This document shows positions 1 through 62,439 of a stretch of 62,439 nt of DNA, piece after piece; positions within the stretch are counted from its first letter, which is position 1, and the number at the start of each line of letters is the position of its first letter. The notes under the pieces are model-generated. The model searched no databases. It was given only the letters and a program-made list of their open reading frames with translations, and was not told the origin of the DNA. Position numbers and translations under genes: made by a program. This DNA comes from a virus. Lineage: Duplodnaviria; Caudoviricetes. Location: IMG/VR virus record IMGVR_UViG_3300020045_001610, positions 1-62,439 of that record, one strand, 5' to 3'.

Positions 1-127
1 AAATTAAACGAACGTGCATAACAGTCGGTTGTATTAAAACGTTTCTTTGTCGCAAGCATTCGCCGCGAAGTTATTGTGATTGCTGCTTGAAGCTAATTAA
101 AACTAATGGAAAGTTTGGAGGTTTAAG

Positions 128-268
128 ATGACTTGGGAAGAATTTAAAAGGCAAGTTGAAGCGGCTGGTGTGACTGATGAAATGAAAATTGATTGGATTG
201 ATGTAGGTTCTTTCTTTGATGACGAAGTTAATGTGTCGATTCACAATAGCACTTTCAAGGTATCTTGA
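128..268 (+). CDS. hypothetical protein (46 aa)
   Basis: GGAGG RBS, ATG 128, TGA 266-268; read manually. Confidence 0.55.
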   Translation: MTWEEFKRQVEAAGVTDEMKIDWIDVGSFFDDEVNVSIHNSTFKVS

Positions 269-269
269 T

Positions 270-509
270 ATGAGCATCTGGACTCAATATCGAGAACCGA
301 AGTTTGCCCCTGAATGCAAAGACACTTCGTATTTGAAAGTTATGATTAACAAACTTAAAACTGAAGTTGACTACGGTAGAATTGATAATGAGCGGGCTTG
401 TAAGTTTATTACTGAAATGTTTACCAAAACAAGTTTCACTGACAAACAGAAAGCTAAAATTGAAGAGTTGTTTAAAAACATTGAAAGGAAGCGAAATGAA
501 AGAGCCTGA
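270..509 (+). CDS. hypothetical protein
   Basis: ORF 216..509, start moved to ATG 270 after upstream stop. Confidence 0.55.
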   Translation: MSIWTQYREPKFAPECKDTSYLKVMINKLKTEVDYGRIDNERACKFITEMFTKTSFTDKQKAKIEELFKNIERKRNERA

Positions 510-636
510 CAACAAATATCTCGGTTACATTCAATTTGGCTTAGGCGTATCTCTCGCTGCAAATTCAAACGTTAATATTTACGGACTTTGCGTTGGAGTT
601 TTGCTTATACTGCTTGGCGCGTGGAGGTTAAAATGA
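496..636 (+). CDS. small membrane protein
   Basis: AAAGGA RBS; hydrophobic C-terminus. Confidence 0.5.
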   Translation: MKEPDNKYLGYIQFGLGVSLAANSNVNIYGLCVGVLLILLGAWRLK

Positions 637-800
637 ACAGAACTGAATGGGAATCCGAAGTAAACAATTATCTGTCTTTACTTGGTGAAGATAAAATTGA
701 AAGTAAACATCTTGATTTTTATTGGAGCAACAATTGGGATGCTATGAGCACAGCTTCTCGAATTAAAACTAATTTGCTCGGCTGCGTAGGTGCTAAATGA
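633..800 (+). CDS. hypothetical protein
   Basis: GGAGG RBS, ATGA overlaps on both sides. Confidence 0.55.
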   Translation: MNRTEWESEVNNYLSLLGEDKIESKHLDFYWSNNWDAMSTASRIKTNLLGCVGAK

Positions 801-1171
801 AACCTTCACAACTAGCAAAAGACAGCGAACATTCTCACCAGAGCGCCCTGTTCGCTTGGGCTGCATTGAGCCGTCAAACTTATCCTGAACTTTCAATGAT
901 GTTTTCGGTGAAGAACGAGGAAAAGAGCGGTTCTGCGATTGTGGGCAGTAGGTTTCGTGCAGCGGGAGTCAAAAAGGGTGTTTCTGACGTAGTATTACCA
1001 ATAGCTAGAAAAGGTTGCCACGGCCTGTTCATAGAGATGAAAAAGCCAGGAGGTAAAGCGTCAAAAGAGCAGCTTGAATTTGGTGCTAATGTGCAAGCTG
1101 AAGGCTACGGTTTCTGTGTATGCGACAGTTGGGAAAAGGCGCGAGATGTGCTGATTTCATATTTAACTTGA
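797..1171 (+). CDS. VRR-NUC domain nuclease
   Basis: GVKKGVSD...LFIEMKKPGG...SKEQ...GY motif set. Confidence 0.85.
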   Translation: MKPSQLAKDSEHSHQSALFAWAALSRQTYPELSMMFSVKNEEKSGSAIVGSRFRAAGVKKGVSDVVLPIARKGCHGLFIEMKKPGGKASKEQLEFGANVQAEGYGFCVCDSWEKARDVLISYLT

Positions 1172-1196
1172 CACAACTGTAATGTTATGGCATAAG
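1168..1196 (+). promoter_or_regulatory. sigma70-like promoter
   Basis: TTGACA-17-CATAAG. Confidence 0.5.
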
Positions 1197-1221
1197 ACCT
1201 AAAACTTAAACGGAGGTAAAC

Positions 1222-1773
1222 ATGAATTTGGACACAGATTTGCTGTACAATAAAAGATGGAAACGCAAACCTAAGTATGGTAGCGTAGTAATTTACTTGC
1301 TTTTGTTTGTAGTAATTTTGATAGTTGTTGAACACGATTTTTCCCACAAAGAGCCAAAACCTGTACTGAAACCCATATCCTCTCACGGCAATGCCGCCAC
1401 CAGCCCTCGAAATTTAGCCATGACGGAGTTTTTTAAGCGAAAGGGTAGTCCTGACCCTCAGAGGATGGCTACGGCTGTTCTAGGGACAAAGAGGCCGCGT
1501 CTGATGGCTTCAATTGCAATTCGTGAATCCAATGGAAATCCCAAAGCAGTTGGGGACGGTGGAAAGAGCAAAGGAGCGTTTCAAGTTCAGAAGCATTGGG
1601 GTAAGGTTTCGCACGATCCAGTTGAACAGGCAAAACAATCTGAACGAATTTTGGAAGAACTTCTTGCTGATAATAATGGGAATTTGAAAAAGGCATTGTC
1701 TGCGTATAATGGTGAAAAGACCAAAAAAGTTTATGCCAATAAAATTTTAGCAAGTCTCACAGAAATTCCTTGA
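1222..1773 (+). CDS. lytic transglycosylase (SLT-like) with N-terminal membrane anchor
   Basis: IAIRES (catalytic Glu), GAFQV, AYNG; hydrophobic N-terminal segment. Confidence 0.8.
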   Translation: MNLDTDLLYNKRWKRKPKYGSVVIYLLLFVVILIVVEHDFSHKEPKPVLKPISSHGNAATSPRNLAMTEFFKRKGSPDPQRMATAVLGTKRPRLMASIAIRESNGNPKAVGDGGKSKGAFQVQKHWGKVSHDPVEQAKQSERILEELLADNNGNLKKALSAYNGEKTKKVYANKILASLTEIP

Positions 1774-1798
1774 CATTGAAAAGTAAGTCTGGTAGAAG
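1770..1798 (+). promoter_or_regulatory. sigma70-like promoter
   Basis: TTGACA-17-TAGAAG with extended TG. Confidence 0.55.
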
Positions 1799-1804
1799 TT
1801 GTTT

Positions 1805-1992
1805 AACGATTGGAACTGAAATGACCTCAACCGCATCACGGCGCTGGATGGTTCAGTAGAGTTCGCTCGGTAGGATTCCGACAATCGTTTGATTTAAAAT
1901 TAAGTTTGCGTTGCTTTGAGGGCAATTAATGCTAGGCTTTAAGTAGTCAACAAGCCAGCCTTGGGTATTGTTGATCGACCTGAACAACGCAA
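1805..1992 (+). ncRNA. two tandem candidate structured RNAs
   Basis: 8-bp closing stems 1805-1812/1882-1889 and 1906-1913/1985-1992, internal hairpins, downstream of a promoter. Confidence 0.4.
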
Positions 1993-2034
1993 TTCAAATT
2001 AGCATCACAAATCAAACAAGAAAGGGGAGAGAAA

Positions 2035-2646
2035 GTGGCAAAGCTAAGTAAGTTGGAACAAGCAGCGGTTGGTATGATGCCTGAAATTGTGGCAGCGACT
2101 CAAGCAGGTAGTTTTCTTTACAAGTCGGCGTTTGATGTAGCGTACTTGATTGAAAACTGTCTCGTAGAACAGAATGAAGAAATGGTTAACGAGGATGGTG
2201 AGTTTGCAACAAGGGCTACGCAGGTTGGCATTGCATCGCAAACAGCTTCGGCTGAAACTAAGGTTGCGGAACCCAAACCCGAAAGGAAAGTAAAAATGAC
2301 ATTTGAAATTGAAAACATTACAGTAACTCCTGGTAAACGTGGCGGCGGAACTCGTACATCGCAGTACCCAATTGATGCTCTTGAAGTCGGTCAGTCCTTC
2401 TTTATTCCTGCATCCGAAAAACACCCTGAACCCGAGAAGTCCTTGGCTTCCATGCTGTCCGGCGCAATGAAAAAGTATGACGTTGCTGATCTGGATGAAG
2501 CAGGTGTTCAGAAGACCAAAGAAATCACAGTGCCGAAGACCGGCGAAAAACGCACCATTCCTGCTATGAAACACACACGCAAGTTCACGCTGGTTGCTGC
2601 TGAAAAAGACGGCATCAAGGGCGCGAGAATAGGCAGAACTGCTTAA
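2035..2646 (+). CDS. putative phage DNA-binding protein
   Basis: RTSQYPIDALEVGQSFFIP...GARIGR motif recalled from siphovirus DNA-binding proteins; strong RBS. Confidence 0.6.
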   Translation: MAKLSKLEQAAVGMMPEIVAATQAGSFLYKSAFDVAYLIENCLVEQNEEMVNEDGEFATRATQVGIASQTASAETKVAEPKPERKVKMTFEIENITVTPGKRGGGTRTSQYPIDALEVGQSFFIPASEKHPEPEKSLASMLSGAMKKYDVADLDEAGVQKTKEITVPKTGEKRTIPAMKHTRKFTLVAAEKDGIKGARIGRTA

Positions 2647-2672
2647 TTTAACAATTGCCTGTGGAAGGATAT

Positions 2673-2709
2673 GAAAGGCTCGTTCCGTGGGGTGCGAGCC
2701 TTTCTTTTT
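2673..2709 (+). terminator. rho-independent terminator
   Basis: GAAAGGCTCG/CGAGCCTTTC stem plus T tract. Confidence 0.8.
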
Positions 2710-2758
2710 AAATTTATAAGGTAAGATTTCTCACTTCAAAATCCAAAAGGGCTCAATT

Positions 2759-3022
2759 ATGACCTCAGACGAACTCAAAAAATTACAGCAAGAAATTAAC
2801 CTTGACGCTACGAGCATGTCTTTATGCCTCGGTTTAACAATACACTGCTACAGGAAGTATTTGTACGGAGAAAATCAAATACCTGCAAAAGTTGAACGCG
2901 CTGTTTTAGAACTCCGTCAAATAAATGAAACTTTCTTCAACGAAATGGATTCTCGCGTTGACACTAGAATTAAAACGGAGCGAACTACCTTCAACCCTAA
3001 TTTAGTTCTTGACAATCCTTAA
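2759..3022 (+). CDS. HTH (XRE-like) protein
   Basis: MSLCLGLTIHCYRKYLYGENQIP resembles XRE helices 2-3. Confidence 0.55.
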   Translation: MTSDELKKLQQEINLDATSMSLCLGLTIHCYRKYLYGENQIPAKVERAVLELRQINETFFNEMDSRVDTRIKTERTTFNPNLVLDNP

Positions 3023-3037
3023 TTGTGGGGATACTGT
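3009..3037 (+). promoter_or_regulatory. sigma70-like promoter for lysis genes
   Basis: TTGACA-17-TACTGT. Confidence 0.45.
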
Positions 3038-3067
3038 ATCGCAAAATCTGACTATATGGGGTTTGCT

Positions 3068-3514
3068 ATGAAAGTAACCGAACACTTCACTTCTGAGGAA
3101 CTTCAACAGTCCAACACAGCAACCCGACTTGGTTTGCCCAACGTTTGCCCTCCTGAACTTACGGCCAATATGCTGAAGGTTGCAACACATCTTGAGCAAA
3201 TAAGAGGTCATTACGGCGTTCCTGTTCACATACATTCTTGTTATCGTGCTCCTGCTGTTAACGCCGCTGTTGGTGGTTCTGCTACTTCTGCTCATAGGTT
3301 TGCACTTGCCGCAGACTTTACAGTTGAAGGAAGGGGTATTAAGGAAGTTTGTGAATGGTGTTCGCAAAACGTAGTAGGCTATGACCAAATAATTTATGAA
3401 TTTGGGGAAAACGGGTGGATACATATTGGATTTTCAAATAACAGCCCTCGCAAGCAATGTTTAACTGCGACTAAAGTTGGCGGAAAAACAGTTTATGTTC
3501 AGGGTTTTAAGTAA
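3068..3514 (+). CDS. endolysin, peptidase M15 family
   Basis: SCYR..VNAAVGG..SAH...AADF and WIHI Zn motifs. Confidence 0.88.
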   Translation: MKVTEHFTSEELQQSNTATRLGLPNVCPPELTANMLKVATHLEQIRGHYGVPVHIHSCYRAPAVNAAVGGSATSAHRFALAADFTVEGRGIKEVCEWCSQNVVGYDQIIYEFGENGWIHIGFSNNSPRKQCLTATKVGGKTVYVQGFK

Positions 3515-3580
3515 TGGCCCACAAACGCTGCGATTATAACCCTGAAGTTTTCTGTTGCGATTGCCAACTGTGCACCTTAG

Positions 3581-3799
3581 ATGAAGACGTTTCCGAATCT
3601 TAACGAAACTATTGCTGAAATAGCAAACTGGAATTATTGGAGTCGCTACATGGCAGATGACTATCACGTTTGTACTGTGACTAACATTCGAGAACTTAAA
3701 GTTAAAGATGCTCCTAGTAAATGTGAAACTTGCGGTTTTTGTGAACGTAAAAGATTGAAACAACTTGAAATTAACAATGTTCAACAGGGGCCGTTGTAA
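3581..3799 (+). CDS. hypothetical protein
   Basis: ORF with CxxCxxC. Confidence 0.45.
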   Translation: MKTFPNLNETIAEIANWNYWSRYMADDYHVCTVTNIRELKVKDAPSKCETCGFCERKRLKQLEINNVQQGPL

Positions 3800-3967
3800 A
3801 TGGCAAATGTACCAAATGACAAAACAGGAAAGAAATGTCACTTCTTCAAGAAGTGTAAAACTAAATTTACCGAGTCTTCACCGACTTTAACTATAAACAA
3901 ACCAAACGGCGAAAGAGTTTTAGTATGTGTCGCGTGTCATAACGCTCATTACGCTGCTGGCGAATAA
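3800..3967 (+). CDS. small Cys/His protein (55 aa)
   Basis: manual ORF MANVPNDKTGKKCHFFKKC...CVACHNAH. Confidence 0.5.
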   Translation: MANVPNDKTGKKCHFFKKCKTKFTESSPTLTINKPNGERVLVCVACHNAHYAAGE

Positions 3968-4004
3968 TAAAGTTTTAAGCAACAAACAATAAAGGAGATT
4001 TAAA

Positions 4005-4544
4005 ATGAAAAGTTTATTTGTACTTGTGATTCTTGCTTTTGCAACAGTTTGTTTTGGTGCTGACGCTGTAGTTACTCCTGCCCCTTCCGTTCCGTTCGGG
4101 GATACTTTGTCAACTCTTCTGAGTCAAACAATTCTTCCGATTCTTGGCGCGTTGGTACTCGGTTTTGTTTCTTGGGCTGCTAAGTATATTGGTTCAAAGT
4201 TTAAAATTGAAGCTTTGACTACCAATAATGAGTATTTGAATAGACTTGCTGCTCAAGGTGTAGCTTTTGCTCAAGAGAAGGCTGCAAATTATGCAAAGCA
4301 GGCACAGCCTTTAAGTAGCAACGATAAGTTAAACTCCGCTATTGCCTACGTTATGCAGATGGCTCCTAAAGTATCTCCTGAACAGGCTCAGAGTCTTGTT
4401 ACTTCAGCTCTTGCTATGCTGCCTGGTGTCGGTGCTACTGGTGACGCGGCGGTTGGTGTTGTGCCTGCAATTACCGCCACTTTGCCCGTCGTCAATGTTA
4501 CAGGATCTGTATTGGCGAGTGCTCCATTACAAGTTAATCCATAA
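4005..4544 (+). CDS. holin-like membrane protein
   Basis: TM segment then LAAQGVAFAQE...KLNSAIAYV as in LL-H-type holins; lysis context. Confidence 0.6.
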   Translation: MKSLFVLVILAFATVCFGADAVVTPAPSVPFGDTLSTLLSQTILPILGALVLGFVSWAAKYIGSKFKIEALTTNNEYLNRLAAQGVAFAQEKAANYAKQAQPLSSNDKLNSAIAYVMQMAPKVSPEQAQSLVTSALAMLPGVGATGDAAVGVVPAITATLPVVNVTGSVLASAPLQVNP

Positions 4545-4545
4545 T

Positions 4546-4842
4546 ATGTGGGTATCAATTCTCTCAATACTCGCTTACCTCGTACCGTTCATATTAGATG
4601 CGTGGCAAGCGAGTAGTCCTGAACGAAAGAAAGAGGCTGAAGATGCTGAACGTCAAACACTCCGTAAGGCTATTGCAACTGACGATGCTACTGCTATTAA
4701 CAGGTACACAGATAGGCTGCTGTCTGATGTCAGTCTGCCTACAACGGGAACAGCCTCAGATAGTTCTGGACAGCAACACAGTGCAGATAGTACAGCCGAA
4801 GGAATCAGTGACCTTCTCGGAACAAAAGTTGTGCTTTGGTAA
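4546..4842 (+). CDS. i-spanin (Rz-like)
   Basis: N-terminal TM plus helical domain after holin. Confidence 0.55.
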   Translation: MWVSILSILAYLVPFILDAWQASSPERKKEAEDAERQTLRKAIATDDATAINRYTDRLLSDVSLPTTGTASDSSGQQHSADSTAEGISDLLGTKVVLW

Positions 4843-4900
4843 TGAAGCTGCTGCTAAACTTTTGGAATTAGCGAAGAAAGGTAAGGATTGCAAACCGTGA
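4643..4900 (+). CDS. o-spanin (Rz1-like lipoprotein)
   Basis: overlaps i-spanin in +1 frame; AAGAGG RBS; hydrophobic leader ending QIGC. Confidence 0.5.
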   Translation: MLNVKHSVRLLQLTMLLLLTGTQIGCCLMSVCLQREQPQIVLDSNTVQIVQPKESVTFSEQKLCFGNEAAAKLLELAKKGKDCKP

Positions 4901-4994
4901 GTGCAACGTACTTCAAATATGAGAAAGACGTGATTTACGTGCCGTTCTTTTGGTATGTTAATTACGTTGGTCATTGCTAAGAAAGGAATTGAAA

Positions 4995-5210
4995 ATGTAC
5001 CCGTTAAACGAAGAATTAACCGTTGAAGAACTCGCAAAAGAATTGCATGAAGCAGGCCGAGAAGCTGTTGAAAAGAATTGCATTGTTCGCCGTGACGTTC
5101 CCACAAAAGGCTTTATCGAATGGGATGAACTTGACGACATGGCAAAAGAAGGCAGGTTGATTCAGGCTCGTTTCTTGATTAAACGCAATACAATTCGACC
5201 TAGAGACTGA
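4995..5210 (+). CDS. hypothetical protein
   Basis: AAAGGA RBS, ATG 4995. Confidence 0.6.
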   Translation: MYPLNEELTVEELAKELHEAGREAVEKNCIVRRDVPTKGFIEWDELDDMAKEGRLIQARFLIKRNTIRPRD

Positions 5211-5211
5211 C

Positions 5212-5616
5212 GTGCCAGCAGCTCCAAGACGCCCCTGTCGCTCGCCAAATTGCGGCGTACTTGGCACAACGCCTTATTGTGAAAAGCATACAATTAAGAA
5301 AGAAGCTGAAGTTCGAGTTGAAAGAATCAAATACGATAAAGAGCGCGGCACTTCGGCAAGTAGGGGTTACGGTAGTCGCTGGTCAACTTACAGTAAGCAA
5401 TTTAGGGTTAATAACCCGCTTTGCTGCATGTGCCTTGAGCGCGGCAAACTTACGAAGGCTGAGTGCGTCGATCACATCATTCCTGTCAGCGGCCCTGACG
5501 ATCCTTTGTTTTGGGAGCCTAGCAATCACCAGTCGCTTTGCCATAGCGACCACTCATTAAAAACGGCCAAGGAAGACGGTGCGTTTGGAAATACGAAAAA
5601 GGATAGGTTTATCTAA
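5212..5616 (+). CDS. packaging-associated HNH endonuclease (HK97 gp74-like)
   Basis: RGYGSRW...NPLCCMC...VDHIIP...NHQSLCH..H..KT; next to TerS. Confidence 0.9.
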   Translation: MPAAPRRPCRSPNCGVLGTTPYCEKHTIKKEAEVRVERIKYDKERGTSASRGYGSRWSTYSKQFRVNNPLCCMCLERGKLTKAECVDHIIPVSGPDDPLFWEPSNHQSLCHSDHSLKTAKEDGAFGNTKKDRFI

Positions 5617-6134
5617 TGGGAACAAATCGCGGCGGCGGCAGACGGCCAACGCCCACACATTTGGCAATCGTGGACAAGGCCCACCAACATCGCCACTATA
5701 ATCAACCCTCCCCCTCAAAGGATTGGCCTGAAGCGCCTGGGCGTCTTTCTGAAGCCGCCAAAGCTATCTTCGATAACTTGGTTGAAACGATAGCTGAACT
5801 ATACCCGCCGTCTGCCTCTCACGTTGAAATGCTTGCCTTGTACGCCGAACATAAAGAACTTGCTATATTCTTGGATGCCTTCTTGCGCGGCTACGATGAA
5901 GTAGAAGACCGTGAAACCGGCGAGTTGCAGCGCGTGTATCGTGGCCTTACTTATCTCAGTGGTAACAACATGATCCGCTCCAGGCCGGAAGTGCAAATGC
6001 TGAAGGATGAACGCAAGGCTTGTACTGACATATTGCGCGAGTTTGGACTTTCCCCCTCGGCGCAGCGTTCGGTGAAAGTTGAGAAAAAACAAGCGGTGAA
6101 AAATGCTTTTGCAGACCTTGACGAAACTGGTTGA
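5616..6134 (+). CDS. terS: terminase small subunit (P27 type)
   Basis: GRRPTPT start, APGRLS, EFGLSPSAQ. Confidence 0.85.
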   Translation: MGTNRGGGRRPTPTHLAIVDKAHQHRHYNQPSPSKDWPEAPGRLSEAAKAIFDNLVETIAELYPPSASHVEMLALYAEHKELAIFLDAFLRGYDEVEDRETGELQRVYRGLTYLSGNNMIRSRPEVQMLKDERKACTDILREFGLSPSAQRSVKVEKKQAVKNAFADLDETG

Positions 6135-6159
6135 CAAAGTATTAAAGTTGTGTTACAAA
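6131..6159 (+). promoter_or_regulatory. sigma70-like promoter for terL
   Basis: TTGACA-17-TACAAA. Confidence 0.55.
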
Positions 6160-6176
6160 GCTTCAACATAAATTAA

Positions 6177-6264
6177 CAGGTCGGATAGGACTTGTTCACG
6201 AATACGCGAGTATAACTTGCGTTGCTGCCAGCCCCTTCATCGTCTATCCACGTTGTTGGGGCTG
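6177..6264 (+). ncRNA. kissing-loop cis-regulatory RNA, copy 1
   Basis: hairpin loop GGATAG complementary to loop CTATCC; same architecture at 42439-42528. Confidence 0.6.
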
Positions 6265-6282
6265 TGCTATTTTAGGAGTGTT

Positions 6283-9183
6283 ATGAATTACGCCGAAATT
6301 GCATTGCAATATTGTCATGATGTTTTGAACGACACTTTGCCCAATAGGAAAGCTTGTAAATTAGAAAAGCTGTCATGCCAACGTCATCTGAATAACTTGG
6401 CTCAACAGGACGATCCTGACTACCCCTATTATTGCGACGATAGGGCCGGTATTAGGCACGTCAAATTTTTGTCGAAGTTGCGCCACTCAAAAGGAAAATG
6501 GCGAGGCCAGCTTTTTGTTCCAGAACCTCACCAGATTTTTTATCACTTCTGTCTTTTTGCATGGAAGAAAAAATCTACAGGATTTAGAAGATTTAATAAA
6601 GCGTATCTAAAAATACCTCGAAAGAATGGCAAGGCGATTTCGATCAATACCCCTCTTCCAACACCTTTAGGTTGGACAACTATGAGTGAAGTAAAAGTTG
6701 GGGATTTGTTGTTTGATGAAAGTGGTGAAATTTGTACTGTACTTAACGCAAGCCCTGTTGCTTATGATAAGGAATGTTTTAAAGTAACTTTTGATGATAA
6801 CAGCTCGATGGTTGTTGACAAAGAACATTTGTGGACTACTTTCGACGCCGGTTCACGCCAAGCTATATCAAACTCAGGTATTAAAAACTACCCTTCAGAT
6901 TGGCCTGCGTGGAAATCACCTCGCGGTAAACAAGCCAATACTATTGATACGGAGCAAATTTTAAAAACACTTGACGTTAAGCCTGGATATAAAAATCATT
7001 CCATACCTGTGTGTGGTTCGATAAATATGCCTGAAGCAAATCTTGAAGTAGACCCTTTCATTTTAGGGGTTTGGCTGGGAGATGGTTCTAGTTCCTCCGG
7101 TTCTGCTCGTATAGCGGCTGATCATCTTAACGGGGATCAATCTTTAATTCGAGAAGAATTTCATCGCAGGGGTTATTTGACGACTACAATATCAGACCCT
7201 GTTCAATTTACTGTAACGGGTTTATTGCGCCAACTTTTTGATATAGGTGTAGTAAATAACAAACACGTACCTCAGCAATATTTAAGGTCTTCTGTTGAGC
7301 AACGTATGGACTTGCTGCGCGGATTGATGCTGACTGATGGTACAATTACAGTTCAAGGACAAGTGAATTTTGAAAATACAAATGAAAATTTAATCGAATC
7401 TGTTTTAGAACTTGCTGTTTCGTTAGGCCAAAAAGCTCGCAAACAATGCCTCACAAGGTTGACGTTGACTGGCAAATCAGTGTGGAGGGTTGAATGGTCG
7501 CCTACGTTAGATGTATTCGGCTTAGGTAGAAAATCCGAACGATTGAAAATAGGTAGTGCTCAATCAATTCGTCACCATCATAGAATTATTAGGAGTGTTG
7601 TTCCGGTCGAATCTGTTCCGGTAAAATGCATTTCAATTGATTCAAAAAACAATCTATATTTGGCAGGAAGACATTTTGTACCGACCCATAATAGCTTTTC
7701 GTCAGCGGGGATAGGTCTTTATATGGCCTTCGCTGATGGAGAGAATGGTGCGGAATGCTACTGCGCTGCGACAACTGAAGCACAAGCGGGAATGGTGTTT
7801 GCCCCTGCATGGAGCATGGTTCACATGGACAACGACCTGAAGGAGGCATTTGGACTCACTCTTGCGGGTACAATTCGCAACCCCACTAGCATATATCGGG
7901 CAGACGATCTTAGCCGGATGGAACCTATTATAGGTACGCCAAAAGACGGAAGTTCACCGAGCTGCGGAATTTGTGACGAGCTGCATGAGCACCCCTCAAG
8001 GGCTTTATATGACAGCCTTGACACCGGAATGGGTGCTCGCGAAGCCCCACTTTTGGTGGCCATCACGACTGCTGGAATTAACATTTCTTCATTCTGTTAC
8101 GAGCTTGAACTTGAAGCAATTCAAATTTTGGAAGGGACGTTAGAAAAGGAAAATGTTTTTGTAATGATCTTTGGTATTGACGTTGATGACGATTGGCGTG
8201 ACTTTGAAGTATGGCGCAAAGCCAACCCGAATTTAGGCGTAAGTATAAATGAAGAATATCTACTTGGCAAATATCAAGATGCGATGACAAACCTTTCACA
8301 GAGGGCCATTTTGCTCACGAAGCACTGCAACGTTTGGGCCAACGCAGGCGCAATGTGGTGCGATATGAATAAGTGGAATGAAAATGCAAGACCTGATATT
8401 AAAATTGAACAATTCTTAGGTAAAAAAGCAACTATTGCAATTGACCTTGCGAGCAAGATCGACATCGTAGCTGTTGAAATAATGTTTGAACTTGAAGACA
8501 TGCAATACAAAATATGCCCTCGTTGCGGCGAGCAAGTTCTATGGGAAAACGAAACATACATTTGCTCTAAGAACAATGCCGAAGGTGGTTGTAGCTGGCA
8601 GCGTAAATCTTCTAAGCGAACAATGACATTTAGTAAATTTTATTTGCCGGAATCCACCGTGCTGAAGAAGGAAAATAATCATTATCAATTGTGGGCAAAC
8701 GAAGGCTTGCTTACGGTAACTGAGGGTGAGCGAACTGACTTTCAAAAGGTAGAAGAAGATTTACAAGAACTTTGTAAATTGTTTATTGTGAGTGAAATTG
8801 TGTTTGACCCGAAGGAAGCGGCGTATCTCATACAGAACATTCAAAAGTGGTTTGGGGGTGAATGTATCGAATGTAATCAGTCGCCAGCGATGCTTTCTGA
8901 ACCTATGAAAGAGTGCGAAGCGATGATTGTCGATGGATGTTTCCTACATGATGGAAATAAAGTATTGACTTGGATGTTTGGAAACGTTATAAGACGACAA
9001 GGTAAAAGCGGCGGTAATGTTAAGTATGCTTATCCGTCGAAACAAAGTGAAGGATTGAAAATAGACGGAGCCGTGGCCTGTATCACAGGATTGTCACGTA
9101 TAATGACTTACGATACCGATTCGGGAGATTCATACAATGCGCGAGCCGCGAAGGGACAGTTGGAGATATTACGCGTAATTTAA
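6283..9183 (+). CDS. terL: terminase large subunit (intein-containing)
   Basis: Walker A PRKNGK|S split by intein, ICDELHE, ITTAG, IAIDLA, KIDG; AGGAG RBS. Confidence 0.93.
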   Translation: MNYAEIALQYCHDVLNDTLPNRKACKLEKLSCQRHLNNLAQQDDPDYPYYCDDRAGIRHVKFLSKLRHSKGKWRGQLFVPEPHQIFYHFCLFAWKKKSTGFRRFNKAYLKIPRKNGKAISINTPLPTPLGWTTMSEVKVGDLLFDESGEICTVLNASPVAYDKECFKVTFDDNSSMVVDKEHLWTTFDAGSRQAISNSGIKNYPSDWPAWKSPRGKQANTIDTEQILKTLDVKPGYKNHSIPVCGSINMPEANLEVDPFILGVWLGDGSSSSGSARIAADHLNGDQSLIREEFHRRGYLTTTISDPVQFTVTGLLRQLFDIGVVNNKHVPQQYLRSSVEQRMDLLRGLMLTDGTITVQGQVNFENTNENLIESVLELAVSLGQKARKQCLTRLTLTGKSVWRVEWSPTLDVFGLGRKSERLKIGSAQSIRHHHRIIRSVVPVESVPVKCISIDSKNNLYLAGRHFVPTHNSFSSAGIGLYMAFADGENGAECYCAATTEAQAGMVFAPAWSMVHMDNDLKEAFGLTLAGTIRNPTSIYRADDLSRMEPIIGTPKDGSSPSCGICDELHEHPSRALYDSLDTGMGAREAPLLVAITTAGINISSFCYELELEAIQILEGTLEKENVFVMIFGIDVDDDWRDFEVWRKANPNLGVSINEEYLLGKYQDAMTNLSQRAILLTKHCNVWANAGAMWCDMNKWNENARPDIKIEQFLGKKATIAIDLASKIDIVAVEIMFELEDMQYKICPRCGEQVLWENETYICSKNNAEGGCSWQRKSSKRTMTFSKFYLPESTVLKKENNHYQLWANEGLLTVTEGERTDFQKVEEDLQELCKLFIVSEIVFDPKEAAYLIQNIQKWFGGECIECNQSPAMLSEPMKECEAMIVDGCFLHDGNKVLTWMFGNVIRRQGKSGGNVKYAYPSKQSEGLKIDGAVACITGLSRIMTYDTDSGDSYNARAAKGQLEILRVI
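6634..7692 (+). mobile_element. class 3 intein with LAGLIDADG endonuclease (353 aa)
   Basis: starts AISINTP, EHLW, VKCISID, PTHN|S; LGVWLGDG and LRGLMLTDG. Confidence 0.88.
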
Positions 9184-9186
9184 TCC

Positions 9187-9215
9187 TTGCTTTGCAACGT
9201 AGTTTGTGTTATAAG
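9187..9215 (+). promoter_or_regulatory. sigma70-like promoter
   Basis: TTGCTT-17-TATAAG with extended TG. Confidence 0.5.
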
Positions 9216-9272
9216 TTATTCCACAAGTTATCTCACAAGTTTGACACTACATTTTAAGAAAGGAAATTTGGA

Positions 9273-9512
9273 ATGGGCCTTCAAGACGAACTGCGTGACG
9301 CAAAGCAATCAGCTAAAACTCACGAAGCTATTTGCCAAAATTTAATTGAGGAAAATAAGAAGTATCGCGCTGCGTTGGAAACAGCAGACCGGCGTTTGCG
9401 TGACATTGCCGCAAGAAATGGTGGCCCAACTTGGCTTGAAGCTAAACAAACTTTGAAGAGTGATTTAGACTTAATTCACGACGGAATACACGAAGCTTTA
9501 AAGGAGAACTGA
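9273..9512 (+). CDS. hypothetical coiled-coil protein
   Basis: AAAGGA RBS. Confidence 0.6.
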   Translation: MGLQDELRDAKQSAKTHEAICQNLIEENKKYRAALETADRRLRDIAARNGGPTWLEAKQTLKSDLDLIHDGIHEALKEN

Positions 9513-9513
9513 C

Positions 9514-9735
9514 ATGAAAGTTGCTATTATAAAAGAATCTGGTAGTTTGCTAGCCGTTTGCTCTACAATGAAAGTCGCAGAAGATTCTTTAAAGTTTTCT
9601 TATCACAAAAGACCTCAAGACTTGATTGAAACTTTCAGGGGCTTTGAAAAGATTGAATTTCAAGTTGCAGAGCCTATAGTTAAAACTTTTATTATTTATA
9701 CAACTGATGTAATTGAAACTATAGAACATTTATAA
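9514..9735 (+). CDS. hypothetical protein
   Basis: AAGGAG RBS. Confidence 0.6.
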   Translation: MKVAIIKESGSLLAVCSTMKVAEDSLKFSYHKRPQDLIETFRGFEKIEFQVAEPIVKTFIIYTTDVIETIEHL

Positions 9736-9748
9736 AAGGAGTCCTGAA

Positions 9749-9943
9749 ATGGAAATGCAATTCTTAACACTGCTGAAAGATCATAATGATTTTATGGATT
9801 GGCGTGATTTATGGTTTCCTGACGCAGATGATCTTGAAGAGCCGACGCACTTTCCCTGCTACGCAACGTCTGAATGTGTTGGTTGGGCTGACGTAGAAGT
9901 TGAAGGCGATTGCAAAGGCGACGCTCTGTTTTGGCCGCATTAG
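9749..9943 (+). CDS. acidic hypothetical protein, possibly truncated by premature TAG
   Basis: AAGGAG RBS; frame continues 14 codons past TAG. Confidence 0.55.
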   Translation: MEMQFLTLLKDHNDFMDWRDLWFPDADDLEEPTHFPCYATSECVGWADVEVEGDCKGDALFWPH

Positions 9944-10003
9944 CTTTATCACGATGATGTTGAAGAAATGCTTGAGAATTTGGAGTGAGAAAGGAATTTG
10001 AAT

Positions 10004-10201
10004 ATGAAAATCGGGCAATACGTAGCTGGTATGTTCAAACCTCAAATGCCAAATTTAAAAGTTACAGTTCGAGGTATAACTAAAGTGGTAGCAATTCATT
10101 GCACTAAATGCGGTATTCTAGTCGGCTATCGGCGTTTCGATGTCGATATACTTTGTGTTAATTGTGGGCAAACGCTATTGAGCGAGAAAGGGGAGTGCTA
10201 A
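10004..10201 (+). CDS. zinc-ribbon protein
   Basis: CTKCG...CVNCG. Confidence 0.55.
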   Translation: MKIGQYVAGMFKPQMPNLKVTVRGITKVVAIHCTKCGILVGYRRFDVDILCVNCGQTLLSEKGEC

Positions 10202-10581
10202 TGGAAATTGACAAAATTGCAAGTTTGCAACTACAGCCTGACGATATTTTAGTTTTGAATTATCAAGGTAAATGTAGCGACAAATTGTATGAGCATTTAA
10301 AAGCGACACTTGAACGCATTGCGCCAGGACACAAAGCATTAATTCTCGAACAAGGTATGACTTTGCAAGTTCTCAAACCTGTTCTTAAATGGACTTCTGA
10401 CTTACCGACGCAAGAGGGTTGGTATTGGTGGAAGATGTTTAACGGAACGGTAAAAGAATGCGTAGAAGTTTCGTTAAGTTCTGCCGGTCAGCTTGTAGTT
10501 GACGACGGCGATGAAGTGATTAGTTTGCCGACTTATGGTGGTGAATGGTACGGCCCAATTGAGCCGCCTGAATATCCGTAA
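10201..10581 (+). CDS. portal-clip-like domain fused to Trp-rich domain
   Basis: N-half aligns by eye with portal segment; C-half WTSDLPTQEGWYWW. Confidence 0.55.
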   Translation: MEIDKIASLQLQPDDILVLNYQGKCSDKLYEHLKATLERIAPGHKALILEQGMTLQVLKPVLKWTSDLPTQEGWYWWKMFNGTVKECVEVSLSSAGQLVVDDGDEVISLPTYGGEWYGPIEPPEYP

Positions 10582-10597
10582 AGGAAAGGAGGACTAA

Positions 10598-10807
10598 ATG
10601 GCTTGCGATATTTGTGGTAAAACCGGAGTTCCGTTGCAGCAACTTACCGATACGTATAAGACTGCCAAAATTAATGATCTTTGTGATGATTGTATGCGTG
10701 ATGTAAATAAAGCTCTTAGTGACATTCGATCTATGACTTATAAGATGAACACTTCTTTAACACAAAGATTTATGAATGTTATGAAAGAAAAATTTTTGGG
10801 GTGGTAA
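10598..10807 (+). CDS. zinc-finger protein
   Basis: CDICG...LCDDC; GGAGG RBS. Confidence 0.6.
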   Translation: MACDICGKTGVPLQQLTDTYKTAKINDLCDDCMRDVNKALSDIRSMTYKMNTSLTQRFMNVMKEKFLGW

Positions 10808-10823
10808 AAATAAATCTTGACAC

Positions 10824-10835
10824 TATCTGAATATA
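10824..10835 (+). promoter_or_regulatory. TATCTGAATATA box 1
   Basis: exact 12-mer also at 20690 and 28622; TTGACA at 10817. Confidence 0.55.
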
Positions 10836-10935
10836 GTGATACTTGAATATCCAACAAACGAGTTCCGCTTAACTACAAGCGAGATTTGCCGAAACAAACT
10901 GTTACCTTTGCCGGATAATAACCGACCAGGAAACC

Positions 10936-11136
10936 ATGTTCAAAAAACTTCTTCGCATAATGCCCGACATGTCTGTCTGCTTATTCCTTCTTGGAATAAT
11001 TGCCGTCTTTTTCGGCGTCTATCAGCTTTCAATCCCCAGTTCATACATTGTACTCGGTATCATGCTTATTGCTACGGCGCTTGTTAAAGCTCGCGCTGAG
11101 GCTATTGCTAAAGCTAAGCCTATTGGTGAAAACTAA
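10936..11136 (+). CDS. small two-TM protein preceding portal
   Basis: two hydrophobic segments; common position in HK97-like phages. Confidence 0.7.
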   Translation: MFKKLLRIMPDMSVCLFLLGIIAVFFGVYQLSIPSSYIVLGIMLIATALVKARAEAIAKAKPIGEN

Positions 11137-12485
11137 TGGGATTTCTCAGTTCGCTCTTTGAAACTCGTGCTTCAGTTGGGCCTTCCGTAAATATTAGCAA
11201 CGGCGGCGATTCGGCGTTAGCAGGTATGTTCGGCGGCACCGCAGGAACGGCTTCAGGCCAGAATGTTAACTCCGACACAGCATTAAAGATTTCTACCGTA
11301 TGGGCTTGCATGAATCGTCGTGGTAAAGCCTTCGCAATGTTACCGCTGCATGTTATGAAGGAATTGCCTGGAAACGGTCATGAGATAGCAAAGTCGCATA
11401 GACTATACAAGCAGATGCACTTGAAGCCTAACGCTTGGCAGACATCGTACGAGTGGCGCTTAACCGGCATGACACATCTTCAATTACGCGGCAACTTCTA
11501 CAATCTGAAGATAAGTACACCAGGACGCGGCCTGAATCAGCTTGTGCCGCTTGATCCTGATAGAATGTGGCCGTTTGTTATCACGCCTGCCGGTATCACC
11601 TATTACCTGAACGACAGCAGCCCAACGCCGCCTGCTGGCTCTAAATTGTTCTATCAGTATTTTGCGGTGAATGCTCAAAGTGAAATCTACACCGCTGACG
11701 AGATATTACATTTCAGGAATACGTCAACCAACGGTATTGTGGGCAAGACGTTAATACGTTTAATGGCTGAATCTGTCGGCCTGTCAATGGCAATGGAAGA
11801 ACAGGGAGCGCGATTGTTTACGAACGGCGCTCAAATTGGCAAGGTGTTTACTCACCCTGCTAAACTGGACGATCCGGCGTTTGACAGACTGAAGAAACAA
11901 CTTGACCAATATTCAGGCGCGGCTAATTCCCACAGAACAATTATACTTGAAAATGGAATGGATATTTCAAGTTTAAGTATGACGATGCAAGACAGCCAAT
12001 TTATTGAATCGAGAAAATTTCAAGTTGAGGACATCTGTTCATATTTAGATATTCCAATGATGCTAATTCATCGTTCGGGCGACAAGAATCAAACGTTTGC
12101 CAGTGCTGAAGTAATCATGCAAATGTTTATAACTTTGAACATGCAGCCTGATTTTGAAAACTTTGAACAGCGTCTTAAAGTAGATTTGCTTTACGACTCA
12201 GAACAAGATTACTATTTCAACTTTGACTTTGATGAACTTATGCGCGGCGATACAGCAGCAAGAGCAAGTTACTATCAGGCGCGTTTAAATACAGGCTCTC
12301 TGACACCGAACGATATTAAACGTAAAGAGGGTGAAAGCCCTTATGCAATGGAAGAGTGTGATGCTGTTTATATGGGTAGCGGTATACAGGCGGCAAAGAA
12401 CGTATTGAATCCGCCTGAGCCTATAGCTAAGCCTGAAGTTAAAGTTGAACCAAAAGTGGAGGACAAAAATAATGGCAAAGAATGA
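11136..12485 (+). CDS. portal protein, HK97 family
   Basis: VWAC...LPL, PNAWQT, LRGNFY, ILENGM, QFIESRKF, LTPNDIK. Confidence 0.95.
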   Translation: MGFLSSLFETRASVGPSVNISNGGDSALAGMFGGTAGTASGQNVNSDTALKISTVWACMNRRGKAFAMLPLHVMKELPGNGHEIAKSHRLYKQMHLKPNAWQTSYEWRLTGMTHLQLRGNFYNLKISTPGRGLNQLVPLDPDRMWPFVITPAGITYYLNDSSPTPPAGSKLFYQYFAVNAQSEIYTADEILHFRNTSTNGIVGKTLIRLMAESVGLSMAMEEQGARLFTNGAQIGKVFTHPAKLDDPAFDRLKKQLDQYSGAANSHRTIILENGMDISSLSMTMQDSQFIESRKFQVEDICSYLDIPMMLIHRSGDKNQTFASAEVIMQMFITLNMQPDFENFEQRLKVDLLYDSEQDYYFNFDFDELMRGDTAARASYYQARLNTGSLTPNDIKRKEGESPYAMEECDAVYMGSGIQAAKNVLNPPEPIAKPEVKVEPKVEDKNNGKE

Positions 12486-12654
12486 AATTAAAATAGTTGA
12501 AGAAGTAAAGCCCGAACTTACAGTGGCCGAACTTCAGCAGGAAATTTTTAACGTTAAACTTCGGTACGATTCTTTGCTGAACTATCTTAAACCTCTTCTT
12601 TCACATGACGCGCTTGTTCTTCTTGCTGAAAAGAAAAAGGAGATATTTGCATGA
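12472..12654 (+). CDS. hypothetical protein coupled to portal and bfr
   Basis: GGAGG RBS; overlaps both neighbours. Confidence 0.55.
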   Translation: MAKNEIKIVEEVKPELTVAELQQEIFNVKLRYDSLLNYLKPLLSHDALVLLAEKKKEIFA

Positions 12655-13121
12655 AAGTTTCCGGCGATATAATCAACATGCTAAACGCTCGTTTGGCTGA
12701 AGAACATGCTGCTTATGTTCAATACACTACTCATGCAAGTATGGTGGCTAATCAAGGCTACGCTAAACTTGCAGCTTACATCAAAGAACGTGCTGAACAA
12801 GAACGCGAACATGCTCAGGAACTTATTGATCGTATTCTTTTTCTCGAAGGTACTCCAATCTTTGAAATAGTTGCTCCTGTAACTGTGGGTAAAGATGTTG
12901 TTGAAATGTTTCCTCTTGACCAAACTTCTGAGATTAACGCTATTGCTGGTTACGCTGAAGGTATTAAGATTTGTATGGCAAGCAACGACTTTGGTACACG
13001 TAGGTTGCTTGAGCATATTCTTGAAGAAGAAGAATCACACCTTAACAAAATTGAAGAAAATATAAAGCAGATTGTAAATTCTGGAATTGAGAACTATTTG
13101 ATTGTTCAAATTTCAGAATAA
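12651..13121 (+). CDS. bfr: bacterioferritin (heme-ligand Met52 replaced by Arg)
   Basis: colinear with Bfr: E18, Y25, E51, H54, E94, E127, H130; RILFLEG.P; GIENYL. Confidence 0.9.
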   Translation: MKVSGDIINMLNARLAEEHAAYVQYTTHASMVANQGYAKLAAYIKERAEQEREHAQELIDRILFLEGTPIFEIVAPVTVGKDVVEMFPLDQTSEINAIAGYAEGIKICMASNDFGTRRLLEHILEEEESHLNKIEENIKQIVNSGIENYLIVQISE

Positions 13122-13131
13122 AGGAGTTTTT

Positions 13132-14061
13132 ATGAAACCTGAAATTAGAGATTTTGGAATTGAAATGGAACGAAGAACCTATGCAGCAGAACTGCGTATA
13201 GAACCTCCTTCCATTGGAAAGAGAACTCCGACAATAAGAGGTTACGCTGCAAAGTTTAATAGTCTTAGTGAAGTAATGCCGATGAAAGATGCTGACGGTA
13301 AGCAGATTTACTTTCGCGAGCAACTAATGCCAGGTTGCTTTGCAACAGCAATTCCAGTGTCTGACGTGCGTAGTTTATTCAACCATGATGTAAATCTCAT
13401 CATGGGGCGTACTTTGGCAGGTACTTTGAGAATTAAGGAAGACGACGTTGGTTTAGCATTTGAGAACGACCCGCCCGACACAACGTACTCACGCGACTTG
13501 CAAATTTCAATGCAACGGGGCGACATTACAAACTGTAGCTTTGGTTTTAACGTAGCTGCGAAAGGTGATAGTTGGGAACGCGATAGCGCAAACCCAGGTC
13601 AGTTTATTCGATCTATTCATACTATATCACGGCTGTATGATGCAAGTCCTGTGACGTATCCTGCTTACGTAGATACATCTTGCGCTCTGCGTTCAATGCA
13701 CTCTCAGATTGATGTTGAAGAAGCTGCTGAATCAAAAGCCGCCGCAGATAAATTGGAAGAACAACGCAAAATGGAAATGGAAAGTTTGGAATTGGAATTA
13801 ATGTTAGCCGAACATGATTCCGAAGGCTCTCCTGAAAAACGGGTAGACATGGGTTACGCTTCTTACAACACAATAGGCACTTGTGAGGAATGTAACGAAG
13901 AAGGTTGTCTTTGCCCAACTTGCGAAAATGTTAAAAATTGTACCCTTATGACTAAATCTGAAGGAGGTACTTGCACCAAATGTATGAAGCCTAGATGCCT
14001 GTGTTTAACGTGTCCAAATACCGACAAAGCCACGTTGATGAAGATGAACTATTTGTATTAA
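13132..14061 (+). CDS. HK97 prohead protease with Cys-rich C-terminal extension
   Basis: GYAAKFN, FREQ, LFNHD, GRT..GTL, CSFGF, SPVTYPAY. Confidence 0.92.
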   Translation: MKPEIRDFGIEMERRTYAAELRIEPPSIGKRTPTIRGYAAKFNSLSEVMPMKDADGKQIYFREQLMPGCFATAIPVSDVRSLFNHDVNLIMGRTLAGTLRIKEDDVGLAFENDPPDTTYSRDLQISMQRGDITNCSFGFNVAAKGDSWERDSANPGQFIRSIHTISRLYDASPVTYPAYVDTSCALRSMHSQIDVEEAAESKAAADKLEEQRKMEMESLELELMLAEHDSEGSPEKRVDMGYASYNTIGTCEECNEEGCLCPTCENVKNCTLMTKSEGGTCTKCMKPRCLCLTCPNTDKATLMKMNYLY

Positions 14062-14111
14062 GCAGAGCTGTAAACCCGCGAGGGAATTTTAAGTAATAAA
14101 AGGAGATTCAA

Positions 14112-15356
14112 ATGGCAACTTTGAACGAACTCCGCGATCTTCGCGGGACGGCAGTAGCAGAAGCACGAAAGATTAAAGACACCGCCGATGCAGCGGGTCG
14201 CCCCCTGAGTGCTGAGGAAAGATCAAATTTCGATCTTTACATGAACGATTCGATTAAGTACAAAGCTCAGATTGATGACGAAGTTCGTCTTCAGGACACT
14301 GAGCGGGAACTGGCAACTGTAGCAATTGCTGCCGCTGCTGACACACGCGGTAAAGGTGCAGACCCTCGGGATGAGTTTCGGGCTGACGCTTTCCGCAAGA
14401 TGATTTTGCAGGGTGAGCGTCATCTGAACATTGACGAACTGAACTCGCTCACCAAAGAGCTGATTACCACTCGCGGTCTTTCTGCCGGTACTGACATCAA
14501 GGGTGGTTTTACTCTCACCCCACAGGAATTTGTCAATCAGCTCCTGGTCAACGTCAAGAACCGTGTGTTTATGCGTGGACTTGCTACCATCATCCCTCTC
14601 AACGGTTCGATGTCTTGCGGCGTTCCTACCCTTGATACCGATGTTGGCGATGCTGATTGGACTCCTGAAGTTGGAACTGTCGGCGAAGACACCAACATGG
14701 AATTTGGCAAGCGTGAACTGAAACCACATCCTCTGTCCAAAATGGTTAAGGTTTCCGAACCTCTCCTGCGTAACTCCGCTCTGCCGGTTGAAGGTATTGT
14801 CAATGATCGTATGGGCTACAAGTTCGGCGTGGCAATGGAGAAGGCCTACCTGACCGGCAACGGCTCGCAGCAGGCTCTTGGTGTATTCACTGCAAGTGCT
14901 GATGGCGTTCCTACTTCTCGCGATATTTCCGAAGGCAATACCGCAACGGAAATCACCGCAGACAACCTGATTGCTGTTAAGTACAGCCTGAAGGCTCAGT
15001 ACATGAGCACAGCACAGTGGCTGTTCCACCGTGACGCTATCAAACAGCTCGCACAGCTCAAAGACGGCAATGGTCGTTATATGTTTGACCTTTCCGACAA
15101 ATCCGGTGTGCCTGATATGCTGCTCGGTCGCCCCCTGATGATGTCTGAATATGCACCTAACACTTTCACCACAGGTCAGTATGTGGGTATGTTTGCAGAC
15201 TTCTCACACTACTGGATTGCAGACAGTCTCGCACTTCAGTTCCGAAGATTGAACGAGCTGTTTGCTCTGAACAATCAGATCGGTTTTATCGCCCGTATGG
15301 AAACAGACGGAATGCCAACCCTCAGTGAAGCCTTCAGCAGAATCAAGTTGGGGTAG
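14112..15356 (+). CDS. major capsid protein, HK97 fold with delta domain
   Basis: N-terminal coiled coil, GGFTLTP, LTGNG, LKDGNGRY, ADFS. Confidence 0.95.
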   Translation: MATLNELRDLRGTAVAEARKIKDTADAAGRPLSAEERSNFDLYMNDSIKYKAQIDDEVRLQDTERELATVAIAAAADTRGKGADPRDEFRADAFRKMILQGERHLNIDELNSLTKELITTRGLSAGTDIKGGFTLTPQEFVNQLLVNVKNRVFMRGLATIIPLNGSMSCGVPTLDTDVGDADWTPEVGTVGEDTNMEFGKRELKPHPLSKMVKVSEPLLRNSALPVEGIVNDRMGYKFGVAMEKAYLTGNGSQQALGVFTASADGVPTSRDISEGNTATEITADNLIAVKYSLKAQYMSTAQWLFHRDAIKQLAQLKDGNGRYMFDLSDKSGVPDMLLGRPLMMSEYAPNTFTTGQYVGMFADFSHYWIADSLALQFRRLNELFALNNQIGFIARMETDGMPTLSEAFSRIKLG

Positions 15357-15394
15357 TTTTGAAACGTATTTTTTAATTAACATTTAAACTTAAA

Positions 15395-15416
15395 AGCCGC
15401 TCTTAATTGAGCGGCT
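15395..15416. terminator. hairpin after capsid gene
   Basis: AGCCGCTC/GAGCGGCT; no T tract on + strand. Confidence 0.45.
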
Positions 15417-15431
15417 ACAAGGAGAAACAAT

Positions 15432-15872
15432 ATGGAAAACCTCAGTGCAAATACTAAAATTAGCCAGGTTGTGACTGTTGCTGCTGGCGCGTCAGGTTCA
15501 ACTGACATCAAAGGCTCGACGATTGATATGTCTAATTACGAAGGCGTAACTTTTGTAGTTCCTTTCGGTCCAATTACCTCCGGCGCGGCAACTTCGATCA
15601 AAGTTCAAGGTGCTCCTACCGACGTTGACGGGGATTTTGCCGACCTCGAAGGTACAAGTCAGACTGTTGTTGACACCGCCGACAACACTACCTTTTACAT
15701 CGACCTTGTAAAGCCTCAGAGTCGCTATGTGCGTCTGTACGTTGCTCGCGCAACTCAGGCTTCAACTTGTGCAGCTCTTGCTGTTCAGTATAACGGTCGC
15801 GTCAAACCCGCAACTCACGGAACAGGAGTTTCCGGTGAACTGCATGTTTCTCCTGCTGAAGGTACTGCTTAA
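15432..15872 (+). CDS. putative capsid decoration protein
   Basis: follows MCP; IDMSNYEG, RYVRL beta-rich pattern. Confidence 0.6.
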   Translation: MENLSANTKISQVVTVAAGASGSTDIKGSTIDMSNYEGVTFVVPFGPITSGAATSIKVQGAPTDVDGDFADLEGTSQTVVDTADNTTFYIDLVKPQSRYVRLYVARATQASTCAALAVQYNGRVKPATHGTGVSGELHVSPAEGTA

Positions 15873-15943
15873 TTCGGAATTGAACTTAACTATTAACTGA
15901 AGGAGAGGGCTGGCAACGGCCCTCTTGTAAAAGGAGCTTTATC

Positions 15944-16540
15944 ATGGGATACAACGGCAAAGTATATCGTAAACAGGGTGGCAACGAACTGGTTGTTGCC
16001 AACGGCGGAAAGATTACAGTTAAAGCGGGTGGTTCGATTGATCGTGGCCTGAATCTTCGTATTCCGCTTCTTTCAGGGCGTACTGCAACAGGCGCTCCAA
16101 TTCTCGTAGCGGCTGCTGTTGCAACTGATTTTATTCCTTCTATTTCGGCAACCAACACGTTTAATCTTGCTGGAACAGTTTCAAACAACAACGCCAAAAC
16201 CAACGATGTTCTTTATGACATTGTATTGCCGAATGACTACGTTGCAGGTACGAACGTAACTGCCTACATTGCTGCTGGTTACGCAACTTCGGGCGGAACT
16301 GTCAGCCTCGCTACCGTTGATCTTGTTGCAGGTCTTGCAACTGACGCTGGTGCTGCTGGTGCTGATATTTGTGCTACTGCTGCAATCACAATTGCCGCCG
16401 ATACAGCCGAACATGCTTTCACGATTACCGGAACAACACTCACCCCAGGTTGCCGCATTGCGTTGAAAGCTACCGTAGCAATCACCAACAACAACGCTAC
16501 AAACACAACCGGATACATTTACGCTCTACGACTTGCATAA
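15944..16540 (+). CDS. putative head decoration/fiber protein
   Basis: YNGKVYRKQGGNELVVANGG N-terminus; Ala/Thr/Gly rich. Confidence 0.55.
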   Translation: MGYNGKVYRKQGGNELVVANGGKITVKAGGSIDRGLNLRIPLLSGRTATGAPILVAAAVATDFIPSISATNTFNLAGTVSNNNAKTNDVLYDIVLPNDYVAGTNVTAYIAAGYATSGGTVSLATVDLVAGLATDAGAAGADICATAAITIAADTAEHAFTITGTTLTPGCRIALKATVAITNNNATNTTGYIYALRLA

Positions 16541-16581
16541 TGATGCGCCCTTCGGGGCGCTGATTTTGGAAAGAGGTTAAA

Positions 16582-16899
16582 ATGAAAATCAAAATGCTTA
16601 CCACAAAATGCGGCCCTGTTTCTTCTGAGAATTGGGTTGAAGGTCAGAAGCGCAATGTGTGCGACGAAGAAGGCGAATATTGGATCAAGATGGGCGTTGC
16701 CACCTTGATTGAAAAATCAGTTGTCGCTCCTGCTGAGAAAGCTGTTATCACAGCTCCTGAACGAGCCGTTATCAAGCCGACAGAAACAGCTAAGGTCGCA
16801 GTATCCCCTGAACCTGTCAAGGCTACTGTAGCGGCCCCTGTGAAGCCTACAGCAGTTGCTTCAGCCAAAGCCGCTACTTGGGGAACACCCGCAGCATAA
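16582..16899 (+). CDS. hypothetical virion protein
   Basis: Ala/Pro/Val-rich repeated tail; RBS. Confidence 0.6.
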   Translation: MKIKMLTTKCGPVSSENWVEGQKRNVCDEEGEYWIKMGVATLIEKSVVAPAEKAVITAPERAVIKPTETAKVAVSPEPVKATVAAPVKPTAVASAKAATWGTPAA

Positions 16900-16908
16900 G
16901 GAGTTATA

Positions 16909-17226
16909 ATGTCTCAGTTACCAAGAGATTCCGATGGAATGAAACTTCAAGGCTTTATTCCCGATCCTGCCAAATCACAAGTTAACTCTGCAATTACTGG
17001 AACTAAAGTATTTAAAAAAGGTTCTGGTGCAGATGATGATATTACAGGTTGGCTTGCTCTAAAAGTAGTCGCTTCGGCTGCAAGCACTTACTACTTCAAC
17101 AGCGATAGCACCAAAACCATGCCACTTCCGGCGAATGTTGAAGTGGCAATTTTTGTCACTAATTCAGCAATAACTCAAGTTAGTTTGGTACTTGGGGCTG
17201 GAACCGCAAGCGTTCAAGGGATGTAG
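16909..17226 (+). CDS. hypothetical virion protein
   Basis: AAGGAG RBS. Confidence 0.6.
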   Translation: MSQLPRDSDGMKLQGFIPDPAKSQVNSAITGTKVFKKGSGADDDITGWLALKVVASAASTYYFNSDSTKTMPLPANVEVAIFVTNSAITQVSLVLGAGTASVQGM

Positions 17227-17239
17227 TTTCAGTGAATTG

Positions 17240-17275
17240 AAACCGGATTTAATTTTACGTTTAAATCCGGTTTTT
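17240..17275 (+). terminator. rho-independent terminator
   Basis: 13-bp stem AAACCGGATTTAA/TTAAATCCGGTTT plus Ts. Confidence 0.7.
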
Positions 17276-17306
17276 GCTTACTGAAAAAGATTTGTCGGAG
17301 GTATTC

Positions 17307-17696
17307 ATGTTAAGTCTTGCTAAAAATAATACACCTGCTTATGACTATTACAGCAATGGTGACGGTACTGATCCTGTAGTAATATCAGCTACGCTTGATA
17401 ACACAGGTGGTACTTCCAATACAGCGACTGTTACAACCTATCTGATTGCTACAACTTTTAAGTACACTGGAATTTCAGTAACTGTTGTTAACGAACAAAC
17501 AGGTATTGATTGGAAGTTGTCGCTTGATAACAGTACGTGGTTGGATACTGTAACGCCTGCTGATTTGAACGGGCTTAGCGCTGACGCCAATCATGTTGTA
17601 TATGTTCGGGGTGTAGTAACCAACGACGGTACAGTTGCTACCGGAGTTTATTCAACCCCTGACATTAGAATAACTAGCACTGAAAATCCAGTATAA
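17307..17696 (+). CDS. hypothetical virion protein
   Basis: GGAGG RBS; Thr/Val-rich. Confidence 0.6.
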   Translation: MLSLAKNNTPAYDYYSNGDGTDPVVISATLDNTGGTSNTATVTTYLIATTFKYTGISVTVVNEQTGIDWKLSLDNSTWLDTVTPADLNGLSADANHVVYVRGVVTNDGTVATGVYSTPDIRITSTENPV

Positions 17697-17708
17697 GGGG
17701 AATTTCTG

Positions 17709-17861
17709 ATGATAAGAAGCGTTAAAATCAAAATAGGGCAACCAGAAGAATTGGAAGCAATTTTGCCCGTTGATCGTGTTGTAGAAATTGACGAGGACGG
17801 TAGGTGTAGTCTATTTGACCAACAGATTATTATAGCTCATGAACAGATAGAAGAGGTGTGA
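17709..17861 (+). CDS. hypothetical protein (50 aa)
   Basis: manual ORF filling the gap; AAGGGG RBS. Confidence 0.5.
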   Translation: MIRSVKIKIGQPEELEAILPVDRVVEIDEDGRCSLFDQQIIIAHEQIEEV

Positions 17862-18202
17862 TGATGAATGGGATACCGATAAAGGGTAGTGATAATAATC
17901 AATACGTTACTCGTACTGAAACCGGTGTAGATGGTAAGGAAACGCAAGTAGTTGCAGGCCAATCAGACACATTCTTGCGCCGCTTGTTCCGCACATTAAA
18001 CCGTCTCACTTTCGACGTGTCAGGACAGTTACGAACAGCCGTAGCTGGTTCGGTATCAGTCAGCAGTGGGGTCGTGACGACTGTAGGTACTATGACCACC
18101 GGAAACATAGGCTTTAGTGACATGGGTAAACCTGCAACAGCAATGATAGTGAGTCGGCAACTTGCGGCGTGTGGCACGCAGCGCAACCTACGGAGACCTT
18201 AA
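17861..18202 (+). CDS. hypothetical protein
   Basis: GAGGTG RBS. Confidence 0.6.
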   Translation: MMNGIPIKGSDNNQYVTRTETGVDGKETQVVAGQSDTFLRRLFRTLNRLTFDVSGQLRTAVAGSVSVSSGVVTTVGTMTTGNIGFSDMGKPATAMIVSRQLAACGTQRNLRRP

Positions 18203-19633
18203 ATGGACATGATAAATGATAACATACGAGTCACAAACCTACCAGAGTGGGAACAGATGATGTTTGCTCCCGCAACGGGCATTGCGGGAACTAACATTGT
18301 CGATGATAACAAACGGTACATTTATGAGTATTTCCAGACATCAGCAACAGCTGCACAGTTTTGGAGATACGACACCTGGAATGACACTTACCAGCAGTTA
18401 GCAACACCCCCTACTCAGACAGGCACAGTTGCTAATATGACGTACACAGAGGGCGAAGGTGGTCAATGGTCGGGCCGCACGTTCGGAGCTGTATATCTGT
18501 TCGTGGGCAACGGGACTGTTTGTTACCTATACCGTTATAATGTTGCCACTAACACATGGAGTGCTGCACTTAGCACTGTCGGCATCCCCGCTGCATTCGC
18601 CACAGATTGTTATTTGATGCATCCTGGCCCTAGTCGTAACGGATGGGAGGGTGGTTATCACGCAGGAGTATTGCGTACTATCACGTTAGGTGCAGACGTA
18701 GCAGTAGGTGCTACCACAGCACCAGTAGCGGCACTACCTGAAGCACTCCCCGCAGGAGCGCGTTTACGGTTTGGCACGTTTGACATAACTCTCTCGGCAG
18801 CAGTATCAAGAGGCGAAACAACGCTTCCAGTAACAGCCCTCCCGCAAGGCATCGGGGTTGGCACAATCTTGATGACTGCCGGAGGCGATGACGTGATCCT
18901 GTCAGCTGCGGCATCGGCAGGCGCAACCAGCGTATCTGTTTACCCATTATTCAGAGGTATGGCGAGCGGCACAGTTATAACAGTTGAGCAGTTTGTAGTG
19001 TTAACAGCCGCAGCTGCTATATCAGCAGTATCAATTACTATTGCCGCAGCACTCTACACAATAAGCACAGCCGCAACAGCACTCTATTACGGGCAGATAT
19101 ATCTAGTAGGTAGCAACGCGACGGTTATGTACCGGTACAATAAAGGCGCAAACCTTTGGTACACTACAAGCGCGAACAGTGGCAACCCTGCTATTCCAGC
19201 ACTGCCAGGATCAGCTGGTCTGGGTTGTGCATTAAAATGGCTACCTGCATACGCACCGGATAAGTTGTGGTGCCTACGTGGAGGTGCGACAGCAACCTCG
19301 TATATATACGATCTTGTGGCGAATGCCTGGGCAACAGAGACATTTTACCCATCGACTGAGACGTTCACTACAGGCACTACAGTTGCCAGCCGTTCAATCG
19401 GAGGGAAGCAAACCACGCTCTTGATTCAGAAAGACGCAACAATGAGAATTTACGAGGGCAACCCCGCTAAGAACTCGCTTGAGCCAGCGTTTACGCAGTT
19501 CATTTATCCTACAGGCGCAGCGGTAGTAGGCGATAAAGCAACGTGTATCGTCACCCCAGATGGCCTTGAGTATTACTACATGCTGTTGCCGTCATCTACA
19601 TCATTTCTACGCACTATGCTACTTGACCGATAA
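18203..19633 (+). CDS. Kelch-like beta-propeller virion protein
   Basis: repeated FWRYDT..., LYRYNVATNTW, YRYNKGANLW, YIYDLVANAW. Confidence 0.6.
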   Translation: MDMINDNIRVTNLPEWEQMMFAPATGIAGTNIVDDNKRYIYEYFQTSATAAQFWRYDTWNDTYQQLATPPTQTGTVANMTYTEGEGGQWSGRTFGAVYLFVGNGTVCYLYRYNVATNTWSAALSTVGIPAAFATDCYLMHPGPSRNGWEGGYHAGVLRTITLGADVAVGATTAPVAALPEALPAGARLRFGTFDITLSAAVSRGETTLPVTALPQGIGVGTILMTAGGDDVILSAAASAGATSVSVYPLFRGMASGTVITVEQFVVLTAAAAISAVSITIAAALYTISTAATALYYGQIYLVGSNATVMYRYNKGANLWYTTSANSGNPAIPALPGSAGLGCALKWLPAYAPDKLWCLRGGATATSYIYDLVANAWATETFYPSTETFTTGTTVASRSIGGKQTTLLIQKDATMRIYEGNPAKNSLEPAFTQFIYPTGAAVVGDKATCIVTPDGLEYYYMLLPSSTSFLRTMLLDR

Positions 19634-20355
19634 TGTTATTAGCTCTTTACCCAGCTTGGGGTAGTCAAACAACAGCGATTGAATCTTATTTTAATTTATC
19701 TGCTGTTGTTAGCTCGACAATAACAAACACTACAGATTTATCTGGTGTAATTAGTAATTCAGTGCTTAACATCTCAGATACTTACGCTGTAATAAAGTTA
19801 AGTTCAACAAAATATGTTGACTTAAAATCTTTAATTTCCAACCAAGAATTAAAGTATGTTGATTTAACAAGTATCGTTAAATCTAGTTTAAGCAGTACCT
19901 TTGATACTTCTTCTGTATTGCATTCAAGTTTTATTAATTATTGTGATTTGTCTGCAACTGTAAAAACAGCAAACGATATATCTACTGATACTATTTTAAA
20001 AGTTTTAACTTCAGTTCAAAAATTAGTAGACACAACGACTCAAATTACTACTTCAGTTTTAGTTTTTGTTGACACAAATTCGCAAATAACAAATCCTTAC
20101 GAACTGTCTGTAGATGCTTCAGGCCACGTTAATACTTACGAACTGTTGTTAGTAGATATGCAAATAGGTATTGTTAACATAATCAGATTACCTGCTGACT
20201 ATGTTTTATTGCTTGTATCTACAACGCCTTATTCGTTTCAAACTAATTCTGTTTACGAGTTTACTTCTTCAGCACACACTAATTGGGATGTTTCAGCGCC
20301 TGATTTAAATTTAACATCTCAAAGTGGATTTATTTTAAATGTAATTCCTGCTTAA
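19633..20355 (+). CDS. Ser/Thr-rich 14-residue repeat protein
   Basis: Asp every 14 aa over about 11 units. Confidence 0.6.
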   Translation: MLLALYPAWGSQTTAIESYFNLSAVVSSTITNTTDLSGVISNSVLNISDTYAVIKLSSTKYVDLKSLISNQELKYVDLTSIVKSSLSSTFDTSSVLHSSFINYCDLSATVKTANDISTDTILKVLTSVQKLVDTTTQITTSVLVFVDTNSQITNPYELSVDASGHVNTYELLLVDMQIGIVNIIRLPADYVLLLVSTTPYSFQTNSVYEFTSSAHTNWDVSAPDLNLTSQSGFILNVIPA

Positions 20356-20370
20356 TATTGGAGAAAACTA

Positions 20371-20679
20371 ATGGCAAATATAAAGCGCGGCGACAGTATT
20401 GAGCGTGACGTAAAAAGCCCTAATGTAACCGACTTTACCGGCTGGACAGGTACTTGGGGTCTTTTTTCCAAAGTTGGTGGAACTGCTTTAAAAACAGGTT
20501 CTTTGACGGTAAGCAGTGACAAAAAATACATGCTATGCCGCGTACCTCCTTATACTCTCAGTACAGCCCCACCTCTCGGTATCTACTACCTTGAAATAGA
20601 AGTCTTCAGTTCAGTTTTAAATATTCGTAAAACGATCCAAGAAGAAATTGTTTTTACAGCTACAGGGCTGCTTGTTTGA
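20371..20679 (+). CDS. Ig-like virion protein
   Basis: IKRGDS...GIYYLEIEV. Confidence 0.5.
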   Translation: MANIKRGDSIERDVKSPNVTDFTGWTGTWGLFSKVGGTALKTGSLTVSSDKKYMLCRVPPYTLSTAPPLGIYYLEIEVFSSVLNIRKTIQEEIVFTATGLLV

Positions 20680-20689
20680 CTTGCAAAAA

Positions 20690-20701
20690 TATCTGAATAT
20701 A
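20690..20701 (+). promoter_or_regulatory. TATCTGAATATA box 2
   Basis: intergenic, upstream of head-tail genes. Confidence 0.55.
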
Positions 20702-20769
20702 TGGATAAATGTATTGACATTGCTGCACGTTTCGGATATGGGTAAGACATATTGGCGTGAGGGTTTACT

Positions 20770-21372
20770 ATGAAACTTGTTTGCACAACACAACCGTTAT
20801 CGGAACCTATTGAACTCATTGACGTTCAAGGGCAAATTCGTGCAGACGATCTTTCCGCAGAAGCCTCAACTATTGCCATTTTTATCCAAGCTGTGCGCGA
20901 ACGAGCTGAACAAATAACTCGTCGCGCTCTTGTCAGCCAAACTTGGGAATTAACTCTTGACTGCTTTCCTTACGGTGCAATCAACCTACCGAAACCGCCG
21001 CTACAAACCGTAGATTCAATTAAGTACATTGACCCCGATGGAGTTGAACAAACTCTTAACCCCGCGCTGTATAGAGTTCTGCTTGGTGGTGAACCTGGAT
21101 TAGTACAACCGGTGTACGGAACCTCTTGGCCGACTACTTTAAACGATCTTGAAACTGTTAAGATTAAGTTTACTTGTGGGTATGGCCCAATCGCTCCTGC
21201 CGAAACTTTGAATATTCCAAAAGCAATTATTCAGTGGATGACTTTGCAGGTTGCAAACCTCTACGAAAACAGAGAATCGCAAGGCGTAGCAATGGGGCGC
21301 AGTACGGTGTTTAACTTGGACGCTACTTTGTGTGATGGGCTTCTTGAAAGTTATCGTATTACTAGATTATGA
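20770..21372 (+). CDS. head-tail connector (gp6-like)
   Basis: EPIEL, ITRRALVSQTW, LPKPPLQ, LYENRE. Confidence 0.9.
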   Translation: MKLVCTTQPLSEPIELIDVQGQIRADDLSAEASTIAIFIQAVRERAEQITRRALVSQTWELTLDCFPYGAINLPKPPLQTVDSIKYIDPDGVEQTLNPALYRVLLGGEPGLVQPVYGTSWPTTLNDLETVKIKFTCGYGPIAPAETLNIPKAIIQWMTLQVANLYENRESQGVAMGRSTVFNLDATLCDGLLESYRITRL

Positions 21373-21695
21373 GGTCAGGAACACTCAGGCATCGCGTAAG
21401 GTTGGAAGTACCCGTTCAAGTAAAACAGGCAAATGGTTCTGTAGTTACAACTTGGAATTTATACCGTGAAGTTTGGGCTAATCTTGAAACATTAAAAGGT
21501 TTTGAACGACAAGTTGCAACAACTTCATGGCCTGCTTCTGATGTTAAGATTTCAATGCGCTACGTTGCCGGTTTATTGCCCACAATGAGAGTTGTTTATA
21601 ACGGAAGGTCTTATTCAATTCTCGGTATTGCTGATGATGAAGAAAGACACCGTGACGTGACTTTGACAACTCAGACAGGGGTTACACTTTTATGA
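21369..21695 (+). CDS. head closure/adaptor (SPP1 gp16-like)
   Basis: MRSGTLRHRV, VWA, MRVVYNGRSYSI. Confidence 0.88.
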   Translation: MRSGTLRHRVRLEVPVQVKQANGSVVTTWNLYREVWANLETLKGFERQVATTSWPASDVKISMRYVAGLLPTMRVVYNGRSYSILGIADDEERHRDVTLTTQTGVTLL

Positions 21696-22120
21696 TCCCA
21701 CTCGAAGAACAACTAACAACGATTTTAACGCCTGTTTGTGGCGATGAAATATATCCAATAGGTCATCCTGATCCTGACGGTCTGATTGCAAGCGTAGCAA
21801 ACACTTTTACAATCTTCACCGTAGTTGGCGGTCAGTCTTACAACACGCTTGAAGGTGACGCTGGTATATCCAGAGTACGCTTGCAGATTTCAACGTATGC
21901 GATGGATTACACAGAGTTTAAAGCAACTCAGCGAGCAATTGCAGCAGCAATGCAAGCTTCCAACGTATTAGCAAACGGATGTATTGACTCGCATGAAGAT
22001 GTTTACTCAAAAGTAGGAGCTTTGAAAAACGTTTCAGTAGGTGCTCCAACTGAAGGTAAAGAACAAGATACCAAACGTTTTTACGTGCACGCTGAATGGT
22101 ATATTTGGATTCAAGAATAA
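21692..22120 (+). CDS. tail terminator-like protein
   Basis: position; RLQISTYA. Confidence 0.65.
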   Translation: MIPLEEQLTTILTPVCGDEIYPIGHPDPDGLIASVANTFTIFTVVGGQSYNTLEGDAGISRVRLQISTYAMDYTEFKATQRAIAAAMQASNVLANGCIDSHEDVYSKVGALKNVSVGAPTEGKEQDTKRFYVHAEWYIWIQE

Positions 22121-22145
22121 ATTTAATGTTGTGTTTGGAGGGTTA

Positions 22146-22505
22146 ATGTCAACTCAAGAACTTGACGCGAGTTTGGAAATATTATTAGAAACTCTTCCTG
22201 AAGAACACGAAGGAAATAGACGTAGTAAATATTCATTAACTAAACATGATGCCAAACTTATTGCAAACATGATTCAAGTTGGTGTAAATAATCAAGGTTG
22301 CTCCATAGGCTTGACCGAACAGCAAATGGCCGCTATTAAAGAAATACCTCACGGTATGTTTAGAGATATGCGAGATATTGTCAAAGAACGCCGAAGAGTT
22401 TTAAATGCAATAGGTTTAATGACACTAGCTGTCCTTGGTTGGCTTGGGAAATTAATATTTGAAGGAATTGATTGGCATAAGTTTTGGAGTGTATTTCACA
22501 AATAA
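22146..22505 (+). CDS. membrane protein with C-terminal TM
   Basis: GGAGG RBS; AIGLMTLAVLGWLG. Confidence 0.55.
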   Translation: MSTQELDASLEILLETLPEEHEGNRRSKYSLTKHDAKLIANMIQVGVNNQGCSIGLTEQQMAAIKEIPHGMFRDMRDIVKERRRVLNAIGLMTLAVLGWLGKLIFEGIDWHKFWSVFHK

Positions 22506-22553
22506 GTTACGACAACGAGCCGTAACTATCAAGTTCAAAAAAGGAGAACCACG

Positions 22554-23204
22554 ATGTCATCAGGAGCTATTAGCGCACAAGGTTCAAAGATTTATCAGGG
22601 TACAGGAACGGCTTCACCTATTACAATCACTGCAATCAGCAAGGCATTCAAAGGTGAAGTTACTGGGACTTGTACAGGGCTTACGAAAGGTAATCGTGTC
22701 ACTCTCGCATCTATTGTGGGTATGACCGAACTGAACGGAGTTGTTGCAACGGTACTTGACGTCACAAGCACAACTTCATTTATCATTGACGTTGATACTC
22801 GTGCAATGACTACTTACGGTAGTGCAGGGACAGCAACACCGGTAACTTGGACACAGCTCAAAGAACTTGACACGTTTGATCCTTCAGGAGCTTCGGTTTC
22901 TGAATTGGATAAGACAAATCTTGACAGTTCCGCTAAAGAATTTTCAGCAGGTATTGTTGACAATGGTACAATTTCTTGCGGTATGAAGTATGTCGCTTCT
23001 GATCCAGGCTTGATTGCAGCTAAGGTCGCCTTCGTTGCCGGAACAACTTGCCAGTACAAGCTGGTTGTTCCCAACGGTGATATTTACTCGTTTCAAGGTT
23101 TCTACAAGGAATGCCCAACCATGCCTTCAGGTGGTGTAGACAAGCTTCTGACGGGCAAGTTGTCTATTCGCGTTGACGGTGCTGTAACTCTCACACCGGC
23201 ATAA
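22554..23204 (+). CDS. major tail (tube) protein
   Basis: AISAQGSK, TNLDSSAKEF..G.VDNG, YSFQG. Confidence 0.85.
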   Translation: MSSGAISAQGSKIYQGTGTASPITITAISKAFKGEVTGTCTGLTKGNRVTLASIVGMTELNGVVATVLDVTSTTSFIIDVDTRAMTTYGSAGTATPVTWTQLKELDTFDPSGASVSELDKTNLDSSAKEFSAGIVDNGTISCGMKYVASDPGLIAAKVAFVAGTTCQYKLVVPNGDIYSFQGFYKECPTMPSGGVDKLLTGKLSIRVDGAVTLTPA

Positions 23205-23357
23205 CCCATCTTTGAGCGGTTTAAAGTTAGGCTGAAAAATCTAATTTTTGGTAAACCTTGAAGCTGTTCAGTTTATTTAAATTCAATTTGAGGTCTGATA
23301 AATGCCGAATCGGAAGTAGTTACGGTGTTGACAAGGAATCGTTGGCTGTCAATATAA

Positions 23358-23531
23358 TTAGAATTTTCTACTAGCTTTATTAAAAGCTTCTGCCGATTGG
23401 TTAAGCCCCAACTTTAACATCATTTCCAAGCAAATAAGTTCACACTTTGAGCTTAATTCCGTACCTGTTAAAGTTTCAGCGGCTACAACAAATTGAAAAG
23501 AATAAATTTGGTCAACTTTTGAACGTTTCAT
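23358..23531 (-). CDS. 57-aa moron protein with own promoter
   Basis: manual ORF MKRSKVDQ...; AAGGAG RBS; TTGACA-17-TAAAAG at 23603-23575. Confidence 0.55.
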   Translation of the reverse strand: MKRSKVDQIYSFQFVVAAETLTGTELSSKCELICLEMMLKLGLNQSAEAFNKASRKF

Positions 23532-23660
23532 TTTAATGCTCCTTTTGAAACTGTAATTTGCAAACTGTACTTAACTTTTAACATTAACTTTGAAGTTTGT
23601 CAACAACTATTCAACAGGGAATTTAATTCCCATACTAAACGTCAGAAAGGCGATATTGCA

Positions 23661-24062
23661 ATGAGTTTTTTAACCCGCGACCAGATGTTTGAAGAAGGTG
23701 CTTTAAAAACCAAAGTAGTCACACTGAAGAACGGCGAAGCAATTGTTTCACAGATCGGCGGTGCTGATTACATCACACTTTGGTCTGATCCAAAGAATCA
23801 AAAAGTAGTTGATGGTAAAGACGTAATTGATATGGCTCGTTTTACACCAGCCCTTATTTCTTACGCAGTTGTTGACGAAGCCGGAAACAGGTTGTTCACT
23901 GAAGCTGATGTTGAACGACTTGCACGTTTTAATTCAGATGTATTTCTGAAGCTTGCTGATCCAGCACGACGGTTGAACGGTCTTTCTGGTGAAGAAGAAA
24001 AAAACTCCGACGGGAGCCAGAGCGACTTGCCCTTTTCAGACTCTGCCTCCATCTCGGCGTAA
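23661..24062 (+). CDS. tail assembly chaperone G
   Basis: VVDEAGNRLF...EEEKN; position. Confidence 0.85.
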   Translation: MSFLTRDQMFEEGALKTKVVTLKNGEAIVSQIGGADYITLWSDPKNQKVVDGKDVIDMARFTPALISYAVVDEAGNRLFTEADVERLARFNSDVFLKLADPARRLNGLSGEEEKNSDGSQSDLPFSDSASISA

Positions 24063-24430
24063 GACACCCTGACGAACTGGTTGCCGGAAGCCACGCCACG
24101 TTGCTGAGAATCCCCCTCGGCACGTGGCGTGGCGTAAAGCGCGAGTTCTGCATCAGATTACCAGGGAAGAGCGGCTTGACGGCAAAGCAGTTGAATGAAT
24201 GGTTTGCCTACATGAACATCGAGCCGTTTGGAAGTATTTGGGATGACATCAGACATGCTCAAATTCAGGCAATGACGGCCAACCTGAACAGAGATTCAAA
24301 AGCTAAACCTGAACCGTACAATGCTGATGATTTCAGGAACTTTAAAGAACGTAAAGAAGACGAAGTTGTTCGCGAAGAAGACACTGACATTTTATCAGCA
24401 CAGATTAGATCGCAAATTTTTGGTATGTAA
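23999..24430 (+). CDS. tail assembly chaperone T part via -1 frameshift
   Basis: A AAA AAC slippery site; -1 frame reads LFRLCLHLG...EWFAY..IEPFG. Confidence 0.8.
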   Translation, partial: KKLRREPERLALFRLCLHLGVRHPDELVAGSHATLLRIPLGTWRGVKREFCIRLPGKSGLTAKQLNEWFAYMNIEPFGSIWDDIRHAQIQAMTANLNRDSKAKPEPYNADDFRNFKERKEDEVVREEDTDILSAQIRSQIFGM

Positions 24431-24432
24431 GG

Positions 24433-24479
24433 AGAAGCCTGCTTGAATTGACATAACGTTAAATTAAGCAGGCTTCTTT
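24433..24479 (+). terminator. terminator-like hairpin
   Basis: AGAAGCCTGCTT/AAGCAGGCTTCT. Confidence 0.55.
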
Positions 24480-24490
24480 GTGGGTATTGT

Positions 24491-24994
24491 ATGAGCTACG
24501 GCTATTCAGATTCAATTCAAATAACAGGGCTTGCGGAACTGCAAACCAAACTCACAGCTTTTGGAGAAAGAGTTGCCAATCAAGTCACTCAAAAAGCCTT
24601 AAATGAAGGTGCTAATTTAATTAGAGACGAAGCTAAACAGTTAGCTCCTGAATGGGAAGGTTATGTTACTAAAGATGGCAGAGTTGTCTTAACTCACAAC
24701 TTAAAGGTCAACGGTGTTTACATAAAGATTTGGGCTGGAAATTTAAAAAAGAATATAAAAGCCAGAAATGTACGAAGAACTGAAAAAGGTGTTAAAAAAG
24801 CACAAACGTATGTGAAGCTTAAAGAATCTTGGTACGCAAAATTTGTTGAGGGTGCTGTAGAGGGTATTGAAAACGGCACTTCACGTCAAACACCACACCC
24901 TTTTATGCGGCCTGCTTTTGAAAATAAAAAAGACGAAGCTGTAGGTCTTTTTGAAAAATATATAAATGAAGAAATTGTTAGCGGGAGGTTATAA
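24491..24994 (+). CDS. HK97 gp10-like tail component
   Basis: ITGLAEL, GNLKKNI, GTSRQTPHPFMRPAF. Confidence 0.88.
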   Translation: MSYGYSDSIQITGLAELQTKLTAFGERVANQVTQKALNEGANLIRDEAKQLAPEWEGYVTKDGRVVLTHNLKVNGVYIKIWAGNLKKNIKARNVRRTEKGVKKAQTYVKLKESWYAKFVEGAVEGIENGTSRQTPHPFMRPAFENKKDEAVGLFEKYINEEIVSGRL

Positions 24995-27900
24995 TGGCTA
25001 GTAATGTTGAAGTAAATTTAATTGCTAAGACAAGTGATTTTGAAGATAAAATGACAAAGGCGACTAAGACTTTTGAAGCGTTAGCTTTTAAAGGTGCCGA
25101 TTCTAACAAAGCTTTGTCTAAGTCTTTTGAGCAATTAAATAAAATAGCGTCTAGCGAACTTTCAGATTTACAAAAAGCCTTTAATGCTTTGCAGGTAAAG
25201 GGTGATTTTGGTATTGGCGTTCAGAAAGATAAAATAGCGGAAGCTAAACGTTTTTACATACAGCAATTTAATGAAATTAGAAATAGTGCGGAAACAAGTG
25301 CTGCTGAAACAGAACGTGCTTGGACTGGTTTGAAAAATGCTTTTAGTAACATAAACAAAGCTAACGGGGTAGGTTCGTCAGGAGATTCTAATTTTAAAGT
25401 TCAGATGCAAGCGCAGCAAGAAGCGAATACGATGAACGATAAGTTTAACGATATGCGTTTGCGTTCGGATGCGAAGATGCACGAAGAAGCTTTGCGATTG
25501 AATCAAAAATTTAATGCTGAAAAATTGCAATCTGAAATTAAAATGCAAGAAGAGGCTTATCGCTTAAATGCTGAATTTAATGCTAGAAAAATAGCCAGCG
25601 ACAAGGCTCTTGCAATAGCAAAAATGAATGCATTAGGTGAAGCTTTCGTAAAAGAAAATGAAATGTTAGCAAACGCGTATCGAATGAATGCTGAGTTTGA
25701 CGCTAAAAAGATAGCAAACAACAGAGCTGCTGCCGTCGCCAAGATGAACGCACTTGGGGATGCGTTTGTAAAAGAAAATGAAATGTTAGCATCTGCTTAC
25801 AGGATGAACGCAGAATTTAATGCAAAGAAGATTTTGAATGATGAAACTTCGTTGCGTAAAATGACATTGCTCCACGCTGAAGCAAACGCAATGAACGCCA
25901 AGTTTAATGCAGGCGTTGGTGAAACAGCAGCCGCTGCTAAAGAGGTCGGTAACGGAATTAGTGGTTGGTCGCTCGCCTCAGTAATGGCAATAGCAAAAAT
26001 ACAAATTCTTTATTCTATAATTAACAACATTATGAGCGCAGTAGCTTCAACCCCAGGTGTTGCTGCAAAAGCCATTGAAGACTTTAACTCTGCTGCAATT
26101 ACCAACGCAGCCTTGATAACCTCAATGCAAGGTAACGTCGGAGATGTTGGTAAACGCTATCAGGAAAACAAAGTATATGCTTTGGCTGTTCAAGAAGTCC
26201 TTGTGAAGATGGATGCTGAAACATCAGCTTCTGCACAGAACCTTTCCGATATGAACAGGGCATTTATTGCTCAAGGGGTGATTCTTGACAGCAACAACAA
26301 AAAGCAAGTCGAAGGTTTTAAGAATACGGCAAATGCAATTGAAGCGTTAACTCACGGTAATAGCAATCAGGCAATGCAGTACACCCAAGAAGTAAAATCA
26401 ATGCTAAAGGGTGAAGACCGTGCAGGCAATCAGCTCTTTCAAGCATTAAATGGAATGGATAACGGGAAGCTGAAAGAGCATTTAGATGAATGGCAAAAGA
26501 TAGCCAAAGAAACTGGAAACTACGGTTATGTTCTTGAAAAAATAGGCCCAATGCTACAAGGCTTTGCTGCTGCTCAGGGTGATATTAACAACTTGTGGTC
26601 TACCACCAAATCAACAATGGCTACAATCCGTGATGATATATTGCGCGGTGGTCTGGCTCCTGCTTTTGCTGAGATAGTATCGGGTATGAAAGAAATCAGC
26701 AAATGGGCAGAAGATAACAAAGTTGCAATACGAGCATATTTACGTGACTCATTTAGAGATATAAAAATCGTAGTAACTACTATGTGGGAATTTAGAGATG
26801 CAATTAAAGCTGGTGCTGAACTCGCTCTTTGGGTTGGTATTGCTACCGGTATCGGTTCTGTAATTTTAAAATTGGAGGCTATGCGTACTTCAATCGTAGC
26901 AATAAATCTTGCCACCGGAAGTGGGTTTTTACCTAAACTTTTAGCGTTGGGCGGTGGTGCTGTAGTTGGTGTTGGAGGCATGATTGCAGGTGCTGGAATT
27001 ATTGGTAAAGGTTTATATGACGAAAGAACTGCGGCTGCTGAAGGTAGAAGTATAGCATCGCATTTAGGTAATACTCCTGAAGCAAATGCGTTGCAAAGCG
27101 GTCAGGCTATGATGTGGATGCGACAACAAAAAGGGCATGAAATGGATAGTGCCTTGAAGTTGCAGCAGTTGATTCAAAGTGGAGTTTTTAAAGCAATTGG
27201 TAAAAATGATGGCGGTGAAAACGATAGTCCTTACGATGCTTATACTGATTATCGTTTGACATTGGATAAAACCAAAGAAGCGTTGTTTAATTCAAAAATA
27301 AATGGGATCAAACCTCCAAAAAACTTAAAAACAGGAGGTGGGTCTGAAACGGAAAATGCTGATTACACAGACCGTTGGAATGCGTATGTTGATTCTTTAC
27401 GCTCTTTTGAAAATAAAGGTGAAGGTAACTCTTACGAAGGTCAAATAAAAAAGATAAGCGAAAGTCTTGACAATCTTAAAGCGGCGTATAACGGGTTGGA
27501 TTCTGCTCACAAAAAGCTTTCGGATAATTTACACGGTGGTAGTTCGATAAAATATTTTGAATCTTTAGCAAAAACGGCTAAAGACACGGCTTGGTATTTA
27601 AATAGCCAAAAAGAAACAACCGAAGGTTTGAATCAAGTTGCTTCAGAAAAAGCTTTGTTTAATATAAATAACATGAATGGTGATTTGTCAACAGATCGTT
27701 ATAAAGTAACACCTCTTTCTGAATATCGTCTAAGAACTAATAATACATACTCAATACCTCAAGATGGTAAAGATTTAGAAGCCGAAATTGAAGCTTCTAA
27801 GAAAATGCAACACATTAAAATTCAGTTAGATAGAGAATTACTTGCAACCAAACAATCGGAAGGCGATCAGCGACGCGCTCTTGAAGTGATTAGAATCAAC

Positions 27901-28593
27901 GACGAACTTGAAAATAAAATAACAGAAATAGAAGCAATTAAAAATCTGAATGGTGATTTAATTAGCGCCGAACAGCAGAAATGGGATTTGATGTTGCAAG
28001 CTGAAGAAGTTTATAACGCTAGAAAAAAACAACTTACCGAAACAAATTGGACTGCTGTTGGTAATATTGTTGGTGACAATCTTGGTAAAGTTGGTGATAT
28101 GTTGATGAAAGGCAACAAGGAGCAATTTGAAGCCGGTAAAAAGTTTGCAATAGCTTCGGCTATGATTAATACTTATATGGCTGCTTCTAGTGCTTTTGCA
28201 GGAGGCGTTAAGGCCGCACCTGGGCCTTGGGGTGTTGCTTTAGGTATAGCGTCTGCTGCTATTGCTGTAGCTGCGGGTATGACACAGGTTGCTGCAATAG
28301 ACTCACAACAATATCAAGCTAGAGAATTTGGTGGCCCAGTAACAGCAGGTCAGTCGTACATTGTTGGCGAAAAACGCCCTGAGCTGTTTACCCCAGGGGC
28401 GAGCGGCACAATTACCCCTTACGTTCCTCAAGGCGGTGGGGGTACAACTTCAATAACTCAAGTAATTCAAGTATCGACAGGGGTTGCTGATACAGTACGT
28501 TCGGAGATAGGTAAGATGCTCCCCATGCTTCGCGCTCAAGCTGTTTCGGCAGTTGCTCAAGCTCAACGTGGCGGTCAAATGCAGCTGGCTTAA
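24994..28593 (+). CDS. tape measure protein
   Basis: 1199 aa helical, 40-aa repeats, GGPV..G..YIVGEKRPELF C-terminus. Confidence 0.9.
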   Translation: MASNVEVNLIAKTSDFEDKMTKATKTFEALAFKGADSNKALSKSFEQLNKIASSELSDLQKAFNALQVKGDFGIGVQKDKIAEAKRFYIQQFNEIRNSAETSAAETERAWTGLKNAFSNINKANGVGSSGDSNFKVQMQAQQEANTMNDKFNDMRLRSDAKMHEEALRLNQKFNAEKLQSEIKMQEEAYRLNAEFNARKIASDKALAIAKMNALGEAFVKENEMLANAYRMNAEFDAKKIANNRAAAVAKMNALGDAFVKENEMLASAYRMNAEFNAKKILNDETSLRKMTLLHAEANAMNAKFNAGVGETAAAAKEVGNGISGWSLASVMAIAKIQILYSIINNIMSAVASTPGVAAKAIEDFNSAAITNAALITSMQGNVGDVGKRYQENKVYALAVQEVLVKMDAETSASAQNLSDMNRAFIAQGVILDSNNKKQVEGFKNTANAIEALTHGNSNQAMQYTQEVKSMLKGEDRAGNQLFQALNGMDNGKLKEHLDEWQKIAKETGNYGYVLEKIGPMLQGFAAAQGDINNLWSTTKSTMATIRDDILRGGLAPAFAEIVSGMKEISKWAEDNKVAIRAYLRDSFRDIKIVVTTMWEFRDAIKAGAELALWVGIATGIGSVILKLEAMRTSIVAINLATGSGFLPKLLALGGGAVVGVGGMIAGAGIIGKGLYDERTAAAEGRSIASHLGNTPEANALQSGQAMMWMRQQKGHEMDSALKLQQLIQSGVFKAIGKNDGGENDSPYDAYTDYRLTLDKTKEALFNSKINGIKPPKNLKTGGGSETENADYTDRWNAYVDSLRSFENKGEGNSYEGQIKKISESLDNLKAAYNGLDSAHKKLSDNLHGGSSIKYFESLAKTAKDTAWYLNSQKETTEGLNQVASEKALFNINNMNGDLSTDRYKVTPLSEYRLRTNNTYSIPQDGKDLEAEIEASKKMQHIKIQLDRELLATKQSEGDQRRALEVIRINDELENKITEIEAIKNLNGDLISAEQQKWDLMLQAEEVYNARKKQLTETNWTAVGNIVGDNLGKVGDMLMKGNKEQFEAGKKFAIASAMINTYMAASSAFAGGVKAAPGPWGVALGIASAAIAVAAGMTQVAAIDSQQYQAREFGGPVTAGQSYIVGEKRPELFTPGASGTITPYVPQGGGGTTSITQVIQVSTGVADTVRSEIGKMLPMLRAQAVSAVAQAQRGGQMQLA

Positions 28594-28621
28594 ACCGCTT
28601 GACAATTTGAATTAATCGTAG

Positions 28622-28633
28622 TATCTGAATATA
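28622..28633 (+). promoter_or_regulatory. TATCTGAATATA box 3
   Basis: 17 bp after TTGACA at 28599. Confidence 0.55.
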
Positions 28634-28652
28634 TAAAGTATTGAGGTAACAA

Positions 28653-29252
28653 ATGACAATTTCTGAGTTTCCTACAATAATCCCCAACTCTTGCGATTGG
28701 GGTCTTCAAGCAAACACTCAAAACTCGCGTTCGAGTTTGAACGGAGCTGTTCAAACCCTGGCACTACCTGGGGATATTTGGACAGGAACTTTAACCTTTA
28801 CAAATTTAAAAGATGCCGAAGCTCGCGTAATGAGAGCCTTTATAACCTCTCTTCGTGGGCAGAGTGGTCGTTTTTATCTCGTTCCTCCGTCATATACTAG
28901 AGCAGGCATAGGCACAGGCACGCCGCTTGTCAAAGGTGTTAATCAAACAGGTTCTAGCGTAGTAACGGACGGATGGACTGCCAATCAAACCGCAGCGGTA
29001 TGTGCTGGTGATTACATTACAATTAACGATGAATTGAAAATGGTAACTGTTGATGGAAATACAAATTCTTTAGGTGAAGTGACTATTTCATTTGTGCCTC
29101 CTATTCGTGTTTCTCCTGCCGATAATGAAGCTATATCAGTTGTTAATCCAACAGGTATTTTTATGTTGTCTGACGCAAAACAAGCTCGCTGGCAAGTACA
29201 ACCAACTCCTATTTACGCTATGAGTATTGCGGTTGAAGAGGCTTTGGTATGA
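28653..29252 (+). CDS. distal tail protein
   Basis: follows TMP; SLRGQSGRF, GDYITI. Confidence 0.75.
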   Translation: MTISEFPTIIPNSCDWGLQANTQNSRSSLNGAVQTLALPGDIWTGTLTFTNLKDAEARVMRAFITSLRGQSGRFYLVPPSYTRAGIGTGTPLVKGVNQTGSSVVTDGWTANQTAAVCAGDYITINDELKMVTVDGNTNSLGEVTISFVPPIRVSPADNEAISVVNPTGIFMLSDAKQARWQVQPTPIYAMSIAVEEALV

Positions 29253-29830
29253 GAAATCCCGAAGCCACAATAGCAGCTGCGATGATAGATACTGTAGTTC
29301 GAGGTATTTACTTTGTAAAATTAGCTTTCGATTCAGGAAATGCCTGCTGGCATTCAGGGTTTAATAATATTGAATTTAACGGAGATACTTACATCGGGGT
29401 AGGTACGTTATCTAACGTATCCCCTGCTAAAGAAGAGTCAGGAGTTAAAGCTTCAGGGGCGACTGTTGGTTTATCGGGTATTAAAGAAGAAATTGTTTCC
29501 TTACTTTTGAGTGAACCTTATCTTAATCGCAAAGCATATATTTACTTTGTACCGCTTAACGAAGAAGATATGCCCGTAGTCACATCCCCTTATTTATTGT
29601 TTAGAGGTAGTATAGACGACGTTAGCGGAATTATGGGCGAAAATGCTAGTTTTTCAGTACAACTTAAATCTCGTTTTGCAGATTGGGAACGTTATCGGAA
29701 ATTGCTTCTAACTGATATTGAACAACAACGTATTCACCCTGGGGATCGGGGTCTTGAATATATTTCCCAAATATCGCAAATGAAAATTATCTGGCCTAGG
29801 GCAGCTTTCCTGCCTGACGCAAGGGACTGA
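29249..29830 (+). CDS. tail tip protein
   Basis: YIGVG...LFRG..D...QQRIHPGD.GLEY. Confidence 0.75.
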   Translation: MRNPEATIAAAMIDTVVRGIYFVKLAFDSGNACWHSGFNNIEFNGDTYIGVGTLSNVSPAKEESGVKASGATVGLSGIKEEIVSLLLSEPYLNRKAYIYFVPLNEEDMPVVTSPYLLFRGSIDDVSGIMGENASFSVQLKSRFADWERYRKLLLTDIEQQRIHPGDRGLEYISQISQMKIIWPRAAFLPDARD

Positions 29831-29833
29831 CCT

Positions 29834-32800
29834 ATGGGGTTTCTTGATAAATTATGGGACGACATGACTCACGGTGGAGTTTTAAACGCCTTGGTCGGAA
29901 ACGCAGCAGACCCTCTCAATTCGGTTTCTCATGCTCTTGGGCTTAATTCTCAAGCTGATTATTTTTGGAAAAGTGTCACAGACCCCCATGCGATGCTTGG
30001 AATGGCTGCAAGTGATTGGAGCGCAATTAAACATTGGCTTGTTCCAGACATGCGCCGTGACCGTGAAGTTCAATCACAAGGCGCTACAACGGCTCGTAAC
30101 GTTATTTATGGCCGTACACGTGTGGGTAGTCAAATTGCTTACGCTGAATCTACCGGCGACAAAAATGAAATATTGCATTTAATTTTTGTTCACGCAGGCC
30201 ATGAAATTGACGGTTATGAAGAGTTTTATTTTGACGACAAGCTTGTAACGTCTGCTGCAACTTCTTGGGTAATTGCAGCACCGTATACAGGTAAGGTTGT
30301 TATTGAACAATTTGACGGTTCTCAAACGACAGCTTGTGCTTCTTTAATCGCCGCTTCAGCAGGCGGTTGGACTGCGGATCACAAACTTTTAGGTTTGGCT
30401 TATACTCATATAACGTTGACTTATGATGAAGCTGTATTTCCAGCAGGTCTACCTACAATAAAAACAGTAATTCGCGGCAAGCGAGTTCTTGATACCAGAA
30501 CCGGCGTTATTGCGTGGAGTGATAATCCGGCTTTATGTGAGCGTGACTATCTTTTCACTTCTGTTGACGAAGGTGGAATGGGGATTGAAGCCGAAGAGAT
30601 TGACGAGAATCAATGCATAGTCAAAGCCAACATTTGCGATCAATTAGTTGAAAGCAACATTGCGCTTGATGTGAATCACAATCCTGTAACGCCTGGGGTT
30701 AAATCTCTTTACAAGCCTGTAACATCCTCGCTTGAAAAAAGGTATACGCTGAACGGGGTGATTGTTCTTGACGGCTCTCCTGCCAGTTTTGTTCGTACAA
30801 TGCTTACGGCAAGCGCAGGCGATGCTGTTTATTCAGAAGGGCGTTGGAAGCTTTTTGCAGGCACTCCTGCTGCGTCGGTTGCTGACATTGACGAGTCGTG
30901 GTTAAACGGCGGTCTTTCGTTTCAAACAGGCGCTAATAAGAACGATAAAAACAATTCAGTTAAAGGTGTATTTACAAACTCTAACGATTATTGGGCAGAC
31001 ACTGAATTTCCTCCTGTTCCAATACTTATAAGTACGCCGCCGAACGCTTTATATTGGGATGTTTTAGCTACTCCGTTGCAATACAACGCCGATTCAACTT
31101 ATTTGCTTGGTGCTTATGTAACTTGGGTAAGTAAAGTTTATAAAGCAACTGCTGCTGTACCTGCAAATCACCCGCCTCCTGAAAATGGTTATTGGGTGCT
31201 TGTCGAAGCCCATGACAATTCGTTGGAATATCCTCCTTTGTATACCGTTCAAAGAGGCGGTGTTGTTTACAAATCTTCAATTACCGTTCCTGTAGCGCAT
31301 CCTTATTTAGCAGCTGACGGCGGTGAAATACTTGAAGCCAACTTAACGTTACCTTATACAATAACTTCGTCAGAAGCGCAACGTTTGGCTAAAATAGCTC
31401 TTGAAAAATCAAGACAAGCTTTTACTTTAGCGTATCCTTGTAATCATAAAGCTTTTAAGCTTGAAATCATGGATGTTGTGACGGTTTACAACAGCCTGTT
31501 AGGTATGGCTAAAAAGTTCAGGGTTATTGGATGGGAATTTTCTTTATTGGGAGGTACAAACCTTTCTTTAATTGAATATGACGATTCTATTTATAATTGG
31601 ATTCCAGGTGACAGTACGCCGGTCGTAGCTCCCATAATTACAAATTTACCCGATCCTTGGGTTGTCGCACCTCCCACTTCGTTTACAGCCACTGAAGTTC
31701 TTTACACTGGCGTTGCTGTTGCCAATACTAAAAGCAGACTTGATCTTTCATGGACTTCAGCGCAAGCTTCAGGTTCTTCTTATGACATTCTGCTCGACGG
31801 TGTTGTTGTAAAAAATACCACTGATACAGTTTATTCAATCAACGATTTAGCTCCTGGAACTTATACAGTTTCGGTACGCGCAAGAACTACTTTAGGAACT
31901 CTTTCATCTTGGGTGACTTTAAATAAAACTGTCGTCGGCCAATATGTACCTCCTGTAAACGTTGCTTCTTTTACAGCTTCTTTTGTGGGAAACCTTGTCA
32001 AACTTGCATGGATCCCTAATAGCGAAATTGATCTTGCGGGTTATGAAATTCGTACAGGTGTTTCCTGGGCTACCGGGACAGTTCTTCAAGCGGCTTTAAT
32101 GGGTAACGGATACACGTATAGACCAACTGCAAGCGGAGCTATTACCTTTTGGATAAAAGCGTTTGACACGGCGGGAAACGAATCCCTTGTTGCCTCTACA
32201 GCGAGCGCAACAGTTCCAACTGCTGACGTTCCAACTGCAATAAATACAGTTTCTCAATTCCTTGAAATTGATCTTGATATTACGTTTGACACAACTCGTC
32301 AAGATACACTCCAAGTAGAGATTCATGCTGCAACTACAAATAATCGTTCAGTGGCTTCGCAGATAGGTACTTCAAAAGAGAAACGCTGGAAACATCGTAA
32401 TTTAAATAACGGCGATACTTGGTATTACTGGACTAGAATAAATACTGTTTTTGGTGAAACAGGTTCTTGGTATCCTTCTGGTGTTAATTCAGGTGTAGTT
32501 GGGTCGGCTTTAAATGATCCTAAGAGAATGGTTCAGTTAATGAATCCTGACATTACTGACGCTAGTGTTGTTTCGTATCTAGCTGACAGCACTTCTCTGT
32601 TAAAACTATTAGACACAAGATCAATGCTTTTTGAACTCGGCGTTGTTGGCCCAGGTGTAACCGCCACTTACACCGATGCTTTAGCACAAGCAGCAAGTCA
32701 AATGAACGCTAACCAAACCTTACTTCAGTCCTTAAATAGTATTGTAGCGGGTTTGGTTGTTACTGAGTACGACAACGCGACGGCTTACACTGTGGGAATG

Positions 32801-34423
32801 ATTGTAGATTATTTAGGTCAAACGTATCAATGTATTTTACCATCTACAGGTAACTTGCCCACAAATACTACTTATTGGAGTCCTATTTCAGGGTTGTATG
32901 ATTTAGTTAACACAATTCAACAGAACTTGGATACGTTAAGCGGAACGTTTACCTCTACGGCTGCAACCTTAACTGCCGACATTGCAGACTTAGCAAATCC
33001 TACTGACGGTAGAGTTACCCTTGCTGAAACTACAATATCGCAGCACGGAACCGATATTACATTACAAGGTACGGCCATAACAGGCCCGTTAGCCTTTGTT
33101 GTAGGAGCTGTAACTGAATCAGGAGTGGTTGTTGAAACTGCTGAAGATGTTCAAGGACTTGACACAACAATAAGTTCAGAACGAATTAAGCTGGATTCGG
33201 CAAACGCTGCCATTTTAATCGAAGCTTTCAGGATTGACAACCTGACGGGCCGCACAACCGCCGCTGAAATAGCAATTGATGGTGCTAATGGGGCAATCTT
33301 GCTGAAGGCTTCCCAGACGGCACTGGACGCTCTGACGGGTACAGTTGCAACCAAGGCTGCACAAATAGATTTGGATTCGGCAAATGCTGCAATTTTGCTT
33401 CGCGCAACATCAACAGATTTGACTGCTGCAATTTTAGTTCAGTCGAACTTGATAGGAATGTCCTTAACTTCTCCTGGGGCAACTTACACGCCTGGAATGA
33501 CACTTACTTGGTCAGACGCTTCGCACACAAAAAGCTTACTGCGTGTGTCAACAGATTCATTTCAAGTCGGCAATATAGTTTCAACTGTTTATAGTGGAAC
33601 TCGCGCTTATTTGGTTGACGAACTTGTTACTTATTCGTCAAATACTTATCGTTGTATTTTGCCGTCAACTGGCAATGTTCCCACAAATACTACGTATTGG
33701 GTACTTGCTACAGGTTTGAATTACAGACCTGTGTTCTCTGTGGGTAACGTTAATGGTATTTCTGCTGTTGGTATAAGTGGGGATTTATTTATTGACGGTT
33801 CTGTGAGTGCGAATAGTTTGGTTGCTGACTCTGCTATGATTACGTTTCTGAATGCTAGGAACATTGTGGCGGGGTCTGTAGCTGCTGATTGGGTTTATGC
33901 GGGGAACATTGATGCGGGTAATATTACTTCAGGTGTTATTACAGGTAGGACTTTTCAAACTGCAAGTAGTGGTGAAAGATTTGTTGTAGACGTTTCAAGT
34001 AAAGCTGCTCATTTTTACGATTCAACTGGTGCTGGAAAGGTTTGGATTGGTACTGCGTCTAACGGCGGGTTAGATTGCTACGCGGTTTACGGGTCTATTT
34101 CAGATGTACGTAACGGGTTAATAGGATTGTCGTATGGCGCTAGTGGGCTTATGGGCGCTAGCGTGGTAGGCGTTGGGGTAAAAGGTGTAGCCACAACAGG
34201 GCTTGGTGTTTATGGAACCTCCACCAGTGGTTCTGGTGTCTTTGGGTATTCGTTATCTGGGTACGGTGGTGAGTTTAATGGCGCTAAGGCTCCATTAAGA
34301 ATACAACCTTCTGTAGACAGTACAGCGCCTACTCACTCAGCCGATACAGGCGCAATATGGGTATCTTCAATCGGCAATTTCTACGGGTGCCGAGGTGGAA
34401 CCGATTGGGTTCTTTTAAATTAA
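29834..34423 (+). CDS. central tail fiber / host specificity protein (J-like)
   Basis: IYGRTRVG, WSDNPALC, FN3-like domains, DLAGYEIR. Confidence 0.88.
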   Translation: MGFLDKLWDDMTHGGVLNALVGNAADPLNSVSHALGLNSQADYFWKSVTDPHAMLGMAASDWSAIKHWLVPDMRRDREVQSQGATTARNVIYGRTRVGSQIAYAESTGDKNEILHLIFVHAGHEIDGYEEFYFDDKLVTSAATSWVIAAPYTGKVVIEQFDGSQTTACASLIAASAGGWTADHKLLGLAYTHITLTYDEAVFPAGLPTIKTVIRGKRVLDTRTGVIAWSDNPALCERDYLFTSVDEGGMGIEAEEIDENQCIVKANICDQLVESNIALDVNHNPVTPGVKSLYKPVTSSLEKRYTLNGVIVLDGSPASFVRTMLTASAGDAVYSEGRWKLFAGTPAASVADIDESWLNGGLSFQTGANKNDKNNSVKGVFTNSNDYWADTEFPPVPILISTPPNALYWDVLATPLQYNADSTYLLGAYVTWVSKVYKATAAVPANHPPPENGYWVLVEAHDNSLEYPPLYTVQRGGVVYKSSITVPVAHPYLAADGGEILEANLTLPYTITSSEAQRLAKIALEKSRQAFTLAYPCNHKAFKLEIMDVVTVYNSLLGMAKKFRVIGWEFSLLGGTNLSLIEYDDSIYNWIPGDSTPVVAPIITNLPDPWVVAPPTSFTATEVLYTGVAVANTKSRLDLSWTSAQASGSSYDILLDGVVVKNTTDTVYSINDLAPGTYTVSVRARTTLGTLSSWVTLNKTVVGQYVPPVNVASFTASFVGNLVKLAWIPNSEIDLAGYEIRTGVSWATGTVLQAALMGNGYTYRPTASGAITFWIKAFDTAGNESLVASTASATVPTADVPTAINTVSQFLEIDLDITFDTTRQDTLQVEIHAATTNNRSVASQIGTSKEKRWKHRNLNNGDTWYYWTRINTVFGETGSWYPSGVNSGVVGSALNDPKRMVQLMNPDITDASVVSYLADSTSLLKLLDTRSMLFELGVVGPGVTATYTDALAQAASQMNANQTLLQSLNSIVAGLVVTEYDNATAYTVGMIVDYLGQTYQCILPSTGNLPTNTTYWSPISGLYDLVNTIQQNLDTLSGTFTSTAATLTADIADLANPTDGRVTLAETTISQHGTDITLQGTAITGPLAFVVGAVTESGVVVETAEDVQGLDTTISSERIKLDSANAAILIEAFRIDNLTGRTTAAEIAIDGANGAILLKASQTALDALTGTVATKAAQIDLDSANAAILLRATSTDLTAAILVQSNLIGMSLTSPGATYTPGMTLTWSDASHTKSLLRVSTDSFQVGNIVSTVYSGTRAYLVDELVTYSSNTYRCILPSTGNVPTNTTYWVLATGLNYRPVFSVGNVNGISAVGISGDLFIDGSVSANSLVADSAMITFLNARNIVAGSVAADWVYAGNIDAGNITSGVITGRTFQTASSGERFVVDVSSKAAHFYDSTGAGKVWIGTASNGGLDCYAVYGSISDVRNGLIGLSYGASGLMGASVVGVGVKGVATTGLGVYGTSTSGSGVFGYSLSGYGGEFNGAKAPLRIQPSVDSTAPTHSADTGAIWVSSIGNFYGCRGGTDWVLLN

Positions 34424-34749
34424 TTTACAGCGGGAATTTTATAAAAATGTTCAAAAGTAATTGAAGACATTTTATAATTGGAGTTATTTATAGCACAGCT
34501 TATTTGGTTCCAAGTGCCTATAAATTTTATAGTTGCAAAACCCTCTGAACCAGGTTCGTTTAAAAAGGCATAAATAAAATCATTTCCACAATCTTTAACT
34601 GAGGTTGGAAGCACTACGCTTTCAATTAAAGCTTTTACTAGAATTAAATCGGTTTCGTTAAAATTAAATTCTGGGCTTTTTTCAACATAATTCGGATCAC
34701 CACAACCAACAAGCAAAGCACAAACAACAAGAACAATTAAAACTTTCAT
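34420..34749 (-). CDS. lipoprotein, candidate superinfection exclusion
   Basis: lipobox LVGC; own promoter TTGACA-16-TATATT (34810-34783). Confidence 0.65.
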   Translation of the reverse strand: MKVLIVLVVCALLVGCGDPNYVEKSPEFNFNETDLILVKALIESVVLPTSVKDCGNDFIYAFLNEPGSEGFATIKFIGTWNQISCAINNSNYKMSSITFEHFYKIPAVN

Positions 34750-34820
34750 AAAACACCTCTCAATAATTTAATTTGTAAGTTCAATATAAACCTTAAATTT
34801 TAAATGTCAAGGAGAAAACA

Positions 34821-35885
34821 ATGTCAACTAAAATAATTACCGTAAGTGCAACCCCACCAAGCGAATCTTCAGGCGCAGACTACAACAAAGGCGCTCCGTT
34901 AAATGCTGTTGAGTTCGATCAGAACTTAGTTAATTTTAAAGCTGCTATTGATGGAAAAATGCCCCTCACCGGCACTGCTGGTGCTGTTGCGTTCGGGGCG
35001 GTGACGGCAACTAGTGGCGTATTTGGGAGTGGGACAAACACAGTGCAACTTGGGCCTAAAACGGTCCTGTTTTACAATACTGGTACAAGTGATGGCCTGA
35101 TCCAATCTGCCGATGATTCGTCTATTTTTACCAACTTTTCTATCAACAAAACTAAGACAGCCTTATTTGCTAATAATATTGAAGTTATGCGGGTGCAGGC
35201 TGGCAACGTCCTCATAGGCACAACAGATTCACTTACGTCTTCTAAACTAGATATTAAATCAGATATCCCACTTGGACTGGTTAGCAGTGCTTTTGTTTCT
35301 GGTGTATCGGGTGCTTCATTGCACACCTTCTTTGGCGGCTCCGGTGCTACAGCTTACGCTCAAATATCTGCTCTGTCAGGCGGGACTCTAGCCGCCGGTA
35401 CGCTTAGTTTGCAGCCGTATGGCCAAGCCCTAATTGGCAGCACAGTATCAGCAACGGGCGGCGTGGCTAAATGTGAGATAAATGGTGGGTTGTATGTTGG
35501 GGGGAATATGTCACTGACAAACACATCTAATGTTTTTATGCACATGACTCCTGCAAGTGGAGCAGGGGTTTATTTTTCTAATGATAGAGTGGGGAGTTCC
35601 TATACATTTCGCACATCAGTCAGCGCCGCAGGCGACAGAGATGCTTTGGTTATTTCCTCCACTGGCCTCTCCGTAACTGGTGGGATAAGTGCGAGTGGCG
35701 TAGTGCTAATTAACACCTTGTCTGATAACGGGACGGGGGCAGAACTACAAGTAAATGGGCCAATATCTATAGGATGGGCTGATAGCGATCCTTCGGGCGG
35801 AAACGGCACAATATATTATGACTCCGCAAATGACAGATTGAGAGCATTTGTTGCAGGGGCGTGGAAAACAATTACTGTTTCGTAA
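34821..35885 (+). CDS. side tail fiber / receptor-binding protein
   Basis: KGAPL..EFDQN N-terminus; GNVLIGT-type repeats. Confidence 0.75.
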   Translation: MSTKIITVSATPPSESSGADYNKGAPLNAVEFDQNLVNFKAAIDGKMPLTGTAGAVAFGAVTATSGVFGSGTNTVQLGPKTVLFYNTGTSDGLIQSADDSSIFTNFSINKTKTALFANNIEVMRVQAGNVLIGTTDSLTSSKLDIKSDIPLGLVSSAFVSGVSGASLHTFFGGSGATAYAQISALSGGTLAAGTLSLQPYGQALIGSTVSATGGVAKCEINGGLYVGGNMSLTNTSNVFMHMTPASGAGVYFSNDRVGSSYTFRTSVSAAGDRDALVISSTGLSVTGGISASGVVLINTLSDNGTGAELQVNGPISIGWADSDPSGGNGTIYYDSANDRLRAFVAGAWKTITVS

Positions 35886-35912
35886 TACTTAAACATTAAA
35901 GGAGAAAACAAA

Positions 35913-36170
35913 ATGTCAACAATACAAACTAAAACAATCGAAGTAATCCCAGACCGCACACAGCAGATAGTTATAAATAAAGCATTCGGTGTAACCCCGA
36001 CGATCACCACAGTTGACGAAAGCATTGTAGATGGTATCAGCAGAGTGACAGGCAATATGTCCACGCAGTTCAGTGCAGAGAACCCCTTGCACATGCAGCT
36101 GTATGCTGCCCTTGAGGCTGTTGTTGCGGAGATGCGTGTGCAAAGGGATGCTCCGGTGGTAGAAGCTTAA
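35913..36170 (+). CDS. fiber-associated small protein
   Basis: AAGGAG RBS; follows fiber. Confidence 0.55.
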   Translation: MSTIQTKTIEVIPDRTQQIVINKAFGVTPTITTVDESIVDGISRVTGNMSTQFSAENPLHMQLYAALEAVVAEMRVQRDAPVVEA

Positions 36171-36173
36171 TCA

Positions 36174-36211
36174 ATAAGCGCCTTCAGAGTTTAGTTTCTG
36201 ACGGCGCTTAT
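36174..36211. terminator. terminator between convergent arms
   Basis: ATAAGCGCC...GGCGCTTAT. Confidence 0.7.
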
Positions 36212-36217
36212 CTCTCT

Positions 36218-36691
36218 CTATTCGATTAACGAAACAATTCCCTCAGTTTCAAAACCGTCAATATCTTCAGGTAGCAGATCGAAAGATATTTTGTTTAAAA
36301 CTATTTCAGATTCTTCCTGCATCATTTTGTCATATTCAGCAGATTGCTTTTTAAAATCTTCAATTGCTTGACTGTATTTATCAGTCACCTCAGCAAAAGC
36401 TTTTTCAAAAGCAAATATGTCAATAATGTCATATTTGCTCAATTCTTCGTTAACTTTCACCAGCTTTGCGTTACCCGCTTCATCTTTGTTTGAGTGTTCA
36501 ATTGCAAGCATTGCTCTCTTCTGCTCATACTCAAGATACTCTTCAGATGGCTTCTTGCCCTCGTTTAACAATTCAAGCTCTTTCTTGATAAGTTCGCTGT
36601 TTCTAGCTACCCATACGGTAAACTTCGGCCCTTTGTGTCTACGCACATTCTGTAAAGCTGATAACATACCTTCCAATTCGCATTTTTTCAT
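36218..36691 (-). CDS. hypothetical helical protein
   Basis: AAGGAG RBS. Confidence 0.65.
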   Translation of the reverse strand: MKKCELEGMLSALQNVRRHKGPKFTVWVARNSELIKKELELLNEGKKPSEEYLEYEQKRAMLAIEHSNKDEAGNAKLVKVNEELSKYDIIDIFAFEKAFAEVTDKYSQAIEDFKKQSAEYDKMMQEESEIVLNKISFDLLPEDIDGFETEGIVSLIE

Positions 36692-36710
36692 AACTTCTCC
36701 TTTTGTTTAT

Positions 36711-38642
36711 TCAGAAAAACTTTAGTTGTTTTTCTGTTTTTAAATAACCGATGTCGTAAAGTATAGATTTAGTTTCTTCAACGTATCTAGCATAATCAAT
36801 ATTGTTTGGGAATGACGTTGGTAAATCCATAAGAGGAAACGCACCATCGCTTTTTGGAACCTTGTTACCTGTAGCAACGTAATTTATGGTTCCGGTAGTT
36901 CCCTTAGTATAAATCCATCTAACAACCTTGCCTAAATAAACTCCATCTTTTTCACCAGCACCTCTAACTTCTCGAACCGTCACAAATTTTGTAAGGTCTT
37001 TGCAATCTTGAATTGTTTTTTCAATCGGAACGTTACCCACAATAAGAGCAACTGCCGCGTCAACACAAATCAATGAAGTCGGATTCTTTTGCAGCCCTGG
37101 CGTTGAATAGCAGCCTTTAGCCTTGCATTTGCCGTCAAGTTTAACAGCCAAGTAGTTGTTGACATCTTTGAAGTACACGGCTGAATACCTAGTTTCTTCA
37201 GTCTCGAAGTTTGTCACTCGCTCCCATTCAGTAATTAATATATTCAGATGTTCATATCTATTAATGGGACATTTTATAACTATTCCATCCGTATTACCGC
37301 TTACAACTGGAATACCCGAAAGTTCGATTGACTCAATTAACATTAACAATGAAAGTTGACCTGAAACTGTAACTTGAAACATAAGGTCTGGGCTGTATAA
37401 TGAACTGTACTTACTAGCAAGTTTGCCGAAGCTGCCGTTGATTGTAATCTTAAGTGAATCTGCTGTAATTTTATCACCTGACTTTTTAGCTTTAAGTCTA
37501 CGATTAACAATGCTTTGATAGACCTTAAGAAAGTTTTCAGTAAGTTGCTTTGGAAAGAGTTTTTGATTCAGTATAATCATCGGGTAGTATGAACTTACGT
37601 CACGATCAATTAACAACGTAGTTTCATCTGCAATATGTGAAGCACATTCTTCAGTTGAATGCAACCCGCCGATACCCATACGATAGCTGGAATGACCAAC
37701 TTTAAGTGACTTTAAAGTTGAAAACTCAGGAGGTTCAATAACTGAACCATTTTCGTGAATAATAAAGTTTGCGTTTCGTACAACTTCGAGCATATTTTGA
37801 AGCAACGGGGTTTGAAACTTAATGTAGTCTGGAACATTATATTTGTAGATTGTTCCTGGTTCAATTGTAGGTCGTTTGGCCCAATACCCATTGCTCATTT
37901 TAACTTCTGAACAAATAACCGCTTCTGCTATTTGTGCATCCGATTTAGACCGCAAATCCTGATTATAGTCGTGTGATAGAACTGAACGAAGCTCTAATTG
38001 TGGGGATAATTCTTTTAAAAGGTCAAGTGTACCTTCGAGGTCATTAACGCAGTAGTTGCGAACGTTTAACATTTCTTCGGACGACAATGTTTGGTCTGGA
38101 TTATAAGGTAAATCCTGAAGTCGCTTTGAGTGCATTCGCCCCATATACTTTTTAAGTGACGCCGATAATGGGGCTACTTCAATGAGGTCAATATGGTTGA
38201 TTGATCCCATTTTGAACTTGAACGCCTTCTCGACGTCTGAAGGTCGCCAATTCTCTCTGATAATGAAGTCGGTAACGTTCTTTAGTGTTTCGGTCGTTGC
38301 GCCATTAAGTGCAAGCCATGTTAAAGGCATGTCGTATGAAATACTATTGAACCCACAGATTGTGAAGTTATGGAGAACAAATAGCAACTTGTGATAATCT
38401 AAAACTTTATCGGCAGTTCTCTCGAAGTAAACTATTTTGTTTGAATAGTAGCATCTGAACGCAATCAACCAATACGTAGAATAACACTCAGTATCAAACA
38501 CCAACACTCCACCCTTAGCAGCATAAAGTTCATCGTCTGTAAACAACTCAAACGGAACTTCTTCACGCTCTAAAGCGACTGTTGAAGTCTTTGTACGTTG
38601 TTTACGTTTAGCTGGTTCGTTTGGTAGGTCGAAGAATTTCAC
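36711..38642 (-). CDS. DNA polymerase (family B-like) with 3'-5' exonuclease
   Basis: FDTE, FNSISYD, YCVND; DVSSYYP, KITINGSFG, NTDG. Confidence 0.9.
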   Translation of the reverse strand: MKFFDLPNEPAKRKQRTKTSTVALEREEVPFELFTDDELYAAKGGVLVFDTECYSTYWLIAFRCYYSNKIVYFERTADKVLDYHKLLFVLHNFTICGFNSISYDMPLTWLALNGATTETLKNVTDFIIRENWRPSDVEKAFKFKMGSINHIDLIEVAPLSASLKKYMGRMHSKRLQDLPYNPDQTLSSEEMLNVRNYCVNDLEGTLDLLKELSPQLELRSVLSHDYNQDLRSKSDAQIAEAVICSEVKMSNGYWAKRPTIEPGTIYKYNVPDYIKFQTPLLQNMLEVVRNANFIIHENGSVIEPPEFSTLKSLKVGHSSYRMGIGGLHSTEECASHIADETTLLIDRDVSSYYPMIILNQKLFPKQLTENFLKVYQSIVNRRLKAKKSGDKITADSLKITINGSFGKLASKYSSLYSPDLMFQVTVSGQLSLLMLIESIELSGIPVVSGNTDGIVIKCPINRYEHLNILITEWERVTNFETEETRYSAVYFKDVNNYLAVKLDGKCKAKGCYSTPGLQKNPTSLICVDAAVALIVGNVPIEKTIQDCKDLTKFVTVREVRGAGEKDGVYLGKVVRWIYTKGTTGTINYVATGNKVPKSDGAFPLMDLPTSFPNNIDYARYVEETKSILYDIGYLKTEKQLKFF

Positions 38643-39649
38643 GAACTGACACCTGCGATAGCTCCACGAACGCCGTAGCCATAGAAGAACGCAACATTGT
38701 GGGAATAAAAGTCAACAGTTTCAATGCACGATTCAATACGTTTCAGTCGTTTGATGTTAAATGCAGGGCCGTGACGCAAACCGGCGACTTCACAAACAGC
38801 TCCTTCGTGTTTGTCCCTGTGAGATTGCAACGCACCGTCTACGAAGTAAACTGTCTTTTCAGCTTCTTTACCGTTACTAAAAGGCTCTACGTTGTTCAAT
38901 GCTTCAAAGAATCCTTTAGGCAAAGGTTCAGGTTTAGACGGCTTGTTTAATATTACATTTATATCAGGCCAGCTTTCTTCGTAAAGTTGAGAACGCAGCC
39001 AAGATTCATCCTCAAAGTACACTGTGCAACTGTTATCTGAGCGACCAAACTTAGTTAATTTCTTTTTAGTATTAATTATTGCAGTAACGAACGCTTTGGG
39101 TAAAATGCAAGTCGGTAGGTTCAAACCATGCCATGCCTCAAGCAGAACTGCTCCGTCTGAAGCAAATGCTGAGTTCTCACGAATCAGAATTGAGCATTCG
39201 ACTATCCTTTTCTTATCAGAGTCAACAGTGAAGCCGCTTATCTGTTCTAATTTGTCACGGAGAACGTCTGAGATGCCGCACAAGGGAGGATCGGGAGCCA
39301 ACGCAGGCATACCCTCATGCCAACAGGGAACGAAGCAGGAGAACGAGCCTGATTTTATACTAAGCCTGCCTTCAAGCTCAGTAATGGAAACATCCTTTGT
39401 CGTGCGTTCCAAGGCTGCAATCAGTTTATAAGTATTTGGTGCAATTTCAAGAGTTTCCTCAATCTTTGCACCTGCGGTAATTGTGCCGTTAAACGCCATC
39501 GCCCAACCGTTATGAAGCACACAATGAGTTTTATAAGGTGCATCATCTTCAGGCTTTTGAGCTACTGAGATAAAACTTATAGCATTAATTAAGTTCTGGC
39601 AAGTAGGTGACAGTGATTTCGATTTAGTTTTGCGGGGTGCTTTTGCCAT
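38639..39649 (-). CDS. putative sliding clamp-like protein
   Basis: coupled to polymerase; position and AFNG/ASDG/WP pattern as in PA73-like phages. Confidence 0.65.
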   Translation of the reverse strand: MAKAPRKTKSKSLSPTCQNLINAISFISVAQKPEDDAPYKTHCVLHNGWAMAFNGTITAGAKIEETLEIAPNTYKLIAALERTTKDVSITELEGRLSIKSGSFSCFVPCWHEGMPALAPDPPLCGISDVLRDKLEQISGFTVDSDKKRIVECSILIRENSAFASDGAVLLEAWHGLNLPTCILPKAFVTAIINTKKKLTKFGRSDNSCTVYFEDESWLRSQLYEESWPDINVILNKPSKPEPLPKGFFEALNNVEPFSNGKEAEKTVYFVDGALQSHRDKHEGAVCEVAGLRHGPAFNIKRLKRIESCIETVDFYSHNVAFFYGYGVRGAIAGVSS

Positions 39650-39662
39650 TTCAATTCCTTTC

Positions 39663-39872
39663 TTAAAAAGGGAGTTCAATGCTCCCCCATTCGCCACAAG
39701 CTTTAGCAATTATCTTTGCAGGTGGTCGTTGATCGTACAGAATGCAAACTTCACGTTCAAGTTCAAATCTAGTGCAATTTAAACACGAACGCAACTGCGT
39801 GTCAAGTATAAAAATGAGTTGCTTGCATAATTCTTCAGACAAATCTTTAATCGCTTGTTCGCGTTCTGTCAT
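39663..39872 (-). CDS. small Cys protein
   Basis: SCLNC...C...RPPAKII..C. Confidence 0.55.
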   Translation of the reverse strand: MTEREQAIKDLSEELCKQLIFILDTQLRSCLNCTRFELEREVCILYDQRPPAKIIAKACGEWGSIELPF

Positions 39873-39885
39873 TTGAAGCTCCGTT

Positions 39886-40110
39886 CTAAGATTGTTTAAT
39901 AACATTGTCACGAATCATTTGCTTGTAAGCTTCTATTTTATAAAACTTAATTTCAAGTTGCTTTATCAAATTGTCAGCACAAGCAAGTTCTTGCATAATA
40001 TCGGCATCTTCAAATACCCATTCATTTTGAGATAAACCACCCAAACTGTATTGGTCAAGTTCTCTAGCTTTTTCAAATATTTCGTATCTGTTATTCAGTT
40101 TATATTTCAT
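39886..40110 (-). CDS. hypothetical protein
   Basis: ORF in operon. Confidence 0.55.
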   Translation of the reverse strand: MKYKLNNRYEIFEKARELDQYSLGGLSQNEWVFEDADIMQELACADNLIKQLEIKFYKIEAYKQMIRDNVIKQS

Positions 40111-40111
40111 T

Positions 40112-41809
40112 TCACCACTCCACAGATTTAATTTCAGGATATTGCAAATCAGTTTGCACGTTTATACGCTTTGGGCAACGCAATTGACTAACATAAATAA
40201 GTGCGTCGTCTACTGTAATTGGAACTGGTAAAGAACTTCGTTGCTGCCACCAGCTAATTGCCTTGTTTTTAATCATACCTTTAGCTTCAAACGGTACGTA
40301 TTCAGAATGTCTTTGCAGTCCACAATAGTAAGAAACTTTCAAACAAGGAACACCTATTGCATTCTTTTTAGAGTTGTGCTTGTGATAGATAACTCTTGTC
40401 ACGTCGAACGTTTCAATTACAGGTTCACTGAACTCTGTACTTAAAAACTCAGCAGTTCCTGCGTCGGCAACAAGTTTAGTTTTGAAAACGAACTCAGCCC
40501 CACAACCTTCATCTGATGGATAAGGTTTACCACCGCAGTAGCGAGCTGAAGCATGATTATACATTCCACAACCTGAACCTTCTTTAACAGACTTTTCTTC
40601 GCAGATTCGTATAGGCGCATCCCCAACTTTATCACCTTTCTTTGTGGGTATATTCGGAGCGTCTATTGGCCCCAACCTCTTACGGTTGCCAGCAAAATCA
40701 AGCACCAATGCGTTGCGCTTAACGTAGTCAAAACCTTTGACATATTGCTGAGGGTTGTTGAAGTCGTAAGGTCTAGTTAACCTCCCAAGCATCTGAACCC
40801 ACTTTGAAGCTGACATTGTAGAGCGTAGCATTAAACAGAAGTCAATTGGTGGAAAGTCGTAACCAGTTGTGAACTTTTCATTCCCACATACAACCTTGAT
40901 TTCACCTGACTCAAATGCTGTAAAGCGTTTATCGCATTCAGAAGCAGTCAGTTTTGAATGTATTGCAACAGCACTTACACCGAAGCTTTGAAGTATCTCA
41001 GCAGCCATTTCGCTTGTTTTTATTCCAGAGCAAAACGTCAGCCCACAATTGCGAGCGTAGATATAAGGTAGCGATTCCTTTACTGCTTCGTATATAACTT
41101 TTTCAGTAGCATCTTCAAGCTGCCTTACAGCAAAGTCGCCGTTCATCATTTTTATAGAAGTTGTATCTACTTCAATGTTTGTTCGTAGCGGTATCAATGG
41201 CGCAAGATACCCTAAATCTATAAATCTTCTGAAACAAGCGGGTGTTGAAAGGTCAATACAAATATCGTCAAACGTTTCACCGTCTGTTATTAAACCTTGC
41301 CCACTTCTATACGGTGTTGCCGTCATTCCAATTACTTTTAAGTTTGGATTTATCTCTTTAAGTCTATTTATAATTTTTTGGTACATCGTATTTTCATCTT
41401 GAGACACTAGATGTACTTCATCAATGAAAATTATATCTCTATGACCAAATGCGTCAATATTATTAACTGCCGAAGCTACACCAGCTACTACAATTGGGTG
41501 CGCTGTATCTTTGCTATTTAACCCTGCTGAATAAACTCCAAGTGCCGCGTCAGCCCATAATAACCTAATTGCCTTAATGTCCTGGGTGAGAATCTTTTCA
41601 ACGTGCGATAAAATCAACCAACGTTGATTGCACCATTGAGTAAATGTTTGATAAACAAAGCCTGCTAGTATAAGCGATTTGCCACAACCTGTTGGAATCA
41701 CTGCAATAATGTTTCCATCGTTGCCCTGCCGGTAATAATCAGAAAAGGAATTAATAGTCTCTATCTGGTAATCACGCAATTGAATTTCTTTGTGGACTTG
41801 TAAACTCAT
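40112..41809 (-). CDS. SF2 helicase (RadD/YejH-like)
   Basis: LRDYQ, PTGCGKS, DEVH, TATP, QMLGR. Confidence 0.92.
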   Translation of the reverse strand: MSLQVHKEIQLRDYQIETINSFSDYYRQGNDGNIIAVIPTGCGKSLILAGFVYQTFTQWCNQRWLILSHVEKILTQDIKAIRLLWADAALGVYSAGLNSKDTAHPIVVAGVASAVNNIDAFGHRDIIFIDEVHLVSQDENTMYQKIINRLKEINPNLKVIGMTATPYRSGQGLITDGETFDDICIDLSTPACFRRFIDLGYLAPLIPLRTNIEVDTTSIKMMNGDFAVRQLEDATEKVIYEAVKESLPYIYARNCGLTFCSGIKTSEMAAEILQSFGVSAVAIHSKLTASECDKRFTAFESGEIKVVCGNEKFTTGYDFPPIDFCLMLRSTMSASKWVQMLGRLTRPYDFNNPQQYVKGFDYVKRNALVLDFAGNRKRLGPIDAPNIPTKKGDKVGDAPIRICEEKSVKEGSGCGMYNHASARYCGGKPYPSDEGCGAEFVFKTKLVADAGTAEFLSTEFSEPVIETFDVTRVIYHKHNSKKNAIGVPCLKVSYYCGLQRHSEYVPFEAKGMIKNKAISWWQQRSSLPVPITVDDALIYVSQLRCPKRINVQTDLQYPEIKSVEW

Positions 41810-42150
41810 AAACAATAAGTCTCCACTTTAGCAGCTTTACCACGCCGTACCATATCGGCAGTACCTGCTCCGCCTGGAAACGCTAGAATCATGTCAGGGC
41901 AAGCAAATTCAAGCATCCATTGGTTACGAATCGAACCTGCTTTGTTGTCGTAGCAATCCCAATTTGTATCGCATTGAAAACACGCAATTCCATGCAGTTT
42001 AGTCCATTTCTTACTAAGTAAGTCAGCACCTTTAGCGCCACCTTGAATAATACAAATTGTACCGAAGTCAAGCAAAGCTCTGTCAAGAACTGAGAATAGA
42101 AACGATTCGTTGTTGTATGTTCTGCCGCCGCAGACTAGGATTCGTTTCAT
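41806..42150 (-). CDS. YspA/SLOG-family protein (DUF2493-like)
   Basis: ILVCGGR, GGAKGAD, AGSIRN..M, AFPGGAGT. Confidence 0.85.
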   Translation of the reverse strand: MKRILVCGGRTYNNESFLFSVLDRALLDFGTICIIQGGAKGADLLSKKWTKLHGIACFQCDTNWDCYDNKAGSIRNQWMLEFACPDMILAFPGGAGTADMVRRGKAAKVETYCL

Positions 42151-42297
42151 TCAAAGCAATCCTGAAGCGAATTGCAAACCCACATGTTATCGTGGAAGTC
42201 GCTTACTATGAATTGCTCGTTTGACGTTTCAAAAGCCCATCGTTTGCAAGCTATTTTTAGTTGCGATTCTGAATAGTTCATTTGTTTCTCCTCTAGT

Positions 42298-42417
42298 CTA
42301 CTCGCAACCCTGCAATTCCCATTCGGCGCGGGTGATTACTCCAATATAAGGTATCTTTTTGGATTGCCCAATGTATACTGCAATCACACCGTCCTGGTAT
42401 TTAAGCCAAGTTGTCAC
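42298..42417 (-). CDS. 39-aa protein downstream of RNA motif copy 2
   Basis: GGGAGG RBS, GTG start. Confidence 0.45.
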   Translation of the reverse strand: MTTWLKYQDGVIAVYIGQSKKIPYIGVITRAEWELQGCE

Positions 42418-42438
42418 AGAAAACCTCCCTGAAATATT

Positions 42439-42528
42439 AAAACCTCACAAAGACCGAGGGGCATTCGATCTAAGGAGGCTTTAACCTCGCAATTACTTGC
42501 GAACTGATAACAAGTCATGCCCGACTTG
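42439..42528 (-). ncRNA. kissing-loop cis-regulatory RNA, copy 2
   Basis: loop GGGCAT complementary to loop ATGCCC; after promoter TTGACA-17-TACTAT. Confidence 0.6.
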
Positions 42529-42576
42529 ATGTTTTATGTGCGACGGATAGTAGCTGAAGTTTGAGTGTTTGTCAAG

Positions 42577-42744
42577 TTAATTTTCGTGAGTTGCACTAAT
42601 TTCAAAAGTTTTAATTTGTAAAACAGTTCGTTCGCTTTCATTGTAACTTAAATAAAGTTCAAACCATTTATTTAAAGCAAACGATTCAAGTTCGTTTTCT
42701 GCTGTTACTAACAACCTACCTTTACTTGATATTTCAGCTTTCAT
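42577..42744 (-). CDS. hypothetical protein
   Basis: ATGA overlap with nuclease. Confidence 0.5.
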   Translation of the reverse strand: MKAEISSKGRLLVTAENELESFALNKWFELYLSYNESERTVLQIKTFEISATHEN

Positions 42745-43634
42745 ATTATACTCTCCCAAACTTCACAAGCGAGTTTAATTGAATCCTTCGGTATAATTGC
42801 ATCCCATTGTTCACAGTACCATTCAGCCGAATCTACAGGATGCGATTTGCGACAACTACGACAATTAACTAACGCAGGTTCATTTGAATGACATACTAAT
42901 TTTGCATCACAATACTGGCATTCGTAATAGCTTTGGCTCATACTAATTCCAGCAGGAGCGACTTCGCTGAATATTATCATCTCTGCCTTTTTCTCAAGCG
43001 AAGCCCCTAAGAAATGATCCAGCTTCACAAGTTCAATATGAAGGTTGTCATCATTTTTGCAAACTGAAATATAAAGAGCGTGTTCAAGACCTAGCTTATA
43101 TCCATACATCGACATCTGAGCAAAATGAACAGGCTTGTAACTTTTAACACCTTCTTTAACAAGCTTATCAAAGTTACTTACTTTTGCGCCTTGTTTACCA
43201 AGCCCTTGCGTTTTATACTCAATTAAGATAGAACCTACGTCATCTCTATAACCAATACCGTCAACAGAACCTCCAAAATGACCTTTGCAAGCAGATATTC
43301 TAATTTGCCTCTTCCCTTTGTCAAGTTCTGTATCATCTTTGTGGGCATCGTCAAACTCTCTGACAGTAAATCCAATACCTTCAACTAAGGCTTTCAGCTT
43401 TGGTTCTTCAAAATGCCCACGATGGAGCAGTCTTTGCATTCTACCATCAAAATGAACATAGAACGTCCATCTAAATTTCAACCACAAAAGTTTACTACAA
43501 GATTGACCTATCTCCGACGCTCCGAGATGTGATCTAAATCCGTCGTCAAATTTAATTTCGCAATATTGGTCAATTTCATCCTTTATCTGCCGCGACAGTT
43601 GCGCTAGTGCGCCTGGGGTGGTGAGGTCTAACAT
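42741..43634 (-). CDS. PD-(D/E)xK (Cas4/RecB-like) exonuclease
   Basis: RSHLGAS...C, GSVDG, IEYKT, QMSMY, C-terminal CxxC..C. Confidence 0.85.
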   Translation of the reverse strand: MLDLTTPGALAQLSRQIKDEIDQYCEIKFDDGFRSHLGASEIGQSCSKLLWLKFRWTFYVHFDGRMQRLLHRGHFEEPKLKALVEGIGFTVREFDDAHKDDTELDKGKRQIRISACKGHFGGSVDGIGYRDDVGSILIEYKTQGLGKQGAKVSNFDKLVKEGVKSYKPVHFAQMSMYGYKLGLEHALYISVCKNDDNLHIELVKLDHFLGASLEKKAEMIIFSEVAPAGISMSQSYYECQYCDAKLVCHSNEPALVNCRSCRKSHPVDSAEWYCEQWDAIIPKDSIKLACEVWESII

Positions 43635-43855
43635 TCAAGACCTTGCTCTTTCAGATAAGCTATAAACTCAGGATTAGGTATTATCGCAACTGCTTTCAAT
43701 TCATAGCCTTTAATATTGTCCTCAGTTCTGTAAGCGATTGTAAATACAAAATTTGGAGTTTCTGGAAGACTGTCTTTTAATATTTCAAGAGTTCCTATTT
43801 GTTCATTGGTATTAAATTTGTCTGCTAAAATTGGAACTTTGATATATTCTTTCAT
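43628..43855 (-). CDS. hypothetical protein
   Basis: RBS AAGGGG. Confidence 0.55.
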   Translation of the reverse strand: MKEYIKVPILADKFNTNEQIGTLEILKDSLPETPNFVFTIAYRTEDNIKGYELKAVAIIPNPEFIAYLKEQGLEC

Positions 43856-43867
43856 TATAACCCCTTT

Positions 43868-44062
43868 TTAAAATTTAGTACAAAGTTCTAAAGCTTGCTT
43901 TTCGTCAAAACCGGCAGACAACAACGCGTCGTATTTGGCTTTTGCAAGTTTGGCTTGTTCAATAGCATACAGAATTGCAATTGGCATCATCACTTTAAAG
44001 TTTTCAAAGTCACTTTTAAGTTGTCGCTCTTTTTCTTCTTTTGTAAATATTGGTGTTTGCAT
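43868..44062 (-). CDS. hypothetical protein
   Basis: AAAGGA RBS; AGFDEKQALELC. Confidence 0.6.
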   Translation of the reverse strand: MQTPIFTKEEKERQLKSDFENFKVMMPIAILYAIEQAKLAKAKYDALLSAGFDEKQALELCTKF

Positions 44063-44128
44063 AAAAATCCTTTTAAAGTCGTAGCTACTCAGAGGACGGC
44101 GCTGTTGCCAACGCCGCCGACTCAATAT

Positions 44129-44770
44129 CTAAGCAGGTTTGGTCGCCCAAGGGGGAACTGAAGTTGCCGCCGGTGTTGCAGCCGGTGCCCCCCATGCAGG
44201 CGCAGCAGGAGTTGCTGCCGGTGCAGCTTCGACAGGAGCGCCCCAAACAGGCGCGGCTGGTGTGGCAGCGGTTACAGAAGGTGCTGGTGGCTGAGGCGGT
44301 GCAGCAGGAGCCGCTGCCGGTGCTGATCCTGGCGCTGAACCGGCTTTGCTGCCGTCTGCGTTCAAAACGTACTTGATTTCGGTGTAACCCTTTGCGGCGG
44401 CTTCTGCGTCCTTCTGAAGACCGACAACCATCCTCAGCGGGATATTATGCAATTGAGCCGTATTTGCAAGCTGCTGGACATGGCAAACATGACCAAGTGC
44501 AGACAATTGACCTTTTGCGATGTTTGCTGCAACTTCACTGTCACTGAAGTAGTTGACGCGATAGATACCTTCAGCGCCGGAATGCTCGCCCTCAATAATA
44601 CGAACGTCGAACTTGATGTAAGCTGCGTTCGGTTTGTTGGCAACCGGCACAACTTCAGATTCGGTAATTACTACCAAATGACCTTTTGAATCTGATACGG
44701 GAAGCTGATTGCCACCTGTTGCTGGTGCTACGCTGTTGACATCAAAAGCTTGTGGGAATTGGAAACTCAT
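44129..44770 (-). CDS. ssDNA-binding protein (DUF669-like)
   Basis: GGAGG RBS; OB-like N-part, Ala/Pro tail ending PPW. Confidence 0.75.
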   Translation of the reverse strand: MSFQFPQAFDVNSVAPATGGNQLPVSDSKGHLVVITESEVVPVANKPNAAYIKFDVRIIEGEHSGAEGIYRVNYFSDSEVAANIAKGQLSALGHVCHVQQLANTAQLHNIPLRMVVGLQKDAEAAAKGYTEIKYVLNADGSKAGSAPGSAPAAAPAAPPQPPAPSVTAATPAAPVWGAPVEAAPAATPAAPAWGAPAATPAATSVPPWATKPA

Positions 44771-44997
44771 AACTAAATTACCTCCTGGATTTGGGCTTCT
44801 TGAAGCCACATATTTTTGCTTTCTTTTTCAATGAAGAGAATGAAATATTTATTGACTCCGTATGTGTGAGCACAATCGTCAATAATACCTTCTCCAAATG
44901 GGGTTGAAACCTTCTGACCTGATTCAAACTTAAACTCAACAACTTTCATTTTAAACTCTCCTATGTGTTGTGATTAGCCTCGTGAGGCTTTGATTAT

Positions 44998-45195
44998 CTA
45001 CGCGCTGGCATTGGAGCGCAAGGTGGCACACGGCGGAATTGAATACTTTGCATCTTCTTTTGCAATAATGCTTCGCAGCAAAGTTTGTTTAGATTCGGAA
45101 CGACTTTTATTATCGCCACTGAGATGATTCTTGTTGTGGTATTCAAGCATCTCAATCGCCAAAACTTCTTCAACGATGTCTCTAATTTCTGACAT
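44998..45195 (-). CDS. hypothetical protein
   Basis: AAGGAG RBS. Confidence 0.55.
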   Translation of the reverse strand: MSEIRDIVEEVLAIEMLEYHNKNHLSGDNKSRSESKQTLLRSIIAKEDAKYSIPPCATLRSNASA

Positions 45196-45208
45196 AGTTT
45201 AGCTCCTT

Positions 45209-45433
45209 TTAAGCCACTTTAAGATTAACTACTAGATCAATAAACCCTTGGATTGTGTCAAGTTGTGTAATTGCATCGTCATCCAAAGTTACATCAAATT
45301 CATCTTCAAGACTTAGTGCAAATTCAATCCTGTCAAGTTCGTCAGCATCAAGACTGTCAAGAGTTGAATCGTTTTCTACTTTGCAACCAAACTGCTCTGC
45401 TGCGATTTCTTTTACTCTTTGTTCAATGTTCAC
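45209..45433 (-). CDS. acyl carrier protein-like, Ser-to-Glu at attachment site
   Basis: IEQRVKEIAAEQFG...DADELDRIE..LSLEDEFD...IDL aligns with AcpP. Confidence 0.8.
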   Translation of the reverse strand: MNIEQRVKEIAAEQFGCKVENDSTLDSLDADELDRIEFALSLEDEFDVTLDDDAITQLDTIQGFIDLVVNLKVA

Positions 45434-45450
45434 GGTGTAACCCCCTGAGT

Positions 45451-45639
45451 TTAATACGAACCGTTTTCTATACGTTTTTCTTCAGCAGCAGGTTTATAAA
45501 CGTTGCGCCAAAACTTAGCTTCGTCTTCCCAACCGCTCGTGTCTTCATTTGCTTTACCGCAGTAATAACCCATTTTGTTAGCGATAATTATCAGCCAAAC
45601 AAAAAGAATTACATTTAAAACTAAGCTGAGTTCAAGCAT
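45451..45639 (-). CDS. small membrane protein
   Basis: N-terminal TM. Confidence 0.5.
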   Translation of the reverse strand: MLELSLVLNVILFVWLIIIANKMGYYCGKANEDTSGWEDEAKFWRNVYKPAAEEKRIENGSY

Positions 45640-45650
45640 TGTATTTACTT

Positions 45651-45866
45651 TCAGTTAACTTTAATAAACCCCTTTGCAACTTGCCGCTGACGACGCGCAA
45701 CTTCAGAACTACCTTGAAGGCGTGGTCTGACTGCGTTGCTTCGGCTCCATTTATCGCCGCGTGTTACCATGCTGAGTGCTTCTTTACGTGAAAGTTTTGG
45801 ATTTGCTGCGAGGATTTCTTTGACTTGCTGATAGACGGGTTTTTCATAATAATAGTCGTGTCTCAC
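45651..45866 (-). CDS. basic hypothetical protein
   Basis: AAGGAG RBS. Confidence 0.55.
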   Translation of the reverse strand: MRHDYYYEKPVYQQVKEILAANPKLSRKEALSMVTRGDKWSRSNAVRPRLQGSSEVARRQRQVAKGFIKVN

Positions 45867-45925
45867 TTATTCTCTCCTTTCTTCAGGCTGTGCCTGAGTA
45901 GTTATTTGCTGCTTTGTTGCGAATA

Positions 45926-46309
45926 CTACTTAGCAATCTGGATATCTGGTAAAATTGCAGCCGGTTTGAAAACCACGCGATAGTGATATGGACTGGCGGC
46001 AACAGGTTCCATTTGTTCAGCAAAGTAAGTCACGTTGTCGGATAGGCCGAGATAGTGTTTCTTGTATGTAGACGCGCCGGTTTTGCATGTAACTCTAAGA
46101 GTCTTGTCACTTGGTTCCAGTGAACACAACCCTTCGACAGTCAGCATGTACTCGCCGGTAATACCGTTGTAAAACACAATACGCCGCATTACTTCAAACT
46201 GATCCGCTGCTTTGGATAGGTTTTGCGACACTACGTTTGCGTCGGTAGTACAACCTTGTATCCAGCAAAGACAACTTACAATCAATGTTAACACTACAAA
46301 CTTTTTCAT
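45926..46309 (-). CDS. phage lipoprotein
   Basis: IQGC lipobox; RRIVFYNGIT, KHYLGLSDNVTY. Confidence 0.75.
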   Translation of the reverse strand: MKKFVVLTLIVSCLCWIQGCTTDANVVSQNLSKAADQFEVMRRIVFYNGITGEYMLTVEGLCSLEPSDKTLRVTCKTGASTYKKHYLGLSDNVTYFAEQMEPVAASPYHYRVVFKPAAILPDIQIAK

Positions 46310-46497
46310 AAAGAACTCTCCTTTTAATTTATTTTACAGCTTGCCAAACAATTCATCAATCATTTCGCACCGGTCTTTACCATTCAGCGGCAACTTCAAA
46401 CCAACGCCAGTTTTGAGACATTTAAAAACAGCTTCGTCGCCGTACTTGCCGCAACAACCTTTGAAGTATTCGAGATATTTCTTGACTTGACCGCGCA

Positions 46498-47343
46498 TTA
46501 TTTTAACTCCCTGTTATAAAGATCACGTCCTGAACTTTTGAAGATAGCATCAGCGAGGTAGTTCCACCCGTCAACTTTTGGAATTGCTATTTCGCCAGAT
46601 AATCCAAAACGATTTTTTGCAACATAAGCAGGAGTTCTGTCTACGCCGAGCATTCTACCTTTATTTGCGCTTATTCCCTGACTGAAACTTTCACTTGTTT
46701 TTGACACAAACATTGGTTCAAATAAAAATCCTACCAAGTCTGCCCACTGGCATAATAGCTCTCGCTTACCTGACGTTTTATTATTCTTCGGAGAATGCAA
46801 CAACAAATCCCATTGCTGATATTCACCGCTCGTCGGGTCGAGAACCTTCGACGCAAATACATGACAAGGTATTACAATGTTAATTCCGGCGTAAGTTGCG
46901 AGATCATCACAGACGGATAAAAATTCATTGCAAAGTTCATTGGCGCGGTCATAAGCTTTGCCGTAACCACCAAGCGTACTTTCCATTGTGACACCTTTAG
47001 CATTGCCTGCTTTCCAACCTGGATCGGCCTGAACAATCTTGCTGTGAATCATACGCTCAAGCGCAGTGCCGGAATCAGGAATGATTGTCTTGTAGGCAAA
47101 TGTACCTTTCTGAGCCGCTGTAGTTATCTCTTTCATAAGACTCATAAGTTCGTCATAAGTCTTAATTAGAGGTGTCTTATTGCAGCTTATACCAGCAAAT
47201 CCTTGCTCAAGAGGAATCAGGAGCGGCTTTGGAGCGCCACAGGCTAGAGTGGTCTTCCCGCACCCCTCGACAGCCCCTATCACGACTCTTACGCCGGTTG
47301 TTGTCTGAAGGGTATGCGTTACTTGACTCAATAAATTACTCAT
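46498..47343 (-). CDS. AAA ATPase (AAA_24/Sak4-like)
   Basis: GAVEGCGKTT, IPDS, GGYGK, AKNR. Confidence 0.85.
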   Translation of the reverse strand: MSNLLSQVTHTLQTTTGVRVVIGAVEGCGKTTLACGAPKPLLIPLEQGFAGISCNKTPLIKTYDELMSLMKEITTAAQKGTFAYKTIIPDSGTALERMIHSKIVQADPGWKAGNAKGVTMESTLGGYGKAYDRANELCNEFLSVCDDLATYAGINIVIPCHVFASKVLDPTSGEYQQWDLLLHSPKNNKTSGKRELLCQWADLVGFLFEPMFVSKTSESFSQGISANKGRMLGVDRTPAYVAKNRFGLSGEIAIPKVDGWNYLADAIFKSSGRDLYNRELK

Positions 47344-47549
47344 TAGTTCGCCGCCTTTAGTCGTGGATCAGTTAGTTTAGGATCAAGTTTGTTAACAGCT
47401 TTAATAAAGCAGTAAATGCAAATGTCATCACCTAAATCTAAATTAATTTTAAGTTTGTTTTCAAAAGTAATTATATTTGGCATCAAAATATTTTCATCAA
47501 CTTCGCAACCGCAAACGTCACAGGTATATTCAGTTACTTGCTTTCGCAT
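47343..47549 (-). CDS. zinc-finger protein
   Basis: CDVCG...DICIYC. Confidence 0.6.
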   Translation of the reverse strand: MRKQVTEYTCDVCGCEVDENILMPNIITFENKLKINLDLGDDICIYCFIKAVNKLDPKLTDPRLKAAN

Positions 47550-47640
47550 TCTTTAGCTCCTGTAAAAGCACCGCGTCTAGTACATCTATAAACTGTGTAC
47601 GGATACATTATATTGCAACAACTCCACCAAGCTTCAGTTA

Positions 47641-47775
47641 TCATTCTTCACTCCCACTAAACAGACATTCACCATCAGGTAAACAGCGCTTATCGTGCGT
47701 TAAGTCAGTGCAGTTAGTCATACAATTAGCACACTTTCCGCAGGTATCTTTTTGGTCGCATTTGTCGCAGGTCGT
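47641..47775 (-). CDS. 44-aa Cys-rich ORF with ACG start
   Basis: GGAG-5-ACG; 8 Cys incl CxxCxxCxxxC; ATGA overlap downstream. Confidence 0.45.
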   Translation of the reverse strand, partial: TTCDKCDQKDTCGKCANCMTNCTDLTHDKRCLPDGECLFSGSEE

Positions 47776-47794
47776 AACAACTCCGAATAATAAT

Positions 47795-48030
<236 letters not shown>

Positions 48031-48049
<19 letters not shown>

Positions 48050-48366
48050 ACATCCTCCGAACAGCAGAGAGTTGCAATCACGTTAAGTTCGTTAAATTCA
48101 ACAGGCAAAGGGCATTTATCGAGAATTGTATTAGCAAGTGGTCCTTTTTCAGCAAGTTCACCAAGACCTTTCGTTGTTCCCCAACGACGAATTACGGCGG
48201 CTTTTTCAAGCTTGCAGGCAGTTCCTTCTTTGGAGAAGTAACCAATCATATTCCAGCCGCGAGGAAGAATTACAATTTTGATATTGCCAGTTGGTTGATA
48301 AGTTTGAACGCTATCAGCTCTTACGTATTTTGTGTCGTCAATAGTGATTGTTTCAGGCTTGCTCAT
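48031..48366 (-). CDS. DUF6948-like protein
   Basis: IRRWGTTKGLGELA..GP; family recalled as neighbour of Gly-repeat ORFs. Confidence 0.65.
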
Positions 48367-48389
48367 TTCATTCTCCTTTTAGTTTGATG

Positions 48390-49322
48390 TTACAAAAGTT
48401 CAAGTTGTTCAGCCGTCATATCAGCCTGATTACGAAAATGTTGAAAGGTGAGTATTCTTGGCTTTCTTAATGTCCCAAAAGCCTGATACTTAAAAGTAGC
48501 GATTGAATTTCTGTATTCTTCAAAATGATCGAAAATGTACTGAGCTTCTGAATGTTTCAACTTACCTATACCAAGTCTAATCTCACCCCATTTTTTGTTG
48601 TAGCCGATGAAGCCTCCGAGAGTTCCTGCTTTCACTTTACCAGCTTTGGCTGAGGATCGTTTGGTTCTGCCAAGTTCATCTTTGTAAGCCTCGTTGGTGT
48701 TCGTCATTTTTTCAAAGTAGCCAGTTATCCTGCATTCTTCGGTAACAAAAGGCTTGCGGCGAAGCAGGTAATGTTCTTTGAGCGTAGAACGACCGAACTT
48801 GTACTTGCCCATAAGTGAGCGTCCCATAGCACCTTCATAATCATTATCGAGGCACCATTTTTCAAAAACCATCCACTCTTCAAGGTTATTACAAAGGGCT
48901 TGCGGCAACAGCTTGATATGGTGTTTGGCTTCTTCAGGTATTGACTGAAATAGGACGGTAAGGCGCTTTAACCGTTCGTCAAAATTACACGTTTCGTTCC
49001 ATTTGTCAAATACCCAATAAACAAAATCAGGCTCGCCATCGAAAGAAGTTACGGCTGATTGAACCTCGTTAAAGCTGTGTGTTCCAGGCAGTTCGGGGTT
49101 TTCCAAATTGCGAAGTAACAGCTCGCCATCAAGACCTTCGACATAAAACTTTTTGAGAATGTTGTATATATAAACGTTTTCAATTGGTTTTAAACTATTT
49201 GTCAAAGGTTGATTGTCGTCTTCAGCGCAGCGGTAGCCGTCGCACTTGATGGAGCCATATAAAGGAAACTTTAGTTTGTCAAGATCTCTGTTTTTAACTG
49301 TTACTGGTTTCATAGGTTTCAT
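48390..49322 (-). CDS. ATP-dependent DNA ligase
   Basis: KCDGYR, LDGEL, VFD, YEGAM, YKFGRST. Confidence 0.9.
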   Translation of the reverse strand: MKPMKPVTVKNRDLDKLKFPLYGSIKCDGYRCAEDDNQPLTNSLKPIENVYIYNILKKFYVEGLDGELLLRNLENPELPGTHSFNEVQSAVTSFDGEPDFVYWVFDKWNETCNFDERLKRLTVLFQSIPEEAKHHIKLLPQALCNNLEEWMVFEKWCLDNDYEGAMGRSLMGKYKFGRSTLKEHYLLRRKPFVTEECRITGYFEKMTNTNEAYKDELGRTKRSSAKAGKVKAGTLGGFIGYNKKWGEIRLGIGKLKHSEAQYIFDHFEEYRNSIATFKYQAFGTLRKPRILTFQHFRNQADMTAEQLELL

Positions 49323-49392
49323 TTTGTTCGCCTTTCTGTGTTACAAGATGATTCTTTATCTCATACTACGTTTTTGATTGTCAAGGGTTATT

Positions 49393-50052
49393 TTAAAGAT
49401 CGTCAAAAATAACTGGAATAAGTTTCTTAAATTCAGCAAGTGCTGGATACATTAAATATTGCATTGATTCATCAGCATGACTATCTGCACGTTGTTTGAA
49501 TATATGTCGTAATTCTTCAAGATTTGCCGTAATCTCTACTTCAGTTTTACAGTCGTTAGGAAGTACGCCGCGAGCGCGTTCGGGTTTCCAACCTTCTTCT
49601 ATTAATACTTTGTAACTATGTTCAGCTTGCAGCATTGAACTTAACCATATTGTAGCAGTGGTACTACCTTTAAAGTTGCTAAATGATTTAAATACACCCT
49701 CTTCAATTTCATCGTGAAGATAAAAAGGAATTACAATAACGAGTTCACCGTTATTCTTATTACTGTAATTGCAGTACCTCTGGCTCTCCTGAAGAAAATG
49801 AGCCAAACCATGACGCACGATTTGATGGCTTGTCGATCTACTACAAATAAGCTTCATACTTGCCTGCTCGTGCCGCAATACAGAAGTATGTTTCTTATTG
49901 TGAACCAGATCGTACATGAAATCATAATTTGATTTAGGCGAAGCCTTTTCAGGCTTGTAGCAGGTATTTGCCTTAGCTCGTAACCTGCTTAGAATATCAG
50001 CGCCGGAGCGCATTTCGGGATCAATTATGAAAGACGGTTTAACGAGTAGCAT
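49393..50052 (-). CDS. thyX: flavin-dependent thymidylate synthase
   Basis: SHQIVRH...QESQRY, ERARGVLPN, TANL. Confidence 0.85.
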   Translation of the reverse strand: MLLVKPSFIIDPEMRSGADILSRLRAKANTCYKPEKASPKSNYDFMYDLVHNKKHTSVLRHEQASMKLICSRSTSHQIVRHGLAHFLQESQRYCNYSNKNNGELVIVIPFYLHDEIEEGVFKSFSNFKGSTTATIWLSSMLQAEHSYKVLIEEGWKPERARGVLPNDCKTEVEITANLEELRHIFKQRADSHADESMQYLMYPALAEFKKLIPVIFDDL

Positions 50053-50578
50053 TTTGTTCCTCCTGATATTTAGTAGCTGCTAACTGGCAATAATGCGCGG
50101 CTTTATTAAAGTCAAGCATTTCTTGTCCTGGGCGCTGGTTCTTGCCAAAGCGGTTAAGATACTTTTTAGCCTGTTCGACAAGCTGTTTGCTGTCCCATTC
50201 GGACGCTTGATCTTCGCCCTTATCGCCGTATTGAGGCACAGTGTATTCTTCAATGTGGGTAAACACTTCATCTGCAAAGCAACTCCAATCGTTGCCGCGT
50301 TTGGAAACTGTTTTGCAATGAAAGGATTCTAAAAATTCAGAATCAGAACTGTTTAAAGTAATTGTTTCAATTTTCATTCCGCCTTCAAGCAAGACTCTTT
50401 CAGCAGCAACGTCACGATTAACTGCACAATCTTCGGTAAAGTTATCATTTTTAAATATATGATTTTTTAAAGATTCAACTCTCGCGCCGGTTTCTGAAAT
50501 AAGTTGCATTTCGGCTTTTAGCAAACTAGCACATTCAAGCAGACGTTCGAGTTCTTCAACGCTGTAAATTTTACTCAT
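50039..50578 (-). CDS. protein with DUF3310-like C-terminal domain
   Basis: KYLNRFGK...D.NKAAHY. Confidence 0.5.
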   Translation of the reverse strand: MSKIYSVEELERLLECASLLKAEMQLISETGARVESLKNHIFKNDNFTEDCAVNRDVAAERVLLEGGMKIETITLNSSDSEFLESFHCKTVSKRGNDWSCFADEVFTHIEEYTVPQYGDKGEDQASEWDSKQLVEQAKKYLNRFGKNQRPGQEMLDFNKAAHYCQLAATKYQEEQNATR

Positions 50579-51016
50579 TTAAAACTCCTTACCTCCATGA
50601 CGATACGCTCTACCTTTATTATATTCAGATTTGGCAATGATTGCTTCGGCAATCCTCAGACCCTTTGCCGCGCCATAATCCATTATACGAATGATTACGT
50701 CAGCAAGCTCTGCTTCAGAGCCTTTGAACTCAGGTATGTGGGAATCGGGCGGATTGCCGTGGCGAAGTGCTTCAAGACATTCTGAAAGTTCAGAGTGCAT
50801 AAGAGCAATCATTTCGCCGTCATTTCTGTCACCTTCCCACCAACCTTTTTCAATTGCATTTTGGTTGATTTCAGCGGCTTTGATGTTGAACATTGTAACA
50901 AAATCTATTATACCTGTGTCTTTTTTGCCGCAGTTACATTCGTGATAGTTGTGTCGCGTCATCGCAAGAACTTCGGGATCATTTAAACTTAGCGCGTCAG
51001 TTCGGCAGTTGCTCAT
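50579..51016 (-). CDS. MazG-like NTP pyrophosphohydrolase
   Basis: HSELSECLE...ELADVIIR...YN..R. Confidence 0.85.
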   Translation of the reverse strand: MSNCRTDALSLNDPEVLAMTRHNYHECNCGKKDTGIIDFVTMFNIKAAEINQNAIEKGWWEGDRNDGEMIALMHSELSECLEALRHGNPPDSHIPEFKGSEAELADVIIRIMDYGAAKGLRIAEAIIAKSEYNKGRAYRHGGKEF

Positions 51017-51108
51017 TTATTTTTCCCCTTTGCAACAGGTTTAGCAAATCCAAACTTCAAGTCAAATGCTTCGCGTTCTTCTTTTTGCTTTGCTGTTTCT
51101 TTCATTTG

Positions 51109-51291
51109 TCACTCCTTTATTTTGGCTGGTATGAAGTCAATTCGTTCGGTTTTACCATTATATCTATTAGCACAAGCTATAGCGGAACCTTTATTAGCAT
51201 ACGCTTTTACAGCACGACCTGAATTGTCAAACGCTATGTATACACAATCTACAGTGGAAGTTGTAATCGGATATTTTTTTCTAACATTCAT
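51109..51291 (-). CDS. hypothetical protein
   Basis: ORF in operon. Confidence 0.5.
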   Translation of the reverse strand: MNVRKKYPITTSTVDCVYIAFDNSGRAVKAYANKGSAIACANRYNGKTERIDFIPAKIKE

Positions 51292-51470
51292 ACTTCAGTT
51301 AGCTCGTCAACAAAAACTTCAATGACACATACTGAAAAGTTTTCAGGTTTATCGTCAAGCTTAATAAAGCATAAACCTGCTTTTCTATGACAAGGGTGTA
51401 AAACTTCGTTAAGTTCTTCAACTGTTGCAAGTCCAAATTTTTTATGTCTTACTCTTGTGCCGGTTTTCAT
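51288..51470 (-). CDS. hypothetical protein (SH3-like)
   Basis: GTRVRHKKFGLATV. Confidence 0.5.
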   Translation of the reverse strand: MKTGTRVRHKKFGLATVEELNEVLHPCHRKAGLCFIKLDDKPENFSVCVIEVFVDELTEV

Positions 51471-51481
51471 AGTAGGTTCCT

Positions 51482-51694
51482 TTATACAGCGCAAGCTGCG
51501 TTATTTTTAAGATGTGCTATTTTACGTTCAAGTATCGAAATCGAACCTTGCAAGCGGCGAACGGTTTCTTTTTCAGAGGACAAATACTCAATGACTCGCA
51601 AAGCTTGTTCGTCGGTTACAGTATGCTTAAATTCAGCAAGCCAATTAATTGCTTCTTCGTAGTTACTTATTAAACATTCGTCGCGTCTGGGCAT
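51482..51694 (-). CDS. hypothetical protein
   Basis: AAAGGA RBS. Confidence 0.55.
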   Translation of the reverse strand: MPRRDECLISNYEEAINWLAEFKHTVTDEQALRVIEYLSSEKETVRRLQGSISILERKIAHLKNNAACAV

Positions 51695-51726
51695 TTGCTT
51701 TCCTTTCAGTTCGTTTTGTGAAATGC

Positions 51727-51828
51727 ACCTTACACGCTACTTTTTTAACAGTCAAGTGAAAAATGTATACTTTTGTCAATTTTTTTAACATTTATTCGCT
51801 TGACGTTTTGTAAACACTGTGCTAGGTT
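51727..51828. promoter_or_regulatory. divergent promoter pair
   Basis: leftward TTGACT-17-TAAGGT (51755-51727); rightward TTGACG-17-TAGGTT (51800-51828). Confidence 0.65.
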
Positions 51829-51856
51829 TCGCTCACAATTTGCTGAAGGAGAAAGT

Positions 51857-52063
51857 ATGATTACCCACAAATTACGAGATAAAACATTGAAGTTATTGAG
51901 GGAACGCAAGGCTAACGTTAAGCTTTCAGACATATCTGAAATTACAGACTTACCTTTAACTTGGTTAAAGAAGTTTTGTTACGAAGGTGACGACATTTGC
52001 CCGTCAGTTTCGTATATAGAAACTCTTTATGAATTTCTGACTAATAAGAAGTTGAAGATATGA
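51857..52063 (+). CDS. HTH (Cro-like) protein
   Basis: LSDISEITDLPLTWLKKF...PSV. Confidence 0.7.
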   Translation: MITHKLRDKTLKLLRERKANVKLSDISEITDLPLTWLKKFCYEGDDICPSVSYIETLYEFLTNKKLKI

Positions 52064-52245
52064 CTCAACATCACGACCTACGCTTCCACGTTATCCGCGA
52101 CAAATCCAACAAAAGCGAAATGGTTTACAGCTTTGACGGCGAACGTTGCCACGTATGCAATATGCCAACTGAAGTTGGCGCTGATCCGTCGCGTCGGTAT
52201 TGTAGCAACAGTAAATGTAATGCTTTGATTATTTTGGAGGTATAA
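52060..52245 (+). CDS. zinc-ribbon protein
   Basis: CHVC...CSNSKC. Confidence 0.55.
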   Translation: MTQHHDLRFHVIRDKSNKSEMVYSFDGERCHVCNMPTEVGADPSRRYCSNSKCNALIILEV

Positions 52246-52412
52246 TGATTAAGAAACTAGCTTTAGCATTCTTGGTTTGTTTGGTACTGAATGTAATTGC
52301 ATCTGCTGTAAACATATTTGCAAAGTATTACTTTGATTGGTTTCTTAACTCGTCATTCTTCTTTGCTGGTATGATTTACGAATGGTATTTAATAAAGAAA
52401 TTGGAGTTGTGA
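52245..52412 (+). CDS. small membrane protein (55 aa)
   Basis: GGAGG RBS; manual ORF. Confidence 0.5.
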   Translation: MIKKLALAFLVCLVLNVIASAVNIFAKYYFDWFLNSSFFFAGMIYEWYLIKKLEL

Positions 52413-53252
52413 ATGAAAGTCCTTTCTTTATTTGACGGCATCTCTTGTGGGAAACTTGCGCTGGATCGCGCCGGTATTAACGTAAGTCATTACGTCGCTT
52501 GCGAAATTGACAAATACGCAATTCAAGTTAGTAAAGCAAACCATAAAGATATTGAACACATAGGTGACGTTACTAAACTGACATTTCAACCAGATTATTT
52601 TGATTTACTTATCGGCGGTTCGCCTTGCCAAGGGTTTTCATTTGCAGGTAAAGGTTTAAATTTTGAAGACGAACGAAGTAAACTGTTCTTTGAATACGTT
52701 AGGATTTTAAACGAAGTAAAACCTGAATACTTTTTGCTTGAAAATGTAGTAATGAAACAAGAATTTCAAGACGTTATTTCTGGTTATTTGGGTGTAAAAC
52801 CAATTAAAATCAATAGTTCACTACTAAGTGCTCAGAACAGAGAACGTCTTTACTGGACAAATATACTGAACGTAGCACAACCGGAAGATAAAGGTATTGT
52901 TTTATCAGATATATTGGAAACGGATTATAGCTTTAAACTTTATATCAAGATGAATAAAATTAAGAATTGTCATACCAAAGCAGGTTGTTTGCATGGAACT
53001 GCTAACGCAGCGGGTAATCATTCACAAATGGATGTTATTGTAAAAGATAACGAAGTTGTACCTCTAACAAGTACAGGTAGAATTGACATTCATATTAATC
53101 CTAACGTTCGTAGATACAACATAGTTGAATGCGAGCGACTTCAAACACTACCTGACGGTTACACAAAATCAGTTTCACCTTCTCAAGCGCATAAGCAAAT
53201 AATAAACGGTTGGACTGTTGATGTAATTGCTCATATTTTATCATTTATTTAA
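52413..53252 (+). CDS. C5 DNA cytosine methyltransferase
   Basis: FDGISCG, GSPCQGFS, ENV, QNRER, ECERLQ. Confidence 0.9.
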   Translation: MKVLSLFDGISCGKLALDRAGINVSHYVACEIDKYAIQVSKANHKDIEHIGDVTKLTFQPDYFDLLIGGSPCQGFSFAGKGLNFEDERSKLFFEYVRILNEVKPEYFLLENVVMKQEFQDVISGYLGVKPIKINSSLLSAQNRERLYWTNILNVAQPEDKGIVLSDILETDYSFKLYIKMNKIKNCHTKAGCLHGTANAAGNHSQMDVIVKDNEVVPLTSTGRIDIHINPNVRRYNIVECERLQTLPDGYTKSVSPSQAHKQIINGWTVDVIAHILSFI

Positions 53253-53283
53253 AATTCAATTTAATATATACAAGGCGGGATTA

Positions 53284-55620
53284 ATGGAACGCTATGTACC
53301 TGAAGAACTCCGCATTAAAATGCCGTGGATATTATGGCAGTCACGTCAAGATTCACCTGATACAAAAGCTACTAAATTACCAATTGACCCTTACACAGGC
53401 CGGTTAGCTTCAGTTACAAATTCTGCAACTTGGGGCGCTTTTGAGCTTTGCTACAGCATAAAGCATTGCGCTACAGGTATGGGTATAGTCTTGCTCAAAG
53501 CGTTGGGTTACACCTGCATTGACCTGGACGAGACAGACGATCCCGTTGAACAAGCACGTCATCAAGCTATCATTAAAGCGTTCAACTCATACACCGAATA
53601 CTCACAATCTGGAAAAGGGTATCATATATGGGTTCGCGGCGTAGTTCTAATGGGTAGACGACGCGGTAAAGTTGAGATGTATTCAGACGGAAGATACATG
53701 GCGACAACTGGCAACGTATTTTTAGACGTACCAATACGTGAATGCCAAGAACTTCTAATGAGTTTATGGGATGAACTGGAAGTTAAAGAAAAGATAACAT
53801 CGGATATAGATAACCCTGAAGTTCATACCGACACTGAGGTTTTGACGTTTGCTTCCAGCGCAGCGAACGGACAGAAATTTATTGATCTTTGGGAAGGTCG
53901 GTGGCAACTGTACTATGACGATGAAGTTACAAAAGTAAGTTGCAACGAAGCAGATTTCGCACTTATAAATATTTTGGCCCACTACACTCAAAACAGAAAT
54001 CAAATTACACGTTTGTTTTTAAGTTCTGCGTTAGGAAAGCGTGAAAAAGCAAAACGCACTCAATACGTAGGCTACATGTTAAGTCGCGCCTTTGACAGAA
54101 TTCCGCCACCTTTAGACTTATCGGCGCTTCACGCCAATCTCGAATTACAACTTCAGGCTTCGAGAATTAAGCCTGAGTCGGTTATTGCGCCACAACCCAT
54201 AGCACCGGAGCCTGTTAAGCACGTTGAGCATCATAGCAAGCCTCAGAAACATTCAAAAAACGATATATCTGGATTTACATATACAGTACCCCCAGGGCTG
54301 TGCGGCGAGCTCGCTATGTTTATTCACAATGCTGCACCCCGTCCGGTTCCTGAGATTGCGATTGCCGGTGCAATTGGATTAATGAGTGGTATTTGTGGAC
54401 GTAGTTATAATGTAAGTGGAACTGGGCTTAATAATTATATATTTTTGTTAGCCAAAACCGGACGGGGCAAAGAGGCGATGGGTTCTGGAATTGGTAAATT
54501 AATAAACGCCGTAGTTAAGACTGTTCCAGCAGCTACAGCTTTTTCAGGGCCGAGTAAAATTGCATCTTCCGAAGCACTTTTAAAATATATTTCTAAAACG
54601 TCAAAATGTTTCTTATCTATAATGGGTGAGTTTGCTGATAGTTTGAAACGTATGTCTAACGACAGTAGAAACCCTGTTCAACAGGGAGTTCGACAAGTCA
54701 TGCTCGATCTTTATAATAAGTCTGGAAATGGAAATATTTTAGGTAATTTAATTTATTCAGATAAAGATAAAAACACCGAAGTTATAACCGCACCGGCATT
54801 TTCTATTTTAGGAGAAGCTACTCCTGAAAAGTTTTATGAATTATTATCCAAAGATATGATAACTGAAGGTTTACTTCCCAGGTTTTGTATTATTGAATAC
54901 AGTGGCCACAGAGTACAGTTAAACAAAGAACATCACAAAGCAATCCCTTCGCAACAGTTAACAGACCGTTTTGCAGCTTTGTGCACCTATTCCCTACAGT
55001 TAAACAATGGTGACAATTCTTTGGATGTTGTTTTAGATTCAGACGCTCAACGGTTGTTTGACGAATTTGATATGTACTGTGACAAAAAGATAAATAGTGG
55101 AAGTGAGATAAATCAAGAACTTTGGAACAGAGCACATATAAAAGCGTTAAAAATGGCGGCGTTACTGGCAGTTGGTTGTAACTACATTCAGCCGGTAGTT
55201 AACGCCGAATGTGCAAATTGGGCTTTAAATCTAGTAATTAACGATGTTAAAAATATACTCAGTCGTTTTGAATCAGGTGAAGTAGGTTTACCACAAGTAC
55301 AGAATGAACAATTTATTGACATCTACAAGGCATTTAAAAAGTATATGAAAGAGGATTGGCAAGCGGTTAACAAATACGTAGGCGCTTCGCTAATTACTCA
55401 CGAAAATCATTTGGTTCCGCATAGCTTTATAACAGCACATTGTAGGAATAAAGCTTCTTTTAAATCTGATCGACTAGGGCCAGTTAACGCAGTTAAGACA
55501 ATACTTCAGTCAATGATTGAGTCGGGTGATATTCAAGAAGTAAGTCCTTTGGATAAACAAAAATATAACCTTCCAAAGAACGGCAAAATTTATGCTCTTT
55601 TGAATTTGAGTTTAATATAA
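53284..55620 (+). CDS. primase-polymerase fused to DUF3987-like ATPase/helicase
   Basis: IDLD, EYSQSGKGYH, EMY; AKTGRGKE, GLLPRF. Confidence 0.85.
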   Translation: MERYVPEELRIKMPWILWQSRQDSPDTKATKLPIDPYTGRLASVTNSATWGAFELCYSIKHCATGMGIVLLKALGYTCIDLDETDDPVEQARHQAIIKAFNSYTEYSQSGKGYHIWVRGVVLMGRRRGKVEMYSDGRYMATTGNVFLDVPIRECQELLMSLWDELEVKEKITSDIDNPEVHTDTEVLTFASSAANGQKFIDLWEGRWQLYYDDEVTKVSCNEADFALINILAHYTQNRNQITRLFLSSALGKREKAKRTQYVGYMLSRAFDRIPPPLDLSALHANLELQLQASRIKPESVIAPQPIAPEPVKHVEHHSKPQKHSKNDISGFTYTVPPGLCGELAMFIHNAAPRPVPEIAIAGAIGLMSGICGRSYNVSGTGLNNYIFLLAKTGRGKEAMGSGIGKLINAVVKTVPAATAFSGPSKIASSEALLKYISKTSKCFLSIMGEFADSLKRMSNDSRNPVQQGVRQVMLDLYNKSGNGNILGNLIYSDKDKNTEVITAPAFSILGEATPEKFYELLSKDMITEGLLPRFCIIEYSGHRVQLNKEHHKAIPSQQLTDRFAALCTYSLQLNNGDNSLDVVLDSDAQRLFDEFDMYCDKKINSGSEINQELWNRAHIKALKMAALLAVGCNYIQPVVNAECANWALNLVINDVKNILSRFESGEVGLPQVQNEQFIDIYKAFKKYMKEDWQAVNKYVGASLITHENHLVPHSFITAHCRNKASFKSDRLGPVNAVKTILQSMIESGDIQEVSPLDKQKYNLPKNGKIYALLNLSLI

Positions 55621-56478
55621 ATCAGTGTCGTCAATTGAAATATGTTCAATTGGAAATTCAGCAAGCATTAACTCTTCTTTTTGTTTTCTTATGGTTTCTT
55701 GTCTCTTTATAACTGAAGCAGCTTTCTTTTCCTTACCTTCAGGCGTGTTCCAAAATTCTTTTATTGCAGCGGCTCTTTTAGCTACCGTTTCAGGGGATTG
55801 TGGTTTTGTTTTCTTGCCTTTTTGCCAAGCACTCTTTTTAGCTAAGGTTTCAGGTGAATCTTTTCTACCAATGTTATTTTTAGCCATTTCATAGCAGCGT
55901 TCAATTGCGCCTGGGGTTGCAGGTCTTCCAGTTGCGGCTATTACCATCTTATCTCTTGACTCTCTAGTATGCTGTTTTCCAGTAAAGCCAATTTTACGTT
56001 TATTTTTAACTTCTTCGCTTGCATTCAAAGCGTTAATTCTTCGTTTTTCCCTTGTTATTTCTGTTACAGGAGGTCTTTTCTTTGCCGATTCACTCATTCT
56101 ATTGCAAATTTCAGCATTTCTTTTCTTACCTGTATTTTTAAGTCTTATTTTTTCACGAGTTTCTTCGGTAACTGTTCTTGTACTTAAACCTAATCCACCT
56201 AGGGAATGATTGGTTAAATTTGCGCCTAAAGACCTCATATAAGCAATCCAAAATATTTCAGCTTCAGGCCATTCACTAAAATGATTTAAAGTTTCCAAAA
56301 TAATAATTTCAGGTTTATTCGGTTTTAAAGACCTAATCCAATTTGCACAGTATGTTCTACGGTTAGGATTGTCGTGGCAATGAGCATAAAGCCTAAGTCC
56401 AATATCTACCGATTTTCCAACATATCTAACTTCCGATGTAAATGGATCAAGTAACGCATAAATATGGGTAGGTTTCAT
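55612..56478 (-). CDS. GIY-YIG homing endonuclease with NUMOD3-like repeats
   Basis: HIYAL...YVGKS...R, E..WI, LTN; repeated ETREKI. Confidence 0.85.
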   Translation of the reverse strand: MKPTHIYALLDPFTSEVRYVGKSVDIGLRLYAHCHDNPNRRTYCANWIRSLKPNKPEIIILETLNHFSEWPEAEIFWIAYMRSLGANLTNHSLGGLGLSTRTVTEETREKIRLKNTGKKRNAEICNRMSESAKKRPPVTEITREKRRINALNASEEVKNKRKIGFTGKQHTRESRDKMVIAATGRPATPGAIERCYEMAKNNIGRKDSPETLAKKSAWQKGKKTKPQSPETVAKRAAAIKEFWNTPEGKEKKAASVIKRQETIRKQKEELMLAEFPIEHISIDDTDLY

Positions 56479-56600
56479 TAATCACCTCTAATTTATAATG
56501 GATTTGACAATTTGTAAATGAGATATAGCATTACCGCAAGTACAAGTCAACCGAAATAAATTGTTAGGTAATTACAAGCAGTTAAGGTAACCACCGAAAG

Positions 56601-56651
56601 TTAATGCAATATAAACAAAAGTATTAGCAGAATGATTATTAGGATTAGCAT
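56601..56651 (-). CDS. 16-aa hydrophobic peptide, copy 1
   Basis: MLILIIILLILLFILH; AAAGGA RBS. Confidence 0.55.
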   Translation of the reverse strand: MLILIIILLILLFILH

Positions 56652-56848
56652 GATTTAGTCCTTTCGTAATAACCTTTTAAACCAAGACGTTGAGCAATTC
56701 TATCACATTCAGCGCAATACATTTCAGAATCACGTTGATACTGTAGCAGAAAATTAACATTGCTAATTGTCGGTGCATATTCCATTTCTTTTAAATGCTT
56801 ACGTTGCTTTACAGTTAACCTTTGAGGTACTGTCTTTTTAGCTTTCAT
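56645..56848 (-). CDS. hypothetical protein
   Basis: GGAGG RBS. Confidence 0.55.
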   Translation of the reverse strand: MKAKKTVPQRLTVKQRKHLKEMEYAPTISNVNFLLQYQRDSEMYCAECDRIAQRLGLKGYYERTKSC

Positions 56849-56852
56849 AACC

Positions 56853-57089
56853 TTAAACCTCCCCTTGTATTGCTTCATCACTTGTAACACCTTTACAATC
56901 ACGTTTCAACTGTTTTAAAGCATTAGCAGCAATCTTTCTGTCAATTTCTTTATTGATATAAGTTAAACCTTGAATCAGGAATAGACAAGCTTTCTTAGTA
57001 CCTACATATACAACAAGTTCACCTGACGGAAAGTTGTAGCGTCTTGTAGCATGTTTAGTTCCTTTGTTTATGTGTTTGCATAGTGTCAT
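56853..57089 (-). CDS. hypothetical protein
   Basis: ORF track. Confidence 0.55.
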   Translation of the reverse strand: MTLCKHINKGTKHATRRYNFPSGELVVYVGTKKACLFLIQGLTYINKEIDRKIAANALKQLKRDCKGVTSDEAIQGEV

Positions 57090-57249
57090 TTTACACCGCC
57101 TAATTTAGCGGTTATACTAACTTCAGCTAAAAGTTTTTCAGCATCAGGAAAGCCAATTTCTTTTAATTCGTTTACAGCATCAGAAAAGCTCTTTTTGCCG
57201 GTCAAAATATCATTTGCAAACGGTCTAATGTGTTTCATTAGAAAGGCGT

Positions 57250-57588
57250 TCATTTTGCACCGCCAGTTAAGCGGGAAATGAAAGCCTGAACGGTTAAGTC
57301 ATTACCTGGATACGGGCCTCTAATGTTGTATGCTTTGCAATCTTTGGCACAATTGCACAAAATAACATGCTCTTGTTGTGCCGATTTAAGTGAATGCTTA
57401 ACAGCTACAATATTGCCAAGTTTTAGCGGTTTACCAAAATCTTCAATTACATTCTTTTCAACAATAAAAACATCATCATTTAAATTGTCGTAACAATCAC
57501 GACAGAAAGCATCTTCGTTATTGCCATAATAAACTTCATTGAAATGGTTTATAGTTTTGCTGCATTTATCACAAGTTTTATATTTCAT
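57250..57588 (-). CDS. zinc-finger protein
   Basis: CDKC...CRDC; AAGGAG RBS. Confidence 0.6.
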   Translation of the reverse strand: MKYKTCDKCSKTINHFNEVYYGNNEDAFCRDCYDNLNDDVFIVEKNVIEDFGKPLKLGNIVAVKHSLKSAQQEHVILCNCAKDCKAYNIRGPYPGNDLTVQAFISRLTGGAK

Positions 57589-57817
57589 TAGCTTTAGTCT
57601 CCTTTATTGTAGGTAATTTAAGTCAGTTAAGGAACTTTAGACAGTTAAGAAACTGTAGACAGTTAAACACGTTCAAAATAATCCAATGCTGCTAACGCAC
57701 CTTGCCCATAACCAGCTAATGTAAAAGCTTGTGCAATTGTGTCACCTTTAACAATTTCTTCTTTACCGTCTAACCAGTACAGTTTATAAGTATTCATTTT
57801 AAATCTCCTTTTAACAG

Positions 57818-57868
57818 TTAATGTAATATAAACAAAAGTATTAGCAGAATGATTATTAGGATTAGCAT
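57818..57868 (-). CDS. 16-aa hydrophobic peptide, copy 2
   Basis: same peptide; alternative in-frame ATG at 57880. Confidence 0.5.
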   Translation of the reverse strand: MLILIIILLILLFILH

Positions 57869-57901
57869 GACGGCAACCATTCTAACTTCCAGCGGTAACA
57901 G

Positions 57902-58261
57902 TTAAGGGTTATGTATTTGTTTAGCACCACGTAAAGCAGCGATTCTCTTTTGATCCATTTGATACGAAAAGCGACTAACTACAGTTAAGTTGTAACCGAT
58001 TGCAGTTAACTCCTTATAGAGCGGTATAAACTCTTTTTCCTCTTTATCATTATAAAACATCGGAAAAGCTCTTTTTGTTCCGTCAAGCGTAGCTTTACCG
58101 CTGCCATGTTGACCGTTGTGCATGTAGTTAAGGCAATTCAACACGCTGTTATCTCCTGGCAATTCGGGAAACAATGCTATAACTTCATCGTCTGGAAATT
58201 TGCGGAATATTACTTTTGTTTTTTCTTGTATTGTTGCGTCAATCTTGCTTAGTTTACCCAT
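57902..58261 (-). CDS. phage early-type protein
   Basis: VIFRKF...IALFP...YMH.GQH; AAGGAG RBS. Confidence 0.65.
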   Translation of the reverse strand: MGKLSKIDATIQEKTKVIFRKFPDDEVIALFPELPGDNSVLNCLNYMHNGQHGSGKATLDGTKRAFPMFYNDKEEKEFIPLYKELTAIGYNLTVVSRFSYQMDQKRIAALRGAKQIHNP

Positions 58262-58460
58262 TTTGTTTACTCTCCTTTAAAGACAATGTTTAGTTATCCA
58301 GATTTTAGCAGCGTGTAAACTTTTGCATACTTGTGTAAAACCATTATTAAAACGTACTTGACAATCGTTTGAAGTTGTAAAAGTTGTTATCATATAACCG
58401 TGGTATATGACTAGCTTTTCCACAATTCACCCCCTTAACAGTTAAGTTATTTATCTACAG

Positions 58461-58657
58461 TTAACGATAATAGCGCAATCCATCTTCAGTGCATTTGATC
58501 CAGCATTTAGGTAATCCGTTCTTGTCTGCCCACAATTCAACCGGAAAGGTTTTGTAGTGTGTTGATCCTTCAACAAACTTAATTTCGCTCATTGTCGGGG
58601 TTCTATGTGCTTCAATTGTTTTAACGTCTGCTCTAAATGGTAAGCTTGATTTTTCAT
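58461..58657 (-). pseudogene. frameshifted small gene
   Basis: ATG with strong RBS is out of frame with the long ORF unless the A5 run is A6. Confidence 0.4.
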
Positions 58658-58719
58658 GGTTAATTCCTTTCTTTGTAGGTAATTAGTGACAGTTAAAGCA
58701 ACGGTTAACAGTTAAACAA

Positions 58720-59205
58720 CTATTTACAAAACCTTTTAGCAGTCATAAACTTAACATAGTTATCAGCCTGTTTATACGTTTTGAAACGTGCAATCAATTC
58801 TTTGTTACAGTAAACCGCTTGTGTATAAGTTGCATTATCGGCGGTTAACAATTCATTTCCAATTTCCCATAAACCAAAATCAAGTTTAGGATGTTTGTAC
58901 AAGCAAACGCCGGACGTTGTATAAATAGCAACTATGCAATGTGCAAGAATACCATCACCGCCTGAAGAGTTTTGATTATGTATAAGTAAAGGGATTTTTG
59001 ATCCGGTTGAGCGTCCGATATAACCGCAAACGTCATTTTCTTCATTCCAGCATTTTCCGGTTTTTGTATCACCTAAAAATATTCTTACACGTTGTTGACG
59101 ATTATAACAGTTTAAACCTGAAATAACTTTCATAACTTCAATATTTGTTTCAGGATTAAACCAATAACCATTATATTCTATTTCTTTTCTCGTTGTCTTT
59201 TTCAT
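58720..59205 (-). CDS. phage early-type protein
   Basis: RVRIFLGD.KTG..W.EE.D..GYIGRSTG. Confidence 0.7.
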   Translation of the reverse strand: MKKTTRKEIEYNGYWFNPETNIEVMKVISGLNCYNRQQRVRIFLGDTKTGKCWNEENDVCGYIGRSTGSKIPLLIHNQNSSGGDGILAHCIVAIYTTSGVCLYKHPKLDFGLWEIGNELLTADNATYTQAVYCNKELIARFKTYKQADNYVKFMTAKRFCK

Positions 59206-59278
59206 TGTAAACCCCTTTTAGTTAAAGTAATTGGTTGCAGTTAAAGCAAGTCAAGACAGTTAAGGCAATGCTTAACAG

Positions 59279-59470
59279 TTAACGCTTGACAAATTGAATA
59301 CATCCAAAAAGCGGCCCTGTTTTAAGGTGTAATTGTAAGCCTTGATCGTCAAGAAAATCAGCATCAAGCGCAAAATCATTACCGGTCAAAGGCTTGCTAG
59401 TTTCCAGCCAGTCTATTTTATTGCATTCTGTATTATGTTTATTCCAAAATTTGCAATCTTTACAATTCAT
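59279..59470 (-). CDS. Cys-rich small protein
   Basis: CKDCKFW...FGCIQF. Confidence 0.6.
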   Translation of the reverse strand: MNCKDCKFWNKHNTECNKIDWLETSKPLTGNDFALDADFLDDQGLQLHLKTGPLFGCIQFVKR

Positions 59471-59580
59471 AACATATCCTTTCCTGAATATATGATTTTC
59501 TGAATATCGTCTCTAAGCGGTCAAGATTTTACCCTATACGTTACCCTTGACCGCTTGCCGTTTGACCTTCCTGGGGCCTC

Positions 59581-59877
59581 TCAGGAGGTCAAAAATCTTG
59601 TTAATGTGACGGTATTTCCGATAAATTCGATTGTCTCACCTTTATAGATAACGTACCAGATTCCCTTTTTCTGAAATACCGTATAGTCAAGGTTATACTC
59701 TTGACTTGCTAAGTTCATTCTATTTTTAGTTGTATTTGTCTTATAGCCGCCGGTGTCAAGCTTTATTGTTTCACTATCAAACGATACAATTTTAGTATTG
59801 TGAAGTTCAATTTCAGTTCTACAACTATCATTGTTATAGGTTATACGTGTATTTCCCTTTTTGCATAGTTCTACCAT
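59581..59877 (-). CDS. phage early-type protein
   Basis: LHNT...GGYKTNTTKNRMN. Confidence 0.65.
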   Translation of the reverse strand: MVELCKKGNTRITYNNDSCRTEIELHNTKIVSFDSETIKLDTGGYKTNTTKNRMNLASQEYNLDYTVFQKKGIWYVIYKGETIEFIGNTVTLTRFLTS

Positions 59878-59979
59878 GATTTGTCACTCCTTTGTAATTG
59901 GATTGCTACATCTTACAAGCTTTAAAGCTTAAACAGTCAACAGTTAACAGTTAAGCTTTAAAGCTTTACATAGTAACAA

Positions 59980-60351
59980 TCAAAAATCTTGAATTATAAA
60001 GCTTGAACCGTCAATATCTATAACTTGTGTATATTCGCGTATTTTGTCAATTGTCGCTTCATAGTCAATAACACCCTCAATCGGTTCTGTTTCGTCGTCG
60101 CCTTCCTCTGGTTCTGTTTCCCATACAATGTAACTATCATTGTAAGCTTTTATAAACTCTTCTACGTTTTCATATTCAGTGTATTCACAGCACAATGCTA
60201 TAACGTCAAGTTCTATTTCTTCTCCCGTTACTTCTTCATATTCTTCCAAGTAATCAAACAACGCTTTTTTACCGGCGTAACTAAAATTGTTTTCGCGATT
60301 GCAATCAATAAACGCTTTTTCAAAATTATAACTACTAACAGTCGTTTTCAT
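59980..60351 (-). CDS. highly acidic protein
   Basis: about 34 D/E vs 8 K/R in 123 aa. Confidence 0.7.
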   Translation of the reverse strand: MKTTVSSYNFEKAFIDCNRENNFSYAGKKALFDYLEEYEEVTGEEIELDVIALCCEYTEYENVEEFIKAYNDSYIVWETEPEEGDDETEPIEGVIDYEATIDKIREYTQVIDIDGSSFIIQDF

Positions 60352-60449
60352 GGTATTTCCCCTTTTTAATTGTTTGATAATGGGTAACAGTTAACGTCCG
60401 TTTACTATCTCATATACTGCCCACAATAAACAGAGTATTCCGCCAGTTA

Positions 60450-60726
60450 CTAGCATTTCTCGAATACTCTTGAATAAGTAACTTTGTCAAAATATGCTGA
60501 ATCTTTCAATCCATGCTTTACAGCACGCTTGCGGTAAAGTTCCCAGACATCTCGCTTTACACCGTCACTGTGATAGTTACCCTCATTGTCATAATTTGAG
60601 AGTATAACAGTAGAACGCACACCGTAATTTGCCATTGTATCACCAAAAAAATTTCATACTGCTACAATCAAAGAAATGCAAACCACTACCTAATTCAACG
60701 TTATATTTAAGTTCTGAAGGTCTCAT
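60450..60726 (-). pseudogene. gene apparently split at a T7 run
   Basis: removing one T joins MRPSELK...MKFF to GDTMANYGVR. Confidence 0.4.
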
Positions 60727-60877
60727 TGTCTCAATTCTCCTTTATAGGTTTAATTTGTGGGCAACATGATTTACAGTATTTTTGTGCCTGTAAAGCCTTT
60801 TCATAGCTTTTGTGTCTGGATATTGTTTCGCCTTGCTCGTTTATTAGTTCGTATTTGAATATCATTTTAAACCGCCT

Positions 60878-61189
60878 TTAAACGTAAATTATAGTATTGT
60901 AAGAATCGAATGAACAACGATTGTCTTTTGCCGTAAAGGTATGAACAATGATAAATTTACCGTACTGATAAACTGTATCATTACCGTCAAGAGTTAATGA
61001 GCTAGTACCACGAAAAATCTTATTACCTTTACGAGTGCAAATTGTTTTAGTTAAGCTTGACGTGTCAATATTGATATTTGTGTCAAGCAATGTTTTTGTT
61101 TCGTCAAGAGTTATACCTTTTGCACATATCAGATATAAACCTTCACTTGTAGCTATATCGTAAAACTTTTCTTTAGTTATTTTTTGCAT
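60878..61189 (-). CDS. hypothetical protein
   Basis: GAGG RBS. Confidence 0.6.
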   Translation of the reverse strand: MQKITKEKFYDIATSEGLYLICAKGITLDETKTLLDTNINIDTSSLTKTICTRKGNKIFRGTSSLTLDGNDTVYQYGKFIIVHTFTAKDNRCSFDSYNTIIYV

Positions 61190-61234
61190 AACCTCACCCC
61201 TTTTAAAGTTTAATGATAACAGTTAATAGTTAAA

Positions 61235-61528
61235 TTACATTCTATCGTTACAAACAATCATACTAGTATATTGTCTACCGTCATTATAAAAGCATTCCAG
61301 GTCGGCTATAATCTCTTGTAAATTTTCGTCAATAGAGAAACAATCGTCAATAAGCATGTAACCGGATTCTAAAAAGCCTGTATTAGTTGCACCGCCGAAA
61401 ACAAGGCGCTTATCAGTAGCATAAATGTAGAAGTCGTGAAACTCGCCAGCGTTGTCTTGAAACTCAATTAAGCCAACATATTTTCCAGTCTCTTCAGCGT
61501 TTGAATAATCCCATTTTGAACTTTTCAT
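61235..61528 (-). CDS. acidic hypothetical protein
   Basis: AAGGG RBS. Confidence 0.6.
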   Translation of the reverse strand: MKSSKWDYSNAEETGKYVGLIEFQDNAGEFHDFYIYATDKRLVFGGATNTGFLESGYMLIDDCFSIDENLQEIIADLECFYNDGRQYTSMIVCNDRM

Positions 61529-61553
61529 AATATTTTCCCTTTTAGTTATTTAA

Positions 61554-61802
61554 TTAGCTTAAATACAATTCAGTTTTACCGCTATATGTTGTCCATCCTA
61601 ACCACGCTATACGACTGTCTAACATGCCTATAGACGGCCACACAAATTTAGTTTTAACTTCATACCCTACTTTTGGAACTTTGCCGGTAATTGATAAAAG
61701 TTTTGCTGTTTTACGGTCAATTGTCAAGTAACCATCCCAGCGTAAAACAGCTTGAAATTGAGTACCGTCCGGTAATGTTTTAATCACGTGTTCTGCTTTC
61801 AT
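61554..61802 (-). CDS. hypothetical protein
   Basis: AAAGGGG RBS. Confidence 0.6.
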   Translation of the reverse strand: MKAEHVIKTLPDGTQFQAVLRWDGYLTIDRKTAKLLSITGKVPKVGYEVKTKFVWPSIGMLDSRIAWLGWTTYSGKTELYLS

Positions 61803-61814
61803 AATTTACCCCTT

Positions 61815-61883
61815 TCAATGATTAGTGTAATAAACCGTACAAATTAGGATTGATACCAGAAACAAGTCAATTGCAATTTGCAT
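61815..61883 (-). CDS. 22-aa hydrophobic peptide
   Basis: MQIAIDLFLVSILICTVYYTNH; AAGGGG RBS. Confidence 0.4.
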   Translation of the reverse strand: MQIAIDLFLVSILICTVYYTNH

Positions 61884-61899
61884 TTAAAACCCCTTTCAA

Positions 61900-62079
61900 T
61901 TACTTTGTTTCGTGCATTCTAATTAACTTCATTCCAATACTTTCATTTTTAGCATAAAAACCGGTATCGTTTGAACAATTACGGATATAAACACGGTCTT
62001 TAATATCACCCGAAAGTCTTATTGTAAAAACCTTGTCGTTATTTAATCTGATAGTTGTTTCGTTGATTGTAAGTTTCAT
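61900..62079 (-). CDS. hypothetical protein
   Basis: AAAGGA RBS. Confidence 0.55.
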   Translation of the reverse strand: MKLTINETTIRLNNDKVFTIRLSGDIKDRVYIRNCSNDTGFYAKNESIGMKLIRMHETK

Positions 62080-62178
62080 TGTCATTCCTTTCGTCGTAAG
62101 ATACTTTATACATTGCAGGTTGCTTGCCAAGTTTTATATTTATTTTTATTTATTATTTACTTTGTCATTTCAACTACT

Positions 62179-62226
62179 TACTTACTTAGTTACTTATTTA
62201 ATTACCTACTTGGTTACTTACTTATA
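62179..62226. repeat. 4 x 12-bp imperfect tandem repeat
   Basis: TACTTACTTAGT/TACTTATTTAAT/TACCTACTTGGT/TACTTACTTATA. Confidence 0.7.
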
Positions 62227-62439
62227 CCTCATATCAGACATATAACTATCTATCACTTTATATAATACGTTGTAAACTATTGTTATCACTACGTTATATT
62301 AGCACCTCATATCAGGTAGTCATTACTTCATTTAAGGTATACTCTTTTAGCCTGTAATATCCTTTTAACTATATCGCACACGTAGCAACTACCATTCCAA
62401 AGTTCATTTTAGCTCTTAATTAAGACTTCTTAAAAACAG

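Follow-up and report, generated by a model that had tools for sequence, protein, structure and literature searches.

A structured leader RNA with a complementary loop pair, located before terL in a small group of uncultured tailed phages

Why would a phage carry the same three-hairpin sequence at two places, once between the terminase genes terS and terL and once ahead of its replication genes, and keep the loop of the first hairpin complementary to the loop of the third while the loop sequences themselves differ? The question was addressed by examination of the two copies, by a search for relatives, and by comparison of the possible functions of the element with those of known phage RNAs.

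Two leaders in one phage window

The window, that is, the whole stretch of DNA analysed, is a 62,439-bp IMG/VR virus record, 81% complete by CheckV, in which end repeats were not found and whose gene content is that of a tailed phage (Table 1). A DNA search with window positions 5600-7000 against 50,697 phage records returned no similar phage, and the identity of the portal protein to those of known phages does not exceed 34%, the top matches being phages of Streptococcus and Ruminococcus. The TRTG-like extended -10 motifs and strong GGAG sites of the window would, we presume, suit a Firmicute host. A TerS profile search of genome contigs found one 4.3-kb contig from a Bacteroidales metagenome bin, in which the element is absent; this contig does not give a reliable host for the phage. 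With the Cas4-like exonuclease and the helicase as queries, related replication modules were not found in viral contigs, and ARAGORN detected neither tRNA nor tmRNA in the window.

Table 1. Features of the window and, in the numbering of each locus, of the further family members
Feature	Position	Strand	Sequence or remark
Lysis-type genes		+	
HNH endonuclease	5212-5616	+	
TerS	5616-6134	+	
TerL	6283-9183	+	carries LAGLIDADG intein-like insert
Portal gene	11136-12485	+	followed by structural genes up to ~35.9 kb
Replication/recombination block		-	members include SSB-like protein, Sak4-like protein, ligase, thymidylate synthase
Helicase	40112-41815	-	replication/recombination block
SLOG/YAcAr-domain protein		-	replication/recombination block
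Cas4-like exonuclease	42741-43634	-	replication/recombination block
Leader copy 1	6166-6279	+	between terS and terL; L1/L3 GGATAG / CTATCC
Copy 1 promoter-like site	6131..6159	+	TTGACA 6131-6136, 17 nt, TACAAA 6154-6159
Copy 1 5' motif	6166..6176	+	ACATAAATTAA; unpaired in minimum-energy fold
Copy 1 H1	6177..6194	+	CAGGTC 6177-6182 / GACTTG 6189-6194; 6-bp stem, one G-T pair
Copy 1 loop L1	6183-6188	+	GGATAG, 6 nt
Copy 1 H2	6204..6222	+	ACGCGAGT 6204-6211, loop ATA, ACTTGCGT 6215-6222; 8-bp stem, 3-nt loop
Copy 1 H3, 5' arm		+	CAGCCCC 6229-6235, TTCAT, CGT 6241-6243
Copy 1 loop L3	6244-6249	+	CTATCC, complementary to L1
Copy 1 H3, 3' arm		+	ACG 6250-6252, TTGTT, GGGGCTG 6258-6264
Copy 1 tail and initiation region	6265..6285	+	U-rich tail TGCTATTTT; Shine-Dalgarno AGGAG 6274-6278; TerL ATG 6283
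Leader copy 2	42539-42425	-	ahead of replication-block genes; L1/L3 GGGCAT / ATGCCC
Copy 2 promoter-like site	42547..42575	-	TTGACA 42575-42570, 17 nt, TACTAT 42552-42547
Copy 2 5' motif	42539-42533	-	ACATAAA
Copy 2 H1	42528-42511	-	CAAGTC 42528-42523, loop GGGCAT 42522-42517, GACTTG 42516-42511
Copy 2 H2	42502-42487	-	TCGCAA, loop GTAA, TTGCGA
Copy 2 H3, 5' arm		-	AAAGCCTC 42482-42475, then AGATCGA
Copy 2 loop L3	42464-42458	-	ATGCCC(C)
Copy 2 H3, 3' arm		-	TCGGTCT, then GAGGTTTT 42446-42439; U-rich tail after H3
Copy 2 initiation region	42298..42428	-	Shine-Dalgarno GGAGG 42428-42424; 39-aa ORF from GTG 42417
Member L074	1867-1984		L1/L3 GGATAG / CTATCC
Member L092	3540-3658		L1/L3 GTGCAG / CTGCGC, one G-U; L091 identical
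Member L097	3050-3166		L1/L3 GGCAAG / CTTGCC
Member L098	2826-2939		L1/L3 CTGCCA / TGGCAG
Member L137	1373-1488		L1/L3 TGGCAG / CTGCCA
Member L139	1450-1562		L1/L3 CCGCCA / TGGCGG

The minimum-energy folds of copies 1 and 2 consist of three hairpins, H1, H2 and H3 (z-scores -4.5 and -4.9), and none of 200 shuffles reached the folding energy of either copy. In both, the loop of H1 (L1) is the exact reverse complement of the loop of H3 (L3), and H3 ends 8-9 nt 5' of the Shine-Dalgarno site. H3 of copy 1 (6229..6264) is a long G+C-rich hairpin of about -21.6 kcal/mol, and the tail after it scores -3.67. Homologues have N-termini that are consistent with the TerL start at ATG 6283. The stop codon of terS, TGA, falls within the first hexamer of the copy 1 promoter-like site, and a TG lies one base 5' of the second hexamer (TGnTACAAA). 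A simple promoter scan missed this site because the second hexamer ends in A; the copy 2 site was listed by the same type of scan with 10/12 matches.

Within the window, the H1 sequence pattern occurs only at the two leader places. Likewise, a search of the window with the covariance model R2 (see below), filters off, gave only copies 1 and 2 at E<1 (5.4e-20 and 4.5e-11), the next-best match having E=1.3. The promoter, 5' motif and H1 of the two copies align with 75% identity over 209 columns. Judged from this similarity, the copies are paralogues, promoter and leader having been duplicated together. Their loops do not match each other (3 Watson-Crick pairs and 1 G-U of 6), and cross-talk between the copies through the loops is therefore impossible.

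The initial annotation had described a kissing-loop leader RNA present in two copies, each with three hairpins, with L1 complementary to L3 in spite of differing loop sequences, and each placed after a TTGACA-17 promoter-like site and before a ribosome-binding site. Every stem and loop that it listed was found at the position given for it, fold and sequence agree on the hairpins and loops, and the promoter-like and ribosome-binding sites are both read in the sequence. Its label of terL leader for the plus-strand copy was right, whereas copy 2 on the minus strand does not lie directly before a replication gene: it is followed in order by two tiny ORFs of 39 and 44 aa, the SLOG/YAcAr-domain gene and the helicase. 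Neither tiny ORF matches a PHROG family. The 39-aa ORF was considered as a decayed remnant of a GIY-YIG homing endonuclease and this was rejected; tblastn of four endonuclease proteins against the window matched only 55645-56475 and gave nothing at 42147-42417, downstream of copy 2.

Relatives, covariation and the loop-loop helix

Relatives of the element were sought in five ways: with an H1-based DNA pattern; with TerS and a TerS profile; with a pattern combining the 5' motif and H3; with a TerL N-terminal profile, for which the best 80 of 401 TerL relatives were examined; and, as the initial annotation had proposed, with covariance models, of which R1 was built from two sequences and R2 from six. 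Altogether six further distinct members were found, all in uncultured phage contigs, giving 8 sequences with 7 loop-pair types (Table 1). The element is present in 5 of the best 80 of the 401 TerL-relative loci, each of them one of the 8 closest TerL relatives. As the carriers are confined to the closest TerL relatives, the family forms a small clade.

A number of matches were rejected as members. L086 (R1, E = 0.007) is without the basal stem of H3 and is apparently coding sequence, and was treated as a chance match. In L220 of record G006 (R2, E = 0.11) both H1 and the kissing contact are absent; this locus has a promoter-like site, one long hairpin and a U-rich tail, and lies before tail genes. 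L124 and 12 other matches of the 5'-motif/H3 pattern scan have no complementarity between H1 and L3, and L221 is an unrelated terminator region. Loose hairpin-descriptor scans were noisy (91 and 210 matches) and were used only to spot members with a long H3.

Novelty of the element had been made to depend on comparison with Rfam, and no Rfam 15 family matches either copy. The whole window gave no match at gathering thresholds; with E up to 10, the 351 bases around each copy gave a single match, to RT-11 on the opposite strand, with 13.2 bits against a gathering score of 143.5 and E = 1.8. In the portions of the literature consulted on phage kissing loops, leader RNA, antitermination and terminase RNA motifs, no description of the element was found.

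Covariation was counted on a model-fitted alignment of the 8 sequences (A11; 193 cells); MAFFT alignments (A3, A5), in which the loops are out of register, were not used for counting. In A11, 96.4% of the 193 cells are paired as compared to 68.8% in shuffles, and when the structure is shifted by 1-3 columns the paired fraction is 33-46%. Changes on both sides were seen at 21 of 27 pairs in A11, including 5 of the 6 pairs of H1 and 12 of the 15 pairs of H3, and none of 500 shuffles matched any of five covariation measures. The counts for H1 and H3 lean towards structure because these two hairpins were in the model. The kissing helix was left out of the model and thus the alignment is not biased towards it. 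It was counted on the five rows that are in register and by script in the other three members. In the five rows all positions are paired (100%) and 4 of 6 pairs change on both sides. These results extend the claim of a conserved structured-RNA family to 8 distinct members, with compensatory changes in both stems and in the loop-loop helix.

Loss of loop complementarity among homologs was one of the observations which, according to the initial annotation, would speak against the proposal. No such loss was seen: by script, each L1 pairs with its own L3 at 6/6 positions in all 8 members, with a single G-U in L092, whereas swapped combinations of L1 and L3 give at most 4 pairs except between the near-identical L098 and L139 (5-6). 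The chance of full 6/6 pairing between two random 6-mers is about 2e-4, or about 1e-3 when one G-U is allowed. Save for one G-T in copy 1, the complementarity does not extend into the loop-flanking bases in any member. As it ends at the loop edges, pairing from loop to loop is indicated rather than an alternative long helix.

Minimum-energy folds contain H2 and H3 in 8/8 members and H1 in 7/8, and the z-scores of the member folds range from -3.3 to -5.5. The middle hairpin H2 is thus predicted in every member while its length and sequence differ; being too variable in length to align, it was not counted for covariation. Thirteen G-U cells in A11 would be A-C mismatches if read on the opposite strand, and reverse-strand matches of the covariance models are weak. 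The structure is therefore assigned to the coding strand of the flanking genes, in RNA.

Outside the stems, three items only are recurrent: an ACATAAA-like 5' motif (exact in 5/8 members; ACATGAA, AAATAAT and AAATACA in the others), a U after H1, and the U-rich tail. Sequence and length both differ among the members in the loops, in H2 and in the two linkers (A11). Such a small number of invariant unpaired nucleotides is evidence against a small-molecule aptamer, and a core of the riboswitch type is absent. Pairing of the 5' ACATAAA motif with the start-codon region into a closing helix, by which the initiation region would be sequestered, was attractive by eye in 6/8 members but was rejected as being at chance level: its duplex energies are no better than those of shuffled leaders or of 23 other initiation regions of the window, and only copy 2 stands out (1/8). 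ACATAAA was also considered as a real -10 hexamer or as a sigma-dependent pause; by eye, no consistent TAnnnT reading exists among the members.

Genomic setting and candidate roles of the leader

All 8 members are preceded by TTGAC[AT] (TTAACA in L092), a spacer of 17-18 nt and a hexamer starting with TA, and in 6/8 a TG lies one base before the second hexamer. Between the first hexamer and the 5' motif there are 29-32 nt in every member; given this constant spacing, transcription probably begins with the motif. No leader accompanies the five other sites of this promoter-like type that the window contains. The best reading is that the element would be transcribed from its own sigma-70-type promoter, internal to a long gene array. 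Downstream, H3 ends 8-11 nt 5' of the Shine-Dalgarno site in 7/8 members and 19 nt from it in L137.

Seven of the 8 members precede terL or a homing-endonuclease gene inserted before terL. TerL is directly 3' of the element in copy 1, L074 and L097; in L092, L098, L137 and L139, a free-standing homing-endonuclease-like gene of 310-319 aa is located between the element and TerL. Three of these four genes have NUMOD3 motifs, and their N-termini are GIY-YIG-like or HNH-like by eye. In L096, the closest relative without the element, terS and terL overlap and leave no gap. This overlap, together with the endonuclease insertions, suggests that promoter and leader are an inserted module and that the gap which it created became a landing site for endonuclease genes.

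A second copy occurs in 1 of 8 phage records, that of this window; G001-G007 show one copy each. Six of the seven other records are 11-81% complete (CheckV) and, being incomplete, give only weak evidence by their missing second copy; G006 is 93% complete and has one true copy. A link between packaging and replication gene expression, put forward in the initial annotation as a trait of the family, therefore did not hold, as the second copy is peculiar to this phage and the constant association is with the slot before terL.

Placed after a promoter-like site and before a Shine-Dalgarno site, the element plausibly acts in cis as a regulator. We tentatively favour a cis-acting transcription attenuator or antiterminator leader, in which read-through would be set by the loop-loop contact. 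After a start at its own promoter, a leader of about 100-115 nt would fold into the three hairpins, and L1 of H1 would form a 6-bp Watson-Crick kissing helix with L3 of H3. H3 would serve as an intrinsic-terminator-like hairpin between the promoter and the first gene, and the contact would set the passage of RNA polymerase through H3, and perhaps through later terminators, into terL and the structural genes. Copy 2 would play the same part for the helicase block in this phage. The start of transcription, termination at H3 and modulation of H3 by the kissing contact are the steps that we infer here; the modulation may involve strain, as linkers of 8-18 nt might be unable to span a stack of 27-33 bp without straining the base of H3.

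This preference comes from the features of H3. At -21 to -30 kcal/mol it is by far the most stable part of the element, its 5' flank is usually A-rich, and the U-rich tail scores -2.7 to -4.9 in seven members (L074 excluded). Terminator finders apply a tail-score threshold of about -2.5. With its high stability and U-rich tail, H3 thus looks like an intrinsic terminator. In L137 the U-tract UUUCUUUAUUUU directly follows H3 although the Shine-Dalgarno site is 19 nt off; that it stays with H3 suggests a U-rich tail that is part of the element. Attenuators have this layout, a terminator-like hairpin between promoter and gene, and it is for this reason that attenuation or antitermination is favoured. 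The conserved contact to the H3 loop is then most simply a modulator of H3.

Against attenuation, the U run of copy 1 and L074 (GGGGCUG-UGCUAUUUU) does not adjoin the stem but starts 5 nt later, and the AU-rich stretch after H3 could be a mere spacer before the Shine-Dalgarno site. A simple terminator scan did not list H3 of copy 1 and listed for copy 2 only a different, shorter hairpin. The kissing contact is made at the top of a stem of 14-19 bp, a long way from the base on which termination depends, and a steric effect on termination is therefore not obvious. Moreover, transcripts of upstream genes also contain the whole element, which accordingly cannot tell promoters apart. Doubtful, in our estimate, is the stronger view that the element is an RNA-only transcription switch, where a promoter-proximal hairpin grips the terminator loop by a re-programmable 6-bp kissing helix and so decides polymerase entry. 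The entry controlled would be that into the terminase and structural operon, and the loop sequence would be an address that guards against cross-reaction between paralogous or co-infecting copies. In a variant that is less likely, molecules would be linked by the same complementary loops into dimers or rings of the pRNA type, in a phage using TerS and TerL for packaging.

The distance of 8-11 nt between H3 and the Shine-Dalgarno site fits a translational role equally well, and a post-transcriptional leader has to be weighed, although we consider it rather unlikely. Here the compact structure would protect the 5' end of the terL or helicase-block mRNA from RNases, present or mask the ribosome-binding site, or form a processing site at which upstream mRNA is parted from downstream mRNA, and elongation would be unaffected. 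The spacing is consistent with this in 7/8 members, the element is always directly before an ORF with a strong GGAG-type site, and both copies are internal to long same-strand gene arrays. Processing and stabilising elements are common in long phage gene arrays, the RNase III sites of T7 being an example, and H1, the kissing helix and H3 would stack to about 27 bp, a substrate of the size used by RNase III. A protective stem must, however, sit within a few nucleotides of the mRNA 5' end, and the roughly 11 unpaired nucleotides 5' of H1 make the element a poor 5'-end protector. Masking is disfavoured by the predicted folds, in which neither the Shine-Dalgarno site nor the start codon is sequestered, and by the pairing of the 5' motif with the initiation region, which is at chance and stands out in copy 2 only (1/8). 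The 19-nt distance in L137 also does not suit a fixed relation of H3 to the ribosome-binding site. A discrete small RNA of about 105-115 nt, ending at H3 as terminator and acting in trans, appears unlikely as well. It might self-associate like the phi29 prohead RNA (pRNA) and act in packaging or on another target; read-through would then account for expression of the genes that follow. Such an RNA would be bounded by the promoter-like site and the terminator-like H3, and 7/8 members lie beside terL. The loops vary freely yet stay complementary, as they do in phi29-family pRNAs according to the available text of PMC4201828. By our own estimate, the stack of H1, kissing helix and H3 measures 27-33 bp (about 75-90 A), whereas J1/2 and J2/3 total 8-18 nt, and intramolecular closure would be tight in some members, for example L092 (8 nt); the orthogonal loops of the two window copies would moreover keep two self-assembling RNAs apart. 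The element has, on the other hand, no pRNA-like 5'/3' closing helix or three-way junction, and no Rfam family matches it, pRNA included, for which Rfam contains a model. These phages carry TerS, a TerL with a nuclease domain and an HNH endonuclease, and we know of no need for an RNA in packaging machinery of this type. Copy 2 lies in the replication block, and a ribosome-binding site always adjoins the element, a neighbour that a free-standing small-RNA gene need not have.

It is very improbable that the element functions only as DNA, the RNA having no part in it, whether as inverted repeats bound by a protein, as a packaging (cos) signal or as a single-strand initiation signal. Near an HNH-TerS-TerL set one expects a cos site, and the element does lie between terS and terL in such a phage; homing-endonuclease genes are inserted next to it in 4/7 terL-linked members; and single-strand origins with three hairpins exist, for example those of the phage G4 type. 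The 13 G-U cells, however, are tolerated on one strand only. Seven loop pairs that stay complementary, one of them with a G-U, indicate pairing of nucleic acid and not the half-sites of a protein, and the copy in the replication block speaks against a cos site. A transcript is likewise suggested by the conserved promoter-like site on its 5' side and the ribosome-binding site on its 3' side.

Comparison with known phage RNAs and meaning of the element

In the late operon of lambda, the arrangement PR' - 6S RNA - tR' consists of a promoter, a short leader and a terminator, and antitermination is required; it is brought about by the Q protein, which is loaded at the promoter. The element resembles the lambdoid arrangement in its constitutive-looking promoter and in a strong hairpin with U-tract within 100-200 nt, before a long late operon. 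Unlike in lambda, a scan of 36 window ORFs recognised no Q-like protein, nor an antiterminator-like protein or RNA-binding regulator; the lambda leader has no conserved kissing fold, and the module, instead of opening the lysis and packaging genes, is located between terS and terL. The c4 RNAs of P1/P7 and the CI RNA of P4 have hairpin loops complementary to their own primary transcript, in which co-change of loop and target defines specificity types. These RNAs are processed and act in trans on targets overlapping the regulated gene's ribosome-binding site. In the element, by contrast, L1 is complementary to the apical loop of H3, which lies over 25 nt 5' of the Shine-Dalgarno site, and Rfam, which contains a C4 model, matches no family to it, C4 included.

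Since pRNA occurs in phages without TerS and without a nuclease-bearing TerL, the phage studied here differs in having TerS and TerL, and one of its element copies is unrelated to packaging. In pRNA, the loops pair between molecules over 2-5 bp, whereas the loops of the element have 6 bp, and a three-way junction and a 5'/3' ATPase-binding helix are present, whereas a closing helix is absent from the folds of the element. Shared with the phi29 family, as far as the available text of PMC4201828 describes it, are the tie of a phage RNA to packaging genes, the two complementary loops per molecule and the divergence of kissing-loop sequences between related phages; complementary, covarying loops of this kind were seen in 8/8 members, with 7 loop-pair types.

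The put RNAs of HK022 are, in the accessible part of PMC9378689, promoter-proximal nascent RNAs, two per genome in different operons, which have a common fold with divergent sequence and suppress termination without a dedicated phage protein. They are described there as about 70 nt long, with two stem-loops in a V shape and a triplex in stem I, and as acting in cis on the transcribing polymerase by binding the beta' zinc-binding domain (PMC9378689). As with putL and putR in that description, the window has two copies in oppositely oriented arrays, each after a promoter-like site. The same description gives put neither a loop-loop helix nor a terminator-like hairpin of its own, while the element, about 100 nt counted from the 5' motif through H3, has three hairpins, a 6-bp kissing helix and the terminator-like H3, and was found in two copies in only 1/8 phage records examined. 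By analogy, HK022 put and lambda PR'-6S-tR' would be the nearest functional analogues, polymerase binding and antitermination by the element being putative.

Taken together, comparative sequence evidence gives good support to the element as a genuine structured RNA motif, not catalogued before, in which a 6-bp kissing contact covaries. Its distribution is narrow, the uncultured phages that carry it forming so far one small clade, and its association is with the slot before terL. Structured RNAs of phages are poorly catalogued, and in 2021 only three RNA-based antiterminators, put, EAR and conAn2, were counted in the part of PMC8191782 available. Seven 6-bp solutions in eight sequences are unusually clean comparative support for a long-range loop-loop helix, and loops that can be swapped and restored offer a clear genetic handle. 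If the element is no more than a stabilising leader, it is an ordinary one of narrow distribution; if the RNA self-associates, pRNA-like behaviour would reach beyond phages of the phi29 type. Should read-through into terL be controlled by the contact, the element would be an RNA part that is compact, programmable and orthogonal, and a new means by which phages time the expression of packaging genes.

Homing-endonuclease-like genes and the terL junction

Leader RNAs linked to terL are not always followed directly by this gene. In four of the seven members linked to terL, the leader RNA is separated from terL by a free-standing, homing-endonuclease-like gene that encodes 310–319 aa; it sits precisely between the two and uses the ribosome-binding site of the leader. 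NUMOD3 motifs are present in three of the four genes. By eye, the N-termini have a GIY-YIG-like appearance, that of locus L137 being HNH-like instead. The leader-terL junction looks like a hot spot for homing.

A homologue of these genes is also present in the window, away from the junction and adjoining the primase gene. Between its promoter-like site and the coding region lies a short, plain leader. Within the window TerL itself, Pfam LAGLIDADG_3 is matched by residues 341–386, and the ATPase and nuclease domains lie on either side, split by the insert. The protein is ~639 aa in relatives such as L074, compared to the longer product of the window, and the insert is probably an intein.

Positions of genes, promoter-like site and hairpins in the window and in other loci
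Feature	Sequence	Positions	Strand	Remarks
TerL	window	6283-9183	+	966 aa, interrupted by LAGLIDADG-type insert
Homologue of junction endonuclease genes	window	55612-56478	-	30-35% identity, tblastn; PHROG 'homing endonuclease'
Promoter-like site of this homologue	window	56550-56522		TTGACT...TGnTA
Homing-endonuclease-like gene	L092	3663-4613
Homing-endonuclease-like gene	L098	2947-3885
Homing-endonuclease-like gene	L137	1501-2457
Homing-endonuclease-like gene	L139	1567-2496
Hairpin without H1 or kissing	window	15904-15943	+	intergenic
Hairpin without H1 or kissing	window	16545-16581	+	intergenic
Hairpin without H1 or kissing	L220 (relative)	1541-1630		intergenic

Loop partners in single members

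The loop pairs of L098 (L1 CTGCCA, L3 TGGCAG) and L137 (L1 TGGCAG, L3 CTGCCA) are mirrored; the partners are swapped from one hairpin to the other. At L074 (1906-1932) the 3′ strand of H2 repeats the CTATCC of loop 3, so that loop 1 has two possible partners. The extra copy may be due to chance, act as a decoy or be a trace of the origin of a new loop pair.

Sequences resembling or overlapping the leader

A frame of 37 codons (window 42643-42533, - strand), running from ATG to TAA, spans the promoter-like site of copy 2; the TAA that closes it lies within the ACATAAA motif of that copy. As no Shine-Dalgarno site precedes this frame, it is probably not a gene. In L124, an IMG/VR contig of an unrelated phage, TTGACC-N17-TATAAA is followed by ACATAAAC, after which come a pair of hairpins and then a clean terminator (7219-7400). 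This region looks like a small-RNA gene; loop complementarity is absent from it and the 5′ motif is the sole feature common to it and the leader RNA.

At the three intergenic sites listed in the table, a stable hairpin is followed by a U-rich stretch, GGAG and a start codon. It may be generally typical of this phage group to have hairpins right beside ribosome-binding sites.

Follow-up and report, generated by a model that had tools for sequence, protein, structure and literature searches.

The portal protein of phage T4 carries a clip made of three strands and one helix, which joins two stem helices and to which the packaging ATPase and the neck attach, as described in the T4 portal paper. 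According to the same source, the clip sheet is built across subunits, with one strand coming from one subunit and two from its neighbour. The clip is also reported to be flexible and poorly resolved, with a symmetry that does not match that of the pentameric terminase. In addition, portals are sensed by immunity systems: SpbK is reported to bind the clip of YonE, the portal of SPbeta, and Avs4 is reported to recognise portal monomers. A preliminary description of the locus analysed here had taken as established that the clip contacts the large terminase (TerL) and the adaptor and that Avs4-type systems sense the portal. Both statements agree with these reports, in which the packaging ATPase and the neck are placed at the T4 clip and portal monomers are recognised by Avs4.

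In the HK97 family of portals (8cez of HK97, 9lbn, 6te8 of RcGTA), the clip corresponds approximately to positions 160-211 of the Pfam family PF04860. A second comparator is the STAS domain (PF01740; 3ny7, 1th8). The head-completion protein gpW of phage lambda, a protein of 68 aa, is encoded between terminase and portal and acts at the portal after packaging; it folds into two helices and a hairpin, and the lambda portal belongs to another family.

We analysed a whole viral contig of 62,439 bases with an estimated completeness of 81%, referred to as the window. It encodes P0002, which we consider, with a probability of roughly 75%, to be an accessory protein with two modules, encoded in the late packaging operon, in which the N-terminal module (N module) is a stand-alone homologue of the portal clip and the C-terminal module (C module) is a beta-barrel resembling DUF551, MicN and YopX. 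The genes are arranged in the order small terminase (TerS), TerL, seven small ORFs and portal, P0002 being the fifth of the seven small ORFs in the 2-kb island between TerL and portal. The features are the following.

5616..6134, + strand: small terminase, TerS (PF05119 Terminase_4, E 7.7e-10)
6217..9183, + strand: large terminase, TerL, interrupted by an intein (two-block homology to the intein-free TerL of loci L001 and L009)
9998..10201, + strand: zinc-ribbon-like protein of 67 aa with two CxxC pairs, whose stop overlaps the P0002 start
10201..10581, + strand: gene of the two-module protein P0002, stop codon included, 126 aa (ORF and translation)
10201..10380, + strand: N module, residues 1-60, clip-like beta-alpha-beta-beta domain belonging to a large family of small proteins
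10381..10578, + strand: C module, residues 61-126, small all-beta barrel (alignment A1, VIA-align)
10598..10807, + strand: protein of 69 aa with two CxxC pairs, directly 3' of P0002 (translation)
10936..11136, + strand: hydrophobic protein of 66 aa, directly 5' of the portal gene (translation)
11136..12485, + strand: portal protein P0001 of the HK97 family (PF04860, E 6e-82; phrog_12, E 9e-95)
11841..11975, + strand: portal residues 236-280, the clip segment aligned by the N module (sequence and profile alignment, AF2 portal model)

The ATG of P0002 (10201) and the TAA that ends the upstream ORF (9998-10201) overlap as TAATG, the sequence AGGGGAG precedes this ATG, and the stop codon of P0002 occupies 10579-10581. 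The gene is thus flanked on both sides by genes of CxxC-pair proteins, with that of the small hydrophobic protein further 3'. The upstream ORF matches Zn_ribbon_3 with an E-value of 0.0014, below the cut-off, while the 69-aa protein has no Pfam match at E<=0.01. Homologues of the hydrophobic protein also precede the portal gene in L001, L002, L003/L004 and L009/L010. The intein of TerL lies at about 6634-7692 within the Walker A loop, with the junctions PRKNGK/AISIN and THN/SFSS, and the insert matches LAGLIDADG_3 (E 7.5e-6). Solved relatives of the portal P0001 are 9lbn and 8cez. Besides P0002 itself, 23 metagenomic homologues were found at E<=0.01.

The starting point was an alignment made by eye in the preliminary description between P0002 and the portal of this phage. 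This alignment is real: the quoted strings are present, and both BLASTP and profile comparisons reproduce it. In BLASTP, residues 18-63 of P0002 aligned with residues 237-285 of the portal with 14/49 identities (26.9 bits, E 1e-4 for a single comparison). Since a pairwise E-value of 1e-4 could arise from reading many proteins by eye, profiles were built. Alignment A1 contains 24 rows, 18 of which have the N module; five have another N-terminal sequence in its place (P0019, P0022-P0025), and one keeps a fragment (P0021). Against a 38-sequence portal profile, the profile of the whole-length P0002 family gave an hhalign probability of 94.3 (E 9.8e-8), and the profile of the 18 N modules gave 96.4 (E 1.1e-9, score 59.7), in a register that places residues of about 17-58 of the N module on residues of about 236-280 of the portal. 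The controls remained far lower, with a score of 12.9 for the reversed N-module query and a maximum of 26.3 in 150 column shuffles (mean 13.1, sd 2.9). Among the 258 other window ORFs of at least 50 aa in six frames, the portal came out on top at 41.8, the next score being 19.0.

The protein had been presented as a free-standing mimic of the clip. In this phage the clip-like module shares its chain with a second domain, and rather than a one-off mimic P0002 is one member of a very large family. A search of 1.84 billion representative proteins with an HMM of the N module (18 sequences, A3) returned 2,044 proteins at E<=0.001, including 33 at E<=1e-10; these are representatives of clusters at 50% identity, so that the family comprises at least 2,044 clusters. 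Of the best 150, which were examined, six belong to the window's own subfamily and 144 are new. Most of the new members are small: 110 of the 144 are no longer than 100 aa (median 81 aa, mostly 60-100 aa), so that the module stands alone in most phages. The family consensus reads L-x-L-x-P-G-D-x-L-V-L ... L-S ... F-P-x-x-K-x-x-V-L-E-x-G-x-x-L-x-V. Cys-rich, zinc-ribbon-like extensions are fused to the clip-like domain in five of the 144 members and also in P0016, and tandem copies of the domain occur in two of the 144. Such tandem copies are in keeping with a domain whose copies act next to one another, in the manner of clips. For longer ORFs located 5' of TerL that terminate in a clip-like domain, an identity as small terminases was considered and rejected, as a terminase PHROG was matched by none of ten.

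With respect to annotation, the source names of the family members read 'hypothetical protein' in every case seen, and the neighbours in the ESM Atlas were unnamed viral clusters only. Two members match phrog_23805, a PHROG that has no annotation (P0148, E 5.4e-5; P0146, E 1.8e-4), and P0002 itself does not. When 50,697 cultured-phage records were searched by tblastn, P0002 found no match at E<=0.01 and P0148 none at E<=0.001, and P0146 found only Ralstonia phage RSP15 at an E-value of 0.09. A widely spread stand-alone clip-like protein is undescribed in the open-access literature that was searched, the clip domain itself being known.

The portal match is stronger for this larger family than for the window's own subfamily. 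A profile of the 110 short members, built without the subfamily of the window, matched the portal profile over 46 columns with an hhalign probability of 96.8 (E 2.2e-10, score 67.5), while against a 20-sequence TerL profile it gave a probability of 0.2 and a score of 13.1. When the corresponding HMM was run against 259 window ORFs at E<=10, only two matches were obtained, P0002 and the portal at residues 237-281 (21.6 bits); for P0002 the full 60-residue domain matches, with 84.9 bits and an E-value of 3.9e-26. Among the 24 portal ORFs of the fetched loci, 13 are matched by the family HMM at residues of about 207-288 with up to 28.7 bits. Likewise, when viral contigs were searched with a pattern derived from the small proteins and the matches were confirmed by tblastn with the small member P0224, 19 loci were obtained, and in 11 of these it was a portal gene that had been matched at its clip. 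The motif common to the N module and the portal clip, with which the beta-hairpin ends, is hK-x-(I/L)-(I/L)-L-E-x-G-M. The likeness to the portal of this phage noted in the preliminary description therefore holds as a likeness, but it is not specific to that portal, since the N-module HMM scores 19.0 bits on the window's own portal and up to 25.9 bits on others. As other portals outscore the own portal, the N module is not a recent copy of the portal gene of this phage.

Pfam gave a similar picture at the level of single proteins. When the 110 members were scanned singly, PF04860 was matched at E<=1 by 26 of them (best E-value 0.0016), the next most frequent family by four and STAS (PF01740) by three. 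Four of the first ten members checked match PF04860, all at profile positions 160-211. These scores amount to about 12-13 bits against a curated cut-off of 39.1 bits for the whole domain, and P0002 itself matches no Pfam family at E<=1 and stays below that cut-off. The wing, stem and crown of PF04860 have no counterpart in the 126 aa of P0002, and only portal residues 236-280 are matched, the remainder of P0002 being a beta-barrel unrelated to the portal.

To place this segment in the portal, an AF2 model of the portal was used (pLDDT 72.6), which shows a helix at 211-229, a strand at 236-239, a helix at 246-258, a loop, a strand at 276-279 and helices at 284-304 and 324-351. The aligned residues 236-280 lie between the stem helices 211-229 and 284-304. 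Because the T4 clip joins two stem helices, portal residues 230-283 can be assigned to the clip, and the word 'clip' had been chosen correctly for this segment. The AF2 model of P0002 (pLDDT 80.5) contains strands at 16-20, 45-49 and 54-58 and a helix at 27-40, which under the hhalign register fall on portal residues 236-239, about 268-272, 277-281 and, for the helix, 246-259. As judged from the predicted models and the description of the T4 clip, the N module and the portal clip appear to have the same strand-helix-strand-strand order. Compared with the HK97-family clip, the N module thus has the order of strand, helix and hairpin and the hK-x-I/L-I/L-L-E-x-G-M motif in common, with hhalign probabilities of 96-97% and a gene in the same operon. 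It differs in being a presumably soluble module of 60 residues that has no stem, wing or crown, and in having its own N-terminal lead-in, L-x-L-x-P-G/D-D, which is absent from the portal.

Searches for related structures gave no portal. Foldseek with the P0002 model against the PDB yielded nothing at E<=0.001, and portals were absent from the matches listed; VIA-align against 48,161 chains had no match at Z>=5 and no portal among the best 50. For both searches a 45-residue piece of a 450-residue chain makes a poor target. The fold search of BFVD yielded one match at E<=0.001 and no portal among the best 50, and profile searches of the PDB sequences with A1 and with the family alignment A4 found no portal at E<=10. 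The preliminary description had made its claim depend on a profile or structural match to portals; the profile match is significant, and the structural searches showed no portal. The N-module matches of VIA-align were generic beta-alpha-beta units, namely FakB (5uto, Z 4.7), DinI (Z 4.4) and MIF/4-OT (Z 3.3-4.2).

These generic neighbours raise the alternative that the likeness to the portal is convergent and that the N module is a minimal protein-binding unit of a generic beta-alpha-beta(-beta) type, more akin to the first half of STAS/SpoIIAA domains and with a role outside packaging, for instance in host take-over. The best PDB sequence matches of the family profile A4 are in fact STAS proteins, namely a sulfate transporter domain (3ny7, E 0.002) as well as SpoIIAA (E 0.044-0.046); none of them is a portal. 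A STAS profile was therefore compared as well, made from 25 of 30 fetched genomic loci; L061, L070, L072 and L076, which were mis-framed, and L086 were left out. The family matched this profile over 41 columns with an hhalign probability of 70.3 (E 3.9e-5, score 30.0), whereas the portal matched it with a probability of only 0.1. The aligned part is confined to the first two strands and the helix between them, including the D-V-L-V-L strand, and part of the portal signal could accordingly reflect this common strand-helix-strand pattern. The three of 110 members that match PF01740 at E<=1 and the weak resemblance of the C module to MicN (Z 4.3; E 1.8) point in the same direction.

The portal match is nevertheless much the stronger of the two, with a score of 67.5 against 30.0 and an E-value of 2.2e-10 against 3.9e-5, and it includes the L-E-x-G-M hairpin, which has no counterpart in STAS. 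The N module is also only half the size of the STAS domain, PF04860 is matched by 26 of the 110 members against three for STAS, and PF01740 was not found in this genome at E<=0.001 (Pfam cut-off 22.6 bits, a domain of roughly 106 positions). Convergence would moreover not predict that 17 of 26 loci adjoin portal or terminase genes, as detailed below. Because the portal match exceeds that to STAS more than twofold in strength, spans the hairpin and is backed by gene linkage, we consider it probable that the N module is homologous to the clip of HK97-type portals, and convergence appears unlikely.

The linkage to packaging genes was determined in 26 non-redundant loci that had been fetched by patterns of the small protein only, using three sub-alignments. 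The duplicates L032 and L040 were omitted, as were L001, L002, L045 and L050, which had been fetched by other routes, and L005, a distant full-length relative without a match to the family HMM, was not counted. A scan of genome contigs for family loci gave one locus and a scan of metagenomes seven. TerL or an HK97-type portal was found within 4 kb of the small gene in 17 of the 26 loci, always on the same strand, and within 1.3 kb in 14. No packaging gene was nearby in the remaining nine, four of which are contigs shorter than 3.6 kb. The binomial probability of 17 in 26 is 4.9e-6 if 23% are expected by chance, which is our own estimate for a 50-kb genome, and 0.0015 if 35% are expected. The linkage to packaging genes favours a packaging-related role, and P0002 is found at the location that is typical of the family, in the window order TerL, target and portal.

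Within the linked loci, the small gene sits either 5' of TerL or in the interval from TerL to portal. In 13 of these 17 loci the packaging gene closest to it is TerL, and translational coupling to TerL is seen in several phages: the start of the small gene overlaps the TerL stop in L015, L016 and L036, and it lies 15 nt after the TerL stop in L025. Direct coupling to the portal gene was never observed, the two genes being at least 89 nt and up to several kb apart. In L015, L016, L019 and L023, the identities of TerL and portal were confirmed by PHROGs, with TerL assigned to phrog_9 in three of these and to phrog_2 in one, and the portal always to phrog_12 or phrog_2662. In its small size and in the position of its gene between large terminase and portal P0002 recalls gpW, from which the N module differs by its beta-alpha-beta-beta order in place of two helices and a hairpin. 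The gpW family was absent from the Pfam matches listed for P0002, for ten members taken singly and for the best 25 of 68 families matched by the 110 members.

The presence of the module among close relatives is patchy, which fits an accessory role. The N and C modules occur together in the window, L001 and L002, whose portals are 96-98% identical, while in L003/L004 and L009/L010 the C module is joined to other N-termini and the N module is absent. In L001, two C-module genes lie side by side. The constant element at this genome position in related phages is hence the C module. Furthermore, of 11 loci fetched through the portal only two, L045 and L050, contain a small gene of the family, and the small protein is therefore accessory and not a core part of the packaging machinery.

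The preliminary description had proposed three functions, namely a decoy against portal-sensing immunity, a regulator of packaging or an inhibitor of competing phages. Our best guess for the activity of P0002, which remains tentative, is that of a soluble clip surrogate acting on TerL. In the portal ring, the clip pairs strands with its neighbours and offers a docking surface first to TerL and later to the neck. A soluble copy of the clip, produced from the same operon, would take up a clip-binding surface, with TerL as the likeliest partner. Free TerL would be held or masked in this way until the avidity of the 12-fold portal clip drives the small protein off. TerL is ranked first as a partner on account of its proximity, being the closest packaging gene in 13 of the 17 loci with linkage, and of its coupling to the small gene in four. 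After this reading, we would place convergent likeness, then the portal as partner and then a host sensor of the clip.

The composition of the linked loci bears on the portal as a partner. Two TerL families and only HK97-type portals are found near the small gene, which agrees no less well with a portal partner than with TerL. If the portal were the partner, the N module would pair strands with portal clips and could cap or chaperone portal subunits before assembly, form an additional ring beneath the clip or act as a poison subunit in the portals of competing phages. Clip-like modules seem suited to such pairing, given that the reported T4 clip sheet is built across subunits, and the tandem copies in two of 144 members as well as the constancy of the portal type, as opposed to the differing TerL families, would agree with it. 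Yet no direct coupling between the small gene and the portal gene was seen, the likeness of the N module to the portal of the same phage does not exceed that to other portals, and a poison subunit would also strike the phage's own portal. We regard a portal partner as improbable, though slightly less so than an action on host immunity.

As to the latter, the clip copy could bind host sensors without supporting their activating oligomerisation, or cover the exposed clip of unassembled portal, and so act as a decoy or shield against portal-sensing immunity. Such a function would be compatible with a patchy accessory gene, with an N module present in the window, L001 and L002 and absent from L003/L004 and L009/L010, with a small gene in only two of 11 portal-fetched loci, with the position of P0002 in an island of seven small ORFs, and with its production from the portal operon, immediately ahead of the portal. 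The interactions reported for SpbK with the YonE clip and for Avs4 with the portal provide precedents. On the other hand, a clip fragment could equally trigger a sensor as block it, and the gene is nearest to TerL rather than to the portal in 13 of 17 loci. We consider this the least probable of the four readings.

The C module is strongly conserved at its two ends (LKWTSDLPTQEGWYW ... EWYGPIEPPEY) and variable in length and sequence in the middle, as seen in A1. In VIA-align it matched YopX (2i2l, Z 4.7), MicN (7xl7, Z 4.3) and 2p84 (Z 3.7), with MicN also appearing in the sequence-profile comparison at an E-value of 1.8. Of the best 50 BFVD matches, ten carry the name DUF551 and one the name 'Restriction alleviation protein' (E 1.1e-3). 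The likeness to DUF551, MicN and YopX consists in an all-beta barrel of about 60 residues, a start of the type W...P...G-W/F-Y-W and an end of the type G-P-I/L-E-P-P. The scores are weak, and the C module differs in having no Pfam match at E<=1, DUF551 included. MicN is reported as a bacterial small protein with a five-stranded barrel that acts on the interaction of RpoS with RNA polymerase. This activity says nothing certain about the C module of the phage, and no function is drawn from it.

No interface of the packaging motor is less well understood than the clip, and a natural, soluble clip homologue of 60 residues would be a handy reagent for mapping the proteins that bind it. It is conceivable, though rather doubtful, that thousands of phages with HK97-type portals carry a soluble clip copy as a surrogate surface that gates terminase docking or blunts SpbK- or Avs4-like immunity, which would make these proteins a new class of mimic derived from a structural protein. 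If binding to TerL, the portal or a host sensor holds true, the small clip-like proteins would represent a new way to regulate packaging or to evade portal-sensing immunity.

Between the genes for the large terminase (TerL) and the portal, the window carries a stretch of small ORFs that includes the ORF for P0002, in which a clip-like N module precedes a beta-barrel C module. The features discussed here are the following:

6217-9183, large terminase (TerL), interrupted by an insert at about 6634-7692
9273-11136, TerL-portal interval of about 2 kb with seven small ORFs (64-126 aa)
10381-10578, C module of P0002 (alignment A1)
10936-11136, small hydrophobic protein, directly upstream of the portal gene

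In many related loci the TerL and portal genes directly adjoin, and searches of the six small ORFs other than that of P0002 returned no Pfam match at E ≤ 0.01 besides a weak one to Zn_ribbon_3. The interval looks like an island of accessory genes within the packaging operon. The stop codon of its hydrophobic ORF overlaps the portal start; the product is probably a membrane protein and is kept across the relatives of the window phage (L001, L002, L003/L004 and L009/L010). A similar small hydrophobic ORF was also observed at 2968-3234 of the unrelated locus L016.

The Walker A loop of TerL is broken by a 353-aa insert (PRKNGK / insert / SFSS...), which ends in the residues HN, contains a LAGLIDADG_3 domain (E = 7.5e-6) and is intein-like. 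The TerL proteins of L001 and L009 are without the insert, and that of L003 is longer (1,042 aa). The HK97-type portals of L042-L046, L048 and L051 measure 656-811 aa compared with the usual length of about 440 aa, and therefore probably carry extra domains.

The ends of the C module are almost invariant in A1, the alignment of P0002 with 23 metagenomic homologues, with ALKWTSDLPTQEGWYW at one end and EWYGPIEPPEY at the other, while the middle varies among close relatives in length as well as in sequence. The window and L002 share 46 of 60 residues in the N module, whereas in the C module the identical residues drop to 14 of 66. This pattern has the look of cassette-style exchange between conserved flanks. 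L001, a close relative whose portal is 96% identical, has two C-module genes side by side:

L001 5896-6183, first C-module gene, barrel only
L001 6196-6588, second C-module gene, clip-like module and barrel

Small proteins with two CxxC pairs flank the P0002 ORF on both sides (9998-10201 and 10598-10807). P0007 begins with residues from the start of the upstream ORF (9998-10201), joined in frame to the clip-like domain. A Cys-rich, zinc-ribbon-like piece, which can stand at either end, is fused to this domain in P0016 and, among the matches listed, in five of the 144 family members outside the window's subfamily (proteins given: P0016, P0153, P0162, P0176, P0220 and P0230). The CxxC-pair neighbours on both sides, together with these fusions, hint at a recurring partnership.

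Follow-up and report, generated by a model that had tools for sequence, protein, structure and literature searches.

A Bfr-type ferritin lacking the heme-ligand methionine is encoded between the portal and prohead-protease genes of a tailed phage

The window analysed here is the whole of a 62,439-nucleotide record from a tailed virus (Caudoviricetes), estimated to be 81% complete. A portal gene, a 60-aa ORF, the gene for a Bfr-type ferritin of 156 aa and the genes for an S78 prohead protease and a capsid protein of HK97 type are tightly strung in this order, with the following features.

11136..12485, plus strand: portal protein gene, 449 aa (PF04860, E 6e-82; phrog_12, E 9e-95)
12472..12654, plus strand: 60-aa ORF, with ATG at 12472 and stop TGA at 12652-12654 (ORF calling and sequence)
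12651..13121, plus strand: bfr, the Bfr-type ferritin gene, 156 aa (PF00210, E 7e-31); di-iron site intact, Met52 absent
12804..12806, plus strand: codon 52 of bfr, CGC (Arg), aligned with the Met52 that serves as axial heme ligand (sequence and alignment)
13132..14061, plus strand: HK97-type prohead serine protease gene, 309 aa (PF04586, E 2.4e-40; TIGR01543, 81.2 bits, cut-off 59)
13882..14058, plus strand: Cys-rich tail at the C-terminus of the protease, beginning at Cys251, with two CxxC-x4-CxCxxC repeats
14112..15356, plus strand: major capsid protein gene, 414 aa (PF05065, E 1.7e-53, residues 134-412; phrog_10)

The 60-aa ORF overlaps the end of the portal gene by 14 nt, and the bfr ATG at 12651 overlaps the stop of the 60-aa ORF (ATGA). 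The protease RBS, AAGGAG, begins within the bfr stop TAA (13119-13121), and the protease gene starts with ATG at 13132. The sequence confirms this layout as the initial annotation had described it, and the overlapping and abutting genes argue for co-translation of bfr with the head genes. No terminator-like site was found on the plus strand between 12485 and 14061. A promoter-like site at 12646-12673 (10 of 12 matches) spans the bfr start, and the region holds 15 such sites vs 14.5 ± 4.1 in shuffled sequences. The portal gene is also the upstream neighbour of bfr in related loci. Downstream, the capsid protein has a scaffold-like N-terminal region, followed by the HK97-type domain from residue 134. 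The ferritin is the single ferritin match in the record, which encodes neither a Bfd-type ferredoxin (no Fer2_BFD match) nor a tRNA gene. The 20 larger ORFs scanned, which include a helicase, a primase-polymerase-like protein, a ligase, ThyX, a C5 methylase and a GIY-YIG protein, contain no phage enzyme with an iron demand for the ferritin to supply. A sequencing-run lookup of 11136-15356 returned four DNA rows with shares of 0.05-0.09 and no RNA entry, which is uninformative on expression or habitat.

The 156-aa protein scores 107.5 bits against Pfam Ferritin (PF00210, cut-off 24.5) and matches PDB Bfr chains at E about 1e-23. It resembles canonical Bfrs (E. coli 1bcf; P. aeruginosa BfrB 4tob) in length and aligns without gaps to 1bcf, residues 3-156 on 3-156 (E 3e-21). 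The predicted monomer (pLDDT 94.1) has helices at residues 5-34, 38-64, 83-110, 114-144 and 146-151, and superposes on BfrB with a TM of 0.97 and an rmsd of 1.1 Å over 156 residues; Foldseek returned many Bfr chains at TM 0.97 and rmsd 1.0-1.2 Å. In this model, the four-helix bundle and the short fifth (E) helix of Bfr are both present. All six di-iron ligands and Tyr25 of canonical Bfrs (E18, Y25, E51, H54, E94, E127 and H130) are found in the phage protein. Six of these residues are kept in 121 of 121 aligned family members, 35 of which are without Met52, and H130 is kept in 120 of 121. TIGR00754 is matched over positions 1-156 of 157 at 110.2 bits, under the equivalog cut-off of 125.55. The ends of the ferritin coincide with those of this model, and its C-terminus is like that of cellular Bfrs. 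Since there is no terminal extension, nothing in the ferritin seems able to act as a loading peptide.

Unlike canonical Bfrs, the phage ferritin has Arg at position 52, polar or charged residues on the face formed by positions 26, 49, 53, 56 and 57, a TIGR00754 score under the cut-off, and a gene placed in a head operon of a record without a Bfd gene. Codon 52 (CGC) differs from ATG at all three bases. The gap-free alignment to 1bcf, this codon and the TIGR00754 match uphold three earlier readings of this gene, namely that every ferroxidase ligand and Y25 are retained, that the replacement of Met52 by Arg is no one-base error, and that no encapsulin-type loading peptide is visible. In the subclade of phage ferritins without Met52, residue 52 is R, K, Q, L or V, and the helix-B face is remodelled (I49 to N/E/D, K53 to E, E56 to Q, K57 to E). 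Position 26, where a residue in contact with heme has been described (PMC10301331), changes from F/I/M to T/S/K. The Foldseek match list also includes PDB 8w8z, an M52H Bfr variant. None of the PHROG families matched the window ferritin or six of the seven other viral ferritin-like proteins tested. Weak matches to families of unknown function were obtained for the L012 protein (two, E 0.002 and 0.005) and the L017 protein (one of 40 residues, E 0.0006).

The placement of bfr is not a one-off insertion, as bfr lies directly before the protease gene in nine other contigs. The ferritins of head operons group in a single clade, whose support is 98 (93-row tree) or 97 (67-row tree). Three members with the same synteny, L012, L016 and L027, bear Met52 and are basal in this clade, and the subclade without Met52 is nested within it (support 93 in the 93-row tree but 40 in the 67-row tree). 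The trees are compatible with Met52 having been lost once in this clade, with uneven support, and the heme-less state is supported as a property of a clade. Since the basal members of the same synteny keep Met52, the loss of heme seems to postdate the capture of the gene. The nearest cellular Bfrs keep Met52 in 76 of 76 metagenome loci and in 79 of 80 species-genome loci, the latter being the 80 best loci retained when 185,579 species were scanned at one genome each. A one-off insertion and a lack of Met52 in the nearest host Bfrs had been named beforehand as observations that would speak against the proposal, and neither is what the sequences show. The cellular Bfrs found are 35-47% identical to the phage ferritin. 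The species-genome scan contained no prophage copy, with a best identity of 47% among the best 80 loci, and matches to portal, protease or capsid genes were lacking at all of these loci (0/80). The head module had no blastn match in the phage collection. A tblastn search of the same collection with the ferritin gave eight records, all below 60% identity; these are bacterial-type, or unverified and unannotated, and none resembles this lineage.

The dN/dS of bfr is 0.068-0.253 in 13 of 28 pairs, the dS of the other pairs being saturated, and the gene is retained among relatives whose capsid proteins share only 44-60% identity. These values bear on the possibility that bfr is a neutral passenger, a recently acquired host gene which came to lie in the head operon by accident. 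The GC3 of bfr (0.255 vs 0.36-0.52 for the flanking head genes) and a slot that takes many inserts are in favour of this possibility. However, retention across such diverged relatives, a dN/dS of 0.07-0.25 and the lack of any cellular relative above 47% identity among the best 80 loci of the 185,579 species genomes make it extremely improbable.

We favour, at about even probability, a late-expressed, heme-free ferroxidase cage that acts as a one-way iron sink. An ancestor of the phage lineage would have captured an ordinary Met52-bearing Bfr, and the gene would have settled between those for the portal and the prohead protease, in a slot tolerant of insertions. Because bfr lies within the head operon, its product is probably made late, along with the head proteins. 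The ferritin may assemble into a Bfr-like cage, and the intact ligands and purifying selection suggest that Fe2+ would be oxidised at the di-iron site and stored as a mineral. In Bfr, heme passes electrons back to the iron core. In the phage protein, heme would be gone and its pocket rebuilt with polar and charged residues, and published heme-free Bfr variants and subunits suggest that iron uptake would be effectively one-way. The benefit may be that free Fe2+ is taken away, and Fenton chemistry with it, during DNA replication and packaging.

Engineered Met52 variants of E. coli Bfr, in which residue 52 is likewise replaced, are reportedly heme-free (attributed to Andrews et al. 1995); the phage change differs from these in being natural and clade-wide, with the whole pocket face remodelled. 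In the heme-free M52L variant, iron release is slower (PMC12120770), and blocked heme-mediated release is described as leading to irreversible iron accumulation (PMC11303784). As M52L also oxidises iron more slowly (PMC12120770), heme loss is not purely a gain. In addition, His19, beside ligand E18, is invariant across the phage clade (43/43), which leaves room for an alternative mode of heme binding and counts against the iron-sink explanation. If the iron sink is correct, this lineage manipulates cellular iron late in infection via an evolved one-way trap, and its ferritin is a natural counterpart to the engineered Met52 variants and to heme-free subunits of hetero-Bfrs.

Such subunits, named as Shewanella oneidensis Bfr1, Magnetospirillum Bfr1 and the Acinetobacter baumannii Ftn subunit, are like the phage ferritin in having the Bfr fold, a retained ferroxidase centre and a residue other than Met at position 52. 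They are reported to form heme-free homodimers specialised for oxidation (PMC12120770, PMC11303784), and the first of these reports describes heme-free Bfr subunits as specialists in oxidation. A further explanation is that heme-free homodimers of the phage protein join host dimers in mixed 24-mers, by which host Bfr would be poisoned or retuned. The oxidation capacity of the mixed cage would rise, and its heme and Bfd sites for iron release would be diluted. Natural hetero-Bfrs are described as combining heme-free ferroxidase dimers with heme-binding dimers, and extra Bfr subunits as being incorporated in proportion to their expression (PMC12120770, PMC12867745, PMC11303784); the phage protein exactly fits the profile of a subunit with ferroxidase and without heme. 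On the other hand, it is just 35-47% identical to any cellular Bfr found, and its clade lies outside the cellular heme-free clade. The loss of Met52 in the phage seems to be independent, since the basal members and the nearest cellular, non-phage relatives have Met52. A heme-binding partner is not encoded in the record, whose 81% completeness is to be kept in mind, and could come from the host. We consider mixed cages very unlikely.

Returning to the portal-protease slot, 13 of the 16 related contigs with a portal identity of 50% or more carry a Bfr-like gene, and L222, L224 and L230 do not. Because these three close relatives lack the gene, bfr is, as judged from gene content, an accessory and dispensable gene, unnecessary for building the head. 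As a dispensable and patchily distributed homologue of a cellular metabolic gene, bfr can be classed from its sequence and distribution as an auxiliary gene. A viral bfr has already been reported as an auxiliary gene in a vOTU predicted to infect Bathyarchaeia, and was judged functional from purifying selection, with an average dN/dS of 0.114 (PMC10904782). Section 10 of that report is silent on head-operon position and on the heme ligand of this bfr. In 35 of 47 distant relatives, the portal-protease junction carries 311-2215 nt of other small ORFs, and the slot thus appears to be a general insertion hot spot. Ten small ORFs from this gap of the distant relatives gave no match to a Pfam ferritin family.

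Several Bfr-like copies in the same slot of related contigs are decayed. The L223 copy has lost E18 and H54. In L228, L229, L231, L232 and L233, the ORF is still intact, but most metal ligands and the last (E) helix are gone. The ferroxidase site itself has decayed in these sister lineages. Among the divergent copies (L223, L228, L229, L231, L232 and L233), dN/dS is below 1 in 12 of 13 estimable pairs, with a range of 0.23-1.1. The persistence of decayed copies hints at a function without iron chemistry, and their pattern, together with the outright losses, fits decay as well as new function.

These copies are among the grounds for supposing that the ferritin serves a role other than iron storage, for example in helping assembly, in binding a host factor or as a di-iron enzyme resembling a peroxidase, to which ferritin chemistry would be incidental. 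The absence of E18 and H54 from L223, the five ORFs that persist with most ligands and the E helix gone, and a 26-contig family in which E51 and H54 are kept in none of 25 aligned members and helix D is very conserved are consistent with such a role. However, the clade to which the window ferritin belongs shows strong selection and no variation at any ferroxidase ligand, and the full Bfr architecture including helix E is retained in the predicted model. The degenerate copies are under weaker selection (dN/dS 0.23-1.1), and some relatives have lost the gene outright. A role without iron storage is distinctly unlikely for the window ferritin.

Ferritin-like genes are also found in head modules of other types. 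In L015, MuF-like and neck genes are followed by a Bfr gene (V52), a protease gene and a capsid gene; in L023 and L024, the order is TerL, Bfr (L52) and portal; in L017, lambda-like C/D/E genes are followed by Bfr (R52). The genes of the 26-contig family, whose proteins have the altered metal site described above, come after portal genes of two Pfam families and precede genes for ClpP, S49 or S78 proteases or for a capsid fusion. An iron sink alone does not explain this recurrence in unrelated head modules, save via the timing of expression. Our literature searches returned no paper describing ferritin-like genes embedded in several unrelated phage head modules. The association of head-module context with Met52 loss is only suggestive; on starred branches there are two independent contrasts, both in the same direction (sign test, p 0.5), and on all branches there are three.

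Encapsulins enclose ferritin-like cargo, and the present locus is like the encapsulin systems with EncFtn/Flp cargo in that a ferritin-fold gene lies close upstream of an HK97-fold shell gene. The shell gene here differs from that of encapsulin systems in being a true phage capsid gene, accompanied by portal, protease and terminase genes. The phage ferritin scores 26.7 bits against TIGR04535 (cut-off 125) and 28.9 bits against NF058679 (cut-off 90), well short in either case, and both matches are partial, covering helices C-D only. Unlike the encapsulin cargo, it is of the full-length, 24-mer Bfr type and has no C-terminal targeting peptide.

The ferritin may nevertheless be associated with the virion, its cage or dimers entering the procapsid, possibly near the portal, to serve as an internal iron scavenger and DNA protector. 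The occurrence of ferritin-like genes within head modules of unrelated types and the persistence in the slot of degenerate copies without metal ligands would suit such cargo. In addition, a ferritin-like protein has been detected in phage G particles (PMC12484599), and host Bfr has been found in CsCl-purified AXL1 virions (PMC9206674), although ferritin cages, being dense, may contaminate virion preparations. Against this reading, the ferritin has no extension usable as a targeting peptide and is strongly acidic (pI 4.75, charge -13). No longer forms of the window ferritin or of the L025-type protein fused to head proteins were found, which is weak evidence. The three close relatives that lack the gene still make heads, position alone is weak evidence in a slot that is a general insertion hot spot, and the link between head context and Met52 loss comes from only two or three independent contrasts (p 0.5). 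A complex prediction of the capsid protein with the ferritin gave 0.00 in both runs, which is neither for nor against binding. Taken together, virion association is unlikely. Decidedly unlikely is the wider view in which the heads of tailed phages recurrently include ferritin-fold proteins as an optional internal component, and in which the window ferritin is loaded into the procapsid and remains in the virion as a heme-free cage that scavenges iron. If it were true, phage capsids would carry ferritin cargo much as encapsulins do, head modules of this kind could mark the path in evolution that links HK97 phage capsids with iron-storing encapsulins, and the 26-contig family and the ligand-less copies would be structural descendants of the same habit.

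Ferritin-like genes across unrelated head modules make ferritin cargo in phage heads directly testable. Moreover, the relatives of the window present a graded series in one slot, with Met52 and the ferroxidase site, the ferroxidase site only, Met52 and a partial ferroxidase site, neither, or a deleted gene. This series can be used for asking which Bfr functions are separable.

Two other elements of the locus seem to be unconnected with the ferritin. The Cys-rich tail was considered as a Bfd-like or other known metal domain, a candidate that was set aside on finding no Pfam family and Atlas structure rows all at TM <0.5. We read seven related loci (L004, L007, L008, L009, L011, L012 and L027), among which L007 alone shares the tail with the window; the remaining proteases stop past the coiled coil. 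The earlier proposal of an iron-handling module formed with the Cys-tailed protease is not supported by this distribution, in which a tail that matches no family is shared with one of the seven loci. A link between the 60-aa ORF and bfr is not supported either. The ORF has no Pfam, PHROG or NCBIfam family and has a homologue in two of the seven loci, L004 and L008; nothing takes its place in L007, L012 and L027, and unrelated ORFs replace it in L009 and L011. A weakly similar ORF (26% over 43 residues) is present in L218, which lacks bfr, and the 60-aa ORF appears from these comparisons to be a variable slot filler and not a conserved partner of bfr.

The window record, 62,439 bp long with an estimated completeness of 81%, carries the following string of head genes:

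5616-6134, small terminase (PF05119)
6217-9183, large terminase (988 aa)
11136-12485, portal (PF04860)
12472-12654, orf60, a 60-aa ORF
12651-13121, bfr, a 156-aa ferritin (PF00210, E 7e-31)
13132-14061, S78/HK97-type prohead protease (PF04586)
14112-15356, HK97-type major capsid protein (PF05065)

The gene overlaps and the ribosome-binding site described in the initial annotation agree exactly with the sequence. A promoter-like site at 12646-12673 spans the bfr start codon and is the sole such site near bfr on the plus strand; the region holds 15 promoter-like sites, which is not an enrichment (14.5 ± 4.1 in shuffles), and no terminator-like site was found on the plus strand from the portal stop to the protease stop. 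This promoter and terminator picture suggests that bfr would be co-expressed with the head genes. GC3 is 0.255 in bfr and 0.311 in orf60, against 0.438 in the portal, 0.355 in the protease and 0.520 in the capsid gene, and the low bfr value could reflect foreign origin or codon choice.

The window ferritin matches 56 PDB sequences at E ≤ 0.001 (best 1.8e-23), and solved bacterioferritins (Bfrs) align position for position, with residues 3-156 of E. coli Bfr on residues 3-156. The ferroxidase ligands Glu18, Glu51, His54, Glu94, Glu127 and His130 are present together with Tyr25, and residue 52, the heme axial ligand Met in Bfr, is Arg (codon CGC). The NCBIfam bfr equivalog matches over its full length at 110.2 bits, under the curated cut-off of 125.55. 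An AlphaFold model based on a 19-row alignment (pLDDT 94.1) predicts four long helices and a short fifth, and Foldseek superposes this model on P. aeruginosa BfrB with a TM score of 0.97 and an rmsd of 1.1 Å over all 156 residues. The window ferritin belongs to no family in the PHROG library; six of seven other viral ferritin-like proteins lack a match there, and that of the related contig L012 has only two weak ones (E 0.002 and 0.005), both to families without a known function.

The protein search with the window ferritin gave 345 matches at E ≤ 1e-5. Among the best 120 of these, the 37 nearest proteins (54-90% identity) are set apart from the others, which show at most 48% identity except P0038-P0040 (all 49%). 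In nine distinct contigs (L002/L007, L003/L008, L004, L005/L009, L006/L010/L026, L011, L012, L016/L053 and L027), a ferritin relative lies directly upstream of an S78 protease gene, with an HK97-type capsid gene next where the contig reaches. A portal gene is located upstream of bfr in eight of the nine, and L016 starts inside bfr. Identity to the window across these contigs ranges from 87% to 51% for the ferritin and down to 44% for the capsid. The head-operon ferritins form one clade (support 98 in a 93-row tree and 97 in a 67-row tree). The initial annotation had allowed for a one-off insertion, and these nine further contigs, joined in one clade, argue against it. Where dS was unsaturated (13 of 28 pairs), dN/dS lies at 0.068-0.253, and bfr is a conserved and selected lineage feature, resident in the phage head operon. 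With such ratios, a neutral passenger is barely credible, even for a gene of low GC3.

Three of the nine contigs (L012, L016 and L027) share the synteny and keep Met52, and they branch with P0031-P0033 and P0037 at the base of the clade in the 93-row tree. A nested subclade has Arg, Lys, Gln, Leu or Val at position 52 in all 39 rows, with a support of 93 in one tree and only 40 in the other. This pattern is consistent with a single loss of Met52 within the clade, and the branching order indicates that the heme ligand was lost after capture by the phage lineage. That the nearest host Bfrs might also lack Met52 is not borne out, since the residue is present in 76 of 76 metagenome loci of non-phage context and in 79 of the best 80 species-genome loci. 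The sole exception, an Arg52 Bfr in an Elusimicrobia MAG (L165, 2097-2564), has cellular neighbours, namely AHSA1-like, cupin and amino-acid permease genes. Comparison of 37 non-Met phage-clade sequences with 157 cellular Bfrs reveals a different heme face.

Heme-face residues in cellular Bfrs and in the non-Met phage clade
Position 26: cellular F/I/M; phage clade T/S/K
Position 49: cellular I (136/157); phage clade N/E/D
Position 53: cellular K; phage clade E (33/37)
Position 56: cellular E; phage clade Q
Position 57: cellular K; phage clade E (36/37)

Residues 49, 53 and 56 presumably line the heme pocket, and in the non-Met clade a polar dimer interface, probably with salt bridges, seems to have taken its place. 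His19 is found in all 43 phage-clade sequences; Leu occupies this position in 145 of 157 cellular Bfrs. Residue 26 sits at the Bfr heme site, according to PMC10301331.

Two portal-based scans covered contigs with a portal at least 50% identical to that of the window. A Bfr-like gene directly follows the portal in 11 of 14 evaluable loci and is absent from L222, L224 and L230; L234, whose contig ends at the portal, was left out of the count, and with two contigs that only the first scan found, L004 and that of L008, the count rises to 13 of 16. The bfr-less L222 (= L217) and L224 (= L218) have capsids 60-63% identical to that of the window, closer than those of several bfr-bearing relatives, and between their portal and protease lies either nothing or a single ORF with weak similarity to orf60 (26% identity, 43 residues). 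A further 65 loci are more distant, with portals 30-37% identical; 52 of them extend 1,500 nt or more past the portal, and none of these 52 has a Bfr-like match. Portal and protease abut in 12 of the 47 distant loci with a recognisable S78 protease; an estimated 311-2215 nt, with small ORFs in most, lies between them in the other 35, and ten such gap ORFs of distant relatives contain no ferritin match. Judged from these gene orders, bfr is an accessory gene, dispensable for making heads, and the portal-protease slot is an insertion hot spot. In four related contigs, a GIY-YIG homing-endonuclease gene lies exactly between the bfr-like and protease genes, suggesting a homing site at this junction:

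L008, 6474-7190 (GIY-YIG and NUMOD3 domains)
L228, 5250-5930
L229, 5769-6516 (split into two ORFs)
L231, 4767-5657

Seven related loci were read for orf60 and the protease tail. Homologues of orf60 occur in L004 and L008 only; L009 and L011 have unrelated ORFs, and L007, L012 and L027 have nothing, which places orf60 in what is evidently the variable content of the slot. The Cys-rich tail is limited to the window and L007. A partnership of bfr with either gene therefore fails. The tail itself (window 13882-14058, ~59 aa) follows a coiled coil where related proteases stop and comprises two CxxC-x4-CxCxxC repeats; searches for a family or fold match came up empty, and the tail could be a small domain that binds metal and is taken into the procapsid.

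The same slot also holds six divergent copies, all still open reading frames. The L223 protein (5323-5787) keeps Met52 and has Lys18 and Gln54, so the ligands Glu18 and His54 are gone. In L228, L229, L231, L232 and L233, where portals are 50-51% identical to that of the window, the slot proteins (143-147 aa; 196 aa in L233) keep N-terminal and 'RILFLxG' motifs and have lost most metal ligands, and all but that of L233 stop before helix E. Pairwise dN/dS is 0.23-1.10 (13 of 15 pairs estimable). These copies are probably either decaying or used without iron chemistry. For the window ferritin, with its complete ligand set, a function without iron storage is quite improbable.

Ferritin-like genes also occur in other head modules. 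The family alignment retrieved 20 viral loci, of which 12 belong to head modules, eight of them in the window's lineage. L015 carries MuF-like and neck genes, Bfr (V52), protease and capsid; L023 and L024 have Bfr (L52) between large terminase and portal; and in L017, Bfr (R52) follows lambda-like protease/scaffold, D and E genes. Viral loci outside head modules keep Met52 (L013, with nucleotide-modification genes, L014, L018-L021 and L022). The 67-row tree requires a minimum of five Met/non-Met changes, and a link between head context and heme-ligand loss, with only two to three phylogenetically independent contrasts, is without statistical support. The head-module gene of L025 (5381-5842) belongs with L188-L213 to a separate family of 153-aa Bfr-fold proteins (26 viral loci/contigs, 50-100% identity), whose counterpart in the Atlas is a cluster of 75 members, mostly labelled viral. 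In 25 aligned members, Glu18, Glu94 and His127 are constant, Glu51 and His54 are replaced throughout by Ala/Thr/Ser and by an aromatic residue, respectively, 21 have His at position 52, and helix D shows very strong conservation ('RNLFEHLLKWHQKH'). A portal, from one of two Pfam families, precedes the gene in at least 20 of the 26 loci (L209 by PF05136), and a ClpP-type, S49 or S78 protease or a capsid-domain fusion protein lies downstream. These proteins are 50-66% identical to each other even where portals are only 26-35% identical. In L204 (3811-7058), the gene lies between two PF05065 (Phage_capsid) genes of 391 and 502 aa.

The initial annotation thus stands in its observation, and its interpretation stands in part, without the Cys-tailed protease module: on sequence grounds, the window gene is a Bfr-type ferritin without the heme ligand Met52, conserved, selected and resident in the head operon. 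Our full-text literature search found no paper on Bfr in a head-morphogenesis operon or on its heme-ligand loss in phages. Earlier reports describe virus-encoded bfr under purifying selection as an auxiliary gene (PMC10904782) and list bfr for a Nitrosospira phage (bioRxiv 10.64898/2026.05.02.722434). Heme-free subunits with intact ferroxidase centres are an established class in hetero-oligomeric bacterioferritins, and the M52L variant loses heme and is slower in both iron release and oxidation (PMC12120770; PMC12867745; PMC11303784); mixing of the window ferritin into host Bfr cages is very improbable. Ferritin-like proteins in phage G particles (PMC12484599) and host Bfr in a purified phage preparation (PMC9206674) have been reported. 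The window ferritin is without a terminal extension, and a search for longer fused relatives found none, which is weak evidence; a packaged virion component is unlikely. Blocking heme/Bfd-mediated release leads to irreversible iron accumulation (PMC11303784), and we give an even chance to a putative late-made, one-way iron sink.

The replication side of the window (36711-56478) encodes a helicase, an AAA_24 protein, an ATP-dependent ligase, ThyX, a C5 cytosine methylase, a 797-aa primase-polymerase-like protein and a GIY-YIG protein. The absence of an integrase among 20 window ORFs scanned and of a tRNA gene in the record suggests a lytic phage. Terminases of relatives align to the large terminase (6217-9183) only at residues ~22-142 and 488-988, and the ~350 unaligned residues contain a LAGLIDADG_3 match (residues 363-408); this segment resembles an intein that carries a homing endonuclease and interrupts the ATPase domain.

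Follow-up and report, generated by a model that had tools for sequence, protein, structure and literature searches.

A polar CAGTTAA array in the early region of uncultured phages, with units that match LytTR-type boxes

Why should one heptamer, CAGTTAA, recur on a single strand across the early genes of a phage? The question is raised by the 62,439-nt IMG/VR virus record IMGVR_UViG_3300020045_001610, analysed over its whole length (hereafter the window, W). Our answer, tentative and held at less than even confidence, is that the copies form part of protein-binding repeats, arranged head-to-tail, that serve as brakes on early transcription in an orientation-dependent way and whose reader is probably a LytTR regulator of the host.

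A one-strand heptamer in the small-gene block

Between 54916 and 61226 (counted over 54900-61300), the plus strand contains 26 copies of CAGTTAA and the minus strand none, compared with four plus-strand and seven minus-strand copies in the other 54.9 kb of the window; tallied against the gene map, the latter comprise five sense and six antisense copies. Within 54900-61300 it is the top-ranked 7-mer, and ACAGTTAA is the top-ranked 8-mer (strands 19:0). The whole window contains 37 copies, a number reached in none of 100 dinucleotide shuffles (mean 14.0, sd 4.0), and seven related blocks taken together contain 144 sense and 6 antisense copies. An earlier note on this DNA had listed 21 copies in one orientation, spaced 18-19 nt within clusters; every one was recovered in place on the plus strand, the single orientation (26:0) and the spacing were borne out, and the extended form TTAACTG-N5-AATTAC ahead of a ribosome-binding site was seen at four sites (56579, 57624, 58690 and 59238). 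Its array range holds for 56579-61226 and has to be extended by five further plus-strand copies at 54916-55496, in the 3' part of a primase gene. Its expectation of under one copy was slightly low, but the enrichment is real, since Markov expectations for the stretch are only 1.2 (order 1), 1.7 (order 2) and 3.8 (order 3); the k-mer check that it had proposed thus yields a polar signal above the Markov background.

The arrays are borne by a transcription unit of about 19 small, early-type genes on the minus strand (55612..62130; ORFs, Pfam/PHROG), nearly all without known function and with a GC content of ~34.5% versus 41% for the window. All array features described here lie on this strand, where the heptamer reads TTAACTG. 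Single units are located at 61220..61226, 30 nt 5' of the ATG of gene 60878-61189, and at 60388..60394, 36 nt 5' of the ATG of gene 59980-60351. The stretch 59934..59954 consists of heptamers at 59941 and 59948, which abut, and a one-mismatch TTGACTG (59934-59940); read by eye, a promoter-like TTGACT-19 nt-TAAGAT and then gene 59581-59877 follow. Three units in 19-nt steps occupy 59238..59282, the first TAA being the stop of gene 59279-59470 and the last unit lying 32 nt from the ATG of gene 58720-59205. Two units with a 19-nt step (58690..58715) precede a 22-codon ORF (ATG at 58657), which by frame check overlaps the start of gene 58461-58592 through an ATGA junction. The next pair, again with a 19-nt step (58439..58464), provides the stop of gene 58461-58592 with its first TAA and ends 15 nt from the GTG of gene 58277-58423.

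Two units with a 21-nt step (57982..58009) fall within the coding sequence of gene 57902-58261, and this pair is kept in the homologous gene of contig G002. Single units at 57899, which forms the stop of gene 57902-58261, and at 57815, 17 nt from the ATG of gene 57663-57797, flank a 16-codon hydrophobic mini-ORF (57818-57868; units at 57815..57905). Three units in 18-nt steps follow at 57624..57666; gene 57663-57797 has its stop in the first TAA, and the last unit leads through N5-AATTAC and a Shine-Dalgarno (SD) site to the ATG of gene 57250-57588, 35 nt away. Further single units lie in a gene overlap directly upstream of gene 57086-57253 (57264..57270), within ORF 56645-56848 (56812..56818) and, with N5-AATTAC, ~100 nt upstream of a GIY-YIG homing-endonuclease-like gene (56579..56585), the last of these downstream of a second copy of the mini-ORF (56601-56651). 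The GIY-YIG gene (55612..56478) is the last of the minus-strand block.

Unit anatomy and identity of the box

On the sense strand of the small genes the heptamer sits within a unit of ~19 nt, cTTAACTG-N7-TT(G/A)C, which adjoins the SD site and is usually present as a tandem pair before nearly every small early gene. Arrays contain one to six units, mostly two (exactly two in 35/65), and among 48 adjacent spacings of up to 60 nt, 19 nt occurs in 17 cases and 21 nt in 15. The start codon lies 30-34 nt after the last heptamer in 20 of 52 arrays, while a range of 25-39 nt takes in 28 of them, and at several arrays the TAA of TTAACTG is the stop codon of the upstream gene. The heptamer is near-invariant, with just seven in-phase single-mismatch copies found over the 21 variant types examined. 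The units form no hairpin or stem-loop and lack RNA-type covariation (pairing frequencies equal the independent expectation), and an Rfam search gave no match.

The second half of the unit resembles a -35 hexamer (TTGACN/TTGCYN) and could, together with the upstream box, supply each small gene with its own early promoter of the T1 type or like the PeSL cassettes of T4-type phages. By eye, a six-box array in G002 leads into TTGACA-19 nt-TATAGT with a 76-nt gap to the next gene, the window has its similar element after 59934-59954, and AgrA-dependent promoters are described with long spacers of 18 and 20 nt (PMC4227749, excerpt). Such a promoter function is nonetheless decidedly unlikely. Since in most arrays the start codon follows the last heptamer by only 25-39 nt, no room is left for a -10 element, a transcription start and an SD leader. 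Hexamers resembling -10 elements occur at the canonical distance from the boxes in 23/68 arrays, compared with 22/68 and 19/68 in controls; 3' of the arrays they are flatly distributed (7-16 per 5-nt bin), at 27-38 nt downstream they are found in 22/68 arrays, equal to controls, and sigma-70-type matches in the region are at chance (33 versus 30.3 +/- 6.3). The array boxes are not placed upstream of promoters in either direction, and the selected antisense copies in the primase gene, discussed below, would make no sense as promoters. The unit shows the features of neither a sigma-70 promoter nor a hairpin.

A promoter-linked likeness is the 22-bp repeat found in coliphage T1 and in Stevie, a Citrobacter phage, where it is present in 16-20 copies and with a role stated as unknown in the excerpted text of PMC4319613. 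It shares with the phage units a setting in virulent siphophages, asymmetry, a mainly intergenic position and orientation with transcription; in T1 its TAG is often the stop of the upstream gene, like the TAA of TTAACTG, and its 3' half (TTGYTAA) is similar to TTGCTAA, which forms the second half of the units of contig L009. By our own sequence reading, however, the T1 repeat is single-copy, lies ~56-66 nt ahead of the next start and is followed by a stem-loop with an extended -10 (TGnTATAGT), the geometry of a promoter cassette, whereas the units described here are tandem, lack a stem-loop and run straight into the SD.

Read on the opposite strand, antisense to the small genes, the unit presents the box (A/G)CAGTTAA(G). 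Its commonest 9-mer, ACAGTTAAG (35/143 sites), is identical in sequence to a published AgrA/LytTR box: the S. aureus P2/P3 probes include ACAGTTAAG and CTTAACTGT (PMC8228455, excerpt). The second 9-mer, GCAGTTAAG, accounts for 34/143 sites, and the full LytTR consensus [TA][AC][CA]GTTN[AG][TG], published with a 12-13 bp spacer (PMC5600425, excerpt), fits 54/143. As a positive control, the paired box ACAGTTAAG-N10-13-ACAGTTARG was found in 6 of 401 sampled Bacilli genomes and its reversed control in none; one of these loci lies directly upstream of the AgrB and AgrD genes. The phage boxes thus resemble those of staphylococcal agr P2/P3 in the identical 9-mer, in being arranged as direct repeats head-to-tail, in a 21-nt period that corresponds to a 9-bp box and the usual spacer of 12 bp, and in the matching pair of the agrB/agrD control locus. 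They differ in number (dozens of sites per genome versus one or two pairs), in position (intercistronic and abutting SDs, where AgrA sites lie upstream of -35, and with no promoter at the canonical distance), in pointing against transcription, in an extra conserved TT(G/A)C and in a 10-bp spacer in about half of the pairs. Furthermore, no LytTR protein was found in the phages: searching all six frames of the window and of five carriers recovered no LytTR domain, the single hit (E=0.058) lying in a shadow ORF.

We propose that the heptamer would be the core of an asymmetric, LytTR-type (AgrA-like) protein-binding repeat, set head-to-tail, for the most part as pairs with a 19/21-bp step, and occupying almost all spacers of a hypervariable early operon, with every box pointing against transcription. 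A LytTR-type DNA-binding protein may occupy the arrays, most likely a host response regulator because the phages encode none of their own, and the bound protein would form an orientation-dependent roadblock to RNA polymerase in the early operon. Early-gene expression or shut-off would then be tied to the host signalling state, and if the box is read as the site of a quorum-sensing regulator, that state may control early phage transcription. The lack of covariation supports linear reading; together with the head-to-tail units, the 19/21 spacing and the 9-mer that corresponds to a known box, it makes iterated protein-binding sites the best supported of the options raised in the earlier note. AgrA bound 3' of a promoter represses bsaA (PMC4227749, excerpt).

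The proposed roadblock would work in the manner of the stoperators of cluster A mycobacteriophages (L5 gp71-type). These are likewise asymmetric sites in short intergenic spaces, present in more than 20 copies and with their orientation tied strictly to transcription direction; they are proposed to stop elongation one way only, and L5-type repressors block elongation in just one site orientation (both from excerpts of PMC9283540). In contrast, stoperators have a different sequence, are single sites where the phage units are mostly tandem pairs, and are spread genome-wide where the phage sites lie within one operon. The window phage also has no recognisable repressor or integrase gene and therefore looks virulent; the reader may be a host protein.

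Several features count against a LytTR-type roadblock. The 19-nt pairs (17 cases, put at about half) imply a 10-bp spacer, outside the 11-13 bp described for the nine-bp repeats of LytTR sites (PMC6193735, excerpt), the published box contains nothing equivalent to the TT(G/A)C 7 nt downstream, and among the twelve 9-mer types listed, which account for 138 sites, position 1 is an off-consensus G at 45. Operators do not usually contain an absolutely invariant 7-mer, and promoters are lacking beside the boxes, -10-like hexamers being at control level. The agr loci of genomes with the exact box have 28-38% GC compared with ~41% for the phages, and the rest of the window shows no avoidance of isolated heptamers.

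Heptamers within the primase gene and the predicted extent of the transcript

The small-gene block converges on a primase/helicase gene on the plus strand (53227..55620), whose stop and the end of the GIY-YIG gene overlap, without a strong hairpin separating them. Five heptamers (54916, 54955, 54997, 55481 and 55490; 54916..55496, minus strand) lie antisense to the primase gene. Counts of such copies in W, G002 and G003 (5, 9 and 6) exceed those in all 2000 synonymous-codon shuffles of each gene (means 1.16, 2.08 and 1.13); the copies are maintained beyond coding need, by selection at the nucleotide level. These three genomes have no comparable hairpin, whereas in R, G001 and G009 the last small gene is followed by a strong hairpin (-14.8, -26.4 and -21.8 kcal/mol) and the primase gene is free of copies. 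The range of the array follows the predicted extent of the transcript, in a contrast that represents effectively two lineages, because the three hairpins are homologues of one another and two sites (54955 and 54997) are common to W, G002 and G003; this weakens it as evidence for a roadblock. Where no terminator precedes the convergent primase gene, protein-bound arrays would also stop read-through.

The same observations suit a signal read on the early mRNA as UUAACUG(N7)UURC, whether an endoribonuclease site, a translational operator or a 7-nt sRNA seed match. A sequence-specific endoribonuclease might cut the polycistronic transcript just 5' of each SD, and the antisense copies in the primase gene would mark read-through RNA for destruction. 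RNase III processing between the early genes of T7 offers a parallel. Strict polarity relative to transcription is more simply explained by an RNA-read signal than by a roadblock, an invariant heptamer is typical of nuclease or base-pairing recognition, the unit adjoins the SD at a preferred distance from the start codon, and by our own reading just 3 of 20 in-primase copies keep the TTRC half, most being the heptamer alone. We regard an mRNA signal as possible, if doubtful: RNA structure, covariation and an Rfam match are absent, the tolerated heptamer variants follow no wobble-compatible pattern, cleavage does not need a fixed 19/21 tandem duplication, and sense heptamers are not avoided in other transcription units (5 sense, 6 antisense). 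Moreover, no nuclease or RNA-binding protein is common to the carriers specifically, and the identity with the LytTR box and the direct-repeat layout would be left as coincidence. The mRNA processing suggested by the earlier note thus stays a strong main rival to the better supported protein binding, while the antitermination that it also named is weakly compatible with the data.

Array carriers, contig ends and gene shuffling

The polar array is conserved in relatives, being present in at least six more uncultured phage contigs (L009/G006, G001, G002, G003 (=G005), G009 and partly G004). Block length in the carriers ranges from about 5 to 12 kb, with one-strand polarity over that length, and the array lies 0.1-2.6 kb from a contig end in all of them. 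Polarity over such a distance and proximity to an end would suit a Chi/KOPS-like or entry-related signal that a translocase, a nuclease or the injection machinery would read on first-entering DNA. This is scarcely credible for the array, because the copies are confined to one transcription unit, they end exactly at the terminator hairpin in three of six genomes (R, G001 and G009), and the HNH-TerS-TerL cluster, located elsewhere in the window (5.2-9.2 kb), gives no reason for a DNA end beside the array. The copies are phased tandems in spacers beside SDs instead of being spread along the DNA, the block varies more than twofold in length, and bacterial genomes contain the composite motif no more often than chance would give (95 hits in 596 Gb, ~140 expected by our own arithmetic). 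The carrier contigs are classed in IMG/VR as 'linear, no end repeats', which is no evidence for physical ends, and the closeness to contig ends is more probably due to assemblies breaking in a hypervariable region.

The gene content of the block is highly variable: no small-gene family is common to more than three of six blocks, and the array stays constant while the genes differ. The arrays might therefore serve mainly as cassette boundaries, that is, as short homologies through which a phage recombination system (Sak4-like ATPase, SSB-like protein and Cas4-type exonuclease) shuffles the small genes, with effects on expression being secondary. A Sak4-like ATPase is encoded by 5/5 carriers and by 0/3 complete non-carrier relatives, but Loki and MiCath have Sak4-like genes and no array. 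Of 88 endpoints of inter-genome homology blocks (>=100 nt), 20 fall within 25 nt of a heptamer (8.7 expected for random positions; 1 of 2000 simulations reached 20), an excess over ordinary gene-by-gene mosaicism that is modest because ORF boundaries overall lie as close in 14% of cases, compared with 23% of block endpoints. A role mainly as cassette boundaries, although compatible with the other readings, is unlikely, as it leaves unexplained the same-orientation selection inside the primase gene and the invariance of exactly seven bases. Shuffling of this kind is documented for the PeSL cassettes of T4-type phages, which are likewise conserved intergenic elements before ORFans, in a hyperplastic region and at mosaic boundaries (PMC2839356, excerpt); PeSLs are ~100 bp long and combine a strong sigma-70 promoter with a terminator stem-loop, neither of which is part of the phage arrays.

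The early gene block and its repeat

The 62,439-bp window is a complete IMG/VR virus record (class 'linear', completeness estimate 81%) and looks like the genome of a virulent siphophage. The gene map and Pfam/PHROG-type family matches place a lysis, packaging and structural module on the plus strand up to ~35.9 kb, with genes for HNH (5212), TerS (5616), TerL (6217), portal (11136), major head (14112), tape measure (24994) and central tail fibre (29834) proteins. The replication module (36.2-51 kb, minus strand) encodes a polymerase, clamp, helicase, Cas4-type exonuclease, SSB-like protein, Sak4-like ATPase, ligase, ThyX and a MazG-like protein, and is followed by a short plus-strand block (51.8-55.6 kb) closing with a methyltransferase and a primase/helicase. 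The remainder (55.6-62.1 kb, minus strand) consists of ~19 small genes without assigned function, the last one encoding a GIY-YIG endonuclease. Searches of the window detected neither a sigma factor nor an RNA polymerase, repressor, integrase or tRNA, and none of the 59 non-structural ORFs scanned belongs to HTH, repressor or integrase families. The phage has no close cultured relative; top protein identities to cultured phages are 46% (primase), 52% (polymerase) and 45% (head protein), and a nucleotide search of 55600-62439 against cultured phages returned no match.

The large terminase ORF (6217-9183, plus strand) encodes 988 aa, far above the usual length, with PHROG matches in two separate stretches and weak DnaC-like and primase-like matches in its N-terminal third; it may harbor an intein or a domain fusion. 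Positions 62131-62300, upstream of the first small gene, are AT-rich with short TAAGTAAGTAAC-type reiterations, adjoined by a promoter-like TTGGCA-16 nt-TAAAGT at 62130-62103 (minus strand). This AT-rich stretch is probably the main early control region, truncated by the contig end.

An earlier note on this DNA described the heptamer CAGTTAA as an enriched, strictly oriented array across the early region, and the counts bear this out. All 21 copies named there are present, and five further plus-strand copies are located in the 3' part of the primase gene. CAGTTAA is the top 7-mer of 54.9-61.3 kb, where Markov models of order 1-3 expect 1.2-3.8 copies; this interval holds 26 copies on the plus and none on the minus strand, compared with four and seven, respectively, in the other 54.9 kb. 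Since the block genes occupy the minus strand, the heptamer reads TTAACTG in the sense direction.

Pooled over 105 sites from six genomes, the repeat unit has the consensus c-TTAACTG-YYAnnRn-TT(G/A)C-Y with an invariant heptamer, and positions 15 and 16 are T in 87 and 80 sites, respectively. TT(G/A)C follows the heptamer at a constant distance, whereas the interval to the next heptamer is variable: the 48 adjacent spacings of at most 60 nt include 19 nt (17 times), 21 nt (15 times), 18 nt (three times) and 23 nt (twice), but never 20 nt. Arrays (n = 65) contain one (24), two (35), three (four), four (one) or six (one) units. In 27 of the 65, the first TAA ends an open frame of at least 30 codons and thus provides the stop codon of the upstream gene. 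At the other end, the last heptamer precedes the start codon by 30-34 nt in 20 and by 25-39 nt in 28 of the 52 arrays followed by a Shine-Dalgarno (SD) site and start, a distance so short that the unit abuts the SD. In-phase single-mismatch variants are nearly missing (seven in total), and TTAACTA is the only sense-enriched heptamer variant (31:4).

The block contains several further small elements. Two identical 16-codon ORFs (57818-57868 and 56601-56651, both minus strand), each embedded in a ~50-nt repeat, encode the purely hydrophobic peptide MLILIIILLILLFILH, a candidate small membrane or leader-type peptide. The stop codon of the former is the TAA of a heptamer, the latter lies 16 nt upstream of another heptamer, and a near-identical stretch precedes a heptamer in the uncultured phage G002 (contig L051, about 8259-8281). 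A 22-codon ORF at 58589-58657 (minus strand), which escaped ORF lists having a 30-aa floor, has a good SD and an ATGA overlap of its stop with the start of the next gene. The spacer at 59471-59585 (minus strand), the sole long spacer of the block without an array, can fold into a stable hairpin, its stem 12 bp long (MFE -29.9 kcal/mol, z = -2.67; 2/200 shuffles fold equally well) and has no Rfam match; it may represent an internal attenuator or a structured RNA.

Conservation across uncultured phages and within the primase gene

A primase search identified one relative (contig L009 of record G006, 57% identity) with 18 same-strand copies downstream of its primase and one on the opposite strand, and further carriers were found by scanning the viral collection for the composite element. 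Over whole records, copies on the array and opposite strands number 29 and 11 in G001 (reversed-word controls in the record's forward/reverse order, 5/5), 37 and 4 in G002 (6/9), 15 and 0 in G003 (4/5), 10 and 2 in G005 (6/3), 22 and 7 in G006 (3/5) and 21 and 2 in G009 (3/4). Within the blocks, there are 144 sense and 6 antisense copies, and conservation in relatives, on which the earlier note had made its proposal depend, is thereby established. G003 and G005 cover one and the same region, segments of G001 and G009 are ~90% identical to each other, and G004 contains just one small cluster, so that the carriers amount to about five independent lineages. The cultured phages Loki and MiCath have no array. 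No description of the array was found among the matches listed in searches of the open-access literature. On L009, a second strand-specific word, CGATGTGG, often extended to CGATGTGGCATTG, is found at about 12000-20000 (11 vs 0 by strand) and may be a coding tandem repeat.

No small-gene family is present in more than three of six blocks, and the block lies near a contig end in every carrier, which is most likely an assembly effect of a hypervariable region and not evidence for a physical terminus. Cassette recombination at the arrays, a reading compatible with all others, would agree with endpoints of homology blocks between genomes falling within 25 nt of a heptamer in 20 of 88 cases, compared with 8.7 expected for random positions. 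The excess over ORF boundaries in general is modest, however (23% vs 14%), and we consider recombination improbable as an explanation of the arrays.

The primase gene is convergent on the small-gene block, and its antisense strand contains five copies in the window, nine in G002 and six in G003. Some of these result from codon choice, with Gln-Leu encoded as CAG TTA compared with CAG CTT in G001 in the codon alignment, and others from lineage-specific residue changes; two positions are common to all three genomes. Synonymous-codon shuffles preserving protein sequence and codon usage give means of 1.16, 2.08 and 1.13 copies for the window, G002 and G003, respectively, and in each case none of 2000 reaches the observed count. 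No copies are found in the primase genes of G006, G001 (C-terminal part only) and G009, in which mutually homologous strong hairpins (-14.8, -26.4 and -21.8 kcal/mol, respectively) separate the last small gene from the primase stop. In the window, G002 and G003, the gene ends overlap and no comparable hairpin is present. As primase copies occur only in genomes lacking the hairpin, the motif is present wherever the early transcript is expected to reach, a contrast that effectively involves two lineages, though many in-gene copies were gained by individual lineages. By our reading, only 3 of 20 in-primase copies keep the TT(G/A)C half, which identifies the heptamer as the primary element. The extent of the motif thus tracks the predicted early transcript, and the antisense copies in the primase show selection for a non-coding signal overriding codon choice. 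In sum, the repeat is a genuine, strongly conserved and strictly polar element whose extent matches that of the early transcription unit.

Promoter, RNA and polar-oligomer readings

A sigma-70 promoter serving the adjacent gene was rejected, as the arrays leave no space for a -10 element, start site and leader, -10-like sequences are not enriched downstream, and promoter-like matches in the region are at chance. A function as promoter element finds some encouragement in the first array of L051 (840-923), which precedes TTGACA-19 nt-TATAGT, but with the start codon 25-39 nt after the last heptamer in more than half of the SD-associated arrays there is no room for one, making this reading highly improbable. 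The L051 array comprises six boxes, the last three just 9 nt apart, with a 76-nt gap between the promoter-like sequence and the next gene, and is the only array in front of a convincing long-spacer promoter.

Intrinsic terminators or RNA hairpins do not account for the repeat either, with 4 terminator-like sites compared with 4.5 +/- 2.3 expected and no pairing beyond expectation. Within the unit, neither covariation nor a hairpin was detected, candidate pairings being as frequent as independence predicts, and Rfam at a permissive threshold gave no matches. A signal read on the RNA, be it a processing site, a translational operator or a seed match, is in our view the next most probable reading after a protein-bound brake, though less likely than not; the seed version is opposed by the lack of wobble-tolerant variants, which a small-RNA seed would predict. 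If the element were read on RNA, phage early genes would be subject to a new sequence-specific system of processing or translational control.

The earlier note had also suggested a Chi/KOPS-like polar signal on first-entering DNA. Such oligomers would be spread along the replicon or from a DNA end independently of gene boundaries. The copies observed here are instead limited to one transcription unit, clustered in gene spacers and ending at a terminator hairpin in three of six genomes, and we regard a Chi/KOPS-like or entry-related role as close to negligible. An element of host genomes was likewise dismissed, as the composite pattern occurs at chance in bacterial genomes (95 loci in 596 Gb). 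Bacterial loci with locally raised counts are unrelated coding or other repeats, and a composite match in five Acinetobacter species lies inside an ORF.

Polar intergenic repeats are known from temperate mycobacteriophages, in which they are read by a phage repressor, and from T1-like virulent phages, in which they are unexplained. Closest in kind to the present array are the stoperators of cluster A mycobacteriophages, described as more than 20 asymmetric sites in short intergenic spaces, oriented with transcription, inactive when reversed and read by a monomeric phage repressor (PMC9283540). The array shares the many asymmetric intergenic sites and their orientation with transcription, but neither a phage immunity repressor (HTH plus stoperator domain) nor a temperate lifestyle was recognized in the window. 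T1 and Stevie carry a 22-bp repeat that is left unexplained in the text describing it (PMC4319613). In T1, we located 22 copies, each single and often supplying the upstream stop codon; as every copy precedes a stem-loop bearing an extended -10, plus a ~25-nt leader, the T1 repeat is a PeSL-like promoter cassette. Like PeSL, the present arrays precede ORFans in a hypervariable region at mosaic junctions. They lack, however, both the internal sigma-70 -35/-10 and the adjacent stable stem-loop of PeSL/T1-type elements, and differ from stoperators, the T1/Stevie repeat and PeSL in sequence, tandem layout and abutment on the SD, without promoter and stem-loop. The array is a clean, conserved example of a polar intergenic repeat in uncultured virulent-type phages.

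LytTR-type boxes and the candidate reader

The complement of the heptamer with its flanking preferences reads A/G-CAGTTAA-G. The published AgrA/LytTR consensus is [TA][AC][CA]GTTN[AG][TG], arranged as imperfect direct repeats 12-13 bp apart (PMC5600425), and LytTR regulatory systems are described as using nine-bp repeats with 11-13 bp spacers, located 4-11 bp upstream of the -35 (PMC6193735). The probes used for the Staphylococcus aureus P2 and P3 promoters include ACAGTTAAG and, on the opposite strand, CTTAACTGT (PMC8228455), and repression of bsaA by AgrA bound downstream of the promoter has been reported (PMC4227749). The phage arrays consist of nine-bp boxes of this type: the exact AgrA box ACAGTTAAG is the commonest 9-mer around the heptamer (35/143 sites), followed by GCAGTTAAG (34/143), which is off consensus at position 1. 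Positions 2-8 fit in 143/143 sites by construction, and all nine positions agree in 54/143. Consensus matches number 101 on the antisense and 32 on the sense strand, compared with ~45 per strand in shuffles. As a control, 6 of 401 sampled Bacilli genomes contain the exact paired box and none the reversed pattern; one of these loci immediately precedes genes for AgrB and AgrD, its boxes pointing toward the promoter.

Relative to the canonical box orientation, which was set from a real agr locus, the phage boxes point against the small genes. Placement upstream of a -35 was not found, a -10-like hexamer being present at 27-38 nt on the side to which the boxes point in 23/68 arrays compared with 22/68 and 19/68 in controls, no excess of antisense promoters downstream of the boxes. 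Given this orientation and the lack of a promoter at the canonical distance, any bound LytTR-type protein would not be a classical activator. Several features argue against a LytTR reader. While 15 of 48 spacings (21 nt) fall within the LytTR period of 20-22 bp, 17 (19 nt) imply the 10-bp spacer, outside the 11-13 range, that half of the pairs have; furthermore, a third of the sites carry G at position 1, the TT(G/A)C element has no explanation under this reading, and GC and SD strength are no more than suggestive of the host.

A six-frame search for the LytTR domain (PF04397) found no match above cut-off in the window (0/1) or in five carriers (0/5), these records being incomplete (41-81%). 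A single match (E = 0.058) was discarded, as it falls in a shadow ORF on the strand opposite a 364-aa gene. Carriers have only the replication core and a few small proteins in common. Among these, a 68-aa HTH-like protein (51857-52063, plus strand), always upstream of the primase in carriers, was the best candidate for a phage-encoded reader. It was rejected, since it is also encoded by the complete, DTR-bounded relatives without an array (G011, G012 and G013) and since, by our reading, its putative recognition-helix residues vary among carriers while the heptamer is constant. The protein has no Pfam or PDB match and no similarity to MiCath gp44, and is weakly similar (26% identity, E = 3e-6) to a 'putative DNA-binding protein' in the same position in Acinetobacter phage Loki. 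The contrast between carriers and non-carriers singles out only two proteins, the Sak4-like ATPase and one of 70 aa with a coiled coil, of which the former is the only clean carrier-specific protein (5/5 carriers, 0/3 non-carriers), and a relaxed Pfam scan of 12 unknown proteins returned nothing. As no phage-encoded candidate held up, a host factor would be the more economical reader.

Our tentative preference is for a bound protein that brakes early transcription depending on site orientation; this reader would be of LytTR type and probably encoded by the host. By analogy with the predicted stoperator-like halt of elongation, binding of a LytTR-type protein would create a roadblock dependent on orientation. 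A more specific version, possible but doubtful, is that this clade of virulent siphophages carries 20-40 host quorum-sensing LytTR boxes per genome across its early operon for gating or titration. The host cell-density signal could then directly brake or gate early phage transcription through such roadblocks; alternatively, replicating phage DNA could titrate the LytTR regulator off host promoters. In either case, a lytic phage would read or disarm host quorum sensing by cis-acting DNA alone, without a phage receptor. If a LytTR reader were confirmed, phages would be seen to couple to host quorum sensing in a new way, and control of transcription by polar roadblocks would gain a new example. 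Being short and invariant, the element is easy to test, and its sequence and layout point to this specific reader.

Other proteins of the carriers include a small acidic protein (45209-45433, minus strand) with a DSLD-type motif, acyl-carrier-protein-like by eye, which is absent from the three non-carriers and has BLAST matches in G001, G002 and G003 and a same-cluster ORF in G006. In L188 (712-3786 of G001), an ORF of 364 aa (889-1983, plus strand) adjoining a 172-aa ORF is, as we presume from inspection by eye, an RtcB-type RNA ligase, and would provide this 94.9-kb carrier with an RNA-repair function. A small Cys-rich protein (39663-39911, minus strand; C-x2-C ... C ... C), encoded next to the helicase and clamp genes, is found at 39-84% identity in 5/5 carriers and also in 2/3 non-carriers, and may be a zinc-ribbon replication accessory factor.
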